A stretch of DNA of 64,000 bases. Origin: Piromyces finnis finn (lineage: Eukaryota > Fungi > Neocallimastigomycota). Under the pieces are notes generated by a model. That model worked only from the letters and a program-made list of their open reading frames with translations. It searched no databases and had not been told where the DNA came from. Numbering within the stretch: the stretch's first letter is position 1; each line of letters opens with the position of its first letter. The stretch covers positions 62,001 to 126,000 of the forward strand of contig MCFH01000067.1 in the NCBI GenBank assembly GCA_002104945.1. Reading direction: 5' to 3'. Below, piece by piece: positions 1-64,000 of this stretch. A program made the position numbers and the translations under genes.

Positions 1-2108
1 TTATTATGGTAGCAATCCTTCCCTTCAATAAAACCCAAAGAACTTGTTAATAAATGCAATTTCATTGAATTACACTTATTGTGTGAAGTTAAAATTAAGT
101 TAGTTTTTAAGTTAGAATAAAACAGTTTTTTTGTTAATTCGGCTTCGTTTTTTGTAAAAAAAATGTCGCAAAGAATTAACTTTCAGCTGGATTTTTTCCT
201 TTTTTATACTTTTTTTTTGCATACTTAAAAACTGGTCATTCAGTCATTCCAATGAAGAAAGTGGCCATAAAAAGTATCAAAAAATTCATGTCCATTTTTA
301 ATGTTTGGTTTATTGATCAATATATTATAAATATATATTGTTTACATTTCAATATATGAATTGTTTTATTTTTTTTAATTACTATTTAAGTTAAAAACTG
401 GACATTCCAATGAAAAAAGTGGACATAAATTATCAAAATTCATGTCCATTTTAATGTTTGGTTTATTGAATAATACATTGTATATGGTATTTTAATTATA
501 ATTTCAAATTCAAATTAAAGTGATCTTTTTTTTTTTTTTTTTTTTTTTTTTTGGCCAAAAATTCAAGTAATGATTAATAGTTAAAAGGCTAAAAATTAAC
601 CAGAAAATTAAATTAGTTTTTTGATAAAAAAGTAAAAAAAAAATAATCTGTAATGTTTCAGTGTTACTTCATAATTAAGCATTGTATAAAAAATACTAGT
701 ATAATATAGAGTAAAATAAAAATTTCCATCTTTACACTAAATAGAAATAGAAATATTAAAAAATATAATAATGTTGTTAATATCGTTTAATGTTTAATTT
801 TTTCTACATAAAAATTTGCATATTCAATGTATCATCCATTTATACCTATACTCTTTTGTTTAATTTAAATAATTGTATTATACAATTTATTATATTCTAT
901 TATACCATATATTATCTAATGATGAATTAAAAATGATTTTATTAAAAAATAATTTATATATTGAAATATAATCAATATATATTTATAATATATAGATCAA
1001 TAGAACTGTTTTATATTAAAATTTTTATGAAAAAAAAGTATAAAAAAGAAAAATTTACGTTGAATTTAATTCTTTGCTACATTCTTTCTTGTAAAAGGTG
1101 TAGCCAAGATTGGGTGTAAAATAGTTAAAATGTGTTATAACATTAGCTAAATTAGATAAATAATGATTAAAGGGTTTTCCCTTTACATATTTTTGTAATT
1201 TTGTGATTTTATTTTACATATTAAGTGTTTTGCATTCAATAAGTATAATTATATTTAATTATATTTATCAACTAAATAATAGAAGAATAAGTTTTGGTGA
1301 TTAAAAAGGTTACTATCTTATAATAACGCTAGTGTTTTTAAGCATTTTGTGAAGAATGAGGTTTGAAGAATAATACTTTAAAGCTATATCAAAAATCGGA
1401 AAAAATCATTTCTACTATTGAGAAAATAAAAATCTTAGGTGGAAGAAGAAAGAAAAAAAAATATTTTAAAGAAGAATTGAGTAAACTAAAGAAGCTTAGT
1501 GCAAATCCGGAATTTAAGAAAGAAGTCTTTTAGCAATTCATAAAGAATTTGATTATATTAAAGATATTATGAGTAAATCTTTTTAACGATTAAGACTTAT
1601 AAAGAATGGTTTTTAATTTTGGAATTAAAACCTTTTTAAAGTAACAATATATAAATATTTAATAATATTTTAGAAAAAATTGTTAAATATTTAAAATAAC
1701 GATATATTTTAATAATAATTTTTATATGTAAAAATATAAAATAATATAAACTAAATAAAATCATTATTAAAACATAAAAAGCCTTATTAAAGTGTATAAA
1801 ATTTATTATTATTTTGACATTTGTAATTTAAAAATATTTTTGAATTATTTAGTTTAAAGAAGATAAATCATTTCGATATTGTAAAGTGGAGTGGATGTTA
1901 AATTGTTGAAAAGATTTGCATTATTCAAAGAATTGGATTGTAGAAGTAGTTGGTGATAATGAATTGAAATTATAATTATAGCAATAAAATAGTTGTTTTA
2001 ACAATGTAAAAAGTGTGTTCTTTTTTTTTTTTTATCTGAAAGTAATGTTCATACATTTAACCTTTTTAGTTACAAAAGAATAAAAATGAGTGACTTATTA
2101 AAGTAATA
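1..2108. repeat. Arm A of a near-identical inverted duplication (partner 11270-13377); may extend beyond the window start
   Basis: Position 1 (ttattatggtagcaatcc) is the reverse complement of 13377 backwards, and 2108 matches 11270. Coordinate sums are equal (13378) at both ends, so there is no net indel. Confidence 0.95.
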
Positions 2109-2332
2109 TAAGATTTTTTTTCCTTTGATGTATTCTTTATATGTTGCGGAAATTTCAGAATTCCTTAGAGGAACCTTTTCTTTTTTTCTATTCTCATTAT
2201 TTAGTATTCATTAATTAATTTATGCTTTATTCAAATTTTCATATATTTTATTATTCATTATTAATTAAAATATATCTTAAATTAAAATATTAATAATAAA
2301 ATTAGATTTTATTAATGTTATCACTTTATATC

Positions 2333-4076
2333 ATTTTATTTAGCAGAAAAACCCATTCCAACTACTGACTGCTACACTTATCTTGGTGTTCCATTTGAAA
2401 AGAATTTGTCCCTTAAACCAGTTATTAAAACTCTTAATAACAAAGTTTTGAAAGGACTTTTTTCAGTCAGTAAATTCTTAAGAAATCCTAATATTCCTAT
2501 TCCTTTCACAAAGCTAGTACTTAACTCACAAGTGATTAGTAGAGTTTCATACTTTCATTACTTGGATCCAACAAAGCTAGGTCTAGGATTGTTCAGAATC
2601 ATGTTAACAAAGGAATACGATGGGTTGCCGGAGTTCATAAAGCTGCATCGTTTATATCTTTATACTCTATCTCATAAGATTTGAATATTCCTCCATTGTC
2701 AGCCAAATGTGCGTTAGCTCAGGTTAGATGTTTTAACAAATGGAAAAACTCAAATTGTATTATCTCACACCTTGTCAATTACATTCCTAAATTTAAAAAA
2801 TATACATGGTGCAAATCAAGTAAGACACTTGATAAAAAATTAAAGAAGCATAGAGATGTTAAAGTAGTTAAAAACTTTTATTGGAAAGATCCCAAAGGGA
2901 ATTCAATCAAAGCACAATATTATGATGATAATAAATTTATTGAAACTAAAGATTTTATCAAATTATGTTATGAGTACCCAGAGTTTGCCTATGGCTTCTA
3001 CTGGCTATTGAAAACAAGAAGCGGATACAAGTTGGATGCTAGAATTGCAAAAGCTGCTAAAATTATTGATCCAGTTTGTCCTAACTACTGTCTATGTTGC
3101 AAAAGTGGAGATCAAAGTATTAAGCATTGGTTATTAGACTGTCCAACATTTAGAGATATCCGTATTAAAAATTACAATTCCATAGTCCAGCTATTAAATT
3201 TTTTCAGTCAGCATAATTCTAACAGTCCTATCAATAATAATGAAAATGTTAATAACAGTAGAGACAGCAATAATATTAATAGTAATAGTAACAAAAGTAG
3301 TAATAATAGTAACAATAGTAATAGTAATAATAATAGTAACAATAGTAATAGTAATAATAGTAATAATAACAATAGTAGTAGTAGTGGTAGAAGTAATAAT
3401 ATTAGTAATGATAGTAATAGTGAAGATAATAATTCTAATTTAGATAATAATTTAGTTAATAATAGTAATAGTTCTAATAATCCGGTGAATATTAATGTGT
3501 ATGATTATTCTAATGTGTGCAGTATAATATTTAAATTCCTTCTTGGGGGAAGAAGTTTTAACAATATCAATTACAATTCAAGGGAATGGAAAGAACTTTG
3601 TAAGCGTCAGATTCAATCTGGTACTAATGAAGGAACACTATTCTTGACAGTAACCGCGGAACTTCTAACCAAAATCATGCCTTTTGCTATTGGCCAGCAA
3701 TGGTCAATGTTCAAAAGGTTTGAAGCAACATCCAAGAGCGTCAATGCTGAAGAAACAGTAAGACAGGCCAGGAGGGCCAGCGCAACCAATGGAGATTATA
3801 ATTTTGTCCCATGATAAAATTTTGATCTTTGGCTCGGTGTCCCATTGGAAGTCAAATACAATTATTATACTTTAGAATCAAAGTGGCTTTCTTACTTTAA
3901 TTAAAAATACTAGAATAGAATACATTATACCCAATTTTTATTCATTTGTGTTTATTTAAATATATTTTTTTTATTTTTATTTTTAATTTTTTTATAACAT
4001 GTATTATAATTTTAATTAAATTAATAATAAAGTTTAAAATATTTGATGCCGTTAAAAAAAAAAAAAAAAAAAAAAA
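2333..4076 (+). mobile_element. 5'-truncated, frameshifted copy of LINE family 1 (end of RT, zinc finger, N/S-rich tract, 3'UTR, poly-A)
   Basis: ORFs 2406-2684 and 2681-3814 match the C-terminus of the 1502-aa ORF at 19439-23947. It ends gatgccgtt plus A-run 4054-4076, like the full-length copy. Confidence 0.95.
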
Positions 4077-4170
4077 GTAATAATAGTAATAATTTTAGTA
4101 ATCCGGTGAATATTAATGTGTATGGTTATTCTAGTGTATGCAGTAAAATATTTAAATTCCTTCTTGGAGT
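4077..4170 (+). mobile_element. Short internal LINE-1-family fragment placed directly after the poly-A tail
   Basis: aatccggtgaatattaatgtgtat...tttaaattccttcttgg repeats the sequence at about 3478-3548. Confidence 0.8.
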
Positions 4171-5481
4171 TATTTAAATTCCTTCTAATAACTCTATAAA
4201 TATTAACGAGCATGCAATGTAGAAAACAAAAATATTATTAAATATTTAATGGATAAATGTGCTAACATGAATATTTTTTAATAGTATATAAACAAGTAAA
4301 TATATTTTAATAATGAGCCAAATACAACAAATTACATATTTTACAACTCAAATACTAAAATCCTTTTTTAAGATACATATTTATTATAATTATTTATTGT
4401 TTTATTAAAAAATATATATATATTATAAACTTTCTATATTAAATGTGATATACATATGTTTATTAATACTTGATATTAATTTTATTTATAATTTTTACTT
4501 AAAAACTAATTATACTTTAGCATAACTTAATATTATTAGCCAGTAAAAAATAAAGAGAATATTCATAATTTTAATTTTGTAAAGTCATTTTGAAAATTTA
4601 AAAATATATAATAATTGATATTACACATTTATAATAGTATCCATTTAAACTTTGTATCAATATTACTTTAATTTTATTTTCTACTTTATTAATTTAGAAA
4701 TTTATAAAATATAAAACATAAAATTAAGCATAATAAAATAAGTTTTCCATTTTATATATAATATATAATAAAAAAAATTGTAAAATAAATATGATGTTAA
4801 TTCTTTAATTAATAAAAAAAAAATTATTTAAATCATATTTTTAATTATTATTAATAACTTTATAAGGAGTATGTTTTTTTTTTATTAATTTTTTAGTTTT
4901 AGCATTTTATTAAAAATAAAGAAATTCCTAAAATATCTTTTTTATTTATTTAAATAAAACTATTTTTTTTGAAAAACATTTAATATTGGTTATTTTTTCT
5001 TATTAAAGTTTTACTACTTAATTTTTGTTATTTTAATAAATCATAATTATTTGGATTACAAATTTTTATTCCCAGTATGAAAAATATTATATACTTCATC
5101 TCTATTTAATAAATCTATAAAAATAATGATATAAATGAAAAATAGAAAATGTGTATGAATTTACTGTTTGAATTAAATAATATTGATAAAAAATAGTATT
5201 TCTAAAAATCATTCTATTACTTTAAATCCTTATAATTATAAATAGTAACATCAATAAATGAAGATATATTTAATATAAATGTATAATTTTATTATTTAAG
5301 AATTATAAGGAGCTTTATTTTTATAGTTATAAATTTTTAAAATTTTATAAATTTTAATTAGAGAAAAATGAAAAGAAGAAAAAAAACCTTTAAAGAAATA
5401 TAATGTTTTATTAAAAAAAAAAAAAAAAAAAAAAAAACATTTAAAAATATTTTTTTTAACTAAATTGAAATTTGGGAAGAA

Positions 5482-7224
5482 ATGAGTTCAGATGTATCAA
5501 TTGATAAAAAATTATTTAAGAAAAACTTAATTTTAATAGCTTTTATATTTATTATTATAATAGCATCAATAGTATGTATTTTAATTAATGATTACGGGCA
5601 AAATATTCAATTTATAAATTTAAAAAGTAAACAAAAAATTCAATTTAAAACTGTTAAAAATATTAAAATAGAAAGTTTAAATAATTTTGAATTAAACAAT
5701 ACTAAAAATATAGAATCAGAAGATACTGGAAAAATCGAAATAGATTATAATGAAAATACTGAAAATATAGAATCAGAAGATACTGGAAAAATCGAAATAG
5801 ATTATAATGAAAATACTGAGAATATAGAATTAAACCATACTAATATTGCTGAATTAAATAATACTAAGCATGTCGAAATAGAAAATATAGAAAACGTTGA
5901 ATCAAGCAATAGTAATAAAACTGAAATAGACAATACTAAAAATAAATTACCAAAAGGATTTGTTTTTTTAGATAATTATATTTCAAATGGCCCGATAACC
6001 CAAAATAGAGATATTGATGATGGGACGAAAAGAAATTTATATCAATTAATTAATAAAGAAAATGATGATTTTAACAACGATGAATATGATTACGATGAAT
6101 ATATGACACTAAAAAATGAAACACATTGGAAATCTGAATATTTCTGTCAAATTAATTCAAAGTCAAGACCTGAAGTTTTGAAAGGATATGATATAACATG
6201 TCCGGAATATTATACTATCGTTATTGATAAAGCATTTTACGGTCGTCATCCAAATGATAAGAAACATTGTCCTATTCGACTTACATATTCAAAACTCAGA
6301 AAATTAAAAAAAGGATGTGGCTATGAACCTATCAATGCTATAAAAAATAATTGTGAGGGAAAGCAATATTGTACACTTATTCCAAGTGATAGAGTGTTTA
6401 AAGATACGTGTGTAGGATTAAAAAAATACCTTCATATTGAATATCATTGTGTAAAAAAGGCACAACTAAAGAAAAAAAGAATTTCAATTGTTTCATTTTA
6501 TGATAATATAAAATCTAATACGATACAAGAACATTCTGTGAGTGAATTTTACCAATATTCTAATATTCATGGTTATGAATATTCCCTAAGCACTTATAAT
6601 TATATTCCAGATCGTGTTATTTATTTTATGAAATTTCAACCGATTATCGAAAAATTAACGGAAGGATTAAAAAATGATAGTTATGATTGGATTGTTTGGG
6701 TTGATAGTGATATTATTATTACCAACCCCAACATTAAAATAGAGACATTTTTACCAGATGAAAAAATGAGTAAAGTTCATTTAATTGCTGCTTTTGACTA
6801 TCGTGGTCGAAAAGATGTATGCTGTGGATTGAATGCAGGTGTTCTCTTTATTCGTGTTCATGAATGGTCCTTAAATTTATTTACAAGGGCAATGGCCTAT
6901 CCTTATTATCGTTCAAAAATGTTATTAGAATTGGATGATCAAACAGCATTAAACAATGTATTGATTGAATTTAATGAAAAGAAACATTATATTATTGTAC
7001 CTCATCAATGGTTTAACACTTTCCAACCCAATAAAGATGGCTTTTTATTACATATTATGGGAGGTAATCAAAAAAAGAAAGAACGTTTCCTCCAGGAATT
7101 CTTTAAAGAGTCTAAAAATAGTTCAGAATGGACAAATAGAACTAATGAAGACATGCGAAAAGAAATTATAGATTATTATAATAAAGATTTGGATGACCAA
7201 TTAAATATTGTTTTACAACCATAA
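5482..7224 (+). CDS. Type II membrane glycosyltransferase: N-terminal TM, Gal/rhamnose-binding (SUEL) lectin domain, GT34 galactosyl/mannosyltransferase domain
   Basis: Hydrophobic LILIAFIFIIIIASIVCILI. Lectin Cys pattern ITCPEYYTIVIDKAFYGR...CEGKQYC...KYLHIEYHC. GT34 motifs WIVWVDSDIII (DxD), GLNAGVLFIR, DQTAL. A 57-bp (19-aa) tandem duplication lies in the stem. Confidence 0.85.
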   Translation: MSSDVSIDKKLFKKNLILIAFIFIIIIASIVCILINDYGQNIQFINLKSKQKIQFKTVKNIKIESLNNFELNNTKNIESEDTGKIEIDYNENTENIESEDTGKIEIDYNENTENIELNHTNIAELNNTKHVEIENIENVESSNSNKTEIDNTKNKLPKGFVFLDNYISNGPITQNRDIDDGTKRNLYQLINKENDDFNNDEYDYDEYMTLKNETHWKSEYFCQINSKSRPEVLKGYDITCPEYYTIVIDKAFYGRHPNDKKHCPIRLTYSKLRKLKKGCGYEPINAIKNNCEGKQYCTLIPSDRVFKDTCVGLKKYLHIEYHCVKKAQLKKKRISIVSFYDNIKSNTIQEHSVSEFYQYSNIHGYEYSLSTYNYIPDRVIYFMKFQPIIEKLTEGLKNDSYDWIVWVDSDIIITNPNIKIETFLPDEKMSKVHLIAAFDYRGRKDVCCGLNAGVLFIRVHEWSLNLFTRAMAYPYYRSKMLLELDDQTALNNVLIEFNEKKHYIIVPHQWFNTFQPNKDGFLLHIMGGNQKKKERFLQEFFKESKNSSEWTNRTNEDMRKEIIDYYNKDLDDQLNIVLQP

Positions 7225-7544
7225 AAAAATTATATATTTACCATTACATTTCAATTTATATCAAATGTATAATAAATTACTTTTACGATAGTTTAATAAT
7301 TTAGTAAAATCATTTATATAATAAGCATGAATTATTATCACTTAAATTTTTCTCTTATTATCATAATAGTACAAAGAAAAAAAAATTATTAAAAGCTTTA
7401 TTAAAAAACTAAAAGAACTTTTTTTTTACAAATTTACCAAAACATTATACATATATAATTATTACATATAGTTTACAATATATATATAAATAAAAAGTAA
7501 TATATCACTAATAATTATTATTTTTTATTATTACTCGTTTGTTT

Positions 7545-8995
7545 GAATATTTATTATTTTGAATATTAATGTCTATACATTTTCTTCAATTAAATATTTG
7601 ATAATACTAATATTTTCCATATCGGCTTGACATATATAGTGTAAACAAATATTTCCGTTGTTACTTTTAATATTTGAATAATATTTATAATTTTTTTATA
7701 TTATACCATTTATTATTAAGATATTTTTGCTCCTTTGTCCATCAAATGTTTTCTATATGATCATTATGTTTATTATTAGCATACTTTAATTGTAAATATC
7801 CATATGAATCTTTAATGTTCATATTCATTTTTTTTTCTTCAATTAAATATTTAACAAGATCTAAGCTTTCTTTTTCTGATAAACATGCACGATGTAATAA
7901 AATACATCCATAATTATCTTTTATATTTATATCTGCTCCTTTATCAATTAAATATTTAACAATATTTATATTTCCATTTTCGCATGCTACATGTAATGGA
8001 GTACATCCAAAACTGTTTTTAACATTAGCATCAACGTTTTTCTCTTCAATTAAATATTTAACAAGATCTAGGTTTTCTTTTTCTTCCTGACAAGCAAAAT
8101 GTAATGGTGCCGTTCCAATATTATCACTAATATTTAGATCGGTTCCTTTATCAATTAAATATTTAACAACATTTATATGTCCATTTATGAATGCATAATA
8201 AAGAGGTATTAATTTATTAATTTCTTGAATATTAATATCAACATTTTTCTTTTCAATTAAATATTTAACAAGATCTAGGTTTTCTTTTTCTTCCTGACAA
8301 GCAAAATGTAATGGTGCCGTTTCAATATTATCACTAATATTTAGATTGGTTCCTTTTTCAATCAAATACTTTACAATATTTTCATTTCCTTGGTAATATG
8401 CATGATGTAATGGAGTCCATCCATCATTATTTTGAATATATTTTTCTTCAATTAAATATTTAACAAATTTTATAATATCTTTTTCTGATTTACATGAATA
8501 ATGTAAAGAAATATTTTCATCTTCGCCATTTATATGTAAATCTGCATCTTTATTGATCAAATATTCAATTATATTTTCATTTACTTTTTTAAATGCTAGG
8601 TGTAAAGGAGTTAATTTATTGTAATGTTGAATATTTATATTCATTTCTTTTTCTTCAATTTAATATTTAATAACATTAACATTTTCTATGTCTGCTTGGC
8701 ATGTATAATGTAAACATGTATTTCCTTCATTACTTTTAATACTTAAATCTACACCATGAGATAACAAATATTTAGTCGCTTTTTCATTTCCTTTATTACA
8801 TACATAATGTAATAAAGTCCTTCATCATGTTGCGTATTTATATTTATATCTAATTTTTTTTTTACATCAATCATTATTTAATGAATGAATAATTAATATC
8901 ATTTCTTTAATATGCATTACTTTAATAGCCATATATTAAAGATGTAAAATTTCAAATTCATCATTTAAACATTTTTCAGTCAAGCACTAAATCAA
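7545..8995 (-). pseudogene. Ankyrin-repeat protein, frameshifted and interrupted upstream by a LINE-2-family insertion
   Basis: ORF 7742-8644 has repeated TPLHxA...VKYLI motifs. Further ankyrin-like sequence continues in other frames at about 7545-7740 and 8645-8995. Confidence 0.8.
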
Positions 8996-10015
8996 TTTTT
9001 TTAGACTAGGAAGAGAATAAACATCTTTTATTTATTTAATTTGTGATATTACATAATATTAGGTGATAATACATATTGATATAATAAATAATAAATAAAA
9101 ATAATAAAATATATATAAATAAAAATATAAATATAAAATAATATAAAATAATTATTTAAGTTGCATAAAAGTTCAATGAACTCTGCAATTTGTACTGTGT
9201 GGGATTGGTCTCTACCTAATAAATTAAATGAAATAAAGAAAAAGAAGTAACATCAGGTATGATAGTGTGATGTCCACTAAACTCTCCCATGAGTTGGTAA
9301 TGTTTTCATTCGAATTTAAGGAAATACTAACATTGAACTCTGTGTACGGAACACTGAGAATGCTCCTTTGCCATATCGGTACAACGTCGGCGCTCTTGAT
9401 GACGTTAGGTGTCTTACTAAACCTATCAAAAAGTAGCTTCATAGAGCTACTAATGATAGGGATTGTTTTAGTAAGAAAAGCCGCGAGACCCTCTACCTAT
9501 GGAACATGAGACCCCGATGAACTGTACAGCTGTTCATTTAAATGTCTTTGTTCCTAAATTTAAGTGAGGTTTGTTGAGACCGATATGCATTAGGCGATTT
9601 GAATTAAGGAATTTTTTGTTAGTATATCTGAGGGTTTTTACTTCCATTATTTAGGCTACTATTATTCCAATAGTGTTCTCTAATATCTTTAGTACTTTTA
9701 ATATTTATTTTCATAAGCTTCTTTGGTAGTGAACAAGATTCTTTGGCCCAAGAGTAATGAGACATGGGAGGAATAGATCGGACGAGATCTTTAATTATAC
9801 AATTTGATTTTCTCCATTTAACAATACATTTCACTTGTTGCGCAGCACAAATACCTGAAAGGGTAGGAATCTTCATATCTCTTGTAAGAGCATACAGACT
9901 AATAAATGAATTTCGTTCAAAAATAAAATCTTTGTTATTAAGGCTTTTATTGTGAAAGCTATTGACACTCCATAAAACAGCAGTATTGATAAGAGTTTGT
10001 TTCACCAAGAAGGAA
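8996..10015 (-). mobile_element. 5'-truncated LINE family 2 fragment (copy B)
   Basis: ORF 9619-10008 (ISLYALTRDMKIPTLSGICAAQQVKCIVKWRKSNCII) is a diverged homolog of the LINE-1 post-RT region (ISLYSISKDLNIPPLSAKCALAQVRCFNKWKNSNCII). It ends in agtct plus a short A-run. Confidence 0.8.
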
Positions 10016-10524
10016 CATAAAAATATATTTTTAGTTTGTTGTTAGTAAAATTTAATGGAATACATCCTTTGCTATTTTTAATATCAATTTTAGCACCATA
10101 TTCAACTAAATATTTTTACATTTTATTACATTATTTGTTTTTCATTTACATGGTCAAACATTGTAAAATAACAAAAACCACTATAATTAACAATAATAAT
10201 AAATATATTCATTTTTAAAATAGAACAATATTAAGATATAACAGGATGTAGATGTAATGAATATACTTAAATAAGTTTGTAACAATAGCTATAACTAATG
10301 CATTGCATAATATTTGGATGATGATGTTTATTTTATTTTTATTTTAATAACGATAATAAAGTGAACTATTACAACTTTGTATATGCTCATTTCTCAATTT
10401 GATAAAAGCATTTCCTACTGTGTATGAATAATACAGTTTGGTTCGTCCATTATTCTTTCTAATTCTAATATTATTAATATTTAATACACTTTATATTAAA
10501 TTTTACTTTCTGAATGAGATATAG

Positions 10525-11270
10525 TTTTTTTTTTTTTTTTTTTTTTTTTTTAACGGCATCAATTATTTTTAAACTCTTTTAATTTAATTAAAATTATAAT
10601 ACATGTAATATAAAAAATTAAAAGTAAAAATAAAAATAAAAAAAAATATGTTTAAATAAAAACAAATGAATAAAAATTGGGTATAATGTATTCTATTCTA
10701 GTATTTTTAATTAAAGTAAGAAAGCCACTTTGATTCTAAAGTATAATAATTGTATTTGATTTCCAATGGGACAACAAGCCAAAGATCAAAATTTTGTCAT
10801 GGAACAAAATTATGATCTCCATTGGTTACGCTGGCCGTCCTGTCCTGTTTTACTGTTTCTTCAGCATTGACGCTCTTGGATGTTGCTTCAAACCTTTTGA
10901 ACATTAACCATTGCTGGCCAATAATAAAAAGCATGATTTTGGTAAGAAATTCAGCGGTTACCGTCAAGAATGGTGTTCCTTCATTAGTACCAGATTGAAT
11001 CTGACGCTTACAAAGTTCTTTCCATTCTCTTGAATTGTAACTGATATTGTTAAAACTTCTTCCCCCAAGAAGGAATTTAAATATTATACTGCACACATTA
11101 GAATAATCATACACATTAATATTCACCGGATTATTAGAACTATTACTATTATTAACTAAATTACTATCTAAATTAGAATTATTATCTTCACTATTGCTAT
11201 CATTACTAATATTATTATTTCTATTACTACTATTGTTACTATTACTATTGTTATTATTATTACTACTATT
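10525..11270 (-). mobile_element. LINE family 1 3' end (truncated in the N/S-rich tract) with poly-A
   Basis: ORF 10797-11126 matches the LINE-1 C-terminus. T-run 10525-10551 is followed by aacggcatc. Confidence 0.95.
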
Positions 11271-13377
11271 ATTACTTTAATAAGTCACTCATTTTTATTC
11301 TTTTGTAACTAAAAAGGTTAAATGTATGAACATTACTTTCAGATAAAAAAAAAAAAAGAACACACTTTTTACATTGTTAAAACAACTATTTTATTGCTAT
11401 AATTATAATTTCAATTCATTATCACCAACTACTTCTACAATCCAATTCTTTGAATAATGCAAATCTTTTCAACAATTTAACATCCACTCCACTTTACAAT
11501 ATCGAAATGATTTATCTTCTTTAAACTAAATAATTCAAAAATATTTTTAAATTACAAATGTCAAAATAATAATAAATTTTATACACTTTAATAAGGCTTT
11601 TTATGTTTTAATAATGATTTTATTTAGTTTATATTATTTTATATTTTTACATATAAAAATTATTATTAAAATATATCGTTATTTTAAATATTTAACAATT
11701 TTTTCTAAAATATTATTAAATATTTATATATTGTTACTTTAAAAAGGTTTTAATTCCAAAATTAAAAACCATTCTTTATAAGTCTTAATCGTTAAAAAGA
11801 TTTACTCATAATATCTTTAATATAATCAAATTCTTTATGAATTGCTAAAAGACTTCTTTCTTAAATTCCGGATTTGCACTAAGCTTCTTTAGTTTACTCA
11901 ATTCTTCTTTAAAATATTTTTTTTTCTTTCTTCTTCCACCTAAGATTTTTATTTTCTCAATAGTAGAAATGATTTTTTCCGATTTTTGATATAGCTTTAA
12001 AGTATTATTCTTCAAACCTCATTCTTCACAAAATGCTTAAAAACACTAGCGTTATTATAAGATAGTAACCTTTTTAATCACCAAAACTTATTCTTCTATT
12101 ATTTAGTTGATAAATATAATTAAATATAATTATACTTATTGAATGCAAAACACTTAATATGTAAAATAAAATCACAAAATTACAAAAATATGTAAAGGGA
12201 AAACCCTTTAATCATTATTTATCTAATTTAGCTAATGTTATAACACATTTTAACTATTTTACACCCAATCTTGGCTACACCTTTTACAAGAAAGAATGTA
12301 GCAAAGAATTAAATTCAACGTAAATTTTTCTTTTTTATACTTTTTTTTCATAAAAATTTTAATATAAAACAGTTCTATTGATCTATATATTATAAATATA
12401 TATTGATTATATTTCAATATATAAATTATTTTTTAATAAAATCATTTTTAATTCATCATTAGATAATATATGGTATAATAGAATATAATAAATTGTATAA
12501 TACAATTATTTAAATTAAACAAAAGAGTATAGGTATAAATGGATGATACATTGAATATGCAAATTTTTATGTAGAAAAAATTAAACATTAAACGATATTA
12601 ACAACATTATTATATTTTTTAATATTTCTATTTCTATTTAGTGTAAAGATGGAAATTTTTATTTTACTCTATATTATACTAGTATTTTTTATACAATGCT
12701 TAATTATGAAGTAACACTGAAACATTACAGATTATTTTTTTTTTACTTTTTTATCAAAAAACTAATTTAATTTTCTGGTTAATTTTTAGCCTTTTAACTA
12801 TTAATCATTACTTGAATTTTTGGCCAAAAAAAAAAAAAAAAAAAAAAAAAAAGATCACTTTAATTTGAATTTGAAATTATAATTAAAATACCATATACAA
12901 TGTATTATTCAATAAACCAAACATTAAAATGGACATGAATTTTGATAATTTATGTCCACTTTTTTCATTGGAATGTCCAGTTTTTAACTTAAATAGTAAT
13001 TAAAAAAAATAAAACAATTCATATATTGAAATGTAAACAATATATATTTATAATATATTGATCAATAAACCAAACATTAAAAATGGACATGAATTTTTTG
13101 ATACTTTTTATGGCCACTTTCTTCATTGGAATGACTGAATGACCAGTTTTTAAGTATGCAAAAAAAAAGTATAAAAAAGGAAAAAATCCAGCTGAAAGTT
13201 AATTCTTTGCGACATTTTTTTTACAAAAAACGAAGCCGAATTAACAAAAAAACTGTTTTATTCTAACTTAAAAACTAACTTAATTTTAACTTCACACAAT
13301 AAGTGTAATTCAATGAAATTGCATTTATTAACAAGTTCTTTGGGTTTTATTGAAGGGAAGGATTGCTACCATAATAA
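11270..13377. repeat. Arm A' (inverted copy of 1-2108)
   Basis: Direct reverse-complement match to 1-2108. Confidence 0.95.
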
Positions 13378-14119
13378 CTCTAGTATTCTAAAACTTTTTC
13401 TAAAGAGTGAGGCTTGAAGAATGGTACTTTAAGGAGGATATCAAAAATTGAATTGAATCTACCTGAATAATGAAAAAGAAGAAAGAATAAAATTCTTTTG
13501 AAAGGAAACGAGTAAACCAAAAGAAATCCTAAAGTGAACTTTTAAGACAGAAGAAAAATGGGAAATCCATGAAATATCAAAAGTTGATAAATGCTAAAGA
13601 TATTATGAATAAATCTTTTTATTTAGTTAAAACCAAATGAGAAAAGTTTTAATTTTGGAATTAAAATCTTTTAAAAGTAGTATTTTAAGAATTATTTAAA
13701 AAATAAAATATTGATTATTTAAAATTAATAATAAATTATTATTAAATTTAAATAGTTAATGTTTTATTTTTATTGATAATGATTAATTCGTACTTTTTAA
13801 ATATTTAAAATAATAATAATAATTTTTATATGTAAAAATGTAAAAAAAAGTTATTAATAACAATAAATAAAGTATTATATATTAAAACCTAAAACCTTGA
13901 TTATTTTTAGTTTTTTTTCCTGATATTGAAGAATTTAAATATATTTTTTAATTTTGGAGTTATAATTTTGGTGTTGATGGTTGATGGTTATTAAAAAGTT
14001 TATCTTATTTAACTATGGAGTAATTAGAATATGGAAGGATTGGTGAAGGTGAAACGTGAAACGAAGATTGAACCGAATAGAACTATTATTTCTATTACAC
14101 AAGAAATTGATGAATTAAA

Positions 14120-14270
14120 AGGAGATATTGATAAGAAAGATCATAATGGATGTATATTTTTGCATAGAGCATGCAAAGGAGGAAACAAAGAAAATGTAAA
14201 AATATTTAGTTGAATATGGTGCTAAAATTGATATTAAAAATAGCAAAGGATGTATTCCATTAAATTTTAC
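14120..14270 (+). pseudogene. Ankyrin-repeat gene fragment upstream of LINE-2 copy B'
   Basis: DIDKKDHNGCIFLHRACKGGNKENVK, then (frameshift) YLVEYGAKIDIKNSKGCIPL-like sequence. Confidence 0.65.
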
Positions 14271-14289
14271 TAACAACAAACTAAAAATA

Positions 14290-15334
14290 TATTTTTATGT
14301 TCCTTCTTGGTGAAACAAACTCTTATCAATACTGCTGTTTTATGGAGTGTCAATAGCTTTCACAATAAAAGCCTTAATAACAAAGATTTTATTTTTGAAC
14401 GAAATTCATTTATTAGTCTGTATGCTCTTACAAGAGATATGAAGATTCCTACCCTTTCAGGTATTTGTGCTGCGCAACAAGTGAAATGTATTGTTAAATG
14501 GAGAAAATCAAATTGTATAATTAAAGATCTCGTCCGATCTATTCCTCCCATGTCTCATTACTCTTGGGCCAAAGAATCTTGTTCACTACCAAAGAAGCTT
14601 ATGAAAATAAATATTAAAAGTACTAAAGATATTAGAGAACACTATTGGAATAATAGTAGCCTAAATAATGGAAGTAAAAACCCTCAGATATACTAACAAA
14701 AAATTCCTTAATTCAAATCGCCTAATGCATATCGGTCTCAACAAACCTCACTTAAATTTAGGAACAAAGACATTTAAATGAACAGCTGTACAGTTCATCG
14801 GGGTCTCATGTTCCATAGGTAGAGAGTCTCGCGGCTTTTCTTACTAAAACAATCCCTATCATTAGTAGCTCTATGAAGCTACTTTTTGATAGGTTTAGTA
14901 AGACACCTAACGTCATCAAGAGCGCCGACGTTGTACCGATATGGCAAAGGAGCATTCTCAGTGTTCCGTACACAGAGTTCAATGTTAATATTTCCTCAAA
15001 TTCGAATGAAAACATTACCAACTCATGGGAGAGTTTAGTGGACATCACACTATCATACCTGATGTTACTTCTTTTTTTTTATTTCATTTAATTTATTAGG
15101 TAGAGACCAATCCCACACAGTACAAATTGCAGAGTTCATTGAACTTTTATGCAACTTAAATAATTATTTTATATTATTTTATATTTATATTTTTATTTAT
15201 ATATATTTTATTATTTTTATTTATTATTTATTATATCAATATGTATTATCACCTAATATGTAATATCACAAATTAAATAAATAAAGGATGTTTATTCTCT
15301 TCCTAGTCTAAAAAAAAAAAAAAAAAAAAAAAAA
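14290..15334 (+). mobile_element. LINE family 2 fragment (copy B'), poly-A 15310-15334; inverted duplicate of 8996-10124 including flanking ankyrin DNA (14190-15315)
   Basis: ORFs 14307-14696 and 9619-10008 are identical in translation. The small ORFs of the two copies differ by a few substitutions. Confidence 0.9.
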
Positions 15335-15680
15335 CTATTGTCCATATTGCAAGTGTGGTGGTATTCAAAGTATTAAGTGTTGGTTATTAGATTGTCCAAC
15401 ATTTAGAAATATCCGTATTAAACATTACAATTCCATAGTTCAGCTATTAGATTTTTTCAGTCAATGTAATTCCAACAGTCCTATCAATAATGAAAATGTT
15501 AATATCAGTAGAGATAGCAATAATATTAATAGTATTAGTAATAATAGTAATAATAGTAATAATTATAATAATAATATTATTAATAATAATTTTAATAATA
15601 GTAGTAGTAATATTAATAGTAGTGGTAATAATAGTATTAACAGCAATAGTAAAAATAATAAATCTAATTTAAATAGTGTA
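15335..15680 (+). mobile_element. Degenerate LINE family 1 fragment (zinc finger plus N/S-rich tract)
   Basis: tattgtccatattgcaagtgtgg...ttattagattgtccaacatttagaaatatccgtatt matches the CPCCKCG...WLLDCPTFRDIRIK region. Confidence 0.85.
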
Positions 15681-16694
15681 TAGAGTTGGTATAATTTGTG
15701 TAATTTTTTAAGTACTTAAATAGTGAAATTATCTAAAGGTAAATATGTTTTATTATATAGTATATATAAACTAAACTATATAATAAAACATTTTACAGAT
15801 GGTATATAAAATTATATTATTATATATAAATGATATAAAAGAGTTATTTATATGACTGCATAATAATAAAAAATTAAATGGTAAAAGATTATATCACAAA
15901 AATAGAAATTGTTTGTTTTTTAATATTTATGTTTAGTAATAAATCCTTTTTTTTTTTTTTAAAAAAATTTATCCTTGGTTAATACTCTTCTTTATTTTAT
16001 AATTTTTTTAATAAATTTTATACCATTAAAAATTTTAACAATAATTTAATATAACTTTATCGAACCTAAATAATTTAGTTTTCATAAGAATGTATTAGCT
16101 TATTTATTTCCATTAGAAAAATATATCAAATAATAAAATTTAAAGCAATTGCTAAAAAAAATGATAGTTGTAATTAATAATTTTATTTTTAATTCAAAGA
16201 AACATTAATAAAAATAAAATAATAAATTTATATTAATAGATTATATTAGTATAAGTTTTGTTTAATAAAGTAAAGGAATAAAAGTAAAATAAAATAAAAA
16301 AAAAAAAAGGAAAATTAACTAATAAAAATAAAAAAATAATAATATAAAAATTGAAACAACAACAATAAAACAGTAATAAAAACAAATATGTCATTAATAT
16401 TCAATGTAAAACAAAAAGAATTCCCTTTTTTTATTGCACTAAAAAAGCTAAAGAAGAAGTATTAAAAAATAAGAATATAAATATAAATAAACTTTTACAA
16501 TTTTTTTGACTTTTACTTGAAAAAAATTATATTTTGTGTTTTTATTTTTATTCTATGTATCTATATCTATTGCATAATAGTAATAGTTCTAGAGTCAACC
16601 ATAGTTATTTGTTTTATATTAATAGCAATATTTTAACATCTTTGGTTGGTCCTACTTTTTTTTTTATAAAGATGAATGTTTAAAATAACAATAT

Positions 16695-17623
16695 TGATAT
16701 AAAAATAATATGTGACTTGAACATATTATTATATTAGTAATTTTTCCTAATATTAAATTTATATATTAATTATTTCTATAATGTATAAGATATAATGTAA
16801 TGTACGACAAATGTAATATCATGTAATGTAAAAGAATATTGTAAATGAATGATCCATATAGTTCCAGCCTTATAATTGGACAATTAATTATTAAGTAAGC
16901 CTCATTAGTATAAATAGACTAGAATAAATATTATTAAAAAGGGCTTCTTGTTTTAGTTAGAATTTTAATATTTGACAACGACCGTTTTAGTATGTAGACA
17001 GAATAGAAATATTGGAACGTTATAAATAAAATTATTAATAAAATATATATTAATTAAAGTTTAATTCTTTCTACATAAAATTAACCCGTATCAATATGAA
17101 TGTCATGTGCATACATTTATTAATATAATATATATTAAATTTATATTTTACATAAATTTATATTATTACCATAAATAATGTTAAATAAATATAAAATATA
17201 TATTTTATGATATCATGTGTATATAGAATTGGTACGAGTTTATTTTTTGTAGAAAGAATTTAACTTTAAATAATATATGTTTTATTAATAATTTTATTAA
17301 TTATGTTCCAATATTTCTATTCTATCTAAATACTAAAACGTTAATTCTGTCGTTGTCGTTGTTAACATTAAAACTTTAAAACAAGAAGCCTTCTTAATAA
17401 TTATTCCCTAGTCTATTTATTCTAATGAGGCTTAATAGATTATACGTTTACATTATTCTTTTACACTACATGATCTTACATTGGTCATACATTTACATTT
17501 CCATTCTTATACATTGTAGAAATAATTAATATTATAATAAAAACAAAAACTATATAAATTTAATATTAGGAAAAATTTACTAATTTAATAATAAGTTCAA
17601 AGTCACCTATTATTTTTATATCA
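16695..17623. mobile_element. Fold-back/MITE-like imperfect palindrome with about 400-bp arms and a short spacer
   Basis: tgatataaaaataata...gcctcattagtataaatagactag...ggcttcttg...gaatagaaatattggaac is mirrored by gttccaatatttctattc...caagaagcc...ctagtctatttattctaatgaggc...tattatttttatatca. Confidence 0.75.
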
Positions 17624-18193
17624 TTATATCAGAATTAATTAGGGAAAATAGAAATATCATATATAAAATTTCAACATTTGATATTTGTTCTTTTGAGCAT
17701 ACTTTTAAGTAACATTGATAAAATTAACATTATATTAAACTCATAATTATTTTAATAGTCAATTATTAGTATATATTATTTTTTAAAAAAAAAAAAAAAA
17801 ACTTAGCAAAGAAAACTTTCATTTTCACTTTCTTCGTGGGTATAATAAATTATAAATTTACATTGGGTTAATTCTATACTTAAATTATACCAAAAAAAAA
17901 AAGAAAAAAAAATAAATAAAATTTATTATAAATAAATATAAAATAAAAAAAAAAAAAAAGCTTTTTTGTAAACTATTTAATTAAATGATTTATTAATAGA
18001 TCTTTCATAATAAACTATTATATTTTAATCATAAAAATAAATTTGGATAAAATAAAAAAATATAAAATAAAATAATAAAAAAAATATAAATCTAATTATC
18101 ATAATCATTATTAGTATTATTATCATTATCAATTATAGCATACATCATGTTTACTATGTCATTTTAGATTGAGGTCATAATAAAATTTGAAAA

Positions 18194-18430
18194 TTACAGA
18201 GAATCCCTTTGAACTTCAACAGTAACCTTTATGGTGAGATTTCCATAATTTATGCATTTTCCTTTATCACATTTTCCATATTTACTTTGACAACCTTGTT
18301 TAACAGAGCAATAACTGCTAGTAGTTCCACAGTATCCCTTGGCACTGCAACATTGGCCTTCAGGACATTTACCTATATTTTTACCACATCTAATTTCACA
18401 ACTACCTTTTTTGGTAGTATTATCACACAT
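18194..18430 (-). pseudogene. Orphan CBM18 (hevein-like chitin-binding) exon, a paralog of the last exon of the LRR-CBM18 gene
   Basis: CGKNIGKCPEGQCCSAKGYCGTTSSYCSVKQGCQSKYGKC. The block about 17840-18575 parallels about 31090-31856, but the upstream LRR exons are absent. Confidence 0.8.
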
Positions 18431-18580
18431 TCTTTAAATATTAAAATAATTTATTATAGAATATATCATATTTATATATATATAAAATAAAATACAAAAT
18501 TAATAAAATATAATACTATTTTATTATATGAATAAATCCTTTTTATATTAACTTACATATAGCTTCCACTTTGTAAAATT

Positions 18581-18991
18581 ATTTATTATAATTTAAATAT
18601 TAAAATAAAAATGTTATCATTATATAATATTATATATTTTTTTAATTATTTCTCTGTTATTAAATAGTAAGAAATATTACTTTTGATATCATTTGTTTTA
18701 ATACTACAACTATTATTATATTTATTATTTATTTATTATTCTTATTATTTATTATTTATTAATTAAATATTATTTAAATATTCAATTTTTATCTTCTTTT
18801 TTTTTTTCATTTCTTTATTTCTTTAACCAATCAAATTTCAATATTAAATTTCTTTCATTAATTAAAAAACTTCTTTAAAAAAAAAAGAAATTCTTTAAAT
18901 ACAGAAAAAAGAAATTCTTACAAAATCTTTCGAATGAATAAAATTTTAATTTATTATTATTTAATATTATTAGTATAAAAATGTAGTTACC
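18581..18991. repeat. 411-bp direct duplication, apparently identical to 34491-34901
   Basis: Matches read through at a constant offset of 15910. Confidence 0.9.
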
Positions 18992-19438
18992 TGAGATCTA
19001 AAAAGGCCAAATATGTCTCTTTATTATCTAATTGACGTCTACGGCATATTTCTTGGGTTGAAATGAAAAGATTAAAAATAGGATAATTAATAGAAGATTT
19101 AAAAATAATTATACTGAATAATATTATTTTATATAGATTAATTGAATTCTTTGTATATCAAATTATTCTAAATAATACATTTTTTTTTTTTTTTTTTTTT
19201 TAACGGCATCAAATATTTTAAACTTTATTATTAATTTAATTAAAATTATAATACATGTAATAAAAAATTAAAAATAAATAAAAATAAAAAAAATATGTTT
19301 AAATAAACACAAATGAATAAAAATTGGGTATAATGTATTCTAGTAATTTTAATTAAAGTAAGAAAGCCACTATCATACTAAAGTATAATAATTGTATTTG
19401 ACTTCCAATGGGACACCGAGCCAAAGATCAAAATTTTG

Positions 19439-22400
19439 TCATGGAACAAAATTATGATCTCCATTGGTTGCGCTGGCCCTCCTGGCCTGTCTTACTGTTT
19501 CTTCAGCATTGACGCTCTTGGATGTTGCTTCAAACCTTTTGAACATTGACCATTGCTGGCCAATAGCAAAAGGCATGATTTTGGTTAGAAGTTCCGCGGT
19601 TACCGTCAAGAATGGTGCTCCTTCATTAGTACCAGATTGAATCTGACGCTTACAAAGTTCTTTCCATTCCCTTGAATTGTAATTAATATTGTTAAAACTT
19701 CTTCCCCCAAGAAGGAATTTAAATATTTTACTGCACACACTAGAATAATCATACACATTAATATTCACCGGATTATTAGAACTATTACTATCATTAACTA
19801 AATTACTATCTAAATTAGAATTATTATCTTCACTATTGCTATCATTACTAATATTATTATTTCTATTATTGTTATTATTACTATTGTTACTATTACTATT
19901 GTTACTATTACTATTGTTACTATTACTATTAATGTTATTACTATCTCTACTGATATTATCAATTTCATTATTATTGATAGGACTATTGGAATTACGTTGA
20001 CTGAAAAAATTTAATAGCTGGACTATAGAATCATAATGTTTAATACGGATATCTCTAAATGTTGGACAATCTAATAACCAATGTTTAATACTTTGATCTC
20101 CACACTTGCAACATGGACAGTAGTTAGGACAAACTGGATCAACAAATTTGGCAGCTTTGGCAACTCTAGCATCCAACTTGTATCCGCTTCTTGCTTTCAA
20201 TAGCCAGTAGAAGCCATAGGCAAACTCTGGGTACTCATAACATAATTTAATAAAATCTTTAGTTTCAATAAATTTATTATCATCATAATATTGCGCTTTG
20301 ATTGAATTCCCTTTGAGATCTTTCCAATAAAAGTTTTTAACTGCTTTAACATCTCCATGTTTCTTTAATTTTTTATCAAGTGTCCTACTTGATTTGCACC
20401 ACGTGTATTTTCTAAATTTAGGAATGTAATTGACAAGGTGTGAGATAATACAATTTGAGTTTTTCCATTTGTTAAAACATCTAACCTGAGCTAACGCACA
20501 TTTGGCTGACAATGGAGGAATATTCAAATCTTTTGAAATAGAGTATAAAGATATAAACGATACAGCTTTATGAACTCCGGCAACCCATCGTATTCCTTTG
20601 TTAACATGCTTCTGAGCAATCCTAGACCTAGCTTTGTTGGATCCAAGTAATGGTGCAAAGTATGAAACTCTGCTAATCACTTGTGAGTTAAGTACTAGTT
20701 TTTTGAAAGGAATAGGAATATTAGGATTTCTTAAGAATTTACTGACTGAGAAAAGCCCTTTCAAAACCTTGTTATTAAGAGCTTTAATTACTGGTTTAAG
20801 GGACAGATTCTTATCAAATGGAACACCAAGATAAGTATAACAATCAGTAGTTGGAATGGGTTGTCCTGCTAAGTAAAATGTTGGATCTCTCTTGTTCTGA
20901 TTTTCTATTGATTCAGGACGAATCACCATCGTTGAACATTTCTGGATACCAAATTCCATTTCATTATACAATGCCCATTCATTAACTCTTCTAAGCATCT
21001 TTTTTAAGCATCCTCTTGTTGGAGCACAAATAACTATATCATCTGCAAAAAGTCCACCACAGCATCGAGTGTCACCTAAACTGACTCCTAGATCTTCGCA
21101 CTCTCTAAATATATCATTAATAAAGAGATTAAAGAGAATAGGAGAAAGAAGGCAACCTTGACGGACTCCTTTCTTCACATCAAAAGATTTCGAGAATTGT
21201 CCATCTAATTTGACATTAGCCTTAGATGTTAAATATAAATTTTTGATAAATTGTAGACTCTTACCTCGGATTCCTAAACAATCTAATTTATGGAGAATAT
21301 TACCGATTGGGACTGAATCGTATGCTTTCCTGAGATCTAAAAAGGCCAAATATGTCTCTTTATTATCTAATTGACGTCTACGGCATATTTCTTGGATTGA
21401 AATGAAAAGACTAATACTTTCTTCCTTTTTTCGAAAACCAAATTGTTCAGGTCTAATGAAATTATTCTTTAAACCATATTCTGAGATTCTAGTGGTGACA
21501 ATTTTGGAAATCAACTTAATACCATTATTGATAAGTGATATACCTCGATAGTTATCACAATCTGTCAAATCTCCCTTCTTAGGAATAGAAACAATACTGG
21601 ATTCATTCCATGAGTTGGGGAAGTCTCCATCCCAAATACGGTTAAATAATTTAAGAATAAAATTTAAACCATGAGCGTCATTATCTGAAGTGGTATTACC
21701 AGAAGAATTATTATCTGTAGCATTATTAGAATCATTACTTGATGGAATTAATGCTTTGTAAAATTCAATTGGAATACCATCCGGACCTGATGCTTTATAA
21801 TTTGGAGTAGAGAGGATAGCTGACTTGACTTCATCAATACTAATATCTTGGTTGATATTCCACTCATCAAGCATAGGAAGTGAAAAACGTTTATTCGTTG
21901 GTTCTTCATACCAATGCTCTAAATCAAGACTTACACCACTTGGATCTGATGCAAGGTTTTCGAAATGATCATGCCACACATCTAGTTGTTCTTCCGTAGC
22001 AACAACTAATTCTCCATTTTTATTTTTAATTGGTTGAGCAATAAAGAAAGAATCTTTTCCAATTTTTGCAGTTTTCTTGATCCATTTCCAGGCCTTCTTA
22101 GGATTATGACTCTTCATATACTCACATCCTGTTTTAATCCAATGAAGATATTCTTTCTTCCTAAATTCATTACATCTTTTGTGGATGTAATCAATGAGTT
22201 TACGGTAGATTTTAATTCTTTTAATAAATTCATCTATATCATAAATTCTTTCTTTTTTAAATCTCTTATACAACTTCATTTTGATTTTTTGAAGATTAAA
22301 AATTTGTTGTGAAATATGAAATGAAGACTCTATAACATTATTTGCTGAAGTAATACTGAGCTCGTCTGCAATTGAAAAAGCAGTTGAAGTAAACTCTTTG

Positions 22401-23947
22401 GAAAGTTCATCTGTAGAAACATTAGGATCGTTGGATTTTGCTGAAAGTATTTGGAATTTATTATGACTGAGAATAGATTCCTTTTCCTCAATACATTTTA
22501 ATCTATTCCATTTCAGAATTTTCTTAGGAACGTTAAAGTCATTAGAAAAATCTTCCATAGGAATAATTTTACCATTAATAAGAAGTGGCTTATGGTCTGA
22601 TACAGGATAAAAATTATTTATAAATGATCCTGAGTGAATAAGATCTTTCATCTTCGAATTGATAAGAGCATGGTCAATGTCGGAAGATTGATCACCTCGA
22701 GTCCAAGAGATAGTAGACCCTCTAAGCGGAAGAATTTCCCAATCTCCTAATCCATTAGTTGATAACCAGTTGGATAATTTTACTTTAGACATATTAAAAT
22801 CACCAACAAGAATCGATGGATGGGATGAATGAGTTTGTAACCACAAGCGAACTTCTAACTTTGCATGATCAACATAGATGTTGTGATGACTATGAGACAT
22901 ATAAACATTACCAATCGAGCATTTGAATCTATTCCAGAGACTAAAAGTATAAATAGAAATAATATACTTTCCAGAGAAGTTTTCAAGTGAGGCTTGACAT
23001 GAATTGTGAAAACCTAAATATAAACCTCTCATTCCTGGAACTGATTCGTCAGCTTTCTTGAAAAAGTGTCTATAGTTTCGCAAAGTAACACGACAAGGAT
23101 AATCTGTATTCGATCCAGAACCATTACCAGTTTCTTGGAAACATAAAAATAATGGTTTGAAAATAGCTGTGAAATAGCTAATACTATCTCTCTTTTCGTG
23201 ATTCCACCCATTGGTGTTCCAACTAAGACAAAAAGAAAAGTTATCAGGCTTGTTGGATGAGGAAGAATCGTTGCTATTATTATTATTATTAAAGTCATCG
23301 TTATTAATGGATGATGCATCAGAGGAATAAGTAGAACTATTACTAGATGGCTGTGAAACTGAAGAACTATCAACTATTGAACTGTTATCAGAGTTGATAG
23401 AGCTATTAGAATTAATTGTTGAATGTTGAGATTGAAATTGTGTTTGCTGTAGATCTGGAATATTTTCATGATTGGAAACTTGTTGAAGATCTTGTTGAAG
23501 ATCTAGTTGAAGATCGGATTGTTGATGAGATTGTTGAACTGATTGTTGAAATGATTGTTGAATAGAATGTTGATGTTTATTAGAAACTAAAATTTTACGT
23601 TTGAGAGTGGAAAAAGTGTATTTGTGATTCCTTCTACTACGAGCTGAAAAGGAAATTGAGGTAACTGAAAGTTTCTTCTTTAACATGTGTAAGATTTTAA
23701 TACAATCTTTCGATGAACCATGAACCTTGACTAAGAAAAAGTGATCATTGAAAGTCTGAAAATATTTAACACTAATAACTAAATTAAATTTATCTTCTAG
23801 AATAACCTCGAGTTTTTCCCATAGCATATTTACTGACCATGATCGAATACCACGGATAAAGAAGGAGCGAATATCATCTAAGGGGATACCATAAGACCGG
23901 GTACCACGTCTGATATAATTCTTGTCTTTAATATAAAGGACTGACAT
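19439..23947 (-). CDS. LINE polyprotein: N-terminal RRM-like region, APE endonuclease, reverse transcriptase, CCHC-type zinc finger, N/S-rich tail
   Basis: APE motifs SWNTNG, CFQET, VGDFN, IDHAL, SDHKP. RT motifs KASGPDGIP, YRGISL, QFGFR, DLRKAYDSV, GVRQGCLLSP, FADD. Zinc finger CPCC...HWLLDC. Confidence 0.95.
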   Translation of the reverse strand: MSVLYIKDKNYIRRGTRSYGIPLDDIRSFFIRGIRSWSVNMLWEKLEVILEDKFNLVISVKYFQTFNDHFFLVKVHGSSKDCIKILHMLKKKLSVTSISFSARSRRNHKYTFSTLKRKILVSNKHQHSIQQSFQQSVQQSHQQSDLQLDLQQDLQQVSNHENIPDLQQTQFQSQHSTINSNSSINSDNSSIVDSSSVSQPSSNSSTYSSDASSINNDDFNNNNNSNDSSSSNKPDNFSFCLSWNTNGWNHEKRDSISYFTAIFKPLFLCFQETGNGSGSNTDYPCRVTLRNYRHFFKKADESVPGMRGLYLGFHNSCQASLENFSGKYIISIYTFSLWNRFKCSIGNVYMSHSHHNIYVDHAKLEVRLWLQTHSSHPSILVGDFNMSKVKLSNWLSTNGLGDWEILPLRGSTISWTRGDQSSDIDHALINSKMKDLIHSGSFINNFYPVSDHKPLLINGKIIPMEDFSNDFNVPKKILKWNRLKCIEEKESILSHNKFQILSAKSNDPNVSTDELSKEFTSTAFSIADELSITSANNVIESSFHISQQIFNLQKIKMKLYKRFKKERIYDIDEFIKRIKIYRKLIDYIHKRCNEFRKKEYLHWIKTGCEYMKSHNPKKAWKWIKKTAKIGKDSFFIAQPIKNKNGELVVATEEQLDVWHDHFENLASDPSGVSLDLEHWYEEPTNKRFSLPMLDEWNINQDISIDEVKSAILSTPNYKASGPDGIPIEFYKALIPSSNDSNNATDNNSSGNTTSDNDAHGLNFILKLFNRIWDGDFPNSWNESSIVSIPKKGDLTDCDNYRGISLINNGIKLISKIVTTRISEYGLKNNFIRPEQFGFRKKEESISLFISIQEICRRRQLDNKETYLAFLDLRKAYDSVPIGNILHKLDCLGIRGKSLQFIKNLYLTSKANVKLDGQFSKSFDVKKGVRQGCLLSPILFNLFINDIFRECEDLGVSLGDTRCCGGLFADDIVICAPTRGCLKKMLRRVNEWALYNEMEFGIQKCSTMVIRPESIENQNKRDPTFYLAGQPIPTTDCYTYLGVPFDKNLSLKPVIKALNNKVLKGLFSVSKFLRNPNIPIPFKKLVLNSQVISRVSYFAPLLGSNKARSRIAQKHVNKGIRWVAGVHKAVSFISLYSISKDLNIPPLSAKCALAQVRCFNKWKNSNCIISHLVNYIPKFRKYTWCKSSRTLDKKLKKHGDVKAVKNFYWKDLKGNSIKAQYYDDNKFIETKDFIKLCYEYPEFAYGFYWLLKARSGYKLDARVAKAAKFVDPVCPNYCPCCKCGDQSIKHWLLDCPTFRDIRIKHYDSIVQLLNFFSQRNSNSPINNNEIDNISRDSNNINSNSNNSNSNNSNSNNSNNNNNRNNNISNDSNSEDNNSNLDSNLVNDSNSSNNPVNINVYDYSSVCSKIFKFLLGGRSFNNINYNSREWKELCKRQIQSGTNEGAPFLTVTAELLTKIMPFAIGQQWSMFKRFEATSKSVNAEETVRQARRASATNGDHNFVP

Positions 23948-24589
23948 GATAATAAATTCTAATTAAAAATATTGAATATAAAATAAATACTAATAAAAAT
24001 TATAAATATAACGTATATGGAAAAAAAATCTGTCTCTCTCTCTCTTCTTAAAAGTACTGGATAGTACAAAAATTGTTACGATGCTTTGTTTAGAGTTTCT
24101 TTTTTTGAATTCTAGTTGTAAATTTTCTTTAAAAATTCTAGTTTTGGTTTGTTGTTAGTAAATTCGAATCGCTTTTTGACACTAAACTTGTTTGACTTAC
24201 TTTTCATTAAATATTTAAATTGGTAAAAAATTTGAATCAAGAATGTCGACACCAGAAAGCTTGTGAATAGTATTTTTACATGATGTAGAGTGAATCAGTC
24301 TCTTACAAGAAACAATACAACAATAGCTACATGAATATAAAAATACAATGCAAATGCTAAAGTTGACTACATTGGATTCTTACAAGAGAAGAGTAGTACT
24401 ACATGAATACATGAATAAAAGAAAAAATACAGCAACAAAATGTATTACTCTTCTAATTAAATACTATACAAACTTACCTGAATATCAAACATTCAACTTA
24501 TTCATCAAATACTTAATTCGATGAATAAAATGTTTTTTAATCGCTCAGTACCATGAGCTTAGTCCTAATAATTTTCCCTTAAAGACTAA

Positions 24590-24835
24590 CCAAGCATCCA
24601 TTGCGCAATGCTTGGATTTAATTCTTTCTACTCTCTCAGTACCATGAGCATGAGTAGACTCCCTTGATAAACTACGTTTATTAAATAAATGAAGGCACGT
24701 TTCCAAGAGGGCACCAAGCATCCATTGCGCGATACTTGGATTTAATTCTTTCTACTCTCTCAGTACCATGAGCATGAGTAGACCCCCTTGAGAAACTACA
24801 TTTATTAAATAAATGAAGGCACGTTCCCAAGAGGG
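24590..24835 (-). promoter_or_regulatory. Two tandem 124-bp monomers forming the LINE 5' end (putative internal promoter or structured RNA)
   Basis: ccaagcatccattgcg...ccaagaggg starts at 24590 and at 24714. Each monomer contains hairpins. Confidence 0.7.
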
Positions 24836-25312
24836 TCTAAATAATACATATCTTCTTTTATTTTACTCTAAAAAAAAAAAAAAAAAAAAACAACACATTA
24901 CAATTATAATAATATAAAAAAGTATAAAACCTTTTTAAAAGATTTTATAAACAATAACTTTTTAATTGAACTTTATATCTACTTTTACTTTTATTTTCTT
25001 TTTTTAAATTTTTTTACATTGTTGCATTTTTTGTAATATTTTTAAAATTTAAATTATAAATTATTTTTATCAACTTTTAAAAAACAAAAAGTCAATGTTT
25101 ATTCATAGGTTTTTTAATTTTTATCTTTATTTTTTTATTAAATATTTATTTTTAAAATTTAATTAAAAAATAAAAAAAAAAACTACTTAATAAATGATCT
25201 ATAATTATACTTTTTTGTGTATTTTCTTATTTCTTTACATTTTTATTATACTATTAGTATTAGTTATTCTATAATACAAGAACATTTTTTAAATGGCTAT
25301 ACAATTTAAAAC

Positions 25313-27811
25313 TTAAATTTTACCATAAACATTTTCCATAAATTTGTAAACATATTGTGGACGGTTTTGGAAGAATTCACTAATTTCATCCCAACCATCA
25401 GAGAAGTATTTATTTTGGTTGGACTTAAAAGTATCCCATGAAAGGTTTGGAGTACCAAAGTACCATCTCCAGTCAGTTTGAATGATGTAGTCAATGTACT
25501 TGCTCTTATGTTCTTGAACTGTCTTTCTCATTTTGCTTGGTTCGAAAATATCCTTGCTCATAAGGTACATAACATCAGAGAACTTCTTGTAGAATGTTTT
25601 ATTTTTAATTAAAGCAGTGAAGATTTGTGTTGGGAATTTATCCTTTTGACTTTGGAACTTAGTGAAAGAGTCGTGAGCGTAACCCTTAACTCCTCCAAAG
25701 CTATCGAAAGTAATACCAGCAGAGTAATCAAAATCAAAAGCACCATATCTCCACTTACCATCAGCATATTTATTACCACTAATAGCTTCACCCTTGTTTC
25801 TGTAAACAAGATAGTTACGGTTTGGCCAATCCCAAATACCAAGGTAGAAACCAGTGGCATAACTGTAAATTAAACTTTCAATATCTAATTTACTGGTGAC
25901 GTAATCGTAGTTTGAAGAATTGGTAAGATCATTGCTTTCACAGTATTTGACTAAATCTTTGAATTCTTGAAGATCTTGTTCAGTACCTTCTTCTAAATCA
26001 CCATTCTTAATCATAGCAACATTATCCTTTGGAATACTGTAATTATCCTTGATGTAATCAGCAGAAGCTTTTTCAACCATATCATATAAACCCCAGAATT
26101 CACCATCAAGGAATACAACACAACGACTACTATCAAAAGTAGCAAGGATTGGAGAATCCTTAAGAGCACTTTGAACAATAGCTTCTCTCATTCTATCGAA
26201 CCAGTAAACACCACGAAGACTGAATGAATCATACTTTGAAATGGTTTTACCATCAATAACGTTGGTATTATTTTCAACGATTTCATACTTTATTTTAGAT
26301 TCACCATATTCCTTACGTGGGTAAATGTTGAAACCTTTAACATGGTGATTACGAGTAGAAGCACCCTTAATACGCATACCAACATTTTGAGTAATAGCTT
26401 CTTTACCATTACGGAAAATGGAAATAGAAGCATCACGTTCCCATGCCTTACCCTTTGAGAAGAAATTAGCAATATTATCGGAATCCCATTCACTCTTTGA
26501 TGGATTGTAGTTTGGACCTTTCTTCCAATCAAGGTATTGTTGACCACAAACATAGATACCCTTATCCTTATCGAAAAGATTCTTTGGATCAGTAACAAGT
26601 GAAACAACTGGAATATTCTTGTAGTATTGAAGTTTGTTTTGGTCCATGATAACAAAAGTTTTAGTGACAACTGGACTCCAACTACCATTAGATAATTTTA
26701 CAGCGGCACGGACAACAGTAAGCTTATCAAATTTAACTGGACTAGCAATGTATGGATTTTGTAAGGTAATAGAGTATGGACTATTATCTTCATGTTGGTA
26801 CTTACTATAAACATTTTCATCAATAGTGTGATCGTACATTTTAATAGCGCCACTGTAAGTCTTTGCAGTTGAAGAAGTGGTTGGGTTAGAACTATCTAAA
26901 GTGTAGTAAACAGTGCCAGAACCACTTAAAGTTAAGGTAAGATTGTCCTTAGCTTCATAGAAACCGGATTCCATTGAGAATTTTGGAAGACTTTGATCTT
27001 CTTCTTGAGTATTTTGATTGTTATTTTGTTGATTGTTTTGGTTTTGGTTTTGGTTATTTTGGTTGTTGTTAGTATTTTTTGGAATGCCACACCATTGACC
27101 ATTTTCAACACCCCAGTCACCTTGGCTGTCAGAGTAAGCAACAGCAACGTTACTACCTTTACAACATGGATAATCTATAAAATGATTAAAAAAGTATTTA
27201 ATATAAAATAATAAAATATACATTTTATTAAATTGTTCATTAATTGCTAATAAATATTTAAGTTTTTTATGCTTACTTGGTTCAGACCAACAAGTGGTTT
27301 GTTGTTGTTGTTGTTGTTGATTGGTTTTCTTAACAATACCACACCATTGACCATTTTCAATACCCCAATCACCACTGGCATCTGAATAGGCAACAGAACT
27401 ACCTTGACAACATGGATATGCTTTAATAGTTTAAATTTAACATTTTTAACATATATATGAAATGTTAAGTAATATGGTTTGAAATTATAAAAAAAATTAA
27501 AATTTTATTTATTCAAGTAATCATTATAAAATGGTTTATAGAATTTCAACTATTATAATTTACTTTTTTTTTTTAATTTTAAATTACTTACTTGGAAGGG
27601 ACCAACAAGCAGCATTACTACTATTATTATTACATACAGAATCATCAATACCACACCATTCATTGTTTTCTACACCCCACTTTCCAGAATTATCTTCAGT
27701 GACAACATTACATTTTTGACAGCATTTATATCCCATTGTAGATGACCAGCATGCTGCTTGAGCCATACCAACTAATGATGACACAACGCTAATAATTGTG
27801 TATTTTCTCAT
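25313..27811 (-). CDS. Secreted cellulosomal CotH-like protein kinase: signal peptide, 3 fungal dockerins, CHB_HEX_C-like domain, CotH domain; exons 27811-27592, 27420-27277, 27174-25313 (741 aa)
   Basis: GT-AG introns join in frame (2226 nt). Dockerins CW...GYxCC...[10 protein letters not shown]. CotH motifs [37 protein letters not shown]. Confidence 0.9.
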
Positions 27812-29199
27812 TGTAACGATTCTTTTATTTATTTTTCAAATTATATTACTTTTTTAATTTAATATCAATAACTTTTATAATAATTTTGAGTTTATATTTA
27901 TTATATTTCAAATATAATATAAATAAAATCAAAAATATACGAATATTAAGATTATTTTTTATTTCATTTCCTTTTATACGTTTAATTTGACCAGTATTCA
28001 TTAATTTTAAATTATAAAAAAAACTTTTTTTAAATTTACTATTAATAAATTGATGTATCCACTTGGGTAATAATATCTTTTTCTAAAATCTTATTTATAA
28101 TAAAATAAAATTGTATCATATTGAATAAAAAATATTGATCTTTGTCATTTTTTATTTAATAAAGTTTAGGAAAAGAAAAAGATATACTATAAAAAACTAT
28201 ACAAATTAAATTTAAACTTTAATAAAGAAGATAAGGAATAATAATAAAAGTAAAAATTATTATGATCATAAGAATTAAATAAATGTATTAAGTAATATGT
28301 ACGTAATGTAGTAAATTTTATGTAATGTACTGAAAATGTAGGATACACTATAAATAGTGTTCCACTTTTATAATAATATGATATTAAATTTTGTATCATT
28401 ATTAATATTATTAACTTTAAATCCATAGGGCTTATTTCTATAGGTTATTATAATAGGGAAAATAGTAATATTAAAAGAGTAAAAATGGTTGAAAAACAGC
28501 TCAATTAAATAGTTCATAGCACATCAAATAATTAAAAGAATAAATTAAAGGTAAAACAAAACCTTTCTTAAAACGTTTATAAATACACTTTTGAACCCTA
28601 TCAAAGAAATAAATAGAAATAAAATTTATTATTATTATATAAATTGATTTTAAATATAATAATAATATTCATTTAGTAAAAAGAATAAAATTATGATATC
28701 CATGATAATTGAAATAATAATAGTTATTAATAATAATTAATTTTTCAAATTAATTAATAATTCATTTATATAATAATTAATAAGTTATTCTTATGATAAT
28801 ATGATCATTTATAATATAACTAATAGTATCTAATAGAGTATGTATTTAAATAATGTATAAATTATTCATAAATAGAAATAAAAAAACAGGATTATATTAA
28901 TGTTTTATCTTTAATACCGTTTTGTCTATTTTAAAAATTAATGTTTTTTTTATTCCAACTCCACAAAAACAAAATATAATTTTAAATAAACATTTAATAA
29001 TAAAACTTTATTTATCATTTTTATAATTAAAAAGTTTAGTTTAATCAAACTTAAAAGTAATTATATGGCTTTATATATATATTACATGACTTGACCTAAA
29101 TTTATTAAGGTATTTTAAATTATTCCAAATAATTCTAATAAAAATAGTATATCTTTTTCATCTTTTGATTTGATCCTAAATTTATGGAAACTTTGTAAT

Positions 29200-30010
29200 A
29201 TTGAAAAAGTTATATTACATTCTGTCGTTCGGTTACTCTTTATATGATGAAATATTAACATTGAATCTCTGTACGGAATATTAGAAATGTTCCTTTACAA
29301 TAACGGTAAGACTTCAAACGTAAATTTAGCTCTTGATTACGTTACTAAACCTATCAAAAAGTAGTTACATTGAGCTACTAATGATAGACATTATTTTCAT
29401 AAGTCTCTTATGTAGTGAAAATGATTCTTTGGCCTAAGAGTAATGAGGCATAGCAGGAATAAGTCTGACGAGATCTTTAATAATACAGTTTGATTATCTC
29501 CATTTAGCATAGCATTTCACTTGTTGCCCAGCACAAATACCTGAAAGAGTAAGAATCTTCAAATCTCTTGTAAGACCCTACGAACTAATAAATGAATTTC
29601 ATTCATAAATAAAATCATTGGTATCTAGATTTTTATTATGAAATCTATTGCCATTCCATATAATAGCGGTGTTGATTAGTAATTGAACTCCACAAGTTCT
29701 AATTTTTGTAATGGAGCATAGTAATAAACTTTACTAAAAATATAATCATTCATTCCTTTATTTTTTAAATCAATAGGAACACAGTTGTTGGTGAGAAAGC
29801 TCTTAAAAGAGAGAATAAAGATTTTTGAACTTTTTATATTTTTTATACTTGTTTAATAAAATAGGAGTAATAGAAAGATCTCTGTCGAAAGGAATTCCAA
29901 GACAAGTATAGCAAGAAATCCATAGAATTAAGTATATACCCATGTAAAATGTTGGGTCTACATAACTAGGGGTTTAGGAGATCTGTTAAAATTAATAGGT
30001 TAACAACAAC
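29200..30010 (-). mobile_element. Degenerate, internally deleted LINE family 2 fragment
   Basis: catttcacttgttgcccagcacaaatacctgaaagagtaagaatc and aacctatcaaaaagtagttacat align to copy B (about 9320-10000). A YLGIPFDR-like RT end lies near 29880-29910. Confidence 0.75.
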
Positions 30011-31437
30011 AGTTACACCCTTAATTATAACAAAAGATATTTCATTTAAAAAATATTCTTAATTGAATTGAATATTTGTTGAAACTTATTTTAATAAAAC
30101 TTCCAGCAGGCTAATATTATTTTTTTTTAATTTTTTTGTTACAAATGAAAACACTAAATAATTTAATTGAGACCTTTTTAATTTTTTTATTGAAAAAACT
30201 GTGATACTATTTTTTTTTTCAATAGAAATAAGACCATTAATACTTCATGTTATTTGAATGATAGGATCAAAATGGAGGATTCTTTCCAAGTAACCCTATT
30301 TATTGGCTGCAATTTGTAATTTGACGCAAGATTTGCATAGTGCACTTCACAAGATTAAGTTGCTCTTGATGCGGAAAATAAATTCATACCATTATTGTTC
30401 ATAATGGTTGAAACATGAGAGGACAAATAACTTAGTTTGGTAAGTATTGTAAATCTTTTTCAAACTAGTCTATATTTTTTGTTTCTAAAATATTTGCCAA
30501 TAGAAATAATATTAGCTTTATTTAAATTGAAATTAAATTTATTTTTAATAGAATTTCATAAAGTTTAAGAATTTTGTTAGATGAAATATCCGTTAAAGTA
30601 ATTCTCCATATCACTACTACATACAATTTAATTTTTAAAATAAAAATTTAAATAATTTTGATTCATCAATTGCTTTTTTAATCATTTTTATATGCATGTT
30701 TTTTAAAATTTTTGAAAAAAGTTTCAATTTTATTTTCTTTTAAATTGTGATCTATCATGTTTTTAATGTGTATTTTCGCGTAATTTAGATTGAAAACAAA
30801 ATAGAAAAAGTAAAATTAAATAATTAAAAAGATTAGAATTAATATTGTACCAAAGATACATATATATAAAATAACTAAATATACATAAAATAATTAAGTT
30901 GAATTATAAAAAGAATACATAAAAAAATAAAAAGTTATTTCTATAGTTTTAAAAAAAATAACCTCAATAATTTCATTCACCATGAATTGTTTCTTTCAAA
31001 CAACTTTGAGTATTATTCTTTACTTGAATTTAAAAATTCTAACAATAAATTCAACAAAGAATTCCATACCTTAACTAATAACAAGCTTTTCTACTAATTT
31101 TATTTAATTATACCAGAAAAAAAAAAGAAAAAAGAATAAATAAAATTTATTATAAATAAATATAAAATAAAAAAAAAAAAAGCTTTTTTGTAAACTATTT
31201 AATTAAATGATTTATTAATAGATCTTTCATAATAAACTATTATATTTTAATCATAAAAATAAATTTGGATAGAATAAAAAATATAAAATAAAATAATAAA
31301 AAAAAATATAAATCAAATTATCATTATCATTATTAGTATTATTATCATTATCAATTATAGCATACATCATGTTTACTATGTCATTTTAGATTGAGGTAAT
31401 AATAAAATTTGAAAATTACAGAGAATCCCTTTGAACT

Positions 31438-33776
31438 TCAACAGTAACCTTTATGGTGAGATTTCCATAATTTATGGCATTTTCCTTTATCACATTTTCC
31501 ATATTTACTTTGACAACCTTGTTTAACAGAGCAATAACTGCTAGTAGTTCCACAGTATCCCTTAGCACTACAGCATTGACCTTCAGGACATTTACCTATA
31601 CCTTTACCACATCTAATTTCACAGCTATCTTTTTTGATAGTATTATCACACATTCTTTAAATATTAAAATAATTTATTATAGAATATATCATATTTATAT
31701 ATATATATATTGGTGTATTTGTATATTGATATATATTTATACATCAAAAATAAAATATAAATATAAAATTAGTTATGAAAATAAAATTTAATAAAAATAA
31801 ATACTATTAAATCTTTTTTTTTTTTTTTAACTTACATTTCATTTCCATTTTGTAATTTCATGTCCTTGATATCTTCACAATTAATGCAATTATCAGATAC
31901 GTTACTATTAAATAATATTATAATATAATATATATATAAATATGTAAATATATTTTTTAATTTTATATAAAAAATTATAATATTTTTTTTTTACTTTTGA
32001 TATTTACAAAGCATTTAATTTAGTCAATTTTCCAATTTCAGAAGGAATGGATCCAGTTAATTGATTTTCAGATAAATATCTATTTTGATTTATTAATTAA
32101 TTAATATTTGTTTTGAAATATTATTTTATATTTCAGTTTATATAAATATTTTAATTATTACAAATGTTCCAAGTTAATTAAATTTCCAATTTCAGAAGGA
32201 ATAGATCCAGTTAATTGACAGCCTGTTAAATACCTATTTAATTTATTCATGAATTAATAAATATTTTAATGAGTAAAAAAAAAAGAAAACTTAATTTTAT
32301 TAATAAAATTATATATATTTCAATATTTACAAAAATCTTAAATTAATTAAATTTCCAATAACTGAAGGAATGGATCCTTTCAATTGACTACTACTTAAAA
32401 ATCTATTTAGTTCATTTATTTATCAACGAAATAGTTAATGAGTAAAATTTTTTTTATTATTTTAATTATAAATATTTTTTATTTTTTGTTAATAGTTACA
32501 AAGTATGTAAATTAGTTAATTTTCCAATTTCGGAAGGAATAGATTCCACTTGAATGCCAATTAACCATCTGTTTGATTATTTTATCAATTAGTAAAATTA
32601 ATTTTATTTTTAATATACATTTTTATTACTTACAATTCTTTTAATTCAACTAAATTGCCTATTTCTTTAGGTATTTTTCCTGTTATATTATTCCAAGACA
32701 AATCTCTATTTTAATTTATTTATTTATCCATAAATTATTTAATAAGTAAAGATTATTTTGATTTTTAAAAAATAAATATACTTAATATTATTAATATTTA
32801 CATATAATTTAACTTTGTTAAATTTCCAATTTCTTTAGGAATTTTACCAGTCAAATTATTCCCAGTTAACCATCTATTTTAATTTATTTATTCAGTATAA
32901 TAAAATAATTAATAAGTAAAAATTATTTACTTTGATTATGTATAATATAATATAAATATTTTTAATTTGTCGAGTGTTACATTTTTTCTAAATTAGTTAA
33001 TTTTCCAATACTTGAAGGAATTTCGCCAGTTAGTTGATTAACACCTAAATGTCTATTTAATTCATTTATTCATTAATAAAATGGTTAATGAGGTAAATAT
33101 AAACTTTTATTCTTAATTATAAAAGGTATGTATATGGTTTTTAATATTTACACATTTTTTAAATTAGATAATTTTCCAATTTCTGATGGAATGGGTCCAG
33201 TTAATTGATTTTCATATAACCATCTATTTTCAATTTATTCATTCATCAATATAATATTTGATTAGTAAAAATAACTTCAATTATATTTATAAATATTAAA
33301 CATTATAAATATTTTCTTATATTTACAATTTTTCTAATTTAGTTAATTTTCCAATGGTTGAAGGAATGGATCCAGTCAATTGAATTTCAGATAAATTTCT
33401 ATTTTATTTCATTTTATTTCATTTTATTTCATTTTATTCATTAATAAATAGATAATGAGTAAAAAAATAATTTTTATATTATTATAATAATATTGTTGTA
33501 GTATATCATACTATATATTATTAATAAATATTATTACATTTCAGTTATTCGGCCATCATCATTACATGTAATACCAAAACTGTCATCTTTTCCAAAATGA
33601 ACATTACAACAACTATCACCTTCAAATGGTATATTAGTTTGTTCTAATAAGCTTTTAATAGCTTTACAATCACCTTTTGATGCTTTCTTACCATTTTTCG
33701 ATAATTTATCAATGGAATAAGAAAGTGAAGTGCTAGACACAGCCAAAATAATACCTAAGAATTTAGACAGCTTCAT
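31438..33776 (-). CDS. Secreted LRR-CBM18 protein (389 aa): signal/Cys-cap exon 33776-33538; LRR exons 33398-33327, 33223-33152, 33052-32981, 32873-32802, 32705-32634, 32568-32500, 32402-32331, 32233-32162, 32079-32008; cap exon 31904-31836; CBM18 exon 31654-31438
   Basis: Every internal exon is AG/GT bounded, 72 nt (two are 69), phase 2, and encodes LxxNqLtGsIPseIGkLtnLxxL. The total is 1170 nt, in frame, with no stops. Confidence 0.88.
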
Positions 33777-34490
33777 TATAAATAATAATTTGCGTTTTTC
33801 TTAAATGTTTCTTGATAAAAAATCTTTTCTTTTTTTAATGAACAAAAGTTAAAACTTTGGAACAGATAAAAAAGAAAGAAAGAAAAAAAAATGTTAAATT
33901 TAAAATGAAATTTGTTTATATTTTTATTTTTTATAAATCACTTTTCCCTTTTTTATATATACAAAAGAAATATTTATAATTATTCTTTTTCTTTCATTTT
34001 TACGAAACTATTCATTAAAGTATTATGCTTATATGTTCAATTCATTTATCTTTTCTTATTTATATCTTTACTTTTGTATTCTAATTCTAACTACGATTTA
34101 TTCTACTTTTTTTTTTTTTATTTTTACATTCACTAATAAATACATTGAATAATTGAATAATAATGTAAGGTGTCTTTTTAATATTTCATAATTGAATATA
34201 AAAATGTAGAGACCTACCTTTTATTAATAAATAAGTCCGTTGATTTTTACCTTTTACCTTTTGCCTTTTTTTTTTTTTTGACAGAGAAGAAAGAAAGAAA
34301 AAAAAATTCGCAAGCATTGAAAATTTATAGATGGAAAATTCATTTAATAATTAATATAATTTAATAAATTACAATCCTATATTAATATATATCAATTATT
34401 AATCTTTAATTTATTTTAAATATATAAATTTATATTGTTAAAAGATAAATTTTGATAAATTAAAAAAGAAATATTTTGAAATATACCTAT

Positions 34491-34901
34491 ATTTATTATA
34501 ATTTAAATATTAAAATAAAAATGTTATCATTATATAATATTATATATTTTTTTAATTATTTCTCTGTTATTAAATAGTAAGAAATATTACTTTTGATATC
34601 ATTTGTTTTAATACTACAACTATTATTATATTTATTATTTATTTATTATTCTTATTATTTATTATTTATTAATTAAATATTATTTAAATATTCAATTTTT
34701 ATCTTCTTTTTTTTTTTCATTTCTTTATTTCTTTAACCAATCAAATTTCAATATTAAATTTCTTTCATTAATTAAAAAACTTCTTTAAAAAAAAAAGAAA
34801 TTCTTTAAATACAGAAAAAAGAAATTCTTACAAAATCTTTCGAATGAATAAAATTTTAATTTATTATTATTTAATATTATTAGTATAAAAATGTAGTTAC
34901 C
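34491..34901. repeat. Second copy of the 411-bp duplication (18581-18991)
   Basis: Direct sequence match. Confidence 0.9.
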
Positions 34902-35339
34902 AATGTTAATACTACAAGTAAAAAAGGTGAATCTACTTTATTTCTTATTTGGCTAACAAATAATGTTGAATGTGTACATTTATTAATATTGCTTTGTGTT
35001 GAAATTATCCTAATAGAAATATCAACTTTACAGGAATCATCAATTATTTATAACTCTATAGAACTTTAAAGGTCAATAGCAAAATTAAAATTTTTCAATT
35101 AAATTTAGAGTGTAATGTAATAATTATTTTAATATTCTATGAACTTTAATACCATAAAAATATTAACAATATATATATATATATTGATTAGAAGAGAAAT
35201 GGTGATCAAAAAAAAAATTCTAAAACTGAAATAGACAGGATTATCAAAAATCTTGAAAAAGATAAAGCATAATAAATATAAATTATATTAAGCCTTAGTG
35301 AAAAAAAAAAAAATAACATGTTTTTATACTTGTTTGATA

Positions 35340-36705
35340 AAAAAAATAAACATATTTAATTTAATTACATTAAAACTTCCTAAATATTTATCCCAATTTT
35401 CTGATTTTGAAATTTTTTTATCCATAAAACTAGTTATTTTCGATTCTTTATAACTATAATAAGCTGAAAGCATATCTACTATTTTGGTTTTCCCAAATCT
35501 TCTAGGTCTTGAAATACAAATTTTTCTTTCTTTTTTAATTAAAGTATTTATTATTCTATTTATTTCAATAATAAATTCTGTTTAATCAACATAAAATTCT
35601 CTTTGTGAAAATTTTTTAAAATTTTTTTTCATCAGGATTAAATATATTGTTTGTTGTTTTCTCTCTCGTATAATTCCACCAGTCAGCTTTAGAAATCAAT
35701 TTAAATAATTGATATAATTCTTTATTTGGAATGGATATTTCATTATTATATTTATCATAATTTAAATACCCTAAATGGACAAGTTTCATTAGATTGTTTT
35801 TTCTTTTTGAAAATGAATAAATATCATTTTGATACAATAATGAATCTACTTTTATTTTTTTTTATCCCTTTCTGATTCTATTAATAAAGTAATAACATCT
35901 TTTAGATTTTCATAATTCTTTTGAATAAATTTAGCAAGTAAATCATAATAATCATTATCCATTTGATACCTCTTAACAATATTATTTTTTAAGGATTCTA
36001 AAATTAAATATGGAGAATATATTTTATATATTTCATTTGAAAAATTATCTATTAATTGATAACTGCTATAAGAGTCTTTCAAATCCTCATATTTTATATT
36101 TGATATACTTTGAGTTTTGACTAATAGTTCTTGAACTTCATCATCAGTATAGCCAAAATATTTTGCAGTCCATCCAGGAAGTATATTTGAATATTCATCA
36201 AACATTTTAAGATATGATGATGCTTTATGTATGTTTATTGGAAAAGTACCTGTTATAAAGGCGAATGCTGTGTATCTATTATTAAAATTCTTTAAAAAAG
36301 AATTTAAAAAACCTAAATACTTTTTTATATTTTCTTTTTCTTCAGTCTTTTTTATTAAAACATAATCCCAATCATCAATAACAAAGATAATTTGTCTTTT
36401 CGTTTTTGTAACTATTTCGTTGAAAACTCTGGATATATATTTTACTTTTAGATTTTCAAAATCTTTTATAGTATTTTTTACTTCATCAATAATACAATTC
36501 TTTATTTCTTCAATACCTTCTTCAATACTACATTCTGAAAAACATTCACTCATAGTTAATCTAATAACATTATATTCATTTAAATACTCTAAATTTTTAT
36601 CGTTTTTATTTTTATCAGATGTTTGATTATGTTTATTATAATATTGACCTATCTTTTTATCCTTAAAGATTGTTGTTTTTTCATCTGAATAACTATAGAA
36701 TGATC
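35340..36705 (-). pseudogene. Tandem AAA-ATPase-like (PF09820-type) domains with frameshifts and a nonsense codon
   Basis: Domain 1: LNEYNVIRL, IFVIDDWD, FAFITG, YFGYTDDEV, LVHLGYL, IPNKEL. Domain 2: FYVD*T (TAA at 35584-35582) and Walker A SRPRRFGKT (about 35486-35512). Frameshifts fall in A-runs near 35860 and 35625. Confidence 0.75.
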
Positions 36706-37420
36706 CTATAATTTATAAGACTTTATTATAAAAATAAAAAAAATAAAGAAATAACTATTAAATGATAGTTATTAAAGTATAAAATAATTTAGATGTGGGA
36801 AAGTAATAATGTAAGATAAAAAAAAGAAAAAAAAAAAAATTAAAAATATTTTTAACAAAACAATTTTTTATAAATACAGCTTCAAATATAAATAATTTAT
36901 TTTGTTTTAAATACAAATTAGAAATACTTCTCTAAAATTATTACTTAAAGCTAAAGAATAATATTTATAGAAAAAATGCATCAGCTTATAAATAGGTGTT
37001 GTATAAGTATTTTTTAAATACATATATTTAATTATAACAATAATAATTAAAAAATTAATGCCATTTAATTAAAATTAATTATTAATTATAGAATCATAGT
37101 GATATTCTTTACATTTTTTTTATGAAAACTAAATAATACTTATATAGTTATTCTATTTTTTTTTTAAATATATATATATATTAATATAAATGCAATTTTG
37201 TAAAAAAAAATTTTTTTATTTAAATAGGCATTACAACAAAAATACAATTCTTTCTTTAATAAAAATGAAAATTATATTTAGAAAAAACAAGAAAAGGAAA
37301 TCAAAATTATTATTATTATTATACAATTCATAGATGTATTCTTTTGCTTGTTTTTGTTATATTATGCATACGAAATAAAATATCGTTATACAACAGCCTT
37401 TTTTTTTTTTTTTTATCTTA

Positions 37421-39520
37421 TTATATTCTTATTCTATCGGTGAAATAAATATGAAAAATTTCAAACTTTTTAATTATATCATGATTGGAGAGTGGACATT
37501 TTTTTCTTGAGATAAGAATAAACTCTATGATGAGGTTAAAGTAATACCTTGGATTTATATCTGGTATAATTTTTATTTTGGAAGTGAGATGCTCACTTAT
37601 GACTAATGAAGAAATAAGATAACTATCAACAATAATATCTTTTATACTACGCATACCCAATAAATTTTTTGGTATAGTTTGTAATTTATTATTACGCATA
37701 TCTAATTTTTCTAATAAACCAAGGTTAGCAATAAATAAAGGTATTTCCGTTAATTGATTATTACTTATATTTATTTCTTTTGTATTACTATTGTTTACTA
37801 TGTCATAGGGTAGTCTTTTCAACCCCCTGTTCCTTAAATTTATTATATTACTGACATTTATGTAATACATTATAGATAAAGGTTTATCTATATTGATTTC
37901 TACTAAACTAGTTAAATTATTCATTTCCTTTGGTAATTCTGTTAAATCATTGTTATCCCAAAGACGAAATATTTTTAATTTGGATAAATTTCCTATTTCT
38001 TTTGGCAATTCTTTTATATAGTTTTCAGTAATATTTAAATAGTTTAGACTCTTTAAATCACCTATTTCCTTTGGTAACTCCTTTATATTATTAATATCAA
38101 GATTTAATTTTAACAATTTTTGAAGTTTTCCTATTTCTTTTGGAATTACTTCTATATTATTATCAGAAGCGTTAAGAACTCTTAAATTTTTCAAATTTCC
38201 TATTTCAGCTGGTAATTCTATGATATAATTTCTTGATAGATTTAATATTTGTAACCCTGTTAAACCTTCTATTTCTTTTGGTAACGAATTTAGTCCACAA
38301 CATTCAAGACTTAATTTAGTTAGTTTTTTTAGTTGTCCTATTGTTTTTGGTAATTCGTTTATTGTGTTATATCTAATATCTATTTCTTCTACATTGCTTA
38401 ATTTTCCCATACTTTCCGTAAAATCTCTTATTTTATTTGAATGCAATGTTAATTGAACTAAGTTGGTTAGATCTTCTATTCCCCATGGTATATACATCAT
38501 TTCACTATTATCAGCAAAAAAATATTTTAAATTTTTTAAATATCCTATACTTCTTGGGTATACGGCAGTCACTTGATTATAACGAATATTAAATAGGATC
38601 AAATTATTTAAATTACCTATTTCATATGGTATAGTCTTTATTTTATTATTAGACACAATTAATTTTTTTAAATTGCTTAATTTTCCTATTTCTCTTGGAA
38701 GTTCCTTTAACCGATTCATATTAGCATTTAATTCAACTAAATTGTGTAAATTTCCTATTGTATTTGGTAATGATCTTATTTTATTATTGTTAAGATTCAG
38801 TTCTTTTAAACTAGATAATTTTCCTATTTCATCAGTCAAATCCCAAATTTTATTACATTGAAGATTTAAATAAATTAAATTTTTTAGATTTCCTATTTCA
38901 GAAGGTATATATCTAATTTTATTTTCTTCAAGATTTAAATGCGTTAAACTGGTTAAATTTCCTATCTCTTCTGGTAAATCATTAATTTCATTTTCTTCAA
39001 AATTTAAATGGGTTAAATTGGTTAAGTTTCCTATTTCTTTTGGTATAGTAACAGATTGTCTTTTAAATTTATTTTTTCTAACGTTTAAACTCTTTAAATT
39101 AGTTAAGTTTCCTATTTCTTTTGGTAATTCCAAAATTTTATTTTCTGCAATATTTAAATGGGTTAGTTTACTTAAATTTTCTATTTCTTTTGGCAATTCT
39201 TTTAGATAATTACACTCTAAATCCAAACTTTGTATTTCTTTCAACTTAAGAATGGCTTTTGGAATTTTAGTTAATTTTAAAGAATGGAGTTCCAATTCCT
39301 CTATATTTTTTGCAGTTTTCAATAAACTGGTAAGATCTCTACCTATTTTATCGGCTTGAGATTGGTCATTATTAATTATTAATTTTTTTAAATTTGAAAA
39401 TTTAAGTTCCTTTATAGGTATACTTTTAAATTCATCCATCATGACATCAATTAATTCTTTGTCATACTTTCCAAGATCTATATCTGGAGTTTTTGTCTCT
39501 GAATTATCATTTATTACCAT
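37421..39520 (-). CDS. Intronless LRR protein with more than 20 23-aa repeats (LPxEIGNLxxLxxLxLxxNxI); the C-terminus may splice into the downstream ATPase domains
   Basis: 699-aa ORF. No signal peptide. Candidate donor AAG|GTATTA at 37548/37547. Confidence 0.85.
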   Translation of the reverse strand: MVINDNSETKTPDIDLGKYDKELIDVMMDEFKSIPIKELKFSNLKKLIINNDQSQADKIGRDLTSLLKTAKNIEELELHSLKLTKIPKAILKLKEIQSLDLECNYLKELPKEIENLSKLTHLNIAENKILELPKEIGNLTNLKSLNVRKNKFKRQSVTIPKEIGNLTNLTHLNFEENEINDLPEEIGNLTSLTHLNLEENKIRYIPSEIGNLKNLIYLNLQCNKIWDLTDEIGKLSSLKELNLNNNKIRSLPNTIGNLHNLVELNANMNRLKELPREIGKLSNLKKLIVSNNKIKTIPYEIGNLNNLILFNIRYNQVTAVYPRSIGYLKNLKYFFADNSEMMYIPWGIEDLTNLVQLTLHSNKIRDFTESMGKLSNVEEIDIRYNTINELPKTIGQLKKLTKLSLECCGLNSLPKEIEGLTGLQILNLSRNYIIELPAEIGNLKNLRVLNASDNNIEVIPKEIGKLQKLLKLNLDINNIKELPKEIGDLKSLNYLNITENYIKELPKEIGNLSKLKIFRLWDNNDLTELPKEMNNLTSLVEINIDKPLSIMYYINVSNIINLRNRGLKRLPYDIVNNSNTKEINISNNQLTEIPLFIANLGLLEKLDMRNNKLQTIPKNLLGMRSIKDIIVDSYLISSLVISEHLTSKIKIIPDINPRYYFNLIIEFILISRKKCPLSNHDIIKKFEIFHIYFTDRIRI

Positions 39521-40760
39521 TGTTATATTGAAAAATAATCCTTTTCTTTTTTACACTTGTAAAAATATGTAATTATTACCAATTAAACCTTTCAATTGAC
39601 TTTGTATTATAAAAAAAATATCACTATTCTTTTTTTTAATTAATTAATTAATTTTTTATTTAATTAATTTATTGGCTTTTTTTGTTTATATAAAAAAAGA
39701 AAAATTTAAATTTTTTTTAATTTAAATTCTTTTTGTATTTTTTTTATTTGTCCGTTTTTTTAGTATTATCTTCAATGTGATGTGACAAATACAAAAAAAA
39801 AAAAAAAAGAAAACATTATGTAGATGTATAAATAGTGTGTATAAATAGTGTGTATATTCATTTTATTAATTATTATTTTTATTATTTATATTTATATTTA
39901 ATTTATTATTATTATTATTCTCTATTTTTTGTTTGTTTGTTATTACTCCTACTCTATCTTTTATCACAAAAAAACGTCATTGCTAGAGATGAAATGAATT
40001 TTATATATTTATTGTGGAAATTGTTCATCTATACCATTTAAAAAAAAAAAGTTACTAATATTATTATAAAACACTTTTTATGCTGATACTAACAATACTG
40101 CCTTAAAAAGTTTAAAAAAATTGAATGAAAATTAAAAATAATATAATTTAAAATTTTAAAAAGTGGTAATTTTAAAAAATATTATTTTTTATTATTAAAA
40201 AAAGATTAGAATATTCTGATATTCTGAATGAAATTACTCATTTTTTTTTATAAATAAAATCATTCTTTTACATTTTAAATAATTGTTTTTATTATTCTAA
40301 TTATTTTTTTTTTATATTATTATTAAATATTATGTTTTATTTATATATATCTTTATTTTTTATATATATCTTTATAAAAAGATTAAAGATTTTACATGGT
40401 TAAACTCTGCTCAATTATAATATAATAATCTTTTTTATATTTAAAGTATAAAATTTAGTGTCTATGATAAGATTATAAGAATTAAAAGGATAAAAAAAAA
40501 AAAAAAAATTCATTTGTTTATTTAATAATAATAATAAAAATGTTAATAGTACTATAATAATACTATAAAATATTATAAAAAAAAAAAAAAATAAAGGATA
40601 TTAAAATTTAAAGTTAATATTTCAAAATTTGAATTATCAAAATTTAAAATTATTAGATCAAGTACAAAACGGAAGGATTCGTGTTCTTACCGATAAAGGT
40701 TATATTATATATACTATGAATTAAGTAGAAACAACTTAAGCTTTTATTACTTAGAGTGAT

Positions 40761-41331
40761 TTTTTTTTTTTTTTATTTTTTTTTTTTTTTTTTTTTAACT
40801 TCCGAGTGCATTTCTCCCATCGATCAGAGTTAGCTCCAATGGTGGTTCTTAGAGAAACGTTGGCTCATTCCTATTGCTAGGTGGTTGTGACCCTCCTGGT
40901 CTGTCATACTGTTTCTTCAGCTTCGACGCTCACTTAATCCATGTACATTAGATGCATGTCGTTGTACGATATTTCACAACTACAATGCTAAGCCTCTTAT
41001 AGTCAATTTGATCACGTGTCAACCGCCCCCTAATGTTTACACTTAAATTGATTAAGGAATATTATGTGTTTTTGGCATAGCCTAAGTCACCACTTATTAA
41101 GTTCTAATTTGGAATGTACCATGTACACTAGACCCTCTCAGGCCGGCTAGACGAGTGTTATTATCATAGTAGTAAATTAGAAAGTTCATTTATACTTACC
41201 TGAATATCATAACCCAACCCATGGCAAACCCAGTGGGAAAATCCACAGGCACTGACATCTGCGGGGTCGAACCAGAAGCCTTATGTATGCTAAGGAAACG
41301 CCTTAACAACCAGGATAAAAACTGGAACGAC
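40761..41331 (-). mobile_element. SINE-like element 1: tRNA-like head, LINE-1-derived segment, poly-A; 12-13-bp TSD whose right copy is split by the Gypsy element
   Basis: TSD acttagagtgat(t) at 40749-40760 versus 41332-41339 plus 49247-49251. B-box ggttcgacccc. 40891-40931 resembles LINE-1 19477-19517. Confidence 0.8.
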
Positions 41332-41339
41332 ACTTAGAG

Positions 41340-42049
41340 TGTTAAGGAACCAACAAATAATGTTATTCTTGTCATAATTAATGATTATGACCTAATCCAT
41401 TCATTATTGTTCCTAAATGTATGAAAACTTTACAATATTCTTATTTGTAAATTAATGTATACACTTAAATTATATTTAAAATTATTAATAATTATTTTTT
41501 ATTGAACTTAAATTTTATTTTATTAAACTTAAAAATTAATTTAGTAATAATAATATATTGAAAATTATAGTTTATTGAACTTTTAGTTTAATTTATCAAG
41601 TTAATGAATTTTTATTAATTAAAATTATGAATAATATTTCTGTAAAATAGTAAAATTTTTTAGTTAAATATATTTAAAGTAAACTTTTAATGTATGTTAA
41701 TCAATTTAATAATATGTATAAATATTTATTATAATAGTAATGTAATTTTATTATTCATTTTAAAGTAATTTAAATACTAAAATTATGTAAATAATTAAAG
41801 ACTAATTCTTTTAATTAACACTACTTAATTTTTTACAAAAAGTATAAAAAGGTGTATATTATAAGAATTAGAGAAAATACAGATATTTTTATTTTTATTT
41901 TTATTTTATTTTATAATTTTATATTAATATCTTAATAAAACAATTTTATTAATAAAACAATTTTTCTTATTTCATTTTAATATTATTTTTGAGTATTAAT
42001 AAATTTATTAATATTTTATAAATAAAAGTAAATTCCTCGAACCGTAACA
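41340..42049 (+). repeat. 5' LTR (710 bp)
   Basis: tgttaaggaacc...gaaccgtaaca; no differences from the 3' LTR were seen. Confidence 0.95.
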
Positions 42050-42056
42050 TAAAAAT

Positions 42057-42074
42057 TGGTGGAGATATCGGGGA
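42057..42074 (+). promoter_or_regulatory. Primer-binding site, tRNA-Ala-like
   Basis: tggtggagatatcgggga lies 7 nt after the LTR and is complementary to ...UCCCCGAUAUCUCCACCA. The isoacceptor assignment is from recalled tRNA 3' ends. Confidence 0.65.
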
Positions 42075-43584
42075 ATAATATTAATAAAAATTATTAATAC
42101 ATAGGATAAAGTAATATTAAAATATTACTAAAATATTATATAAATTTCTTAAAAATTTATTACCCTTCAAAGTTATAGGTAATATTTATATTACTGTTGA
42201 AGCTTTAAGGTATAATATTTTAGTAGAACTGAATTAGTACGCTTTAGAAGCAGTACTTATTTAGGAATTAGTGGTTAAGTTTTTAGGTCTAGTTTATCTT
42301 TCACAGTAGGATACTGGAAAGCGCTGAACCTTTCTATTTTGCTAGAGAAATAGAAGTGCCTCGCATAATTGCTACATGACACTGGTAATACGGTAAGCTG
42401 GGCAATTGTGAACTACTTAAGCACCCTAAATAAGTATTGGAAAATTGCTGTGAAATGCTGTTCTACTATACTTATTATTGTAATTCAAATTTTTAATAAA
42501 TTAAATATTATTTTAGTATTTATAATTTTTTAAAAAAAAAAAAAAATATTTTTTTTTAATTGAACGATTTTTAAAAATTATTCTTTTTAAAATATAAATA
42601 AATAATTCGAAAGTGACCCTTAGCGTGGCAAGTTAAACTGCTGTACGTAATACTTTGGTGTTCAATTATATCTGATAATTGGGGAAGATAATCAATTATT
42701 TTCTTTCCGCTAATTAAGTTAGTGATAATAAAGAAATTAATTACGTTACTTCCTTTTATTAAATTATATTTAATATTAACCATCGGGTATATTTGTGGCT
42801 TATCATCAAAGAGCTACGAGGGATTTTCACTTAGAATTACACAACCTATAATACTTGATGGTTTAACATTATATAGGTTGGCTTATATTTTTATAAAAAG
42901 AAATAAGTTTTTAAAAAAATAATTAATTAAAAAAAAAAAAAAAAAAAAATATAGATATATATATCTATTCTTTTTGTTGATTCTCTTCGAGTAATTTAAT
43001 ATTGCTAATTGAAATATTCTTTTCTTACTGTTTTAAGTTAAACAAGTTATATCAGCATAGACAAGCATTATTAACTAATCAACAGAGGTATACTAGGGGT
43101 GGTAGAAAGATCCTGAAGCACGTGACGGAACTTAGATCGTGTGAATAAGGTGACGGCAACATTTACCATTTGACGAAAGACTCTTAGTTAATAGTCTATT
43201 ATATATAATTTGGTCGGTAACTTGAATCAGTAATAACAATATTAAATTAAAATTCTTGCTAGTAAATTGAAAACAAATAATAATTAACTATAAGAAAAAC
43301 AGAAAACAAAAGTAATAATTTCATCTTTTCTGACTGAACTAAGATAGTAAGGAGTGATACTAAAAATTTAAATAAATAATTGGTAGTACGTGCTGTGCTA
43401 GATTATTTGTATCTCATTCTGTCAAGTGGTCGATAAAGGAATTTCGAGCTTGGTTACAACTAATAAGTGGTCGATAAAGGAATTTCGAACTTATAATTTT
43501 TTTTTTAGACTATCAAAGGTATTTTTGAGTCTATACTGTGTCATCTTGTACTGCAATAAATTCGGTCAAGGAAAATACAAGAAA

Positions 43585-44466
43585 ATGAGCAATTCTACTA
43601 CAAGGATAGATTTCAAGGAGTTGAAGAAGGAACTCAAGGATATAGAAAAACTTTCCAAAGATAATTTGGACATAAGATCCTGGGCTTCTGAAATAAGTTT
43701 ATGGATTGAACTTCAAGATATCACTAGTGCCAAGAAAATTTACATGGCATGTGTGCTTACTTCTAAGGGTGAACCAAGAAAGGTAATCCAAGAGTTGGAA
43801 GATAAAGACAGTGATAGTGAAGATGAATATGAAAGTGAAAATGAAGAAGAGAATCAGAAAAATGAATCTAATGAAGAAGATTATCCCTCACTTGGGAAAA
43901 TTATCAATGCCCTTGAAACATTTTATGGGTTAAAAGAAGATCAAAGTATGTTATTACGGGAACTAAGAAGACTACGTATAAGAAGAAATGAATCAGTTAA
44001 AGATTTCAATAGAAGATATAGATCTTTATATTTAAAGTTGGATAAGAAAAAGAAGAAGCAGATTAGTGTGTTAGATTATGCAGATTCTTTACAAAATAAT
44101 AAAGAAGCATGGAGAAAAGTATCTTTAAAAGATGATATCACTCTAGAAAAGGCCTTTAAGATAGCTGAGAAGGTAGATAGGTTATCTACTAGAATAGATA
44201 ATGATGGTAATCTACCAACGACTACTGCAATAACCAAAAGTTATAATAATTTTCAACCATACAAGAGAAAAGTTTCTTTTACTGAAGCCAAAAAGCCTAA
44301 TAAAGATGATGAAATGAATAACCTAGTCAAGAAAATGAAAAATTTAACTATTAAAGCTTGTTTCTTCTGTAGTGAACCTGGTCATTATCAACAAAATTGC
44401 CCAAAACTTCAAGCCATTATTGAAGGAAACAAGAAGCGTTATTATGATAATCATTTAAATCATTAA
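43585..44466 (+). CDS. gag: Gag with C-terminal CCHC zinc knuckle
   Basis: First ATG in ORF 43426-44466 (MSNSTTRIDF). CFFCSEPGHYQQNC knuckle. Confidence 0.85.
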   Translation: MSNSTTRIDFKELKKELKDIEKLSKDNLDIRSWASEISLWIELQDITSAKKIYMACVLTSKGEPRKVIQELEDKDSDSEDEYESENEEENQKNESNEEDYPSLGKIINALETFYGLKEDQSMLLRELRRLRIRRNESVKDFNRRYRSLYLKLDKKKKKQISVLDYADSLQNNKEAWRKVSLKDDITLEKAFKIAEKVDRLSTRIDNDGNLPTTTAITKSYNNFQPYKRKVSFTEAKKPNKDDEMNNLVKKMKNLTIKACFFCSEPGHYQQNCPKLQAIIEGNKKRYYDNHLNH

Positions 44467-47400
44467 GTGGGAGAAGAAGCACTCCCATCGTCAATAAAAT
44501 AGCTTCAGCTCAGTATCAGTCAATGCCAAGTGAAGAAACAACAAGCCAGAGTGATTGGTCGAAAGAAGAATATGATGAAGAAATCGAAAGTGACTTTGAA
44601 GATACTGATATTAATGAACAGTTCTTTGTATGTGCTAATAAAAGGAAGTTGGATAAAATAAGCAAAGAACAAGATGGTAATAAAGAAAAACGACTTCACA
44701 AAAACTTGAAAAATGATCCTAGACCTATTCTTACACCTGCTCTTAGGAAACGTAAAGCACAAGAATTAGAAAATATACCAATAGATGTTTCTCCTAAGCA
44801 ACTGCATCCTTCTATTATTGCTCAACCGAATATCAGAGAACAAAAACTAAAAGAAAGAAAACTTCGGGATAAAGAGCGTGCTAGTAGTAGTGAACAAAAG
44901 GAAGAAGAAAAGAATGAATTGGCAAGTTCTAATGAAGATCCTATTATTATCGACTATGATGAAGAAGAAATGTTGTCTGCAATTACAGATAAGAAAGGTG
45001 CTAAGGTGGTAGAGAAAGATAACACAAGTGAATCAACCAAATCTACTTCTAATTCAACTCTAAATAAATTAATGAAAGAGCAAAAGAAAGAAAAACCTGC
45101 AGAATCGAAGGTTAAGAAAACTGCTAGAAATATTCAAATGATAGCAGATACGGAAGAATATAATGTAGTTAAAGATCTTAACGAAACAAAATGCAATATT
45201 ACTTTTGGTCAATTACTTAACTCGGCTCCAAAGTTACGAACGCAAGTGTCACAAGGTCTTAAACTGGAAAAGAACAACACAAAAATTGTGGGAGCTCTGG
45301 AGAATTTTAATGCTACTTCGGTATTAGTAAATAATGTAGATCATTTGTATGTAAGCAAAAGTAAAGAAGTATCAGAAGAAGATATCGCTATGGTAGATGC
45401 AACGGTTGATGGGGTACCAGGTAAATTATTAGTTGATTCCTGTAGCAACTTAAGTATTATAACAAAAAAATATTTAGATAAACTTCCCCATCAATATGAA
45501 TCTATTGGATTGAGTTGTGGAAGAATACGTTTAGCTACTAAAAATGATGACTATTCGGAAGGTATAATTATTAGAGTACCGGTCCAGATAAATGATCTTA
45601 CAATCACTGCTGATTTTAGAGTGGTGGATAAAGAAGACCCCTTTTATGATATGTTAATTAATTTGAAAACCCAAATGGATAACAACTTATTTATCCACCC
45701 ACTTCGCTATAGTCTTTGCAGATTTAATTCAAATGGATTTATTGAAGATATTGCTCCAATTAATAACAAATATGATGATGAAGAAAAGATTATGTGTATG
45801 ATACGTAGAGTCGGTGATGAAGATTTTAAAAGTGATTTGAAAAATATTGAAGGTTTACCACCTTCAGAATATATTCACAATAAAAATTTTACTGAGACTC
45901 TTAATGAAAAGTATCGAGAACAAATTGTTCGGATATTGGAAGAGAATATTGAAATTATTGCTACTTCTTCTGAAGAACTAACACCTTCGAATTTAACTCC
46001 CCATAAGATTAATTTAAAGCCAGGAGCAAAGCCAATTAAACAAAGATCATATAGGTTAGCCAAGTTCAAATCTGATATACTTAAGGAAGAATTGTCTAAA
46101 TTGATTAATAAAAAGCTAATTGAGCCATCGTACTCGGAATGGTCTTCTCCGGTGGTTTTGGTCCCGAAGCATAATGGGAAATGGAGAATGTGCGTGGACT
46201 ATCGAAGAGTTAATGATTTGTCTGAAAAGGATGCCTATTCAATTCCTTTTATAGATGAGATATTTGATAGTTTACATGGTGCAACTATATTCACTACTAT
46301 GGACTTATATTCCGGCTATCATCAAATCCTTATGGATGAAGAAAGCGTTGAATTGACAAGTTTTACAACTAAGTTTGGAAATTACCAATTCAAGGTTATG
46401 CCTTTTGGTCTCACTGGAGCACCCGCTACATTTCAGAGGGAGATGAATCGGATTCTGTTTCCGTTAATTGGAAAGTGTGTTTATAACTTCATTGATGATA
46501 TTCTGATCTATTCAAAGAGTATTGAAGAACATATTGAACATATAAATCAAGTTTTAGCAATTTTCCGGGAAAACAAACTAAAAATCAATATTGAAAAATG
46601 TCATTTTATGCAAACTGAAGTTGACGTGTTAGGCCATCGTTTAACTACAGAAGGTCTTAAACCATTAGATAACAAAATCCAAGCTATAAAAAATTGGAAA
46701 CCTCCTTCGAATATCCATGAATTAAGATCATTCCTAGGTTCAATTGGATATTATAGAGATTTTATTCCTAATTATGCTAAACTTACTGCTCCCTTGTGTA
46801 AGCTGCTTAGAAAAGGTGTTCCTTTCAAATGGTGTAATGAACAACAAGAGAGTTTTATTATATTGAAAGAAAAGTTAATTAATGCGCCTATTCTGAAATT
46901 CCCTGATTTTGAGAAAGAATTTATAATCCGAACAGATGCATCGTATGAAGGAATCGGAGGAGTATTATTACAAAAGGAAGGCACAGATATTGAACATCCA
47001 ATTCATTATATTAGCCGAAGTCTGACGAAAGCAGAAAAAAATTATGGAATTACTGACTTGGAAGGGACTGCCTTATTTTACTGCATTACTAAATTAAAGC
47101 CTTATATAATGGGAAGTCCATTCAAGACTATCGTCTATACTGATCATAAACCATTAATTGGATTATTTAAAAATAAGGAGCCAAACAATGCAAGACAAAC
47201 AAGATGGTGTTTAACAGCTAGTATGCTAGGAGTTGATATTCGTTATGAACAAGGTAAAAAGAATGTTGTAGCAGATGCACTGTCTCGAATGAGAAATGAC
47301 AAAGATAAGGAAGTGTTAGCTACTAAAATTAATAAAGGTATAGAAGAAACCATGCTATCTAAGGTAATTAAAGAATTTGTTGAAGAAAAGTTCACCAAAA

Positions 47401-48509
47401 TAGATGGGGTGGATTACTTTATTGATGGAAGGAATTATCGAAAACTGATCACGGAAACCAATGAAAAGCTGAAATTGATTTTGGAAGCTCATAACATTGG
47501 ACATGAAGGATATTATAAAACTTATCAACGTCTGAGAAAAAGCTATTATTGGAACGACATGGTTAATGATATTCGAAGAGTTGTAGCCAAATGTGAAAAA
47601 TGCCAACTTAATCGCCCTCAACCATATCCAGAACCTACGGAAAATCTTCCAACTGAGGTTGAAGCTCCTTTCACTCATCTGGGTTTAGATATCATTGGTC
47701 CATTGGTAAAAACTCGTAACAATAACCAATATATTATAGTTGCAGTGGATCATTTCACAAAATGGGTCGAAGCAGAACCCACCGAAAATATCACTTCAAA
47801 GGATGTCATAAAATTTTTAATCAATGTTTTCTCTCGGCATGGAGTACCACAAGTCATTACAACCGATAACGGTGTCCAATTTACCTCAGATATGACCAAA
47901 GTTTTCCTGGACTTATATGATGTCTATGTCAAGTTTGTCTCAACTTATCATCCTGAAAGTAATGGTTTGACTGAAAATAGAAACAAAGAAATTGGAAAGC
48001 TTCTAAGACTGCTTGGAAAAGAAAACAAGGATTGGGATGAAATTTTGCCTTCTGCTCTTTGGGCGCTCAGAACTACTAAAAATACTGTCACAAACCATTC
48101 TAGTTTTGAATTGGTTTATGGAAGAGAAGATCAGCAACCCTTTGATATTGCCGCCAGACCTACTAAGGGTATTAATCAGTCTTCGGATGAAATCTTACTT
48201 GAGAAGTTTATTAATCATTACAGGTGGACGTTGGAAGCTTGTGAAAATATTAAAAATGCGAATAAATACTGGGCTACTAGAAGGGAAGAAAAACAAAGTA
48301 TGACTAAGGGCAAAAATATCCATATCGGTGATCTAGTATTAGTTAGAAATTTTAATCGAACGAAGTTAGAGCCTTATTTCGTTGGACCACTCAAAGTTGT
48401 CAAGAAACAATTCAATACTGTTACTTTAGCTGATATATCCACTGGAATTCAGATGAACCGAAATGTTCATCTTAAGAATATTGTAAAGTTTAACTCTGCT
48501 TTTGCGTAA
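44451..48509 (+). CDS. pol: Pol polyprotein (protease, RT, RNase H, integrase)
   Basis: LLVDSCSN (protease-like), WRMCVDYR, MPFGL, FIDDILIYS, TDASYEGIGGVL, HNIGH...CEKC, integrase core with DIIGP, TDNG, ENRNK. Confidence 0.95.
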   Translation, partial: SFKSLSGRRSTPIVNKIASAQYQSMPSEETTSQSDWSKEEYDEEIESDFEDTDINEQFFVCANKRKLDKISKEQDGNKEKRLHKNLKNDPRPILTPALRKRKAQELENIPIDVSPKQLHPSIIAQPNIREQKLKERKLRDKERASSSEQKEEEKNELASSNEDPIIIDYDEEEMLSAITDKKGAKVVEKDNTSESTKSTSNSTLNKLMKEQKKEKPAESKVKKTARNIQMIADTEEYNVVKDLNETKCNITFGQLLNSAPKLRTQVSQGLKLEKNNTKIVGALENFNATSVLVNNVDHLYVSKSKEVSEEDIAMVDATVDGVPGKLLVDSCSNLSIITKKYLDKLPHQYESIGLSCGRIRLATKNDDYSEGIIIRVPVQINDLTITADFRVVDKEDPFYDMLINLKTQMDNNLFIHPLRYSLCRFNSNGFIEDIAPINNKYDDEEKIMCMIRRVGDEDFKSDLKNIEGLPPSEYIHNKNFTETLNEKYREQIVRILEENIEIIATSSEELTPSNLTPHKINLKPGAKPIKQRSYRLAKFKSDILKEELSKLINKKLIEPSYSEWSSPVVLVPKHNGKWRMCVDYRRVNDLSEKDAYSIPFIDEIFDSLHGATIFTTMDLYSGYHQILMDEESVELTSFTTKFGNYQFKVMPFGLTGAPATFQREMNRILFPLIGKCVYNFIDDILIYSKSIEEHIEHINQVLAIFRENKLKINIEKCHFMQTEVDVLGHRLTTEGLKPLDNKIQAIKNWKPPSNIHELRSFLGSIGYYRDFIPNYAKLTAPLCKLLRKGVPFKWCNEQQESFIILKEKLINAPILKFPDFEKEFIIRTDASYEGIGGVLLQKEGTDIEHPIHYISRSLTKAEKNYGITDLEGTALFYCITKLKPYIMGSPFKTIVYTDHKPLIGLFKNKEPNNARQTRWCLTASMLGVDIRYEQGKKNVVADALSRMRNDKDKEVLATKINKGIEETMLSKVIKEFVEEKFTKIDGVDYFIDGRNYRKLITETNEKLKLILEAHNIGHEGYYKTYQRLRKSYYWNDMVNDIRRVVAKCEKCQLNRPQPYPEPTENLPTEVEAPFTHLGLDIIGPLVKTRNNNQYIIVAVDHFTKWVEAEPTENITSKDVIKFLINVFSRHGVPQVITTDNGVQFTSDMTKVFLDLYDVYVKFVSTYHPESNGLTENRNKEIGKLLRLLGKENKDWDEILPSALWALRTTKNTVTNHSSFELVYGREDQQPFDIAARPTKGINQSSDEILLEKFINHYRWTLEACENIKNANKYWATRREEKQSMTKGKNIHIGDLVLVRNFNRTKLEPYFVGPLKVVKKQFNTVTLADISTGIQMNRNVHLKNIVKFNSAFA
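44454..44506 (+). promoter_or_regulatory. -1 programmed ribosomal frameshift signal (slippery heptamer plus H-type pseudoknot)
   Basis: T TTA AAT in the gag frame at 44454-44460, a 6-nt spacer, stem gtgggag/ctcccat, and loop gaagc complementary to gcttc at 44502-44506. The pol frame is -1 and open from 44451. Confidence 0.75.
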
Positions 48510-48532
48510 GCAAGAGTCTTCGTGGGGGCACT

Positions 48533-49242
48533 TGTTAAGGAACCAACAAATAATGTTATTCTTGTCATAATTAATGATTATGACCTAATCCATTCATTAT
48601 TGTTCCTAAATGTATGAAAACTTTACAATATTCTTATTTGTAAATTAATGTATACACTTAAATTATATTTAAAATTATTAATAATTATTTTTTATTGAAC
48701 TTAAATTTTATTTTATTAAACTTAAAAATTAATTTAGTAATAATAATATATTGAAAATTATAGTTTATTGAACTTTTAGTTTAATTTATCAAGTTAATGA
48801 ATTTTTATTAATTAAAATTATGAATAATATTTCTGTAAAATAGTAAAATTTTTTAGTTAAATATATTTAAAGTAAACTTTTAATGTATGTTAATCAATTT
48901 AATAATATGTATAAATATTTATTATAATAGTAATGTAATTTTATTATTCATTTTAAAGTAATTTAAATACTAAAATTATGTAAATAATTAAAGACTAATT
49001 CTTTTAATTAACACTACTTAATTTTTTACAAAAAGTATAAAAAGGTGTATATTATAAGAATTAGAGAAAATACAGATATTTTTATTTTTATTTTTATTTT
49101 ATTTTATAATTTTATATTAATATCTTAATAAAACAATTTTATTAATAAAACAATTTTTCTTATTTCATTTTAATATTATTTTTGAGTATTAATAAATTTA
49201 TTAATATTTTATAAATAAAAGTAAATTCCTCGAACCGTAACA
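48533..49242 (+). repeat. 3' LTR (710 bp)
   Basis: Matches the 5' LTR. Confidence 0.95.
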
Positions 49243-49848
49243 AGAGTGATTAATATGTGAAGGTATCCTAATTCCATATAACTTTTCCCTACAACTAAAG
49301 ATTTATAATGCTTTATGGATGATAAAATAAAAATTAACACTATATTTGTTCAATAGACTTTTTTTTTTATTTATTTATTTATTTACTAGTTTTTTTTTAC
49401 AACTTTTTATTTACTTTATCAAAAATATTTTTATAGGATAATTATATATATTTTAATAATAATTTACTAAATTATGGATAATTATTATTTATATTCATTT
49501 AGTATTAATAAACATGAGTATATCATTGTATATTTATATTAGTTTAGATAATATTATTTAATCATCTTTCTATAGTGGATAAATTAATAAGTATATTGAA
49601 GATATAGATATAAAAATATATATAGATAGTAAAGCCAAAAGATGATTATTTTATATTTTATATTATATTTTAAAAATTAAAGATAACATAAAGTTCAAAA
49701 TTTTTTTTAATATTATTCTTATTGATTAGAGCTTTTAATATTATGTGTATCAATTTGTCAAATTTAATTTTTGTTGTAGAGTCGATATTTTTTTGAATTT
49801 ATACAAGACTTTTTATTTCAAAAAAAAAAAAAAAATATCTAAAGGTTT

Positions 49849-52470
49849 TTAACAACTAGATGGAATACCACACCAATTACCATCTTCGTAACCCCATTTA
49901 CCATCATTATCAATTTCGAAAACAGTACAAGACTTCTTACAACACTTGTAACCGAATTCTTCGGACCAGCATTCTTCTTCAACAATTTCATAGTATGGTG
50001 TAATACCACACCAGTCGTTTAACTTGAAGTCATAACCCCAGTCACCATAACTATCTGTGTAGTATACAGTCTTATTCTTTGAACTACAACATCTGTATCC
50101 AATGGTTTCAGCAATACATTTGTAATTTGGTTTAAGTGGAGTTGGTTCAACGACAACAGTAGTAGTAGTAGATTCAAGGGCAGGATTGGTTGGTTCAGTA
50201 GAAGTAGTAGTTGGTTCAACAGTAGTGGTGGTAGTAGATTCAACAACAGAAATAGAAGTTGGTTCAACAGTAGTGGTGGTAGTAGATTCAATAACAGAAG
50301 TAGTAGTTGGTTCGATAACAATGGTAGTGGTAGTGGTAGTAGTGATTGGTTCAACGGCTTCAGTAGTAGTAATTTCACCTTCAGAACCAGAAACAATCCA
50401 GTCAATGGCCTTTTCAAATTTGAAAGATTTAGTTTCACCCTTCTTAAGTGGAATCCAAACAGTTAATGGATCCTTACCAATTTGTTCAAGAGTAGCATCA
50501 GCTGGGAGAGAAGACTTCTTAACGTTAGTTGGAACAGTAATTGGAACAGTACAATCACCATTGGATGCAGAAACAGAAACACCAACAACTTGATCATTTT
50601 CAACTATTAACTTGGTTTCATGACCACAAGCTTCTAACTTGGCACGTTCAACATAAATATCAGCTTGTTTGCTAATCTTAATGGAGATTAATGGCCAATC
50701 AACGTATTTGGTGTAAAGGTTAACAACACTTCTAGTCCAATCTTCAAGAAGAGATTCACCATAATTTCCTTCCTTTTCGTAGTAACGAAGGTTAGCTTGG
50801 TGGAATTGGTGAGCTTCATGACGTAATTTAGTCATTAAAAGAAGGGTACGCTTACTTTCATGATCTAAAATTTCATCGTAACTAGAGTCTCTACCATAAT
50901 ATTCTCTGTATATTTCGTTAAATACCCAGGTATTTTCTTCCTTAGTAGAACAGTAATAGTAGACTTCAGTTGGAGTACGTGGAATAATTGGGAAACCTTC
51001 GAAATTACTACCTTCTAAAGTAGTGAAGAATGGAAGGTATGGGTTTTCTAAATTAGTAATAGCATTACGGGAAACATCACCAGTAGCGGAATGAATACCA
51101 TATTGTATGAAAACATCGAGAGCATCCTTGTTATGAAGACCAGAAATTTGTGGAGTAATAATAGAACTAGAAGACCAGTATTCGGTATCAAGAAGACCCA
51201 AGTATTTAGCCATTTCAATGTTTAAACGAATTTCATTGTCAACATCAGAAGCATCAAGTTGATCTAAATTTTCGTGAGTAAAGGTGTGAGAACTCCAGAA
51301 AAATTCTCTTTGAATGGTATCATTGTTTCTAAGGAAATTATAGACTGGATCTTTTTCAAAAGTAGCAATTTGTTTTGGAGTGAATTGATAGTTTTCAGAT
51401 GGCCAACGCTTATCACCAGTACCTGGTTCCTTTACCCATTCTTCATCATGATAACGATTTGGATCAATCTTCATGGATTGTTCGTAGTCACCAATAATTA
51501 AGACACCATTACCATTGAAAGCTAATTCACAGCGGTAGAAAGAACCTTCTGGCATAATATCTAAAACATCCTTTTGGAATTGAGCAATCTTTTCATATTC
51601 GAATGGAGAAGTACGAATAGTTTCACCACCATAAATAGTTCCCTTCTTTGGGTTAACTAATTCAGTAGCTAAAATAACATCATCAATATGTGGAGTGAAG
51701 TAAACACGACGGAAACCATTGAATAAAGAACGAGTACCCCATGTTAACCATAAATGATTAAGGATAATACTACTTTGATGCCATGAACCAAAACCAAAGA
51801 AGAAACTCATGACTTCACGACCATCTTCATATTTAGCAAGAGTAGCAGCAACAGCACCTTGTTTACCATCATCTTCATAGTATAAGAATGGTTTAGTAGT
51901 TTTAGTGTTAATAATCTTAACACGAGTATGGTAAATTTCATCAACATTTATTGGAGCGGTAATTTTAACTCTAGCATCATCGAAAATCTTTTGGACTTCT
52001 TCACTCTTTTCAACCATTAATGGTTGGTCACTTAAAGATTGGCCCCAATTATTTGGATTTTCTAAAGCAATATCAGTTCTGTAAGAAATATCATCAGAAA
52101 TAATAACTCTACGAATACTGTTTTTTGCTTCATATTCTTCAATAAAAGACCATTGATTAGCACTTAAGGCACTTATCCATCTGCCATCAACTTCGTAAAT
52201 AAGATTACCACCATTAACAACAATAAGATTGTATTTTGGATCGTTATTTTCATCATATAAATCTAAATTTCCAGTAAATGGTTCAGATGGTTTGAATTCG
52301 ATCATATCATATGGAATACCATAGGATTGGAAATTAAGTTTAATGGTGTCAGTTCCTAAACCCTCAGTAGTTAAAACTAAAGTTTTCATATTAATTGATT
52401 TCTTACAAGAAACCATGGTAACAGCAAAGACTGTAACAACAGTCTTAAAAATTTTTGATAAAAGAGCCAT
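49849..52470 (-). CDS. Secreted Agd3/CE18-like polysaccharide deacetylase with Thr-rich linker and two C-terminal fungal dockerins
   Basis: Signal peptide. RRVYFTPHIDD, SHTFTHENLD, ITPQISGLHN and FHQANL resemble recalled Aspergillus Agd3 motifs. Two GYxCC...WG...WCGI dockerins. Confidence 0.75.
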   Translation of the reverse strand: MALLSKIFKTVVTVFAVTMVSCKKSINMKTLVLTTEGLGTDTIKLNFQSYGIPYDMIEFKPSEPFTGNLDLYDENNDPKYNLIVVNGGNLIYEVDGRWISALSANQWSFIEEYEAKNSIRRVIISDDISYRTDIALENPNNWGQSLSDQPLMVEKSEEVQKIFDDARVKITAPINVDEIYHTRVKIINTKTTKPFLYYEDDGKQGAVAATLAKYEDGREVMSFFFGFGSWHQSSIILNHLWLTWGTRSLFNGFRRVYFTPHIDDVILATELVNPKKGTIYGGETIRTSPFEYEKIAQFQKDVLDIMPEGSFYRCELAFNGNGVLIIGDYEQSMKIDPNRYHDEEWVKEPGTGDKRWPSENYQFTPKQIATFEKDPVYNFLRNNDTIQREFFWSSHTFTHENLDQLDASDVDNEIRLNIEMAKYLGLLDTEYWSSSSIITPQISGLHNKDALDVFIQYGIHSATGDVSRNAITNLENPYLPFFTTLEGSNFEGFPIIPRTPTEVYYYCSTKEENTWVFNEIYREYYGRDSSYDEILDHESKRTLLLMTKLRHEAHQFHQANLRYYEKEGNYGESLLEDWTRSVVNLYTKYVDWPLISIKISKQADIYVERAKLEACGHETKLIVENDQVVGVSVSASNGDCTVPITVPTNVKKSSLPADATLEQIGKDPLTVWIPLKKGETKSFKFEKAIDWIVSGSEGEITTTEAVEPITTTTTTTIVIEPTTTSVIESTTTTTVEPTSISVVESTTTTTVEPTTTSTEPTNPALESTTTTVVVEPTPLKPNYKCIAETIGYRCCSSKNKTVYYTDSYGDWGYDFKLNDWCGITPYYEIVEEECWSEEFGYKCCKKSCTVFEIDNDGKWGYEDGNWCGIPSSC

Positions 52471-52873
52471 TTTGATATATAAATTCTATAGTTTGTATAT
52501 ATTTTATAATTTTATTATAATTTATAAATTTTATTCTAAATTTTATTGTAGTTTCAATCTTATTTATTTTTTTCTTTTTTATTTTTAGTTAATAGATACT
52601 TTTGATTATTTAAAATAAAAAATAAATAAGTCTATATATTGATACTTTGTATAGTAATATTATTGAAAAAAAAAAAATAATGATTTGTTTATAATAACAA
52701 ATTTAGTTTTATTTTTTCTCAATATTTTATATTTAATATTATTTAAATATTTAAATTATAATTTATATAATATTTAATAATATTTTTTCTCCTTCTTCTT
52801 TATCTAATTTTGTTCTTTCTTTTTTTTTTTTTATTTTAATTCCTCCAAATATTTTATAAAATATATATAGTAC

Positions 52874-52906
<33 letters not shown>

Positions 52907-53073
52907 TTTTTTTTTATTAAATATTTTTAGGCGTAAAAAAGAAAAGGCAAAAACTTTACTCTTTATATACTTTTTTTAAATAAAAACTCTTTATTAATAA
53001 AAATTTAAATGAAAAAGAAAAAAAGATATTGGTTAAAAAGTAATGTAAAAAAAAAAATATTTAAATGAATAAT

Positions 53074-53610
53074 TTTTTTTTTTTTTTTTTTTTTAGACTT
53101 CCATATATCCTCATCTAACCCCCTGAGTTATATATGGTATGTGATTGTACATTATTGTACATTGCCATATCAGAACGACGTCGGCACAATCATCCCTCTG
53201 GGCAGGGCTAATATGGAATGGCTTATTGCTCTTAACGATCCTATCACACAAAGACCGAGCTACCAACACCAGTGATCTCCTGAACCTTTATTGGCGAAGG
53301 ATGATTAACGATGAGAACAACCCTCAAAGACCATAGTTAGTAATCTGTGAATTAATTGATACCCCTTCCTACATATACTCTAAACTTCAGTGGGAAAACC
53401 GCTTGATACGGAGAAAACTACCAATCTGAATTAACTGCTTAGGGTAGAGTCCGGTGGTATAGTTATACTTACCTGAATTGACCTTTAACCCCTATACTTT
53501 AAGCGCAAACCTGAAACAGGAAAATCGCTAAAGAACTGTCAATGGCGGGGGTCGAACCAGAAGCCTTATGAATGCTAAGCGGGGGTCTCCAGGATAGAAA
53601 CTGGAACGAC
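53074..53610 (-). mobile_element. SINE-like element 2: same head as element 1, LINE-2-related motif, poly-A, 14-bp TSD
   Basis: TSD tttaaatgaataat at 53060-53073 and 53611-53624. Head gtcgttccag...cttagcattcataaggcttctggttcgacccc. Confidence 0.8.
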
Positions 53611-56349
53611 TTTAAATGAATAATAATTTAATAATATTTAAATAATTGAAATTATATTTAGGAAAGATTAATATTTGTATTACGTAGGACGACAGAGTAT
53701 TTATCTATCTATTTATTTATTTTTATTCTAATAATTTATTTATTATTATATTTATTTATTTATTTAGTTTTCAAAATTCAAAATTATTTTGTTCAATTGT
53801 TATTTGTTTTCAATTTATTATTATATTCATCCATCCATATTAATTTTTAAAACATTCAATTGAAAAACTAATTAAATCAATATTTTATTATTAAATAAAG
53901 TTTATTAATATTACATTTTTAATATTGATATCTTAATTTTTAATCTAAATTAAATTTATTTCATCTATTTTTATATTAAATATTAAATTAAATTTATCGA
54001 TAGAATGGCAATTTTTATATTGATTTTATGACTTAGCCATATAAATGAATTTTTAAATGTAACACAATTGTGTGATACATTATAATCAAATAATTTAATA
54101 AAATATCAATATATTATATTACATTCTAATATAGGTTCATTGTATATTTTAAAACAAAAAATTTCCCAAATTAAATTTTTATCTTCTTTTTTTCTAAAAA
54201 ATTTTTTTTAATTGAAATTGACCCCTTTTTTTTTTTGAATTTATAATTTTTAAATAGAAGGAAAGAAAAAACTAGTAAGTTTGATCGCAACCTTTTTTTA
54301 ATAAAGAATTTTTTATTATTTTTTTTAATAAAGAAATAAAGAGAAAAAAAAGATGATAAATACAAGAATTAATTATAGAAAGCATACAGTACATGAATAG
54401 AATGACGACTATTAATGCTATTGAAGAGTAAATAAGTGATGAATATGACGGGTGATGATGTATTGTTTTTTATTGTTATACAAGTAATGCTAATTTTTTT
54501 TTAATATATTATTTTTATTACATTAATTTCATTTAAATACATTTTAATACATTTTGTATTATGAATATTGTATTGAAAAATAATAAAAACTAACACAATA
54601 CAATTATTATTATTATTGAAAATAATAATTATCTTAGTTATATAATAGCTAATAATATTAAAGTTAAAATTATTAATCTTAAAAAAGAAAAGGCCTTTGT
54701 TATTCTATTTTGAATGAAATGAAACGACGAAACACCAGAATCAAAAACAATTCAATGTTTAAATTTATAAATATGTATATATTTTTAAGGATTATTTATT
54801 CATGATTTATAATTATAATGGTACTTTTAATATAAATTATAATTATTATAATTATGTAATAACGATACCATTAAATTCACTTCAATCATGGATACCAATT
54901 TGAATAATCATTATTTATAGATTATTATTAATTATTTCAACTATATCATAAATAAAGAATATTACTATATTACTTATATTCTAAAAGTTTTTATTAAAAG
55001 GTTAAAATTTATAGATTATAAAAATGTAAATAGTTGAAATCATAATAAAATAAAAATAAAAATAAACATTGTTTATTATAAAAATTAATAATAAATAATG
55101 TATATATGATATAATCATGTATTGAAAATGTAGGAAATAACTAATAATTAAAGTCTAATTTTAATAAAAATTTATTTATTTAGAAATAAGAATATTATTA
55201 ACTTCACAGGACGACACATTTCTATAATATTATGTATATTATAAGTGAGAAACGATATGTGCAATTATAATAAGAGAAATGCTAATTTTTAAATAGTATA
55301 AATAGTAGAAAATAGCTCATTTAAAAAGGGAGTGATTAATAGTTCATAAAATAGCAAATAATAAAAGATCATTAAAACCTTTATAAATATAATTTTTATA
55401 ACAAAATCCTATCAAATATTATTATTTCAAATTAATAAAATAATTTAATATAACACTATAGAAAATAAAAAAAAAAAAAAAATAAATATTATTGTATAAA
55501 GTTTTTTTTTTTTTTTTAACTTTTATATAAATTAAAATTTATTTATTTTTAATATGAAAAATTGAAATATAAATAATTTAAACCATTTGATTATATTACT
55601 TTTTTTATATTTCTTTATACATTACTTTTTTTTATTTTTTTTTACCTTTAATTAGAATAGAAAAAAATAAGAAATAATATTTTTTTTAACTTTACTTTAT
55701 TTTCTAATATTTTTCTATTTCTTTATTCTAGTTTTCTTATAATTATAGTAATTTAAACTTTAATTACTTTTTGTATTATTGAAAACTCACTTATATAATT
55801 TTGATTAGCATGGATATTAGACCAATGATATGTTTAACATTTTTATTTAAACACATCTACCCTTTAGATTCTATGAATGAAATTTGCTATAGAGTTACTA
55901 TTATTAGTAGTAATATTAATTAAGATTGAGCCAAAATCTTTATTATTATTATTGAAAGGAATGAGAGATTTATAAACTAAATCCGTATATTAAGTATTTT
56001 TTCACCATTTTCTATAGGATAGTTTATATAAAACAGATAGATATTTATATTATTTAAAGAAGAAGGATTGTTCTTTAAATTATTTTTTCAATTTTTTATT
56101 TTTTCGGAAAACGAATAATAATATGATAATAACAATTTCAGATATGCTCATTGCTATTGATAACTTATTTAATCTATTAAAAACCTGTCTAGTAGTATTA
56201 TTATAATTATCAGAAAAACTATAATCCAAGATCTATTCTATTAAGTATATTTATATTCGAAATTATAAAGTTTAATTAGTGATACATTTAATAATTGCAT
56301 TAATTGCGATAATATAAATGACAAGAATTTACAAAATGGAAAATAAATA

Positions 56350-56408
56350 AAAATATTAGCGAAAATGGACTTAGTGGTTTAATCCCAAAAGAGATTACGG
56401 AACTAATA

Positions 56409-56460
<52 letters not shown>

Positions 56461-56476
56461 GTAATAGTAATAATTA

Positions 56477-56517
<41 letters not shown>

Positions 56518-56533
56518 GTAATAGTAATAATTA

Positions 56534-56571
<38 letters not shown>

Positions 56572-56587
56572 GTAATAGTAATAATTA

Positions 56588-56627
<40 letters not shown>

Positions 56628-57245
56628 TAGAGTAATAATAATAATAACAATAATAATAATAATAATAATAATTTAAATTTATATATATAATACTTTGTTT
56701 TTTTTCTCTACCTATAATAGAATATAATGATTTTTATTTTAAATTTTTTTTTAAATATATATTTTTATACAATATAACTGGTATGATAATTATAATACCA
56801 AACCAATTTTAATCAAGGATATAAATCTAAAAAAGGATGATTCCACATATCAGAATAAGGACTATTCTGAAAACCAGAATGATGATGATTCAGATAATAA
56901 ACCATTATTAACTACAGTAATTATACCATGAATAAGTATTATTGCTGTATTTGTTATATTCCTAGTTTCTAAAATAAATAAAAAAAATGGTTTAAAGAAC
57001 AACAATGATTCTGTCACTGTAAATATAGAGAATTAAATTTCTACACGTGATTCTTCAAGTAATACAAAAAGAACATCATCTAATATAATAATTTATACTG
57101 CACTTCTTGCTTCAGTTAATAATGCAATAGAGAATAATTGTATTCATTCAAAATTTGTTACTTCAATTAATAATAGAAATATTAGTTCTCAAAATAATGA
57201 ATCAGTAAATAATAATAACAATGGTAAGAGATTATCAAATTATTA
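56350..57245 (+). pseudogene. Degenerate LRR receptor-like paralog (last LRR exon plus TM/tail exon with stops)
   Basis: ISENGLSGLIPKEITEL runs into an AAT tract. 56780-57245 parallels the terminal exon at 61781-62288 but contains stops. Confidence 0.7.
56409..56671. repeat. (AAT)n microsatellite with periodic agtaatagtaataattaga interruptions
   Basis: Seen directly. Confidence 0.95.
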
Positions 57246-57461
57246 AATATATTTCTAAAAATTAATAATAATAATATTTATTTGAATATTATTGTTTTGT
57301 ACATTGCATTTCTTTGTTCATACTAGACATTTTATATTTATTTAAACATGAATTAAATCTTTTCTTCTTTTTTAAGTTTAATAAAATTATATTTATAACT
57401 TTGTTCTTCATTAAGTAAATGTCCCATATTTAAAATCATTCATATAATAATAATTAATAAA

Positions 57462-57571
<110 letters not shown>

Positions 57572-57572
57572 G

Positions 57573-58580
57573 AAATCTAGGTAATAATATTTTAAATGGA
57601 ACTATTCCATCAGAATTTGGAAAACTATCAAACTTACAAACATTGTAAATTGTTTTATATAATTTATTTAAAAATTCATATTTTTATATATAATATTAAT
57701 AAAAAACATATCTTTTTTAAAATAATGCATAACCTCTTTCTTCATTAATATAATATATAAAAGAAAACTCAAAAACAATACTTTAACTGGTCTAATTCCA
57801 TCTGATCTTGGAAAATTACCAAACTTAAAAGAATTGTAATCTTTTTTATATTTATCATAAAGATAGTAAAAATTGTAATACTTAATAATTTGAATTTATA
57901 TTTTATTTAATAATTTAAACTAACAGAGATATAAGTGAAAATGGGTTTAGTGGTTCTATACCAGACGAAATTAAGATGAATGATAATATAGATTTGTAAA
58001 TATCTTAAACTTTTCTTTTTTATTTATATGATTTTATAGTTTTACAATTATCATTGAATAAAGAAGTTTTATATTAAAAAAGTTTTATATATTTAATAAA
58101 ATTTATTTATATTGTAGTACATACAAAAATTATAATGATATTAATAAAGTTAAACCAGTAGTGAATGATACAAATTCAAACGAGGCTAATTTAAATTATA
58201 AACCATCATCATTTAATAAAATAATAGTAATTGAAATGATAATGATAATTACTATTATAATAGCCATATTTTTAGTCTTAACTTTACAGAAAAAGAAAAG
58301 AAGTAATGATAAAAATTTAACAAATTCATATTATTCACGAATTATCAATGATTCATCAGGACGTAACATAATAGTTAATACAAATGATAATAATGATGAC
58401 AATGACTCAATTATTATAAATACGATAACCAATGTTAGAACTAATTTTAATAGTTTATTGAATGATTCCGATAGTAATCCTAATATTACACTTGTTGCAA
58501 CGGACCAACCTCCAAAATATGAAGATATAATAGAAGAAAATATAGAAATAAATCAAAGTAGTATAAATGCAAATAGATGA
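57573..58580 (+). pseudogene. 5'-truncated LRR receptor-like paralog: exons 57573-57644 (72), 57764-57835 (72), 57927-57995 (69), 58118-58580 (TM plus PPKY tail)
   Basis: AG/GT-bounded phase-2 exons join in frame. TM IIVIEMIMIITIIIAIFLVLTL, PPKY at 58509-58520. No signal-peptide exon was found upstream of the AAT run. Confidence 0.75.
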
Positions 58581-59736
58581 ATTTTCGATAATTTAAAGGT
58601 GGAAATGGATGATGTATTGGAAGAAGTTGGGTTATATCAATTCCATATAAAATAAAAACCTCTTTTTAGAATTTATTTTAACTATCCATTATTGAATAAA
58701 GTAAAAATATATTAAATAAAGTTTATTTAAAATATAAATAAATGAAGCAATTAAAATTTAAATTTTAATAAATTAATAATTAAGTAAATTCGTGTAACAA
58801 GAGTTCCATTTTTAGTGTAAATCCTTAAATTAAAATCCAATAAAATTTCATATAAAACATCACAAATGAAAGTTACACAATATTCTAATATTATTAATGA
58901 TATTAATAAATTAATAAAGTTTTATAATTTTATATTAATTATTCTTTTTTTTTTTTTTTAAACAAAAAATGTAAAAATTAAAATGAATTCTATTCTCTAA
59001 TTATGTCAATAATGACTTTAATAATAATGATAGTAAAATAAGTTAATAAACTATACCTCTCTAACTAGTTTACATTGGCAATTTAATGAATGAAAATGAT
59101 ATTTCTATAGGTATATTCTCAGCATTCAATATTAATTTACATTACATTACATTTAAGCGAAATTATAGGAAAAAATTCATCTATAGTTCATCTATTAATA
59201 GTATTGTTTTATGTTTTATATTGTCATGGCATGGATCATTGAGGTAGTTAGGAGTATCTTTGTGAAGTTGGCTCAGTCAGCAGCGCGTAAGTCTCGTAAT
59301 TAAAATGTAAATAGAAATAAAAAAAATCTTTTATATAAAAATAAAATCATTACTTTTTACTCCCCTCCATAAAAAAATAATTATCCTTTACAATTAATTA
59401 TCCGTTTTTAATTCATAAATTATTATTTCTATTATTATTTTTAATTTCAAATGTAGCTTTTTAAATCAAAAAATTCGTGTAACATTTAATTTGTGTAACA
59501 ATAATGATTTTCTAATTAGCCAATAAAATTAAAGCAATATTTTATGAATTACATTTCTATTATTGTTTTTCCAAATTAATATTAAATAAGATTTGATTAT
59601 CATTATTATTATAGTTGACTTTTTTTTACCTTTTTTTTTTTGCCGTTTTTAAAAATAATAGTTCTTTTATTTTAATTTAATAATGCAAAATGTGAATGAA
59701 AAAAAAAAAAAAAAAAAAAGATAGATATAGGAAAAA

Positions 59737-62288
59737 ATGGTTAAATACGCTTTATTATTGTTAAGTTTAACCTCTACAATAAAAGTAATCTATTCAGCAT
59801 TTATTGAAGATTGCATTCCAATAAATAAATTATTAGGAGAACCTTCTGATTATGATTGTTGTTCCCATAAAGGAATTAATTGTATCAATAGTTTTATAAC
59901 AGAAATGTAATAAAAAGTTTTTTTTTTCAATCAGTGAAAAAAGAAAAAAAATATTAACATATTAACATAGATTAAAACAAACTTATTTAACAATTTTTTA
60001 TTATAAATAGAAAATTAGAAAATGAATATTTAAAATGTCCTATTCCTTCAGAAATTGGTAGTTTAAAAAACTTGGAAAAACTGTAATTTTTATTTCAATC
60101 TTCTTAATAAAGAACCTAAAATATATATTATATTTTTTAATTGATATTTACTTATTATTATTATTATTATTATAAATAGAGTTTTATCTCATAACTATTT
60201 ATATGATAATATTCCTTCAGAACTTGGGAATTTATCAAATTTAAAAATATTGTAATTGGTTATTTTTATTTTTATTATTATTATTTTTAAGTAATAATAA
60301 TTAAAAAATATATAAATTAATTTTTTTTTAATTGATAATTTTTATATTATAAAATAGAAATTTAAACTGTAATGATTTAATAGGTACTATCCCTTCTGAA
60401 CTTGGAAATTTAAAAAATTTGGAAGAAATGTAATTATTATTTTTTTTTCTTTATCTATATAAATAGTAGTAATATTGAATAATATAACAATAAATATTAA
60501 TATATAGTCATTATAAATAGCGATTTATCGATTAATCAATTAAGAAGTTCAATTCCTCGTGAAATTGGAAATTTACCAAACTTGAAAAAATTGTAAATAT
60601 TTTTTTTTCTTTTATAATAAGTAAAAAAAAAAAAAATAGATTTATAGAATTATTATTTTTTTTAATATTAATATATTTTATATTTTACATAGGATATTAT
60701 ATTCAAATGATATAATAAATATGATTCCTTCAGAACTTGGTAAATTAGAAAAATTGAATATGCTGTAACTATTTTTCTTTTCTTTTCTTTATAATAAATA
60801 GTAAATTTTCATATATAATAATTTATAATTTTTATTTCATATTATTATGTATTATAAATAGAGTAATCAATAATAATGCATTAAGTGGTTCTATTCCTCC
60901 AGAACTTGGCAATTTAAAAAACTTATATTATTTGTAAATAATATTTTTCAATATTATAAATTTTAATATTCTATTTATTATTACAATTTTATTTATTTTT
61001 TTTTTTTTTATTATTTTCTAATATAAATAGAAGTCTTAATAATAATATGTTATATGATGCTATTCCTCCTGAGCTTAGTAATTTGGAAAACCTGGAATAT
61101 ATGTAATTGCTGGTTTTTTTCTTATATGCATTAAAAGAAATTTATTAATTTTTATTTCAACCTCATATTTTTTAAAATTTTATTTATTCATGATTAATAT
61201 AATAAAATTCATTTAAAAAATAAAAGGTATTTCGGAAATAATACTTTAAATGGTTCTATTCCCCCTTCTTTTGGAAATTTATCAAAATTAAAAATTCTGT
61301 AATATAATTTATTTAATAATTATTATAAAAATAAAAAGTTATTATATTTATAAATAGGAATTAAAAGTTAACAATTACCCATTTTCTTATATAAATGTTA
61401 TTTTTAATAATCCTTATTAAAAAAAAAATAATAAAGAAATCTCCAAAATAATACTTTAAGTGGTCCTATTCCACCAGAACTTGGAAGATTATCAAACTTG
61501 AAGGAATTGTAAATTTATATTTTATAAAAATTATTAATTAAATAACAATAATAAAAATCTCATATAATTTTTTTTTTTTTTATAAATTTATAAAAAAAAA
61601 TAGAGATATTAGCGAAAATGGATTTAGTGGTTCTATTCCAGATGAAATATTTGAATTACAAACGTGTAAAATGTAAATACTATTTCTTTTAATTGTATTG
61701 TATTATAAATAATTCATAAATATATATTATTTTAATTAATTACATTTTTGTATAATAAAAAAATAAAAAATATAATATAGATATAGAAAAAATTTTAATA
61801 CCAAACCAATTTCAATCAAGGATATTCCTCAAAATAAGGATGTTTCAGATAATAAAAATAAAAATAATAAATCAATAATAACTACGGTAACCATGTCAGG
61901 AATGAGTATTGTTGCTTTATCAGCTTTATTTCTGGTTATAAAGAAAAATAAAAAAAATAATATAAAAAAAAAGAATAATTCTACAAACAATGTGAATAAT
62001 ATATATAATATAAATGATTGTTTTCCTTCCTCTACTGATTCTTCAAACGATATCAAAAGAATATCTAATCATTCTAATACTGTTTATAATGCTCATCTTG
62101 CACCAGTTGATGATACAATTAATAATAATAGAAATCATTCAAAATCTGTTAATTCAATTAATAATAGAAACAATAATTCACAAAATAATGAAACAAGAAA
62201 TAACAATATTTTCAATTATAACATTTCTATCAATGAAGAAGACTTACTTCCAAGTTATAAAGAAGTAGTAAATGAAAAAAATACATAA
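59737..62288 (+). CDS. LRR receptor-like membrane protein (464 aa): exon 59737-59906 (signal/Cys-cap); 72-nt LRR exons starting 60011, 60180, 60358, 60521, 60693, 60862, 61031, 61227, 61437; 69-nt exon 61604-61672; final exon 61781-62288 (TM, Asn-rich tail, LPSY)
   Basis: All introns are GT-AG and phase 2. The total is 1395 nt, in frame. Repeats read LxxNxLsGsIPxELGxLxxLxxL. Confidence 0.9.
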
Positions 62289-64000
62289 TAACACAATTAC
62301 AATGTATAAATATTAATTATAATAATATAAATGAAAAAGACAACCAAGTTATTAATATTAATGTATAATAACATTGTAATATATATTTAAAAGAATTATA
62401 ATTCTCTTTTTATATATTTATTTTAAATACCCAAACCTAATAATATTATGAGTTTTTTAAATCTATTTTAAAACTTTAAAAAAAAAAAAAAAGTATTAAT
62501 TTTTGATTATTTTTTATTTTATTAAAGAATAAATAATAATACTTTTTAAATTTAACTATCAATTAGAATAAAACTACAAAAAAATAGAAATAAAGTAATT
62601 AAATAATATAAATAACAAATGTTATTAGATATTTTATATTTAAATATAGTTATCTAATATTTATTTAAATATTAGTTTTTTTTCTTTCAAATTTAAATAA
62701 ATTTAATATTATATTATCACTTTAATTTTTCAGTTAAAATGTTTTCAATATTTCGTATCGAGTAATAATTAATTTTTGATTTTTATTAACAAAATAAAAA
62801 AAAAAGAAATAAGAATATAATAATAATATTAAATACATAAATATTATAAATATATAATATTTAGTATGTATAGGTATAATGAATATTTTGTAATCTCAAA
62901 TCCAGATTTTAATCGAGTATTAAAATATAATTGACTTAATATTTTTATTTATATAATTTTATTTTTTTTTTTTAATTTTTTTATCCTTTATTCCTCAAGA
63001 TATAGATAATATATTAAACATGATAAAATTATAATTATTTGTTTTTACTTTATTTAAAAGAATAATATTATTAAAATGTATATATTGATTTATAATTTAT
63101 CGCTTTCTATTATAAACTGAATGTTATGAATAATTTAAATAGAATTATCCCTTAAGAGCTTGGAAATTTAAAAAAAATAATTATATAAATCCACAAATAA
63201 CAATTTTATTATAAATACGTTACATTACACGATGTTAAGAAAAATCATCTTATTAAATAATATTAATAATAATTAGTTTAGCTTTAGTAAAGGGGACTTT
63301 TCAAATTGAAAGAGTGAAGCGTATAAAAATAAAAAAAAAATTTTTAAATTGAAAGTTTAATTTTTTTTTTGTATTTTTTATTAAATTTTATTTTCAGTTG
63401 TGTAACATAAAAATTAACTAATGTATACATTGATGTATTACATTAAAATAAGATAAAATAGCGCTTTCTTTTTTTTTTTTTACATTTTATATATAAATAT
63501 TCATATTTTTTTATTGTTAATATTAGTACATAGATCTATAAGATCATATATAATTACTTTTTAATAGATTTAAGAGTCGAGTCATATTGACTCTTCATTG
63601 AATTTCATTAATTCTTGGTTAATTTTCTTTTGGTACTAGTAGTGATTTGTCCTTTTCTGTTTAATACATCGTCATAACTTTAAAGTATGAAATTTTCACT
63701 AACAACTAAATTGTTGTTATGTACATTATCTAATTATTTAGTACTATAACATGTCACTTTACTCTTTATTATAATTAATTATATCTATATAATTATAAAA
63801 ATCTGCATTATTTCTCTTTTTTTATATTATAATTTATAATTTCATATTTTAATTTCATTAAATATAAATAATTACCAAAATAATAATTTATTTAAATATT
63901 CTATTCAATTTCTTTAACTTTAAAATAAATTAGAAATTATTATATAAATAAAGTATAAAATGGATTAATTAAACTAGAATAAATTATTAACATTATTATT

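What the first reader, a model, noticed from the sequence alone, without database searches (positions are those of the whole stretch)
31438..33776. Same microexon LRR cassette fused to a chitin-binding CBM18 instead of a TM anchor
Seen: signal peptide, Cys-cap, nine LRR exons, a 69-nt cap exon and a hevein-type CBM18, all with phase-2 junctions identical in position to the TM-type gene. Inference: a common LRR exon toolkit is attached to alternative C-terminal modules, one membrane-anchored and one tethered to the fungus's own chitin wall or to foreign chitin. This suggests a modular pattern-recognition or adhesion system.
Basis: partly seen in the sequence, partly recalled or inferred. Interest (0 to 1): 0.75.

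Follow-up and report, generated by a model that had tools for sequence, protein, structure and literature searches.

The report
Secreted LRR protein with chitin anchor
The anaerobic gut fungus Piromyces finnis has an intact 12-exon gene for a secreted protein that joins nine plant-type leucine-rich repeats, one per tiny exon, to a chitin-binding (hevein/CBM18) module. It is one more member of an unstudied family seen at several other places in this genome, and what the repeats bind is unknown.

Summary
On the minus strand, 33776-31438 reads as 12 exons, with 11 GT-AG introns that are all phase 2, giving a 1170-nt CDS of 389 aa. The parts are a signal peptide with a Cys-rich N-cap, nine single-repeat LRR exons (eight of 72 nt, one of 69 nt), a 69-nt Cys cap exon, and a last exon with a CBM18 above Pfam's cut-off.

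At least six more loci in this genome pair 72-nt phase-2 LRR exons with 1-5 CBM18 modules. One is the NCBI protein 'L domain-like protein [Piromyces finnis]'. LRR+CBM18 proteins also exist in Neocallimastix.

The TM-type gene at 59737-62288 shares only the design. Its repeats show no positional correspondence with ours (44.6% against 44.0% identity), and the two 69-nt exons are unrelated.

The stop codon sits inside a decayed second CBM18.

The most likely function is a chitin-tethered display of an LRR binding surface. This is untested.

The scan found this family before on other DNA of this genome.

The parts
33538..33776 (-). Exon 1: start codon, signal-peptide-like N-terminus, and a Cys-rich N-cap (C37, C56, C57, C71) that ends in the first half-repeat
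   Evidence: It is 54-62% identical to the first exons of three CBM18-ending paralogs and 36% identical to the first exon of the TM-type gene.
32008..33398 (-). Nine single-repeat LRR exons with their introns: 33398-33327, 33223-33152, 33052-32981, 32873-32802, 32705-32634, 32568-32500 (69 nt), 32402-32331, 32233-32162, 32079-32008
   Evidence: The consensus is xLxxNQLTGxIPSEIGNLxNLxx. A profile of the repeats hits the plant receptors MIK2, GSO1 and FLS2 at E 1e-57 to 1e-48.
31836..31904 (-). Exon 11, 69 nt, phase 2 to 2: a C-terminal Cys cap (N-V-S-D-N-C-I-N-C...)
   Evidence: It has homologous exons in paralogs L022/P0001, L023 and L024, and at window 56269-56343. It is 74% identical to P0001 residues 285-307.
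31438..31654 (-). Exon 12: a linker with 2 Cys, one intact CBM18 (about 31611-31492), a vestigial tail and the TGA stop
   Evidence: Pfam PF00187 at 31.1 bits against a cut-off of 27.8. PDB lectin-C at E 2.8e-10, and hevein at 1e-5.
31417..31482 (-). Vestige of a second CBM18. The stop codon (31440-31438) aligns with the second Cys of the 'CC' pair of the second CBM18 of paralog P0001. One further Cys is already lost.
   Evidence: The alignment with P0001 runs through the stop codon.
17869..18991 (-). Truncated duplicate, not part of the gene. It holds the last intron end, the CBM18 exon and the 3' flank (96% identical to 31095-31707, with a 1-nt deletion). These are joined to a 412-nt copy (100% identical) of the gene's far upstream region 34490-34901. 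It lies beside a LINE reverse-transcriptase fragment.
59737..62288 (+). Comparator: the TM-type LRR gene, with 12 exons (170 nt, 9 x 72, 69 and 508 nt), all phase 2

Best explanation
This is a real, probably expressed gene of Piromyces finnis. It encodes a 389-residue secreted, non-catalytic protein.

Shown:
- The 12-exon reading frame is intact.
- The N-terminus looks like a signal peptide, and there is no TM segment or GPI-like tail.
- The LRR domain has nine plant-type repeats with disulfide-type caps.
- One intact hevein-type CBM18 sits at the C-terminus.
- The gene belongs to a multi-locus LRR-CBM18 family.

Inferred:
- After secretion, the CBM18 binds chitin, most plausibly that of the fungus's own wall.
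- This holds the LRR solenoid at the cell surface, where its variable concave face (the x positions of LxLxxN, rich in W/Y/F/H) binds an unknown protein or glycan ligand.
- With no signalling domain of its own, the protein would act as an adhesin, a decoy or inhibitor, or a ligand-presenting partner of the membrane-anchored LRR proteins.
- The repeat array grew by tandem duplication of an exon-plus-intron unit. That explains the uniform 72-nt phase-2 exons.
For: Gene model: 11 GT-AG phase-2 introns, an open frame of 389 codons, and exon GC of 28% against 10% in introns. Seven of the 11 introns have a TACTNAY branch-site-like motif 26-63 nt from the acceptor.

CBM18: above Pfam's cut-off, all 8 Cys present, and the Ser and two of the three aromatic ligand residues of hevein kept.

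No TM segment: the highest 19-residue hydropathy outside the N-terminus is 1.13. There are five N-glycosylation sequons.

Same junction in relatives: the NCBI paralog P0001 (408 aa) has the same cap-exon to CBM18 junction. An intron-free JGI record, P0167 (354 aa, GC3 15%), has the same order of signal peptide, N-cap, 7 LRR, Cys cap and CBM18.

Fold: the AlphaFold model of P0167 (pLDDT 83, LRR part above 90) matches plant LRR ectodomains and PGIP.

Family: at least 6 further LRR-to-CBM18 loci in this genome, and members in Neocallimastix.

Expression, indirect: 4 runs from 3 studies hold 0.32-0.36 of the sampled 31-mers of 31300-33900. The CDS exons alone give 0.315. Without the CBM18 exon they give at most 0.24.
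Against:
- The 389-aa product is not in the protein collection, although a paralog is. The gene may therefore be unannotated or modelled differently.
- There are signs of erosion: a stop inside a second CBM18, a degenerate sixth repeat, and a truncated duplicate beside a LINE.
- The first aromatic residue of the hevein binding site is Lys here.
- Chitin binding, localisation and the LRR ligand are all untested.
Confidence: 0.7

Rival explanations
1. The gene is a recently inactivated or silent copy in a decaying, repeat-rich region, and the intact frame is only a remnant.
For: The stop codon lies inside a vestigial second CBM18, and another Cys of that module is lost. The sixth repeat lacks the Asn and one residue. 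A truncated duplicate lies beside a LINE at 17.9-19.0 kb. Decayed LRR/TM fragments lie at 56.3-58.6 kb. The product is absent from the protein collection.
Against: Twelve exons stay in frame and all 22 splice sites are canonical. Loss of one of two CBM18 modules leaves a functional architecture, since paralogs carry 1 to 5 modules. Four runs hold a share of words that fits the complete set of exons.
Confidence: 0.12
2. The CBM18 exon is not joined to the LRR exons. It belongs to a separate small gene, or the LRR gene ends at exon 11.
For: The exon begins almost at an ATG. A solo copy of it exists at 18.2 kb and was called as a 78-aa protein. The junction was not seen in reads.
Against: The exon has no signal peptide of its own. 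Exon 11 ends in phase 2 without a stop, and exon 12 needs phase 2. The homologous junction is present in the annotated paralog P0001 and in the intron-free record P0167. Every relative of exon 1 in the genome has a CBM18 exon 1.5-6 kb downstream on the same strand.
Confidence: 0.05
3. The CBM18 does not anchor the protein to the fungus's own wall. Instead it binds GlcNAc-containing polymers of other organisms (other fungi, or cell envelopes of partner or competing microbes), so the protein bridges cells or marks foreign surfaces.
For: Hevein domains bind GlcNAc oligomers in general (established knowledge). CBM18 genes were the most strongly up-regulated CAZyme-class genes of Caecomyces churrovis in co-culture with a methanogen, and the authors suggest a role in fungus-methanogen association (PMC8665504). 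In Pecoramyces sp. F1, an 'LRR receptor-like' gene and a 'chitin binding protein' gene are among the ten most down-regulated in co-culture (PMC6414434).
Against: The nearest abundant chitin is the fungus's own wall. None of the regulated genes in those papers is shown to be an LRR-CBM18 protein. Nothing was tested here.
Confidence: 0.2
4. It is a wall-tethered inhibitor. Like plant PGIP, the LRR face binds and blocks a lytic enzyme (chitinase, protease, glucanase) of competitors or predators, at the polymer it protects.
For: It is a secreted, kinase-less protein of about ten 24-residue plant-type repeats, the size of PGIP. PGIP is among the sequence and fold matches (1ogq: E 1e-7; TM-score by target 0.49). 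CBM18-only fungal proteins are reported to shield chitin from chitinases (bioRxiv 10.1101/462499, abstract listed).
Against: The resemblance is of fold and size only. The best matches are receptor ectodomains, not PGIP. No target enzyme is known.
Confidence: 0.15

Closest known systems
Paralog P0001, 'L domain-like protein [Piromyces finnis]' (NCBI/UniRef, 408 aa, contig C196:208-211k), and the other LRR-CBM18 loci of this genome
   Same: Homologous first exon (54% identity), 72-nt phase-2 LRR exons, homologous Cys cap exon (74%), and the same junction into a CBM18 exon (69%).
   Different: P0001 has two N-cap/LRR blocks (4+1 repeats plus a terminal LRR) and two intact CBM18 modules. Ours has one block of nine repeats and one CBM18 plus a vestige. 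Other loci have 1-16 repeats and 1-5 CBM18 modules. Ours is not in the protein collection.
Plant LRR receptor ectodomains (MIK2, GSO1, FLS2, ERL1, BRI1) and receptor-like proteins
   Same: 24-residue 'plant-specific' repeat with the LxxLxLxxNxLTGxIPxxIGxL consensus, and Cys-pair caps. These are the best sequence-profile and fold matches.
   Different: No transmembrane helix and no kinase. The C-terminus is a lectin module. The N-cap is not recognised by Pfam LRRNT_2. The N-cap motif recurs in chytrid proteins (Phlyctochytrium bullatum, Chytriomyces sp. MP71), which fits inheritance within zoosporic fungi better than a recent transfer from plants.
Plant polygalacturonase-inhibiting protein (PGIP, 1OGQ)
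   Same: A secreted, wall-located, kinase-less protein of about ten 24-residue LRRs.
   Different: PGIP has no carbohydrate-binding module, and its target is known. Here the target is unknown and the wall contact would be made by CBM18.
Hevein-type lectins and CBM18 proteins (hevein, pokeweed lectins C/D, wheat germ agglutinin; fungal CBM18 chitin-shielding effectors; the large CBM18 repertoires of chytrids and gut fungi)
   Same: The 8-Cys hevein module passes Pfam's cut-off, and the Ser and two aromatic ligand positions are kept. CBM18 is the most abundant CBM family in gut-fungal genomes (PMC8665504). This genome has at least 155 matches.
   Different: Those proteins are CBM18-only or carry catalytic domains (chitinase, deacetylase, CotH). 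Here the partner is an LRR solenoid. The first aromatic position (Trp21 of hevein) is Lys.
Plant chitin receptors (LysM-RLK CERK1, CEBiP)
   Same: An extracellular protein that combines a chitin-binding module with a surface location.
   Different: In those, the lectin module (LysM, not hevein) is itself the sensor and is coupled to a kinase. Here the lectin is more likely the anchor and the LRR the sensor, and there is no signalling domain.

Membership tests
CBM18 / hevein (Pfam PF00187 Chitin_bind_1) | Profile match above the curated cut-off | tested here: met
   31.1 bits against a cut-off of 27.8, profile positions 2-38 of 38. PDB lectin-C at E 2.8e-10, hevein at 1e-5.
CBM18 / hevein (Pfam PF00187 Chitin_bind_1) | Eight Cys in the hevein spacing (four disulfides) | tested here: met
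   C333, C340, C345, C346, C352, C359, C365 and C372 of the model. They align with the Cys of the pokeweed lectins.
CBM18 / hevein (Pfam PF00187 Chitin_bind_1) | Ligand residues of hevein (Ser19, Trp21, Trp23, Tyr30; residue numbering from my own knowledge) | tested here: inconclusive
   Ser, Tyr (for Trp23) and Tyr are kept, but Trp21 is Lys (alignment). This is compatible with binding but not proof of it.
CBM18 / hevein (Pfam PF00187 Chitin_bind_1) | Binds chitin or chito-oligosaccharides | not testable with these tools
   Needs a pull-down or ITC with recombinant protein.
Plant-specific-type extracellular LRR domain | Tandem 24-residue repeats with LxxLxLxxNxLxGxIPxxLxxL | tested here: met
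   Nine repeats. I, P, I, G and three L are invariant, and one repeat has 23 residues. The profile's best hits are plant LRR receptors.
Plant-specific-type extracellular LRR domain | Cys-containing N- and C-terminal caps | tested here: met
   N-cap with C..CC..C in exon 1, conserved in 5 genes. C-cap with C-x2-C in exon 11 plus 2 Cys at the start of exon 12. Pfam LRRNT_2 was not matched.
Plant-specific-type extracellular LRR domain | Curved solenoid fold | tested here: inconclusive
   Only a family proxy (P0167) could be folded by reference. It gave pLDDT above 90 in the LRR part, and the top 50 PDB matches are all plant LRR proteins. Our own spliced product was not folded.
LRR receptor kinase / receptor-like protein | Transmembrane helix, with a kinase for RLKs | tested here: not met
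   No hydrophobic segment outside the N-terminus. The frame ends 17 residues after the last Cys of the CBM18.
Gut-fungal LRR-CBM18 family ('L domain-like protein') | Signal peptide and N-cap exon homologous to the family's, LRR exons, and a C-terminal CBM18 on one strand | tested here: met
   Exon 1 has four relatives in the genome, each with a CBM18 exon downstream. P0001 is annotated with LRR and PF00187.
Gut-fungal LRR-CBM18 family ('L domain-like protein') | Transcript that joins the LRR and CBM18 exons | tested here: inconclusive
Intron-free records exist for the relatives P0167 and P0156.

The most novel reading that the evidence does not exclude
The wall-tethered (CBM18) and membrane-anchored (TM) microexon LRR proteins of gut fungi together form a surface recognition system for non-self or partner organisms, analogous to plant RLP/RLK or PGIP layers. 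The symmetric phase-2 one-repeat exons let repeat number and C-terminal anchor be reshuffled quickly. That would be an extracellular LRR immune or partner-sensing repertoire in a kingdom reported to lack LRR pattern-recognition receptors (PMC2939053).
Probability: 0.12. Interest if true: 0.85.

Novelty: new variant of a known kind. Interest (0 to 1): 0.45.

Why it matters
Fungi were reported to lack extracellular LRR pattern-recognition receptors (Soanes and Talbot 2010, PMC2939053). Later work notes only a few LRR kinases in chytrids and zygomycetes (PMC13618815).

This genome has more than a thousand candidate plant-type LRR microexons. A recurrent sub-family of these genes replaces the membrane anchor with chitin-binding modules.

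CBM18 genes are the largest CBM family of gut fungi and the most strongly induced by methanogen co-culture, and their function is unknown (PMC8665504). An LRR partner gives some of them a testable role: displaying a binding surface on the wall.

No paper in the searched library links LRR and CBM18 in anaerobic fungi.

For this locus alone the gain is modest. It is one apparently unannotated member that documents loss of a CBM18 module and a truncated duplicate.

Tried and rejected
Later queries used at most 31912 or at least 31961.

It was only translated locally to check the frame and hydropathy. All searches were exon by exon, by reference. A junction-spanning DNA pattern has no reference and was left out.

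3. Looking for the product in the protein collections.
- The profile of first exons found the paralog P0001, chytrid LRR proteins and many exon-1-only ORFs of about 70 aa, but not our protein.
- Word searches with P0001, whole and C-terminal part, did not find it either.
- The CBM18 exon alone found only the window's own 18-kb copy.
- Look-ups in the window's own genome are withheld.

4. An exact 30-nt piece of exon 12 was searched in JGI metagenome contigs and gave no match.

5. 'Same cassette as the TM gene' is rejected. There is no diagonal signal and the 69-nt exons are unrelated.

6. Recent transfer of the LRR module from plants is not supported. The N-cap motif occurs 5-9 times per protein in Phlyctochytrium bullatum and in Chytriomyces. 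Many bacterial LRR proteins score as high as or higher than plant ones against P0001. No tree was built.

7. P0168, which also has 389 aa, is not our protein. It is made of CBM18 repeats only.

Full report
**What is there.** The window is about 20% G+C. It is G000:C197:62001-126000 of a 56.46-Mb assembly in 232 contigs. A paralog found later is the NCBI protein 'L domain-like protein [Piromyces finnis]' on a 269,528-nt contig, the length of C196. The organism is therefore the anaerobic gut fungus Piromyces finnis.

Read on the minus strand, 33776-31438 resolves into 12 exons:
- Exon 1, 33776-33538 (239 nt).
- Nine LRR exons. Eight are 72 nt, and the sixth, 32568-32500, is 69 nt.
- Exon 11, 31904-31836 (69 nt).
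- Exon 12, 31654-31438 (217 nt, TGA stop).

All 11 introns are GT..AG, 65-181 nt long, and all in phase 2. Exon GC is 28% and intron GC is 10%. Seven introns carry a TACTNAY branch-site-like motif 26-63 nt before the acceptor. The frame is open for 389 codons.

**The protein, piece by piece.** Searches were made exon by exon, by reference. The joined model was only translated locally, and was not searched or folded.
- Exon 1 gives a short hydrophobic N-terminus typical of a signal peptide, then a cap with four Cys.
- Each LRR exon gives 23 residues plus a split Leu codon. The consensus is xLxxNQLTGxIPSEIGNLxNLxx. A profile of 30 such exons from this gene and its paralogs hits the plant receptors MIK2, GSO1, FLS2, RGFR and BRI1-like at E 1e-57 to 1e-37. 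It also hits Leptospira LIC proteins and PGIP.
- Exon 11 is a Cys cap (…D-N-C-I-N-C…).
- Exon 12 matches Pfam Chitin_bind_1 above the curated cut-off (31.1 against 27.8 bits). It also matches pokeweed lectin-C, lectin-D and hevein. All eight Cys are present, as are the Ser and two of the three aromatic ligand positions.
- There is no hydrophobic segment after the signal peptide and no GPI-like tail. There are five N-glycosylation sequons.

**A decayed second module.** Aligned with paralog P0001, homology continues through the stop codon. The TGA lies on the second Cys of the 'CC' pair of a second CBM18, and another Cys of that module is already replaced. The gene has gone from two CBM18 modules to one.

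**Comparison with the TM-type gene.** The gene at 59737-62288 (+) also has 12 exons (170 nt, 9 x 72, 69 and 508 nt), all phase 2, and ends in a TM segment.

The arrays, however, are not copies of one cassette:
- Repeat i of one gene is no closer to repeat i of the other (44.6%) than to any other repeat (44.0%).
- Repeats within our gene are 54% alike.
- Exon-plus-intron units of about 170 bp match each other at 70-77% within the gene, introns included.
- The two 69-nt exons are unrelated (9% identity). The TM gene's is a terminal LRR and ours is a Cys cap.
- The first exons are 36% identical.

**The family.** Exon 1 has four relatives in the genome, and each has a CBM18 exon downstream on the same strand:
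- C177:242-245k has 16 LRR exons, a 69-nt terminal LRR and one CBM18.
- C196:208-211k is P0001. It has two N-cap/LRR blocks, a terminal LRR, a Cys cap and two CBM18 modules.
- C196:9.6-11.6k has one LRR exon, a Cys cap and three CBM18 modules.
- C196:191-198k is degenerate.

Further loci with 72-nt phase-2 LRR exons followed by CBM18 are C210:180-183k (at least 9 LRR, 5 CBM18) and C192:255-258k (at least 8 LRR, about 4 CBM18). C146, which encodes P0169 (647 aa, irregular LRRs, 2 CBM18), is another LRR-CBM18 locus.

The genome holds at least 1137 candidate LRR microexons and at least 155 CBM18 matches.

Outside this genome:
- P0167 (354 aa) is an intron-free JGI record with GC3 of 15%. It has the same order of parts, and its CBM18 is 73% identical to ours.
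- The cluster of P0156 contains LRR+CBM18 proteins of Neocallimastix lanati and N. californiae.
- A metagenome contig of 15% G+C (L029) shows a homologous first exon followed by LRR microexons.
- The N-cap motif also recurs in the chytrids Phlyctochytrium bullatum and Chytriomyces sp. MP71. This argues for an origin within zoosporic fungi.

An AlphaFold model of P0167 has mean pLDDT 83, above 90 in the LRR part. It matches only plant LRR proteins among the top 50 PDB chains: MIK2, ERL1, BRI1, FLS2, PGIP and an LRR ice-binding protein.

**Expression.** Nothing from those places was sent to a search tool afterwards.

What remains is indirect. Four runs from three studies, all of the same organism and only guessed to be RNA, hold 0.32-0.36 of the sampled 31-mers of 31300-33900. 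Words lying wholly inside the CDS exons make up 0.315 of all words, and about 0.24 without exon 12. So the figures fit a fully spliced mRNA with short UTRs.

The 389-aa product is not in the protein collections, although paralog P0001 is. A 30-nt piece of exon 12 has no match in JGI metagenome contigs.

**Reading.** The gene is real and most likely expressed. It encodes a secreted LRR protein whose only other domain is a chitin lectin.

The simplest mechanism is tethering to chitin, most likely the fungus's own wall, with the LRR concave face exposed. The ligand is unknown. The rivals are adhesion to other organisms' GlcNAc polymers, a PGIP-like inhibitor, a silent decaying copy, and a separate CBM18 gene. 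All are listed with their tests.

Papers show that CBM18 genes respond strongly to methanogen co-culture in C. churrovis (PMC8665504). In Pecoramyces sp. F1, an LRR receptor-like gene and a chitin-binding gene are among the most regulated (PMC6414434). None of these genes is shown to be an LRR-CBM18 fusion. No paper in the searched library describes such fusions in anaerobic fungi.

**Earlier notes of this scan.** The scan noted the same family on other DNA of this genome and the TM-type neighbour. I re-derived the paralog structures and the organism independently. The statements in those notes about expression were not re-tested.

Noticed in passing
window 17869-18991 (-): A truncated duplicate of the gene's 3' end. 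It holds about 20 nt of exon 11, a shortened last intron, the CBM18 exon (96% identical, with a 1-nt deletion that shifts the tail) and the 3' flank. These are joined to a 412-nt stretch that is 100% identical to 34490-34901, far upstream of the gene, as if 31.7-34.5 kb had been deleted from a copy. It abuts a LINE reverse-transcriptase fragment. The unequal identities (96% against 100%) are unexplained.
   Followed up: partly
window 19442-21499 (-) and 2678-3811 (+): Long ORFs of a non-LTR (LINE-type) reverse transcriptase with an Asn/Ser-rich low-complexity insert. There are at least two copies in the window.
   Followed up: no
window 56269-57243 (+): A decayed gene remnant. It has a Cys cap exon of the CBM18-gene type (…N-N-C-I-N-C…), run directly into part of a terminal-LRR exon, then an (AAT)n tract and a TM-type last exon with an in-frame stop. 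It shows the cap exon next to a TM module.
   Followed up: partly
window 57573-58650 (+): A partial TM-type copy: two 72-nt LRR exons, a 69-nt terminal LRR and a TM exon, preceded by a long (AAT)n tract instead of a first exon.
   Followed up: no
L032:414-3022 and L033 (JGI samples 3300010976 and 3300010980): A relative with a homologous first exon and one intron, followed by a single 779-codon exon. That exon holds two N-cap/LRR blocks without introns, a Thr-rich stalk and a hydrophobic C-terminus (GPI-like). It is either an intron-poor relative or a transcript with one retained intron.
   Followed up: partly
P0002-P0005: Chytrid proteins (Phlyctochytrium bullatum, 1422-2258 aa) repeat the N-cap motif 5-9 times. 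They look like chains of capped LRR blocks, as in P0001, which has two.
   Followed up: no
window 32000-33420 (-): Exon-plus-intron units of about 170 bp match each other at 70-77%, introns included. A conserved intron motif (TTTACTCATTAA…AAATAG) contains the branch-site-like TACTCAT.
   Followed up: partly

Follow-up and report, generated by a model that had tools for sequence, protein, structure and literature searches.

The window, the 64 kb stretch of DNA analysed as a whole, carries two short non-coding retroposons on the minus strand, SINE1 and SINE2, and an LTR retrotransposon which has inserted next to the first of them. Their features are as follows.

41331 to 40797, minus strand: full-length copy of SINE1, 535 nt, non-coding
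41222 to 41331, minus strand: SINE1 head unit (nt 1-110), its first ~80 nt common to SINE2
41307 to 41317, minus strand: SINE1 A-box-like motif TATCCTGGTTG (nt 15-25)
41263 to 41273, minus strand: SINE1 B box GGTTCGACCCC (nt 59-69)
41192 to 41202, minus strand: SINE1 5' splice-donor or U1-complementary motif CAGGTAAGTAT, perfect
40882 to 40931, minus strand: SINE1 copy of the LINE-1 ORF-end two-hairpin module
40796 to 40761, minus strand: SINE1 poly-A tail, the A run interrupted by a single T
40751 to 40761: left (downstream) copy of the SINE1 target site duplication (TSD), at least 11 nt, ACTTAGAGTGA on the plus strand
From 41332, resuming at 49243: right (upstream) copy of the SINE1 TSD, later split by the LTR-element insertion
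41340 to 49242, plus strand: Ty3/gypsy-type LTR retrotransposon with identical 710-bp LTRs and its own TSD, AGAG
53610 to 53095, minus strand: full-length copy of SINE2, 516 nt, the head shortened by a private deletion of 6 nt
53548 to 53558, minus strand: SINE2 B box GGTTCGACCCC
53465 to 53475, minus strand: SINE2 donor motif CAGGTAAGTAT
53146 to 53185, minus strand: SINE2 copy of the LINE-2 ORF-end module (hairpin 1 GCCGA..TGGC, hairpin 2 TGTACA-ATAA-TGTACA)
53094 to 53073, minus strand: SINE2 poly-A tail
53623 to 53611 and 53072 to 53060: SINE2 TSD ttattcatttaaa

Both elements lie where the original prediction had placed them, with only small corrections of position. As it had claimed, they begin at the same G, the first bases being GTCGTTCCAG in both and across copies, and each has its own TSD and poly-A tail, although the SINE1 duplication proves to be at least 11 nt rather than 10.

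Head and bodies were expected to recur in other copies, and for both families they do so throughout the genome (56.5 Mb in 232 contigs, ~20% GC). A pattern for the head core, including the B box, gave 221 genome matches across both SINE families and none in the control, whilst the SINE1 body gave 213 and the SINE1 tail 248; these counts form a 5'-truncation gradient. The same 535 nt were present in all 30 extracted SINE1 loci at 98.7-100% identity, and SINE2 is represented by about 25 copies with an intact head, plus fragments. Pairwise divergence within SINE1, SINE2 and LINE-2 is 0.4-0.6% in the copies sampled, and the two SINEs are young, recently active families. TSDs of 11-15 nt flank 23 of 31 distinct SINE1 copies, with shorter matches at 5 more, and poly-A tails of other SINE1 copies run from 7 to 60 A; SINE2 copies, judged by eye, likewise carry TSDs and poly-A. 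Sampled copies of the two families showed no difference in TSD length, target or age, and the 14-nt TSD of LINE-1 falls within the same 11-15 nt range. The longest ORF in the SINEs is 37 aa. The elements are therefore short, non-coding and dispersed in many copies, with a fixed 5' end, TSDs and an A-rich 3' end, and they share sequence with resident autonomous LINEs, both of which carry RVT_1. At one SINE1 locus, L061, head unit 1-110 is triplicated, as would be expected from template switching at the 5' end of the RNA. Dockerin and CotH genes are also present in this genome.

The two families share their heads and little else. Over the first ~80 nt the similarity is strong (z=17), with 80% identity in the window and 88% for typical SINE2 copies, the lower figure being due to the 6-nt deletion in the window's SINE2 copy. 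Nucleotides 80-125 are only weakly alike, and a 14-nt perfect block surrounds the donor CAGGTAAGTAT in both (z=6.3), so that the ~150 nt of common head first proposed reduces to ~80 nt and the donor block. The bodies do differ, as had been noted, and are unrelated by comparison (z=-1.1); the last 40 nt are weakly similar (z=3.6). A SINE2-like element from another fungus (L094) retains the head at 75-96% identity to SINE2, the donor at 88% and the module at 62-71%, the rest standing at ~40%; it thus keeps three conserved islands, the head, donor and module, and little besides. In a metagenome scan for relatives, 28 of 29 matches were chance matches in bacterial coding DNA. The three exons of the fungal Snf7 orthologue were each matched separately.

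The head carries motifs of a putative internal Pol III promoter. Its B box matches GGTTCGANNCC at 11 of 11 positions. The A-box-like motif agrees with 6 of the 9 specified consensus positions, and it does not vary among SINE1, the typical copies of SINE2 and the relative from the metagenome. The tRNA-like head of the original prediction is upheld only in part, by a perfect B box and a partial A box, but not by its structure. No cloverleaf was found in the head, which could neither be aligned to a tRNA nor folded as one; ARAGORN detected no tRNA in the window and none at the heads across 81 loci, and Rfam searches with 211-nt and 80-nt heads, at the gathering threshold and at E<=10, returned no tRNA and no other small RNA. 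The D-arm-like and anticodon-like hairpins described earlier find no support as a tRNA fold from either program. An anticodon-loop-like TTAGCAT (anticodon AGC) does lie at canonical spacing, counted back from TTCGA, and the stem flanking it is unpaired. Two patterns for a tRNA-Ala(AGC) of head geometry in the same genome retrieved only a decayed SINE2 copy or nothing, whilst a partial tRNA-Ala(TGC), compared by eye, has the same base as the head at ~20 of the 27 positions that run from its anticodon loop to its T loop. T runs, whose scarcity would mark Pol III transcripts, are not depleted in the SINEs; T5 runs occur in the head, one of them at nt 11-15.

Further indications come from the LTR retrotransposon, which entered the window after the SINE and sits 8 nt upstream of SINE1 nt 1. 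The genome contains 183 LTR starts, and a pattern consisting of the LTR end, 45-75 nt and a B box matched 30 times, against none in the control. These matches comprise 25 tRNA genes and 5 SINE1 heads, in a single orientation. The LTR end lies upstream of both, at a distance of 12-17 nt from the mature 5' end of the tRNA or of 7-11 nt from SINE1 nt 1; at SINE2 heads the pattern search of the genome found no insertions. The element therefore inserts within a short interval just ahead of Pol III genes, and in this it resembles Ty3 and other Pol III-targeting LTR retrotransposons, which integrate in a narrow window upstream of tRNA genes (PMC6673722, PMC5911963, PMC4600332). Here SINE heads are included among the targets and, unlike in Ty3, the orientation is fixed and a distance of 12-17 nt separates the insertion from the mature 5' end of the tRNA. 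The element seems to treat the SINE head like a tRNA gene, which points indirectly to the use of the head by Pol III. Insertions of such an element can report, without any construct, on whether the Pol III promoters of SINE copies are occupied.

The bodies of the two SINEs lead to two different LINEs, represented in the window by the following features.

19202 to 24835, minus strand: LINE-1, a full-length L1-like non-LTR retrotransposon (ORF 23947-19439, RVT_1)
24472 to 24480, minus strand: splice-donor motif in the LINE-1 5' leader
19475 to 19517, minus strand: LINE-1 two-hairpin module, within the last 26 ORF codons
19201 to 19181: LINE-1 poly-A, with TSD atgtattatttaga at 24849-24836 and 19180-19167
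14316 to 15334, plus strand: LINE-2 copy, 5'-truncated and internally deleted, poly-A at 15305-15334
14920 to 14967, plus strand: LINE-2 ORF-end module (hairpin 1 GCCG..TGGC, hairpin 2 GGAGCATT-CTC-AGTGTTCC)
About 9345 to 9391, minus strand: second copy of the LINE-2 module

The closest relatives of the LINE-1 reverse transcriptase among solved structures are human L1 ORF2p, and the LINE-1 3' region has at least 1051 candidate copies in the genome. The main LINE-2 family (L065-L081) also contains RVT_1, in a protein 47% identical to that of LINE-1. The resemblance of SINE1 to the LINE-1 ORF end, claimed from inspection, is confirmed by alignment of 40931-40882 with 19517-19465 (85% identity across 53 nt; the score is 66, and shuffling gave 34 at most). 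That of SINE2 to LINE-2 holds as well: 53185-53162 matches 14924-14947 at 21 of 24 positions, with a score of 33 which none of 300 shuffles reached (maximum 31), rising to 22 of 24 against the main LINE-2 family and to 23 of 24 for an older SINE2 subfamily. The SINE2/LINE-2 sequence match is a short one. No cross-match of SINE1 to LINE-2 was obtained in the window comparison.

The C-terminal regions of LINE-1 and LINE-2 are homologous (E=1e-8), and KSVNAEETVRQARR aligns with KSADVVPIWQR, which places both modules at the same site in the ORF. At the nucleotide level the two LINE modules are barely alignable to each other, and yet all seven module versions examined form a pair of neighbouring hairpins whose stems differ in sequence. 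The stems of hairpin 2 are GGCC/GGCC, GACC/GGTC, GGAACATT/AATGTTCC, GGAGCATT/AGTGTTCC, TGTACA/TGTACA, GTACA/TGTGC and GGAC/GTCC. Taken one at a time, the hairpins of 4-6 bp score weakly (z -0.2 to -2.1); over four sequence-distinct lineages the two-hairpin fold has a combined Fisher p of 2.8e-5. Covariation, proposed as a check, is seen in the module stems, pairing being kept across the seven versions, and each LINE and its SINE have in common a structure of two hairpins with covarying stems.

Modules at homologous LINE sites, together with the shared head, the shared donor and the weakly similar last 40 nt, would also be expected if an ancestral SINE with an ancestral LINE module had simply diverged alongside the LINEs, with no switching of partners. 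This is very unlikely. Heads that are 88% identical are joined to bodies that cannot be aligned, and each module agrees with that of its present LINE at 85-96% of positions, whereas the two LINE modules can hardly be aligned together; the modules must therefore be younger than the split between the LINEs, having been re-acquired or exchanged.

The module does not form a classical 3' tail common to SINE and LINE. In the LINEs it resides in coding sequence, 265-360 nt from the poly-A, and in the SINEs it is internal, 85-135 nt from the poly-A, the 60-90 nt which follow it being unrelated to the LINE. No near-identical 3'-terminal tens of nucleotides were found in common between SINE and LINE, and no abundant LINE has the terminal 36 nt of SINE1, their 248 matches approximating the SINE1 copy number as against at least 1051 LINE-1 candidates. 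At the very end, LINE-1 terminates in GCCGTT-An (3 copies) and SINE1 in GGAAGTT-An (33 copies), LINE-2 in CCTAGTCT-An (22 copies) and SINE2 in GGAAGTCT-An (26 copies). The claim that the ends match their partners, GTT for SINE1 and LINE-1 and AGTCT for SINE2 and LINE-2, holds across copies, but as evidence it is weak because the SINE1 and SINE2 ends differ by a single C. Both LINEs are L1-like with poly-A tails, and this was counted against the module as a handle for the reverse transcriptase.

In an alternative scheme, any active L1-like LINE copies both SINEs by way of their poly-A alone, and the LINE-like segments are relics of a chimaeric birth that play no part today. The L1-like reverse transcriptase, the long poly-A tails, the equal TSD lengths of both SINEs and LINE-1, the SINE-specific terminal 36 nt and the shortness of the modules all agree with it. 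Such relaxed mobilisation nevertheless appears unlikely, since the module is among only three islands conserved between SINE2 and its relative in another species, its stems change in sequence yet keep their pairing, the same homologous LINE site is held independently by both SINEs, and the older SINE2 subfamily is still closer to LINE-2.

The reading preferred here, to which a probability of roughly 0.7 is given, is that SINE1 and SINE2 are modular, LINE-dependent non-coding retroposons with a shared head, each bearing the two-hairpin module of its own LINE. The shared head of ~80-110 nt would act as an internal Pol III promoter, the RNA starting at G1; the U1-complementary donor would follow, then a family-specific body with the module, and finally a short 3' end and poly-A. 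The ~45-nt module would have been copied from the homologous last codons, of LINE-1 type into SINE1 and of LINE-2 type into SINE2, and may be the handle which gives each SINE access to the enzyme of its own LINE. Target-primed reverse transcription by the LINE endonuclease and reverse transcriptase would then insert copies of the SINE RNA at AT-rich sites, leaving 11-15-bp duplications and some 5' truncation. The families would have arisen by module exchange through template switching. Partner switching of this kind predicts the shared head, the segments from different LINEs, the covarying hairpins and the pattern of conservation in the relative. The idea of a modular family that switches LINE partners, as first advanced, is accordingly sustained by the shared head, the unrelated bodies and the different LINE segments from a homologous site, whilst its recognition part is one that we would only infer.

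Little is understood of how reverse transcriptases of the L1 type select their RNA, and a poly-A tail is usually considered to be all that an L1-like LINE requires. Alu and B1 are SINEs with poly-A tails which an enzyme of L1 type mobilises, and their TSDs measure 11-15 bp; SINE1 and SINE2 have the same kind of tail and TSD, and probably the same kind of mobilisation. To our knowledge Alu has no sequence in common with L1; unlike Alu, each SINE here carries a structured LINE-specific segment. In the eel, UnaL2 and UnaSINE1 form a stringent LINE/SINE pair in which a 3' stem-loop is recognised, and in pairs of this type the stem-loop is located in the 3' UTR, adjoining a short terminal repeat. 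The present system is similar in that a small stem-loop, likely a handle for the reverse transcriptase, is common to LINE and SINE and its pairing outlasts its sequence. It differs in that the hairpins are in coding sequence, far from the LINE poly-A, and in that the ends are long poly-A tracts.

Mosaic tRNA-type SINEs with exchangeable LINE-derived parts have been described as the bivalve HCD SINEs (PMC11481361) and as the CORE, V and Ceph SINEs, in which tails are exchanged (PMC5786205). Like these, SINE1 and SINE2 are non-coding, have a high copy number and combine a head bearing Pol III-type motifs with a body and a segment derived from a LINE, one head or core being paired with parts of different LINE lineages. 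Unlike them, they carry an internal ~45-nt ORF-end module in place of a LINE 3' end, their partners are two poly-A L1-like LINEs, their head has no recognisable parent tRNA, and their host is an early-diverging fungus, an anaerobe of the gut. The EhLINEs and EhSINEs of Entamoeba, an AT-rich microbial eukaryote, are broadly comparable in that more than one LINE family is present and every one has a SINE family to match (PMC3118788). A literature search on SINEs found none described for the host's fungal group. Both the SINEs and an LTR element targeting tRNA genes are documented here in an early-diverging fungal lineage whose mobile elements have barely been described. The genome furthermore offers a natural two-by-two arrangement, two related active LINEs and two SINEs with one head and LINE-specific two-hairpin versions, in which a swappable candidate recognition element of ~45 nt is marked out.

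A further feature of the SINEs is the splice-donor motif. It lies at about nt 130-150 of both, at the junction of head and body, and is kept in both SINE families, in the SINE from another species and in the Pol II LINE-1 leader. CAGGTAAGT occurs only 3 times in the 64 kb window, where 0.18 occurrences are expected, and the 16-mer TGATATTCAGGTAAGT is identical in SINE1 and the LINE-1 leader. In the genome, VATTCAGGTAAGT has 33 matches, about 25 of which are SINE2 copies; no excess of matches indicating a LINE-2 leader with the donor context of SINE2 emerged from the genome pattern search. The perfect donor at nt 130-140 and the 16-mer common to a Pol II leader, along with the T5 run in the head and the missing tRNA fold, might suggest that the SINEs are retro-copies of a Pol II transcript which had not been spliced and in which the donor closes the first exon, whether processed pseudogenes or derivatives of a LINE leader. 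This is scarcely credible given that the ~250 non-coding copies are nearly identical, begin at a fixed 5' end and carry a B box, and that five SINE1 heads have the tRNA-gene-targeting LTR element upstream at the same distance and orientation. Beyond the donor block of ~20 nt, moreover, the SINE1 body has no similarity to the LINE-1 leader, and the genome contains no spliced copies (with a non-G after CAG) of SINE1 and none of SINE2. A processed-pseudogene origin was rejected on the fixed 5' end, the B box, the LTR targeting and the lack of spliced copies. An introner-like or spliced retroelement was likewise rejected, no copy lacking the sequence after the donor.

In the modular retroposons preferred here, the conserved splice donor would stand in a probable Pol III transcript. 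The LINE-1 leader joined to two guessed acceptors was not found in the genome, and 3 of 5 variants of this leader are point mutants of the donor. U1 sites hold non-coding RNAs in the nucleus or on chromatin (bioRxiv 10.1101/310433; PMC9074902). The donor motif may have a function of its own, and it is tentatively suggested that the U1-complementary CAGGTAAGTAT is a working module of the retroelement system rather than a relic. Bound U1 snRNP, acting without splicing, could retain the RNA at the place of reverse transcription, in the nucleus or on chromatin; alternatively, it could shield the RNA from premature 3' processing in a genome of 80% A+T. If this were true, the donor and the ORF-end two-hairpin handle would together represent a minimal RNA kit for riding on an L1-like LINE.

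SINE1 and SINE2, two short non-coding retroelement families each with a full-length copy in the window, were compared with one another and with LINE-1 and LINE-2, two L1-like non-LTR retrotransposon families that are their putative partners.

Retroelements of the window
41331->40797, minus strand: SINE1, 535 nt, ending GGAAGTT followed by poly-A, to 40761
40751-40761 and from 41332: left and right copies of the SINE1 TSD, reading ACTTAGAGTGA on the plus strand
53610->53095, minus strand: SINE2, 516 nt, ending GGAAGTCT followed by poly-A
24835->19202, minus strand: LINE-1, with a 1502-aa ORF containing RVT_1
14316-15334: LINE-2, truncated and internally deleted
41340-49242: Ty3/gypsy-type LTR retrotransposon directly upstream of SINE1, encoding RT, RNase H and integrase

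Segment-wise global alignment of SINE1 with SINE2 (z against shuffles)
Head, nt 1-80: z 17
Nt 80 to donor: z 1.8
14 nt around donor: z 6.3
Body: z -1.1
Last 40 nt: z 3.6

These values indicate that the elements are modular, with different bodies behind a common head and donor, the latter being a 5' splice-donor motif that follows the head. The original prediction of two bodies behind one head is thus upheld, whilst the ~150-nt common head that it proposed is retained for nt 1-80 and for the donor block but only weakly for the stretch between them. Against typical SINE2 copies, the first 69 nt of SINE1 are 88% identical. As had also been predicted, both elements start identically, at GTCGTTCCAG, and each has its own TSD and poly-A; the TSD of SINE2 is ttattcatttaaa (13 nt), and the right copy of that of SINE1 is interrupted by the later insertion of the LTR element. 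The longest ORFs in the SINEs are of at most 37 aa.

Each body carries a segment resembling one LINE family. SINE1 nt 401-450 match the end of the LINE-1 ORF at 85% over 53 nt (score 66, shuffle maximum 34). SINE2 matches LINE-2 at 21/24 positions in the window, at 22/24 in the main LINE-2 family and, in old SINE2 copies, at 23/24. There are no cross-matches of SINE1 with LINE-2 or of SINE2 with LINE-1, and the pairing originally proposed stands for both. The C-terminal regions of LINE-1 and LINE-2 align (E=1e-8), with ...KSVNAEETVRQARR opposite ...KSADVVPIWQR, and the DNA of both segments begins GAGCG. Judged by sequence, the two LINE segments are homologous sites, a new point of the present analysis.

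Two adjacent hairpins are predicted in all seven versions of this ~45-nt module, namely those of LINE-1, SINE1, the LINE-2 main family, the LINE-2 window copy, SINE2, old SINE2 and a metagenome element. Hairpin 2 directly follows the anchor in every version, whilst its stem sequences vary (GGCC/GGCC; GACC/GGTC; GGAACATT/AATGTTCC; GGAGCATT/AGTGTTCC; TGTACA/TGTACA; GTACA/TGTGC; GGAC/GTCC). Such small hairpins are weak evidence individually, with single p values of 0.0008-0.09 against local-sequence shuffles; the Fisher combined value over four sequence-distinct lineages is 2.8e-5. RNAalifold finds one compensatory pair in the LINE-1/SINE1 set. The module is internal in the SINEs, starting 135 nt (SINE1) and ~90 nt (SINE2) before the poly-A; in the LINEs this distance is ~315 nt (LINE-1) and ~385 nt (LINE-2).

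In stringent LINE/SINE pairs, recognition takes place via a stem-loop. The joining of heads or cores to parts of different LINEs, and the exchange of tails, are established (PMC11481361, PMC5786205). SINE1 and SINE2 differ from the known mosaic and stringent systems in that the shared element is an internal module from the ORF end, and also in their L1-like poly-A partners, donor motif and host lineage. What is new here is a second SINE/LINE pair, a cross-species footprint and LTR-based evidence for Pol III.

The families recur throughout the source genome (56.5 Mb, 232 contigs, ~20% G+C), as anticipated for head and bodies alike. The whole 535-nt SINE1 is present in 30/30 loci fetched by its head, at 98.7-100% identity, and SINE2 is represented by ~17 full-length copies that are 97-100% identical, by an older subfamily (85-88%) and by fragments. 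Genome-wide pattern searches (control 0 in each case) gave 221 matches for the head core of both families, 213 for the SINE1 mid-body and 248 for its last 36 nt; these counts show a 5'-truncation gradient, as target-primed reverse transcription predicts. SINE1 TSDs are 11-15 nt long in 23/31 distinct copies, with shorter matches in five others, and that of the window LINE-1 is 14 nt. Mean pairwise divergence is 0.4% for SINE1, 0.55% for SINE2 and 0.63% for LINE-2 among sampled copies, which are biased towards query-like ones. A third SINE1-like head (L056:850-1020, plus strand), decayed and strongly diverged, keeps the CTTAG..TAAGGCTTCTGGTTCGACC core with its donor decayed to CAGGTATGA, and points to older family members.

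The head was originally described as tRNA-like. In favour of this, GGTTCGACCCC fully matches the B-box consensus, an A-box-like TATCCTGGTTG at nt 15-25 fits 6/9 specified positions and is invariant across SINE1, typical SINE2 copies and the metagenome relative, and canonical spacing back from TTCGA yields a TTAGCAT loop (U33, A37, anticodon AGC) together with a variable loop of 5 nt. The stems flanking that loop are, however, unpaired, ARAGORN finds no tRNA at SINE heads in the window or the loci, and Rfam reports neither a tRNA nor any other small RNA in 80-nt head stretches even at E<=10; the head is not recognisable as a tRNA. Descent from tRNA-Ala is unsupported, given the unpaired stems and a genome search that found no tRNA-Ala(AGC) matching the head. 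The window SINE2 has a private 6-nt deletion (TTGTTA, 53583-53589 region, SINE2 nt 22-28), by which the A-box-like motif and a 7-bp hairpin (TGTTAAG/CTTAGCA) are each partly lost. In one SINE1 copy (L061:1830-2165, minus strand; G000 C150:542330-542665) the head unit, nt 1-110, stands in three tandem copies, probably through template switching at the RNA 5' end; each ends ...GGTTTGCCA and starts at nt 1, which fits G1 as the first base of the RNA.

The LTR element has identical 710-bp LTRs and is very young, with its own TSD (AGAG) and a PBS-like TGGTGGAGATATCGGGG at ~42055, after the 5' LTR. The flank after the 3' LTR (AGAGTGATT...) carries on the SINE1 TSD, so the element inserted later than SINE1, 8 nt upstream of nt 1. 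Four other SINE1 copies likewise have an LTR element 7-11 nt upstream in the same orientation. With 183 LTR starts genome-wide, we estimate (183 x 221 x 10 bp / 56 Mb) that chance would place ~0.007 LTR ends within the ~10 bp ahead of a SINE head. An LTR end followed after 45-75 nt by a B box occurs 30 times in the genome (control 0): five are SINE1 heads and 25 are ordinary tRNA genes, including Arg-TCT, Ala-TGC, Cys-GCA, Gly-TCC, Ser and Leu, in which 12-17 nt separate the LTR end from the mature tRNA 5' end, in a single orientation. The element at 41340-49242, which lies upstream of at least 25 tRNA genes genome-wide, represents Pol III-gene targeting in an anaerobic fungus. Ty3 and similar elements locate Pol III genes via the transcription machinery (PMC6673722, PMC5911963), and from this targeting the inserted SINE1 copies appear to be occupied like tRNA genes. 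The LTR insertions, seen at SINE1 heads only, are the best available argument, albeit an indirect one, for the head being a Pol III promoter. Several LTR starts are spaced ~700-860 nt apart, which suggests that the same sites were struck repeatedly.

The 64 kb contain the donor motif CAGGTAAGT at three places (0.18 expected), the LINE-1 leader, SINE1 and SINE2, and with the AT that follows it is the full complement of the conserved U1 snRNA 5' end. SINE1 and the LINE-1 leader have an exact 16-mer, TGATATTCAGGTAAGT, in common and are otherwise not alike. No genomic copy of SINE1 or SINE2 has a non-G after CAG, and in 3/5 variant LINE-1 leaders the donor carries a point mutation, so the RNA being copied is unspliced. 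A splice-dependent LINE/SINE system is disfavoured, spliced copies being absent. That a probable Pol III transcript keeps a perfect donor may reflect a splicing-independent role for U1 binding, although this is rather unlikely.

A SINE2-like element lies on one metagenome contig (L094, Ga0138317_1043819). The neighbouring Snf7 ORF is intron-less and, matched exon by exon, 86-94% identical to three exons of the source genome; the contig thus belongs to a related species and probably represents cDNA. Identity to SINE2 is 75-96% in the head, 88% in the donor block, 62-71% in the LINE-2-type module and ~40% elsewhere. The ten bases at the start of the L094 element can pair without mismatch with its B-box region (GTCGGACCAG / CTGGTTCGAC), where SINE1 and SINE2 have two T-T mismatches; on these sequences a helix between 5' end and B box is possible. 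The SINE head is preceded, at a distance of 16 nt, by the end of a complete 5S rRNA gene (1176-1294, minus strand; Rfam 106.9 bits), and the Snf7 ORF abuts the truncated 3' end of the SINE. Either a chimeric assembly of cDNA or a unit of Pol III read-through may therefore account for this contig.

The best solved relatives of the LINE-1 protein are human L1 ORF2p. At least 1051 candidate copies of the LINE-1 3' region exist, and 40/40 of those scored are ~100% identical. The LINE-1 leader starts with two tandem ~125-nt monomers (24590-24835, minus strand; ccctcttggg/aaacgtgccttc...), reminiscent of monomeric LINE promoters, and in its probable intron ATTCACAAGCTTTCTGGTGTCGAC (24245-24270, minus strand) resembles the SINE head core ATTCATAAGGCTTCTGGTTCGAC at 20/24, a marginal match (12/300 shuffles). 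Copies of the main LINE-2 family (L065-L081) are ~99% alike and contain RVT_1; the protein is 47% identical to that of LINE-1 over 347 aa. In all of them the RT frame is broken (L066:1150-1200), stopping at L066:1189-1191, and the C-terminal CCHC-type part resumes in another frame, which may reflect a frameshift, a small intron or copying of the family in trans.

Among the genes of the window are those for CotH and Agd3 proteins that bear dockerins (CBM_10), as would suit an anaerobic gut fungus (Neocallimastigomycota). Inverted duplications of 2.1 kb (1-2108 and 11270-13377) and 1.1 kb (9056-10127 and 14188-15259), 100% identical, take in the truncated LINE-2 copy, and L063, immediately outside the window on its upstream side, holds a third copy; the duplications reflect either recent segmental duplication or an assembly artefact. 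Leucine-rich-repeat exon arrays with a period of ~170 nt lie at 31995-33410 and 57500-61515; each repeat unit appears to contain a single short intron.

Follow-up and report, generated by a model that had tools for sequence, protein, structure and literature searches.

A spliced and expressed gene for a predicted membrane-anchored protein with plant-type leucine-rich repeats, one per exon, in the gut fungus Piromyces finnis

Piromyces finnis carries a real gene of 12 exons, spliced and expressed, at positions 59737-62290 of the forward strand of the stretch that we analysed (64,000 nucleotides of contig MCFH01000067.1, hereafter the window, to which all coordinates refer). Its product, with ten leucine-rich repeats (LRRs) of plant type, is predicted to sit at the cell surface, anchored in the membrane. 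As a whole the gene is best explained, with a probability of roughly 80%, as encoding an ordinary, constitutively spliced type-I membrane surface protein with a design like that of plant LRR receptor-like proteins (RLPs). As part of that explanation the layout of one repeat per exon is probably an inherited structure, not a variant-making device in current use.

The spliced coding sequence has 1395 nt and translates into 464 amino acids. Exon 1 (59737-59906, 170 nt) contains the start codon, encodes a signal peptide and a four-cysteine N-terminal cap, and ends two bases into the codon for the fourth consensus position of the first LRR. It is followed by nine LRR exons of 72 nt, all with phase 2 at both ends (60011-60082, 60180-60251, 60358-60429, 60521-60592, 60693-60764, 60862-60933, 61031-61102, 61227-61298 and 61437-61508), and by a tenth, likewise phase 2-2, of 69 nt (61604-61672), which encodes a specialised last repeat with one cysteine. 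The last exon (61781-62290, 510 nt) encodes the juxtamembrane segment, a transmembrane (TM) helix, a lysine-rich stop-transfer sequence and an asparagine-rich tail, and closes with the stop codon at 62288-62290. All 11 introns start with GTAA, end with AG and follow the second codon base (phase 2); they measure 91-138 nt with a G+C content of 5-14%, and the spacing between exon starts is 163-210 nt. The exon arithmetic of an earlier, sequence-only reading (nine exons of 72 nt and one of 69 nt, phase 2, about 170 bp apart) agrees with these coordinates and phases. The 72-nt pattern is not a product of chance since the two strands of the window together contain 21 matches to AG-N72-GTAA that are open in the frame at offset 1, and 19 of them are LRR exons, nine of which belong to this gene. 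As that reading had also pointed out, six-frame open reading frames (ORFs) of at least 50 aa cover just the first and last exons, and the ectodomain is absent from the list; its description of the gene as cryptic is appropriate for prokaryote-style ORF calling but not otherwise.

Contigs assembled from three RNA runs, generated in two studies, match the exons with zero mismatches. They contain exon 1 (59734-59906, joined to 60011), LRR exons 1 and 3 to 10, and the last exon, whereas LRR exon 2 corresponds to 72 contiguous record letters between the exons at 60011-60082 and 60358-60429. Seven of the 11 junctions are listed as joints, namely 59906>60011, 60429>60521, 60592>60693, 61102>61227, 61298>61437, 61508>61604 and 60082>60724, the latter being the joint of exon 2 to exon 3 placed around a skipped repeat; the other four are covered by contiguous record positions. 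The transcript contigs place the last acceptor at 61781, not 61787, and one of them (61782-62344) passes the stop into the 3' UTR. A single isoform, with every exon in genomic order, was found in all three runs, at the resolution of assembled contigs; rare isoforms are lost in assembly, and minor exon-skipped forms may still occur. The joints 60583>61271 and 61298>61626 were considered as exon skipping and ruled out: their sides of 22-24 nt lie out of repeat register, do not conform to GT..AG and occur in otherwise non-matching contigs, and both were assigned to paralog transcripts. LRR exon 2 (60180-60251) falls in a repeat zone that was skipped when the contigs were placed.

The repeats belong to the 24-residue GxIP class and have the consensus xLxNNxLxGxIPxELGNLxNLKx, with I, P and L invariant over the ten exons. 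They correspond to the plant-specific (PS) LRR pattern LxxLxLxxNxLxGxIPxxLGxLxxL with its 24-residue unit, a class that is not confined to plants, bacterial arrays being 50-56% identical. A profile of the ten exons matches GSO1 (E 2e-78), FLS2, MIK2, ERL1, BRI1, SERK, TMM and PGIP, and single repeats match Pfam LRR_1; consensus and profile matches both bear out that each exon encodes one plant-type GxIP LRR. The repeats at either end of the array are specialised as caps rather than being units that could be exchanged. The last starts with DISENGFSGSIPDEI, and the first 15 residues of the 69-nt exon product are identical in the upstream paralog.

The signal peptide has its hydrophobic core at residues 5-23. 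The TM helix (61872-61943, forward strand; residues ~327-350; best 19-mer Kyte-Doolittle mean 2.05) is directly followed by KKNKKNNIKKK, a lysine run as expected of the positive-inside rule. The ectodomain has six N-glycosylation sequons and the Asn-rich cytoplasmic tail counts about 110 aa. Neither a kinase nor any other Pfam domain was found in the last exon, which, together with the hydrophobic peaks, upholds the proposed combination of a signal/Cys-cap exon and a TM exon without kinase. The layout is that of an RLP, with a signal peptide, an LRR ectodomain, one TM helix and a short kinase-free tail. The N-cap pattern CC...G[IV]xC was seen by eye only; exon 1 matches no Pfam family, LRRNT_2 included, at E-values up to 1, and LRRNT_2 is also absent from the cap exon of a second family member in the window (gene B, described below) and from the Pfam matches (LRR_1, LRR_4 and LRR_8) of the relative L029.

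L029, a metatranscript, encodes a 498-aa protein of the same architecture with 35.5% identity end to end. Over cap and repeats its predicted model has pLDDT values above 90, and plant LRR ectodomains make up all of its 50 best PDB matches; the fold evidence is hence that of a 35%-identical relative, the gene's own protein having been analysed as pieces. A protein look-up with L029 returned its own metatranscriptome contig only. Homology searches with L029, alone or combined with the gene's exon pieces, were dominated by bacterial and plant many-repeat proteins and did not reach the gene's own entry, and a search with the cap region alone found nothing. The LRR part of the metagenome scan was made with four of 19 LRR exons.

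The tail appears lineage-specific, as the only match of the last-exon protein among 1.84 billion representatives was a low-complexity, unrelated bacterial repeat protein (P0001) and a metagenome scan with the last exon gave no match. It does contain a motif, LPSY (62247-62258, forward strand; residues 452-455 of 464), 13 residues from the C-terminus and with acidic flanks. The pattern (L/P)PxY recurs in three tails of the family, as LPSY in the gene, PPKY in the paralog at 58119-58580 and PPNY in L029, once per protein in the three complete tails and 13-27 residues from the end, where shuffles give a chance occurrence of 0.5-1.5% per tail. At sequence level this is what defines a PY-motif cargo: a cytoplasmic (L/P)PxY that is predicted to be accessible to WW domains. 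LPSY is hence a candidate binding site for a WW domain of a Rsp5/Nedd4-type ligase, and its recurrence suggests turnover controlled by a ubiquitin ligase. Since the tail has no detectable relatives, this reading covers three sequences, with a motif that was picked after being seen.

The family is multi-copy and clustered. Upstream on the same strand lies a tandem paralog, fragment C (57573-58583), with three LRR exons (57573-57644, 57764-57835 and 57927-57995) that are collinear with LRR exons 8-10 of the gene, and a TM/tail exon. An (ATA)n microsatellite immediately precedes it (repeat at 57463-57570), no cap exon was found for it, and it is transcribed, RNA runs containing 0.48-0.58 of its sampled words. 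Further upstream, fragment D (56271-57230, forward strand) is a dead chimeric copy, a mosaic of two subfamilies with stops: a C-cap exon from the chitin-anchored subfamily sits directly against a last-LRR exon of the gene's type, and its 3' part consists of a microsatellite and then a last-exon homolog with two in-frame stops. Gene B, on the reverse strand (33776-31438), shares the cap and exon design and has a Chitin_bind_1 domain in addition, and a lone decayed LRR exon is found at 63110-63190. ARAGORN found no tRNA in 58600-59740, although a string resembling one lies near 59240-59300. The locus looks like one of ordinary tandem birth-and-death. Given a dead chimera, a decayed exon and possibly a 5'-truncated paralog as neighbours, the gene could be a decaying, non-functional member of the cluster like those upstream of it, but this is very hard to reconcile with an intact frame through 12 exons, 22 of 22 canonical splice sites, spliced transcripts without mismatch in three runs and purifying selection with respect to fragment C, and we give it almost no credence.

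The sequence-only reading had inferred a diversifiable recognition receptor, since any exon could be skipped, duplicated or swapped without a frameshift. In such a receptor alternative splicing or frequent recombination of the symmetric exons would yield many binding specificities, as has been proposed for brown-alga ROCO genes. Several observations are in line with such a scheme. All LRR exons are phase 2-2 and of 72 or 69 nt, an arrangement in which internal exons can be combined in any subset without loss of frame, and a clustered multi-copy family would fit a diversifying receptor. Repeat identity reaches 82% within gene B and 74% within the 59737-62290 gene as compared to at most 69% between the two, which means that exons have been duplicated or converted at some time in the past. 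At the scale of exons, fragment D is a mosaic of two subfamilies, and brown algae provide a precedent with splicing variants (PMC11378527). Against it, the three RNA assemblies show one isoform only and the one mosaic found is a dead copy with stops. DNA identity between exons of the gene ranges from 46 to 74%, so none of them is a recent copy or swap; near-identical exons were not found across positions or genes, the highest values being 74% inside the gene and 69% in comparisons with gene B, and the 82% match to fragment C concerns the collinear position. The terminal repeats are specialised, which argues against interchangeability. Comparison of exon order between paralogs, suggested as a check, shows the last three repeats to be collinear with fragment C. 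The ratio dN/dS is 0.36 (NG86, 68 codons against fragment C; range 0.36-0.55) and is not raised at the concave face, where 12 codons, a sample too small for a site test, have a dN of 0.15 and a dS of 1.29; dN/dS at solvent-exposed positions had been suggested as a check. Introns of the gene do resemble each other, with z 3-6 relative to mononucleotide shuffles; this was ascribed to shared splice-site motifs and A+T-rich composition rather than to recent duplication. One isoform, fixed exon order and purifying selection, as found here at contig-level resolution, are the outcome that the reading had itself named as speaking against diversification. That the exon arithmetic is used to diversify a receptor is therefore quite improbable, and a new diversity-generating mechanism is not supported.

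An inherited layout raises the matter of its source. The register and phase of the LRR introns, as well as the boundary between cap and LRR1, are those of a plant LRR-malectin kinase gene on contig L047, the one plant gene with which the register was compared (Malectin domain, E 8e-15; first Atlas match Streptophyta at 0.98). Its cap exon ends in CT|gtaag and its LRR exons (3336-3407, 4821-4892, 5000-5071, 5164-5235 and 6948-7016) consist of 1 + 22 or 23 codons + 2, and in both genes the phase-2 introns cut the consensus L4 codon. The 72-nt exons read directly on this contig confirm that plants have genes with one LRR per exon, for which the sequence-only reading had named ERECTA-type RLKs. 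The brown-alga-type register, in which nucleotides 3-71 encode 23 residues, lies 8 nt downstream of the gene's cut and was found in the marine loci L008, L010, L025, L032, L054 and L057; that LRR-exon shuffling has been proposed for brown-alga (Ectocarpus) ROCO genes is indeed described (PMC3341825, PMC11378527).

A plant LRR receptor gene might thus have entered an ancestor of the gut fungi with its introns and kept its layout while expanding, from which an identical register and phase, cap/LRR1 boundary included, would follow. A random register match is expected in about 1 of 72 cases, and the register of a second lineage that has one LRR per exon is shifted by 8 nt. Structures and profiles alike match plant ectodomains best, the fungus inhabits plant tissue, and 45 of 49 fungal genomes lacked LRR receptors in a 2010 survey (PMC2939053). 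However, the LRR domain is 50-56% identical to bacterial 24-residue LRR proteins (240 aa) as compared to 42-49% to plant kinases, and an N-cap unrecognised by Pfam LRRNT_2 also argues against transfer from a plant. Chytrids have been reported to possess LRR receptor kinases (PMC13618815), hence the family may have a long history among early fungi, and a single shared intron position could have arisen once and then spread via unit duplication. We consider it unlikely that the family derives from a plant LRR gene taken up with introns and now forms a surface recognition or adhesion repertoire with either of two anchors, a membrane helix with PY-motif tail or a chitin-binding module.

Returning to the preferred explanation of an ordinary surface protein, the signal peptide, the disulfide-type N-cap and the ten 24-residue GxIP repeats would yield a curved solenoid with a ligand-binding concave sheet, followed by one TM helix and a presumably disordered, Asn-rich cytoplasmic tail with no enzymatic domain. 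We infer that the protein recognises a ligand outside the cell and is itself without catalytic output; a signal, if any, would pass through a partner, and ubiquitin-dependent endocytosis via the C-terminal LPSY probably controls how much of the protein is at the surface. The family would grow and decay by tandem duplication, and the same ectodomain design is reused in the window by gene B with a chitin-binding wall anchor replacing the membrane anchor. The phase-2 layout of one repeat per exon would have been inherited, in a register shared with plant LRR kinase genes.

Classical LRR surface receptors were found almost absent from fungi in the 2010 survey, which was made without anaerobic gut fungi (PMC2939053), and the sole mention of gut-fungus LRR genes in the literature consulted is a BLAST label in a table of expression data (PMC6414434). 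An expressed, putatively membrane-anchored plant-type LRR protein from a clustered family suggests that the gut-fungus lineage uses an LRR ectodomain at its surface. Given that the intron register is common to a plant gene, its origin by transfer, deep ancestry or convergence is now testable, and the recurrent PY motif offers a handle for cell-biological tests. Transfer from a plant, if true, would mean that a spliced receptor gene had moved from plant to fungus, a rare event, and would run counter to the view that fungi lack LRR surface receptors. For annotation, the case shows that gene callers based on ORFs miss the ectodomain of genes like this one entirely.

Among known systems, bacterial 24-residue GxIP LRR proteins from metagenomes resemble the product with 50-56% identity over 240 aa and a similar W/GV-type N-cap consensus. 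They differ in being intronless, with many more repeats, bacterial anchors (fusions with T9SS, Ig-like, fibronectin and S-layer elements) and without the eukaryotic design of signal, TM helix and tail. Brown-alga ROCO and type-I LRR genes likewise have symmetric 72-nt exons with one LRR each, which in principle allow in-frame gain, loss and skipping, but in another register and, in their case, with cytosolic ROC-COR partners; shuffling, positive selection and splice variants have been reported for them (PMC3341825, PMC11378527), whereas none were found in the gut-fungus gene by comparison of exons, in the contigs of three RNA runs or over the 68 codons compared. Plant LRR-RLK genes of the LRR-malectin/VIII-2 type, represented by L047, share the single LRR per 72-nt exon and the phase-2 introns at the L4 codon, and SERK domains also sit on separate exons (PMC3061892); in contrast, the fungal gene has no kinase or malectin exons and its introns measure around 100 nt with about 90% A+T. 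Unlike plant RLPs, it resides in a fungus, its N-cap is undetected as LRRNT_2, it has no island domain, one cysteine follows the last repeat and the tail is an Asn-rich stretch of ~110 aa with a PY motif. Its likeness to plant RLPs, which lies in architecture and repeat matches rather than in clade membership, nevertheless extends from the 24-residue LxxLxLxxNxLxGxIP repeats, here in a fungal gene, to the signal peptide, Cys N-cap, single TM helix and short non-catalytic tail, as in TMM and the RLP class that signals via adaptor kinases, and both the repeat profile and the L029 model match TMM, PGIP, SERK, FLS2, MIK2 and GSO1.

The LRR gene occupies 59737-62290 of the window on the forward strand, in a region of about 15-25% G+C where the exons (19-32%) stand out against the introns (5-14%). 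Exons were searched with the mechanical pattern AG-N(66-78)-GTAA combined with an open frame, which returned nine exons of 72 nt and one of 69 nt at 60011-61672, all read from their second base. Together with a first exon of 170 nt (59737-59906) and a last exon that starts at 61781 and reaches its stop codon at 62288-62290, they form a spliced coding sequence of 1395 nt for 464 amino acids, and the 11 introns are without exception GTAA...AG, phase 2 and 91-138 nt long. When ORFs of at least 50 aa are listed, only the first and the last exon appear. Chance is excluded as the source of the pattern, since AG-N72-GTAA with an open frame occurs 21 times on the two strands of the whole 64-kb window and 19 of these occurrences are LRR exons.

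Transcripts agree with this model. Three RNA runs from the organism (two studies) contain 0.12-0.41 of the words sampled across 59700-62300, where the exonic share is 0.54. Their contigs match the exons without mismatches, and every junction is covered, either by a joint that is listed or by uninterrupted record positions. A 485-nt contig begins in the 5' UTR, passes exon 1 and LRR exons 1-3 and enters LRR exon 4, a 1132-nt contig spans LRR exons 3-10 and continues into the last exon, for which the acceptor at 61781 is used, and another contig reaches 62344, 54 nt beyond the stop. Exon pattern, splice sites and transcripts thus confirm the gene and the architecture proposed from the sequence alone. 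A few odd joints were considered as exon skipping and rejected; they are attributed to transcripts of paralogs, because they have short sides (22-24 nt), are not GT..AG, fall out of the repeat register and sit in contigs that do not fit elsewhere. Contigs of all three runs also join 62340 back to 59937 with nine letters between, and those of two runs (X1 and X2) join 62427 back to 60618 with 38 letters between. The back-joints both lead into A+T-rich intron stretches and probably reflect low-complexity cross-matching by other transcripts.

The encoded protein starts with a signal-peptide core (residues 5-23) and an N-cap with four cysteines (26, 41, 42 and 49), followed by ten repeats of 24 residues, the last of 23, with consensus xLxNNxLxGxIPxELGNLxNLKx, in which I and P are invariant. 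The ectodomain has six N-glycosylation sequons. Besides the signal peptide the only hydrophobic peak is at residues ~327-350, directly followed by a Lys-rich run and a tail of about 110 residues, 30% Asn, terminating with EEDLLPSYKEVV... Pfam recognizes no family in the first or the last exon and gives weak LRR_1 matches for single repeats. The ten-repeat profile matched almost solely plant LRR receptor ectodomains in the PDB, with GSO1 on top (2e-78) and further matches to FLS2, MIK2, RGFR, ERL1, BRI1, PEPR1, HSL1, TDR, PSKR1, SERK, TMM and PGIP.

Scanned with four of the LRR exons, metagenome contigs yielded 80 loci. Three of these (L029, L072 and L075; 23% G+C) are uninterrupted transcripts with the architecture of the LRR gene; most of the others are intronless arrays. 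The complete L029 protein has 498 aa, is 35.5% identical to the LRR-gene product (aligned residues 1-451) and matches Pfam LRR_1/4/8/14. Its AlphaFold model is confident for cap and repeats (pLDDT >90, residues ~50-250) and low beyond, and the top 50 PDB matches of the model are without exception plant LRR ectodomains, such as GSO1 (rmsd 0.9 over 194 columns). The predicted fold bears on the family, not on the LRR-gene product itself. Homology searches seeded with L029 were dominated by bacterial and plant many-repeat proteins, while the cap region alone had no match in such a search. Relatives of the last exon of the LRR gene were absent among 1.84 billion protein representatives and in JGI metagenomes.

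Local BLAST of the spliced model against retrieved proteins showed the LRR domain to be 50-56% identical to bacterial metagenome proteins over 240 aa, one of them labelled Aminicenantes; the values for four plant kinases are 42-49% (three of them) and 32%. Given these values, "plant-type" names a class of repeat and is no indication of origin. The bacterial proteins, among them P0134, P0035 and P0190, carry 24-residue GxIP arrays and have an N-terminal consensus, ALxALYxxTxGxxW...WxGVxxxxxGxV, that resembles the plant LRRNT. The "plant-specific" LRR class is widespread in bacteria.

The window contains several relatives of the gene. On the reverse strand, gene B (33776-31438; 12 exons, 389 aa) has the same cap and phase-2 one-LRR exon design, its nine LRR exons being followed by a C-cap exon of 69 nt that contains Cys and by a last exon for a hevein-type chitin-binding module (Pfam Chitin_bind_1, 31.1 bits, cut-off 27.8). 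One ectodomain design hence carries two anchors, to the membrane in the LRR gene and to the cell wall in gene B. Upstream of the LRR gene on the same strand, fragment C (57573-58583) comprises three LRR exons plus one exon for TM and tail. Its first exon sits immediately next to an (ATA)n microsatellite (57463-57570), and no cap exon could be located. The fragment is transcribed, as two RNA runs contain 0.48-0.58 of its sampled words. Fragment D (56271-57230, forward) is a dead mosaic copy of two subfamilies: a C-cap exon from the chitin-anchored one, acceptor included, is fused without an intron some 10 nt ahead of a last-LRR exon from the TM one. Next come long (ATA)n/(ATAGTA) arrays (56400-56680) and then a last-exon homolog with two in-frame stops. 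Downstream of the LRR gene lies a lone decayed LRR exon (63110-63190, forward), with an in-frame stop within the IP..ELGNL motif. The history of the locus appears to be one of tandem birth-and-death with occasional illegitimate recombination among family members.

Two further elements were observed in the window. An uninterrupted reverse-strand frame at 37976-39127 has at least 12 repeats of 23 residues (LxLxxNxIxxLPxEIGNLxxL), lacks GxIP, has an intronless repeat region and belongs to another family. Between fragment C and the LRR gene, a G+C-richer tRNA-like string (59240-59300, forward; 27-30% over 59100-59399), at which ARAGORN called no tRNA, may be the head of a tRNA-derived SINE.

The sequence-only reading had further proposed that skipping, duplication and swapping of interchangeable exons make the gene a diversifiable receptor. 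Identity between exon pairs within the gene is 46-74% at the DNA level and 23-61% at the protein level. Repeats of gene B are up to 82% alike mutually and at most 69% alike to those of the LRR gene, which indicates that repeat units were duplicated or converted in the past, independently in the two genes, as is usual for LRR arrays. In the LRR gene the last three repeats pair in order with the three of fragment C (71, 82 and 67%), the first 15 residues of the last repeat being identical. Over 68 codons dN/dS between the two is 0.36 (NG86) or 0.55 (LWL85), and the 12 concave-face codons compared show no replacement excess. No contig of the LRR gene in the assemblies of the three RNA runs, which drop rare variants, lacks an internal exon. 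With exons at most 74% alike, collinear paralog repeats, dN/dS of 0.36-0.55 and no skipped isoform seen, diversification by skipping or shuffling is unsupported; as far as the data reach, there is a single isoform, a kept exon order and purifying selection, the combination that the sequence-only reading had itself named as refuting diversification.

Signal peptide, glycosylatable LRR solenoid, single TM helix and non-catalytic tail together make the product a type-I surface protein; its concave face would bind a putative ligand, and it would lack enzymatic signalling of its own. (L/P)PxY motifs bind WW domains of Rsp5/Nedd4-type ligases. The tail of the LRR gene has LPSY 13 residues before the C-terminus, and the tails of fragment C and L029 have PPKY and PPNY (within PPPNY), 24 and 27 residues from the end; the motif is unique within each of the three proteins and shuffled tails contain one in 0.5-1.5%. 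Picked after being seen, this recurrent candidate PY motif is a lead towards turnover or endocytosis under the control of ubiquitin. That a chitin-anchored version exists speaks for a role in binding, adhesion or capture at the cell surface no less than for classical receptor signalling.

A survey that sampled no gut fungus found 45 of 49 fungal genomes to lack LRR receptors and met single cases in a chytrid and in zygomycetes (Soanes and Talbot, PMC2939053), and high-copy LRR receptor kinases have been reported from chytrids (PMC13618815). For gut fungi, the literature searched contained only a BLAST label, "LRR receptor-like serine...", among Pecoramyces genes down-regulated in methanogen co-culture (PMC6414434).

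One LRR per 72-nt exon is also found in six AT-moderate marine loci (L008, L010, L025, L032, L054 and L057), which are built as 2 bases, 23 codons and 1 base, so that their cut sits 8 nt further downstream than in the gut-fungus gene. They match the layout of brown-alga ROCO genes, where the repeat is encoded by "nucleotides 3 to 71" of the exon (PMC11378527). Marine contigs L007, L008, L010, L025, L030-L032, L054, L057 and L061 share about 34% G+C, the brown-alga register and GTAAG/GTGAG donors; several are near-copies of one another with equal exon order, and all are probably stramenopile genes like those known from Ectocarpus. Locus L047, on a contig from a plant, fits the LRR-malectin kinase type (Malectin domain, E 8e-15; nearest Atlas cluster of that ORF, Streptophyta malectin proteins, 0.98). 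One 72-nt LRR exon of L047 occurs in two highly similar copies at a distance of 1.5 kb (3270-3440 and 4750-4930), each with ~70 nt of intron on either side, which amounts to a recent duplication of an exon in a plant gene built this way. The L047 cap exon ends CT|gtaag and is followed by LRR exons of 75, 72, 72, 72, 72 and 69 nt, each of 1 base, 22-24 codons and 2 bases with I-P as codons 11-12; register and phase are exactly those of the gut-fungus gene, the boundary between cap and first LRR included. The one-repeat-per-exon layout therefore occurs in at least two registers, 8 nt apart, and the gut fungus has the plant one.
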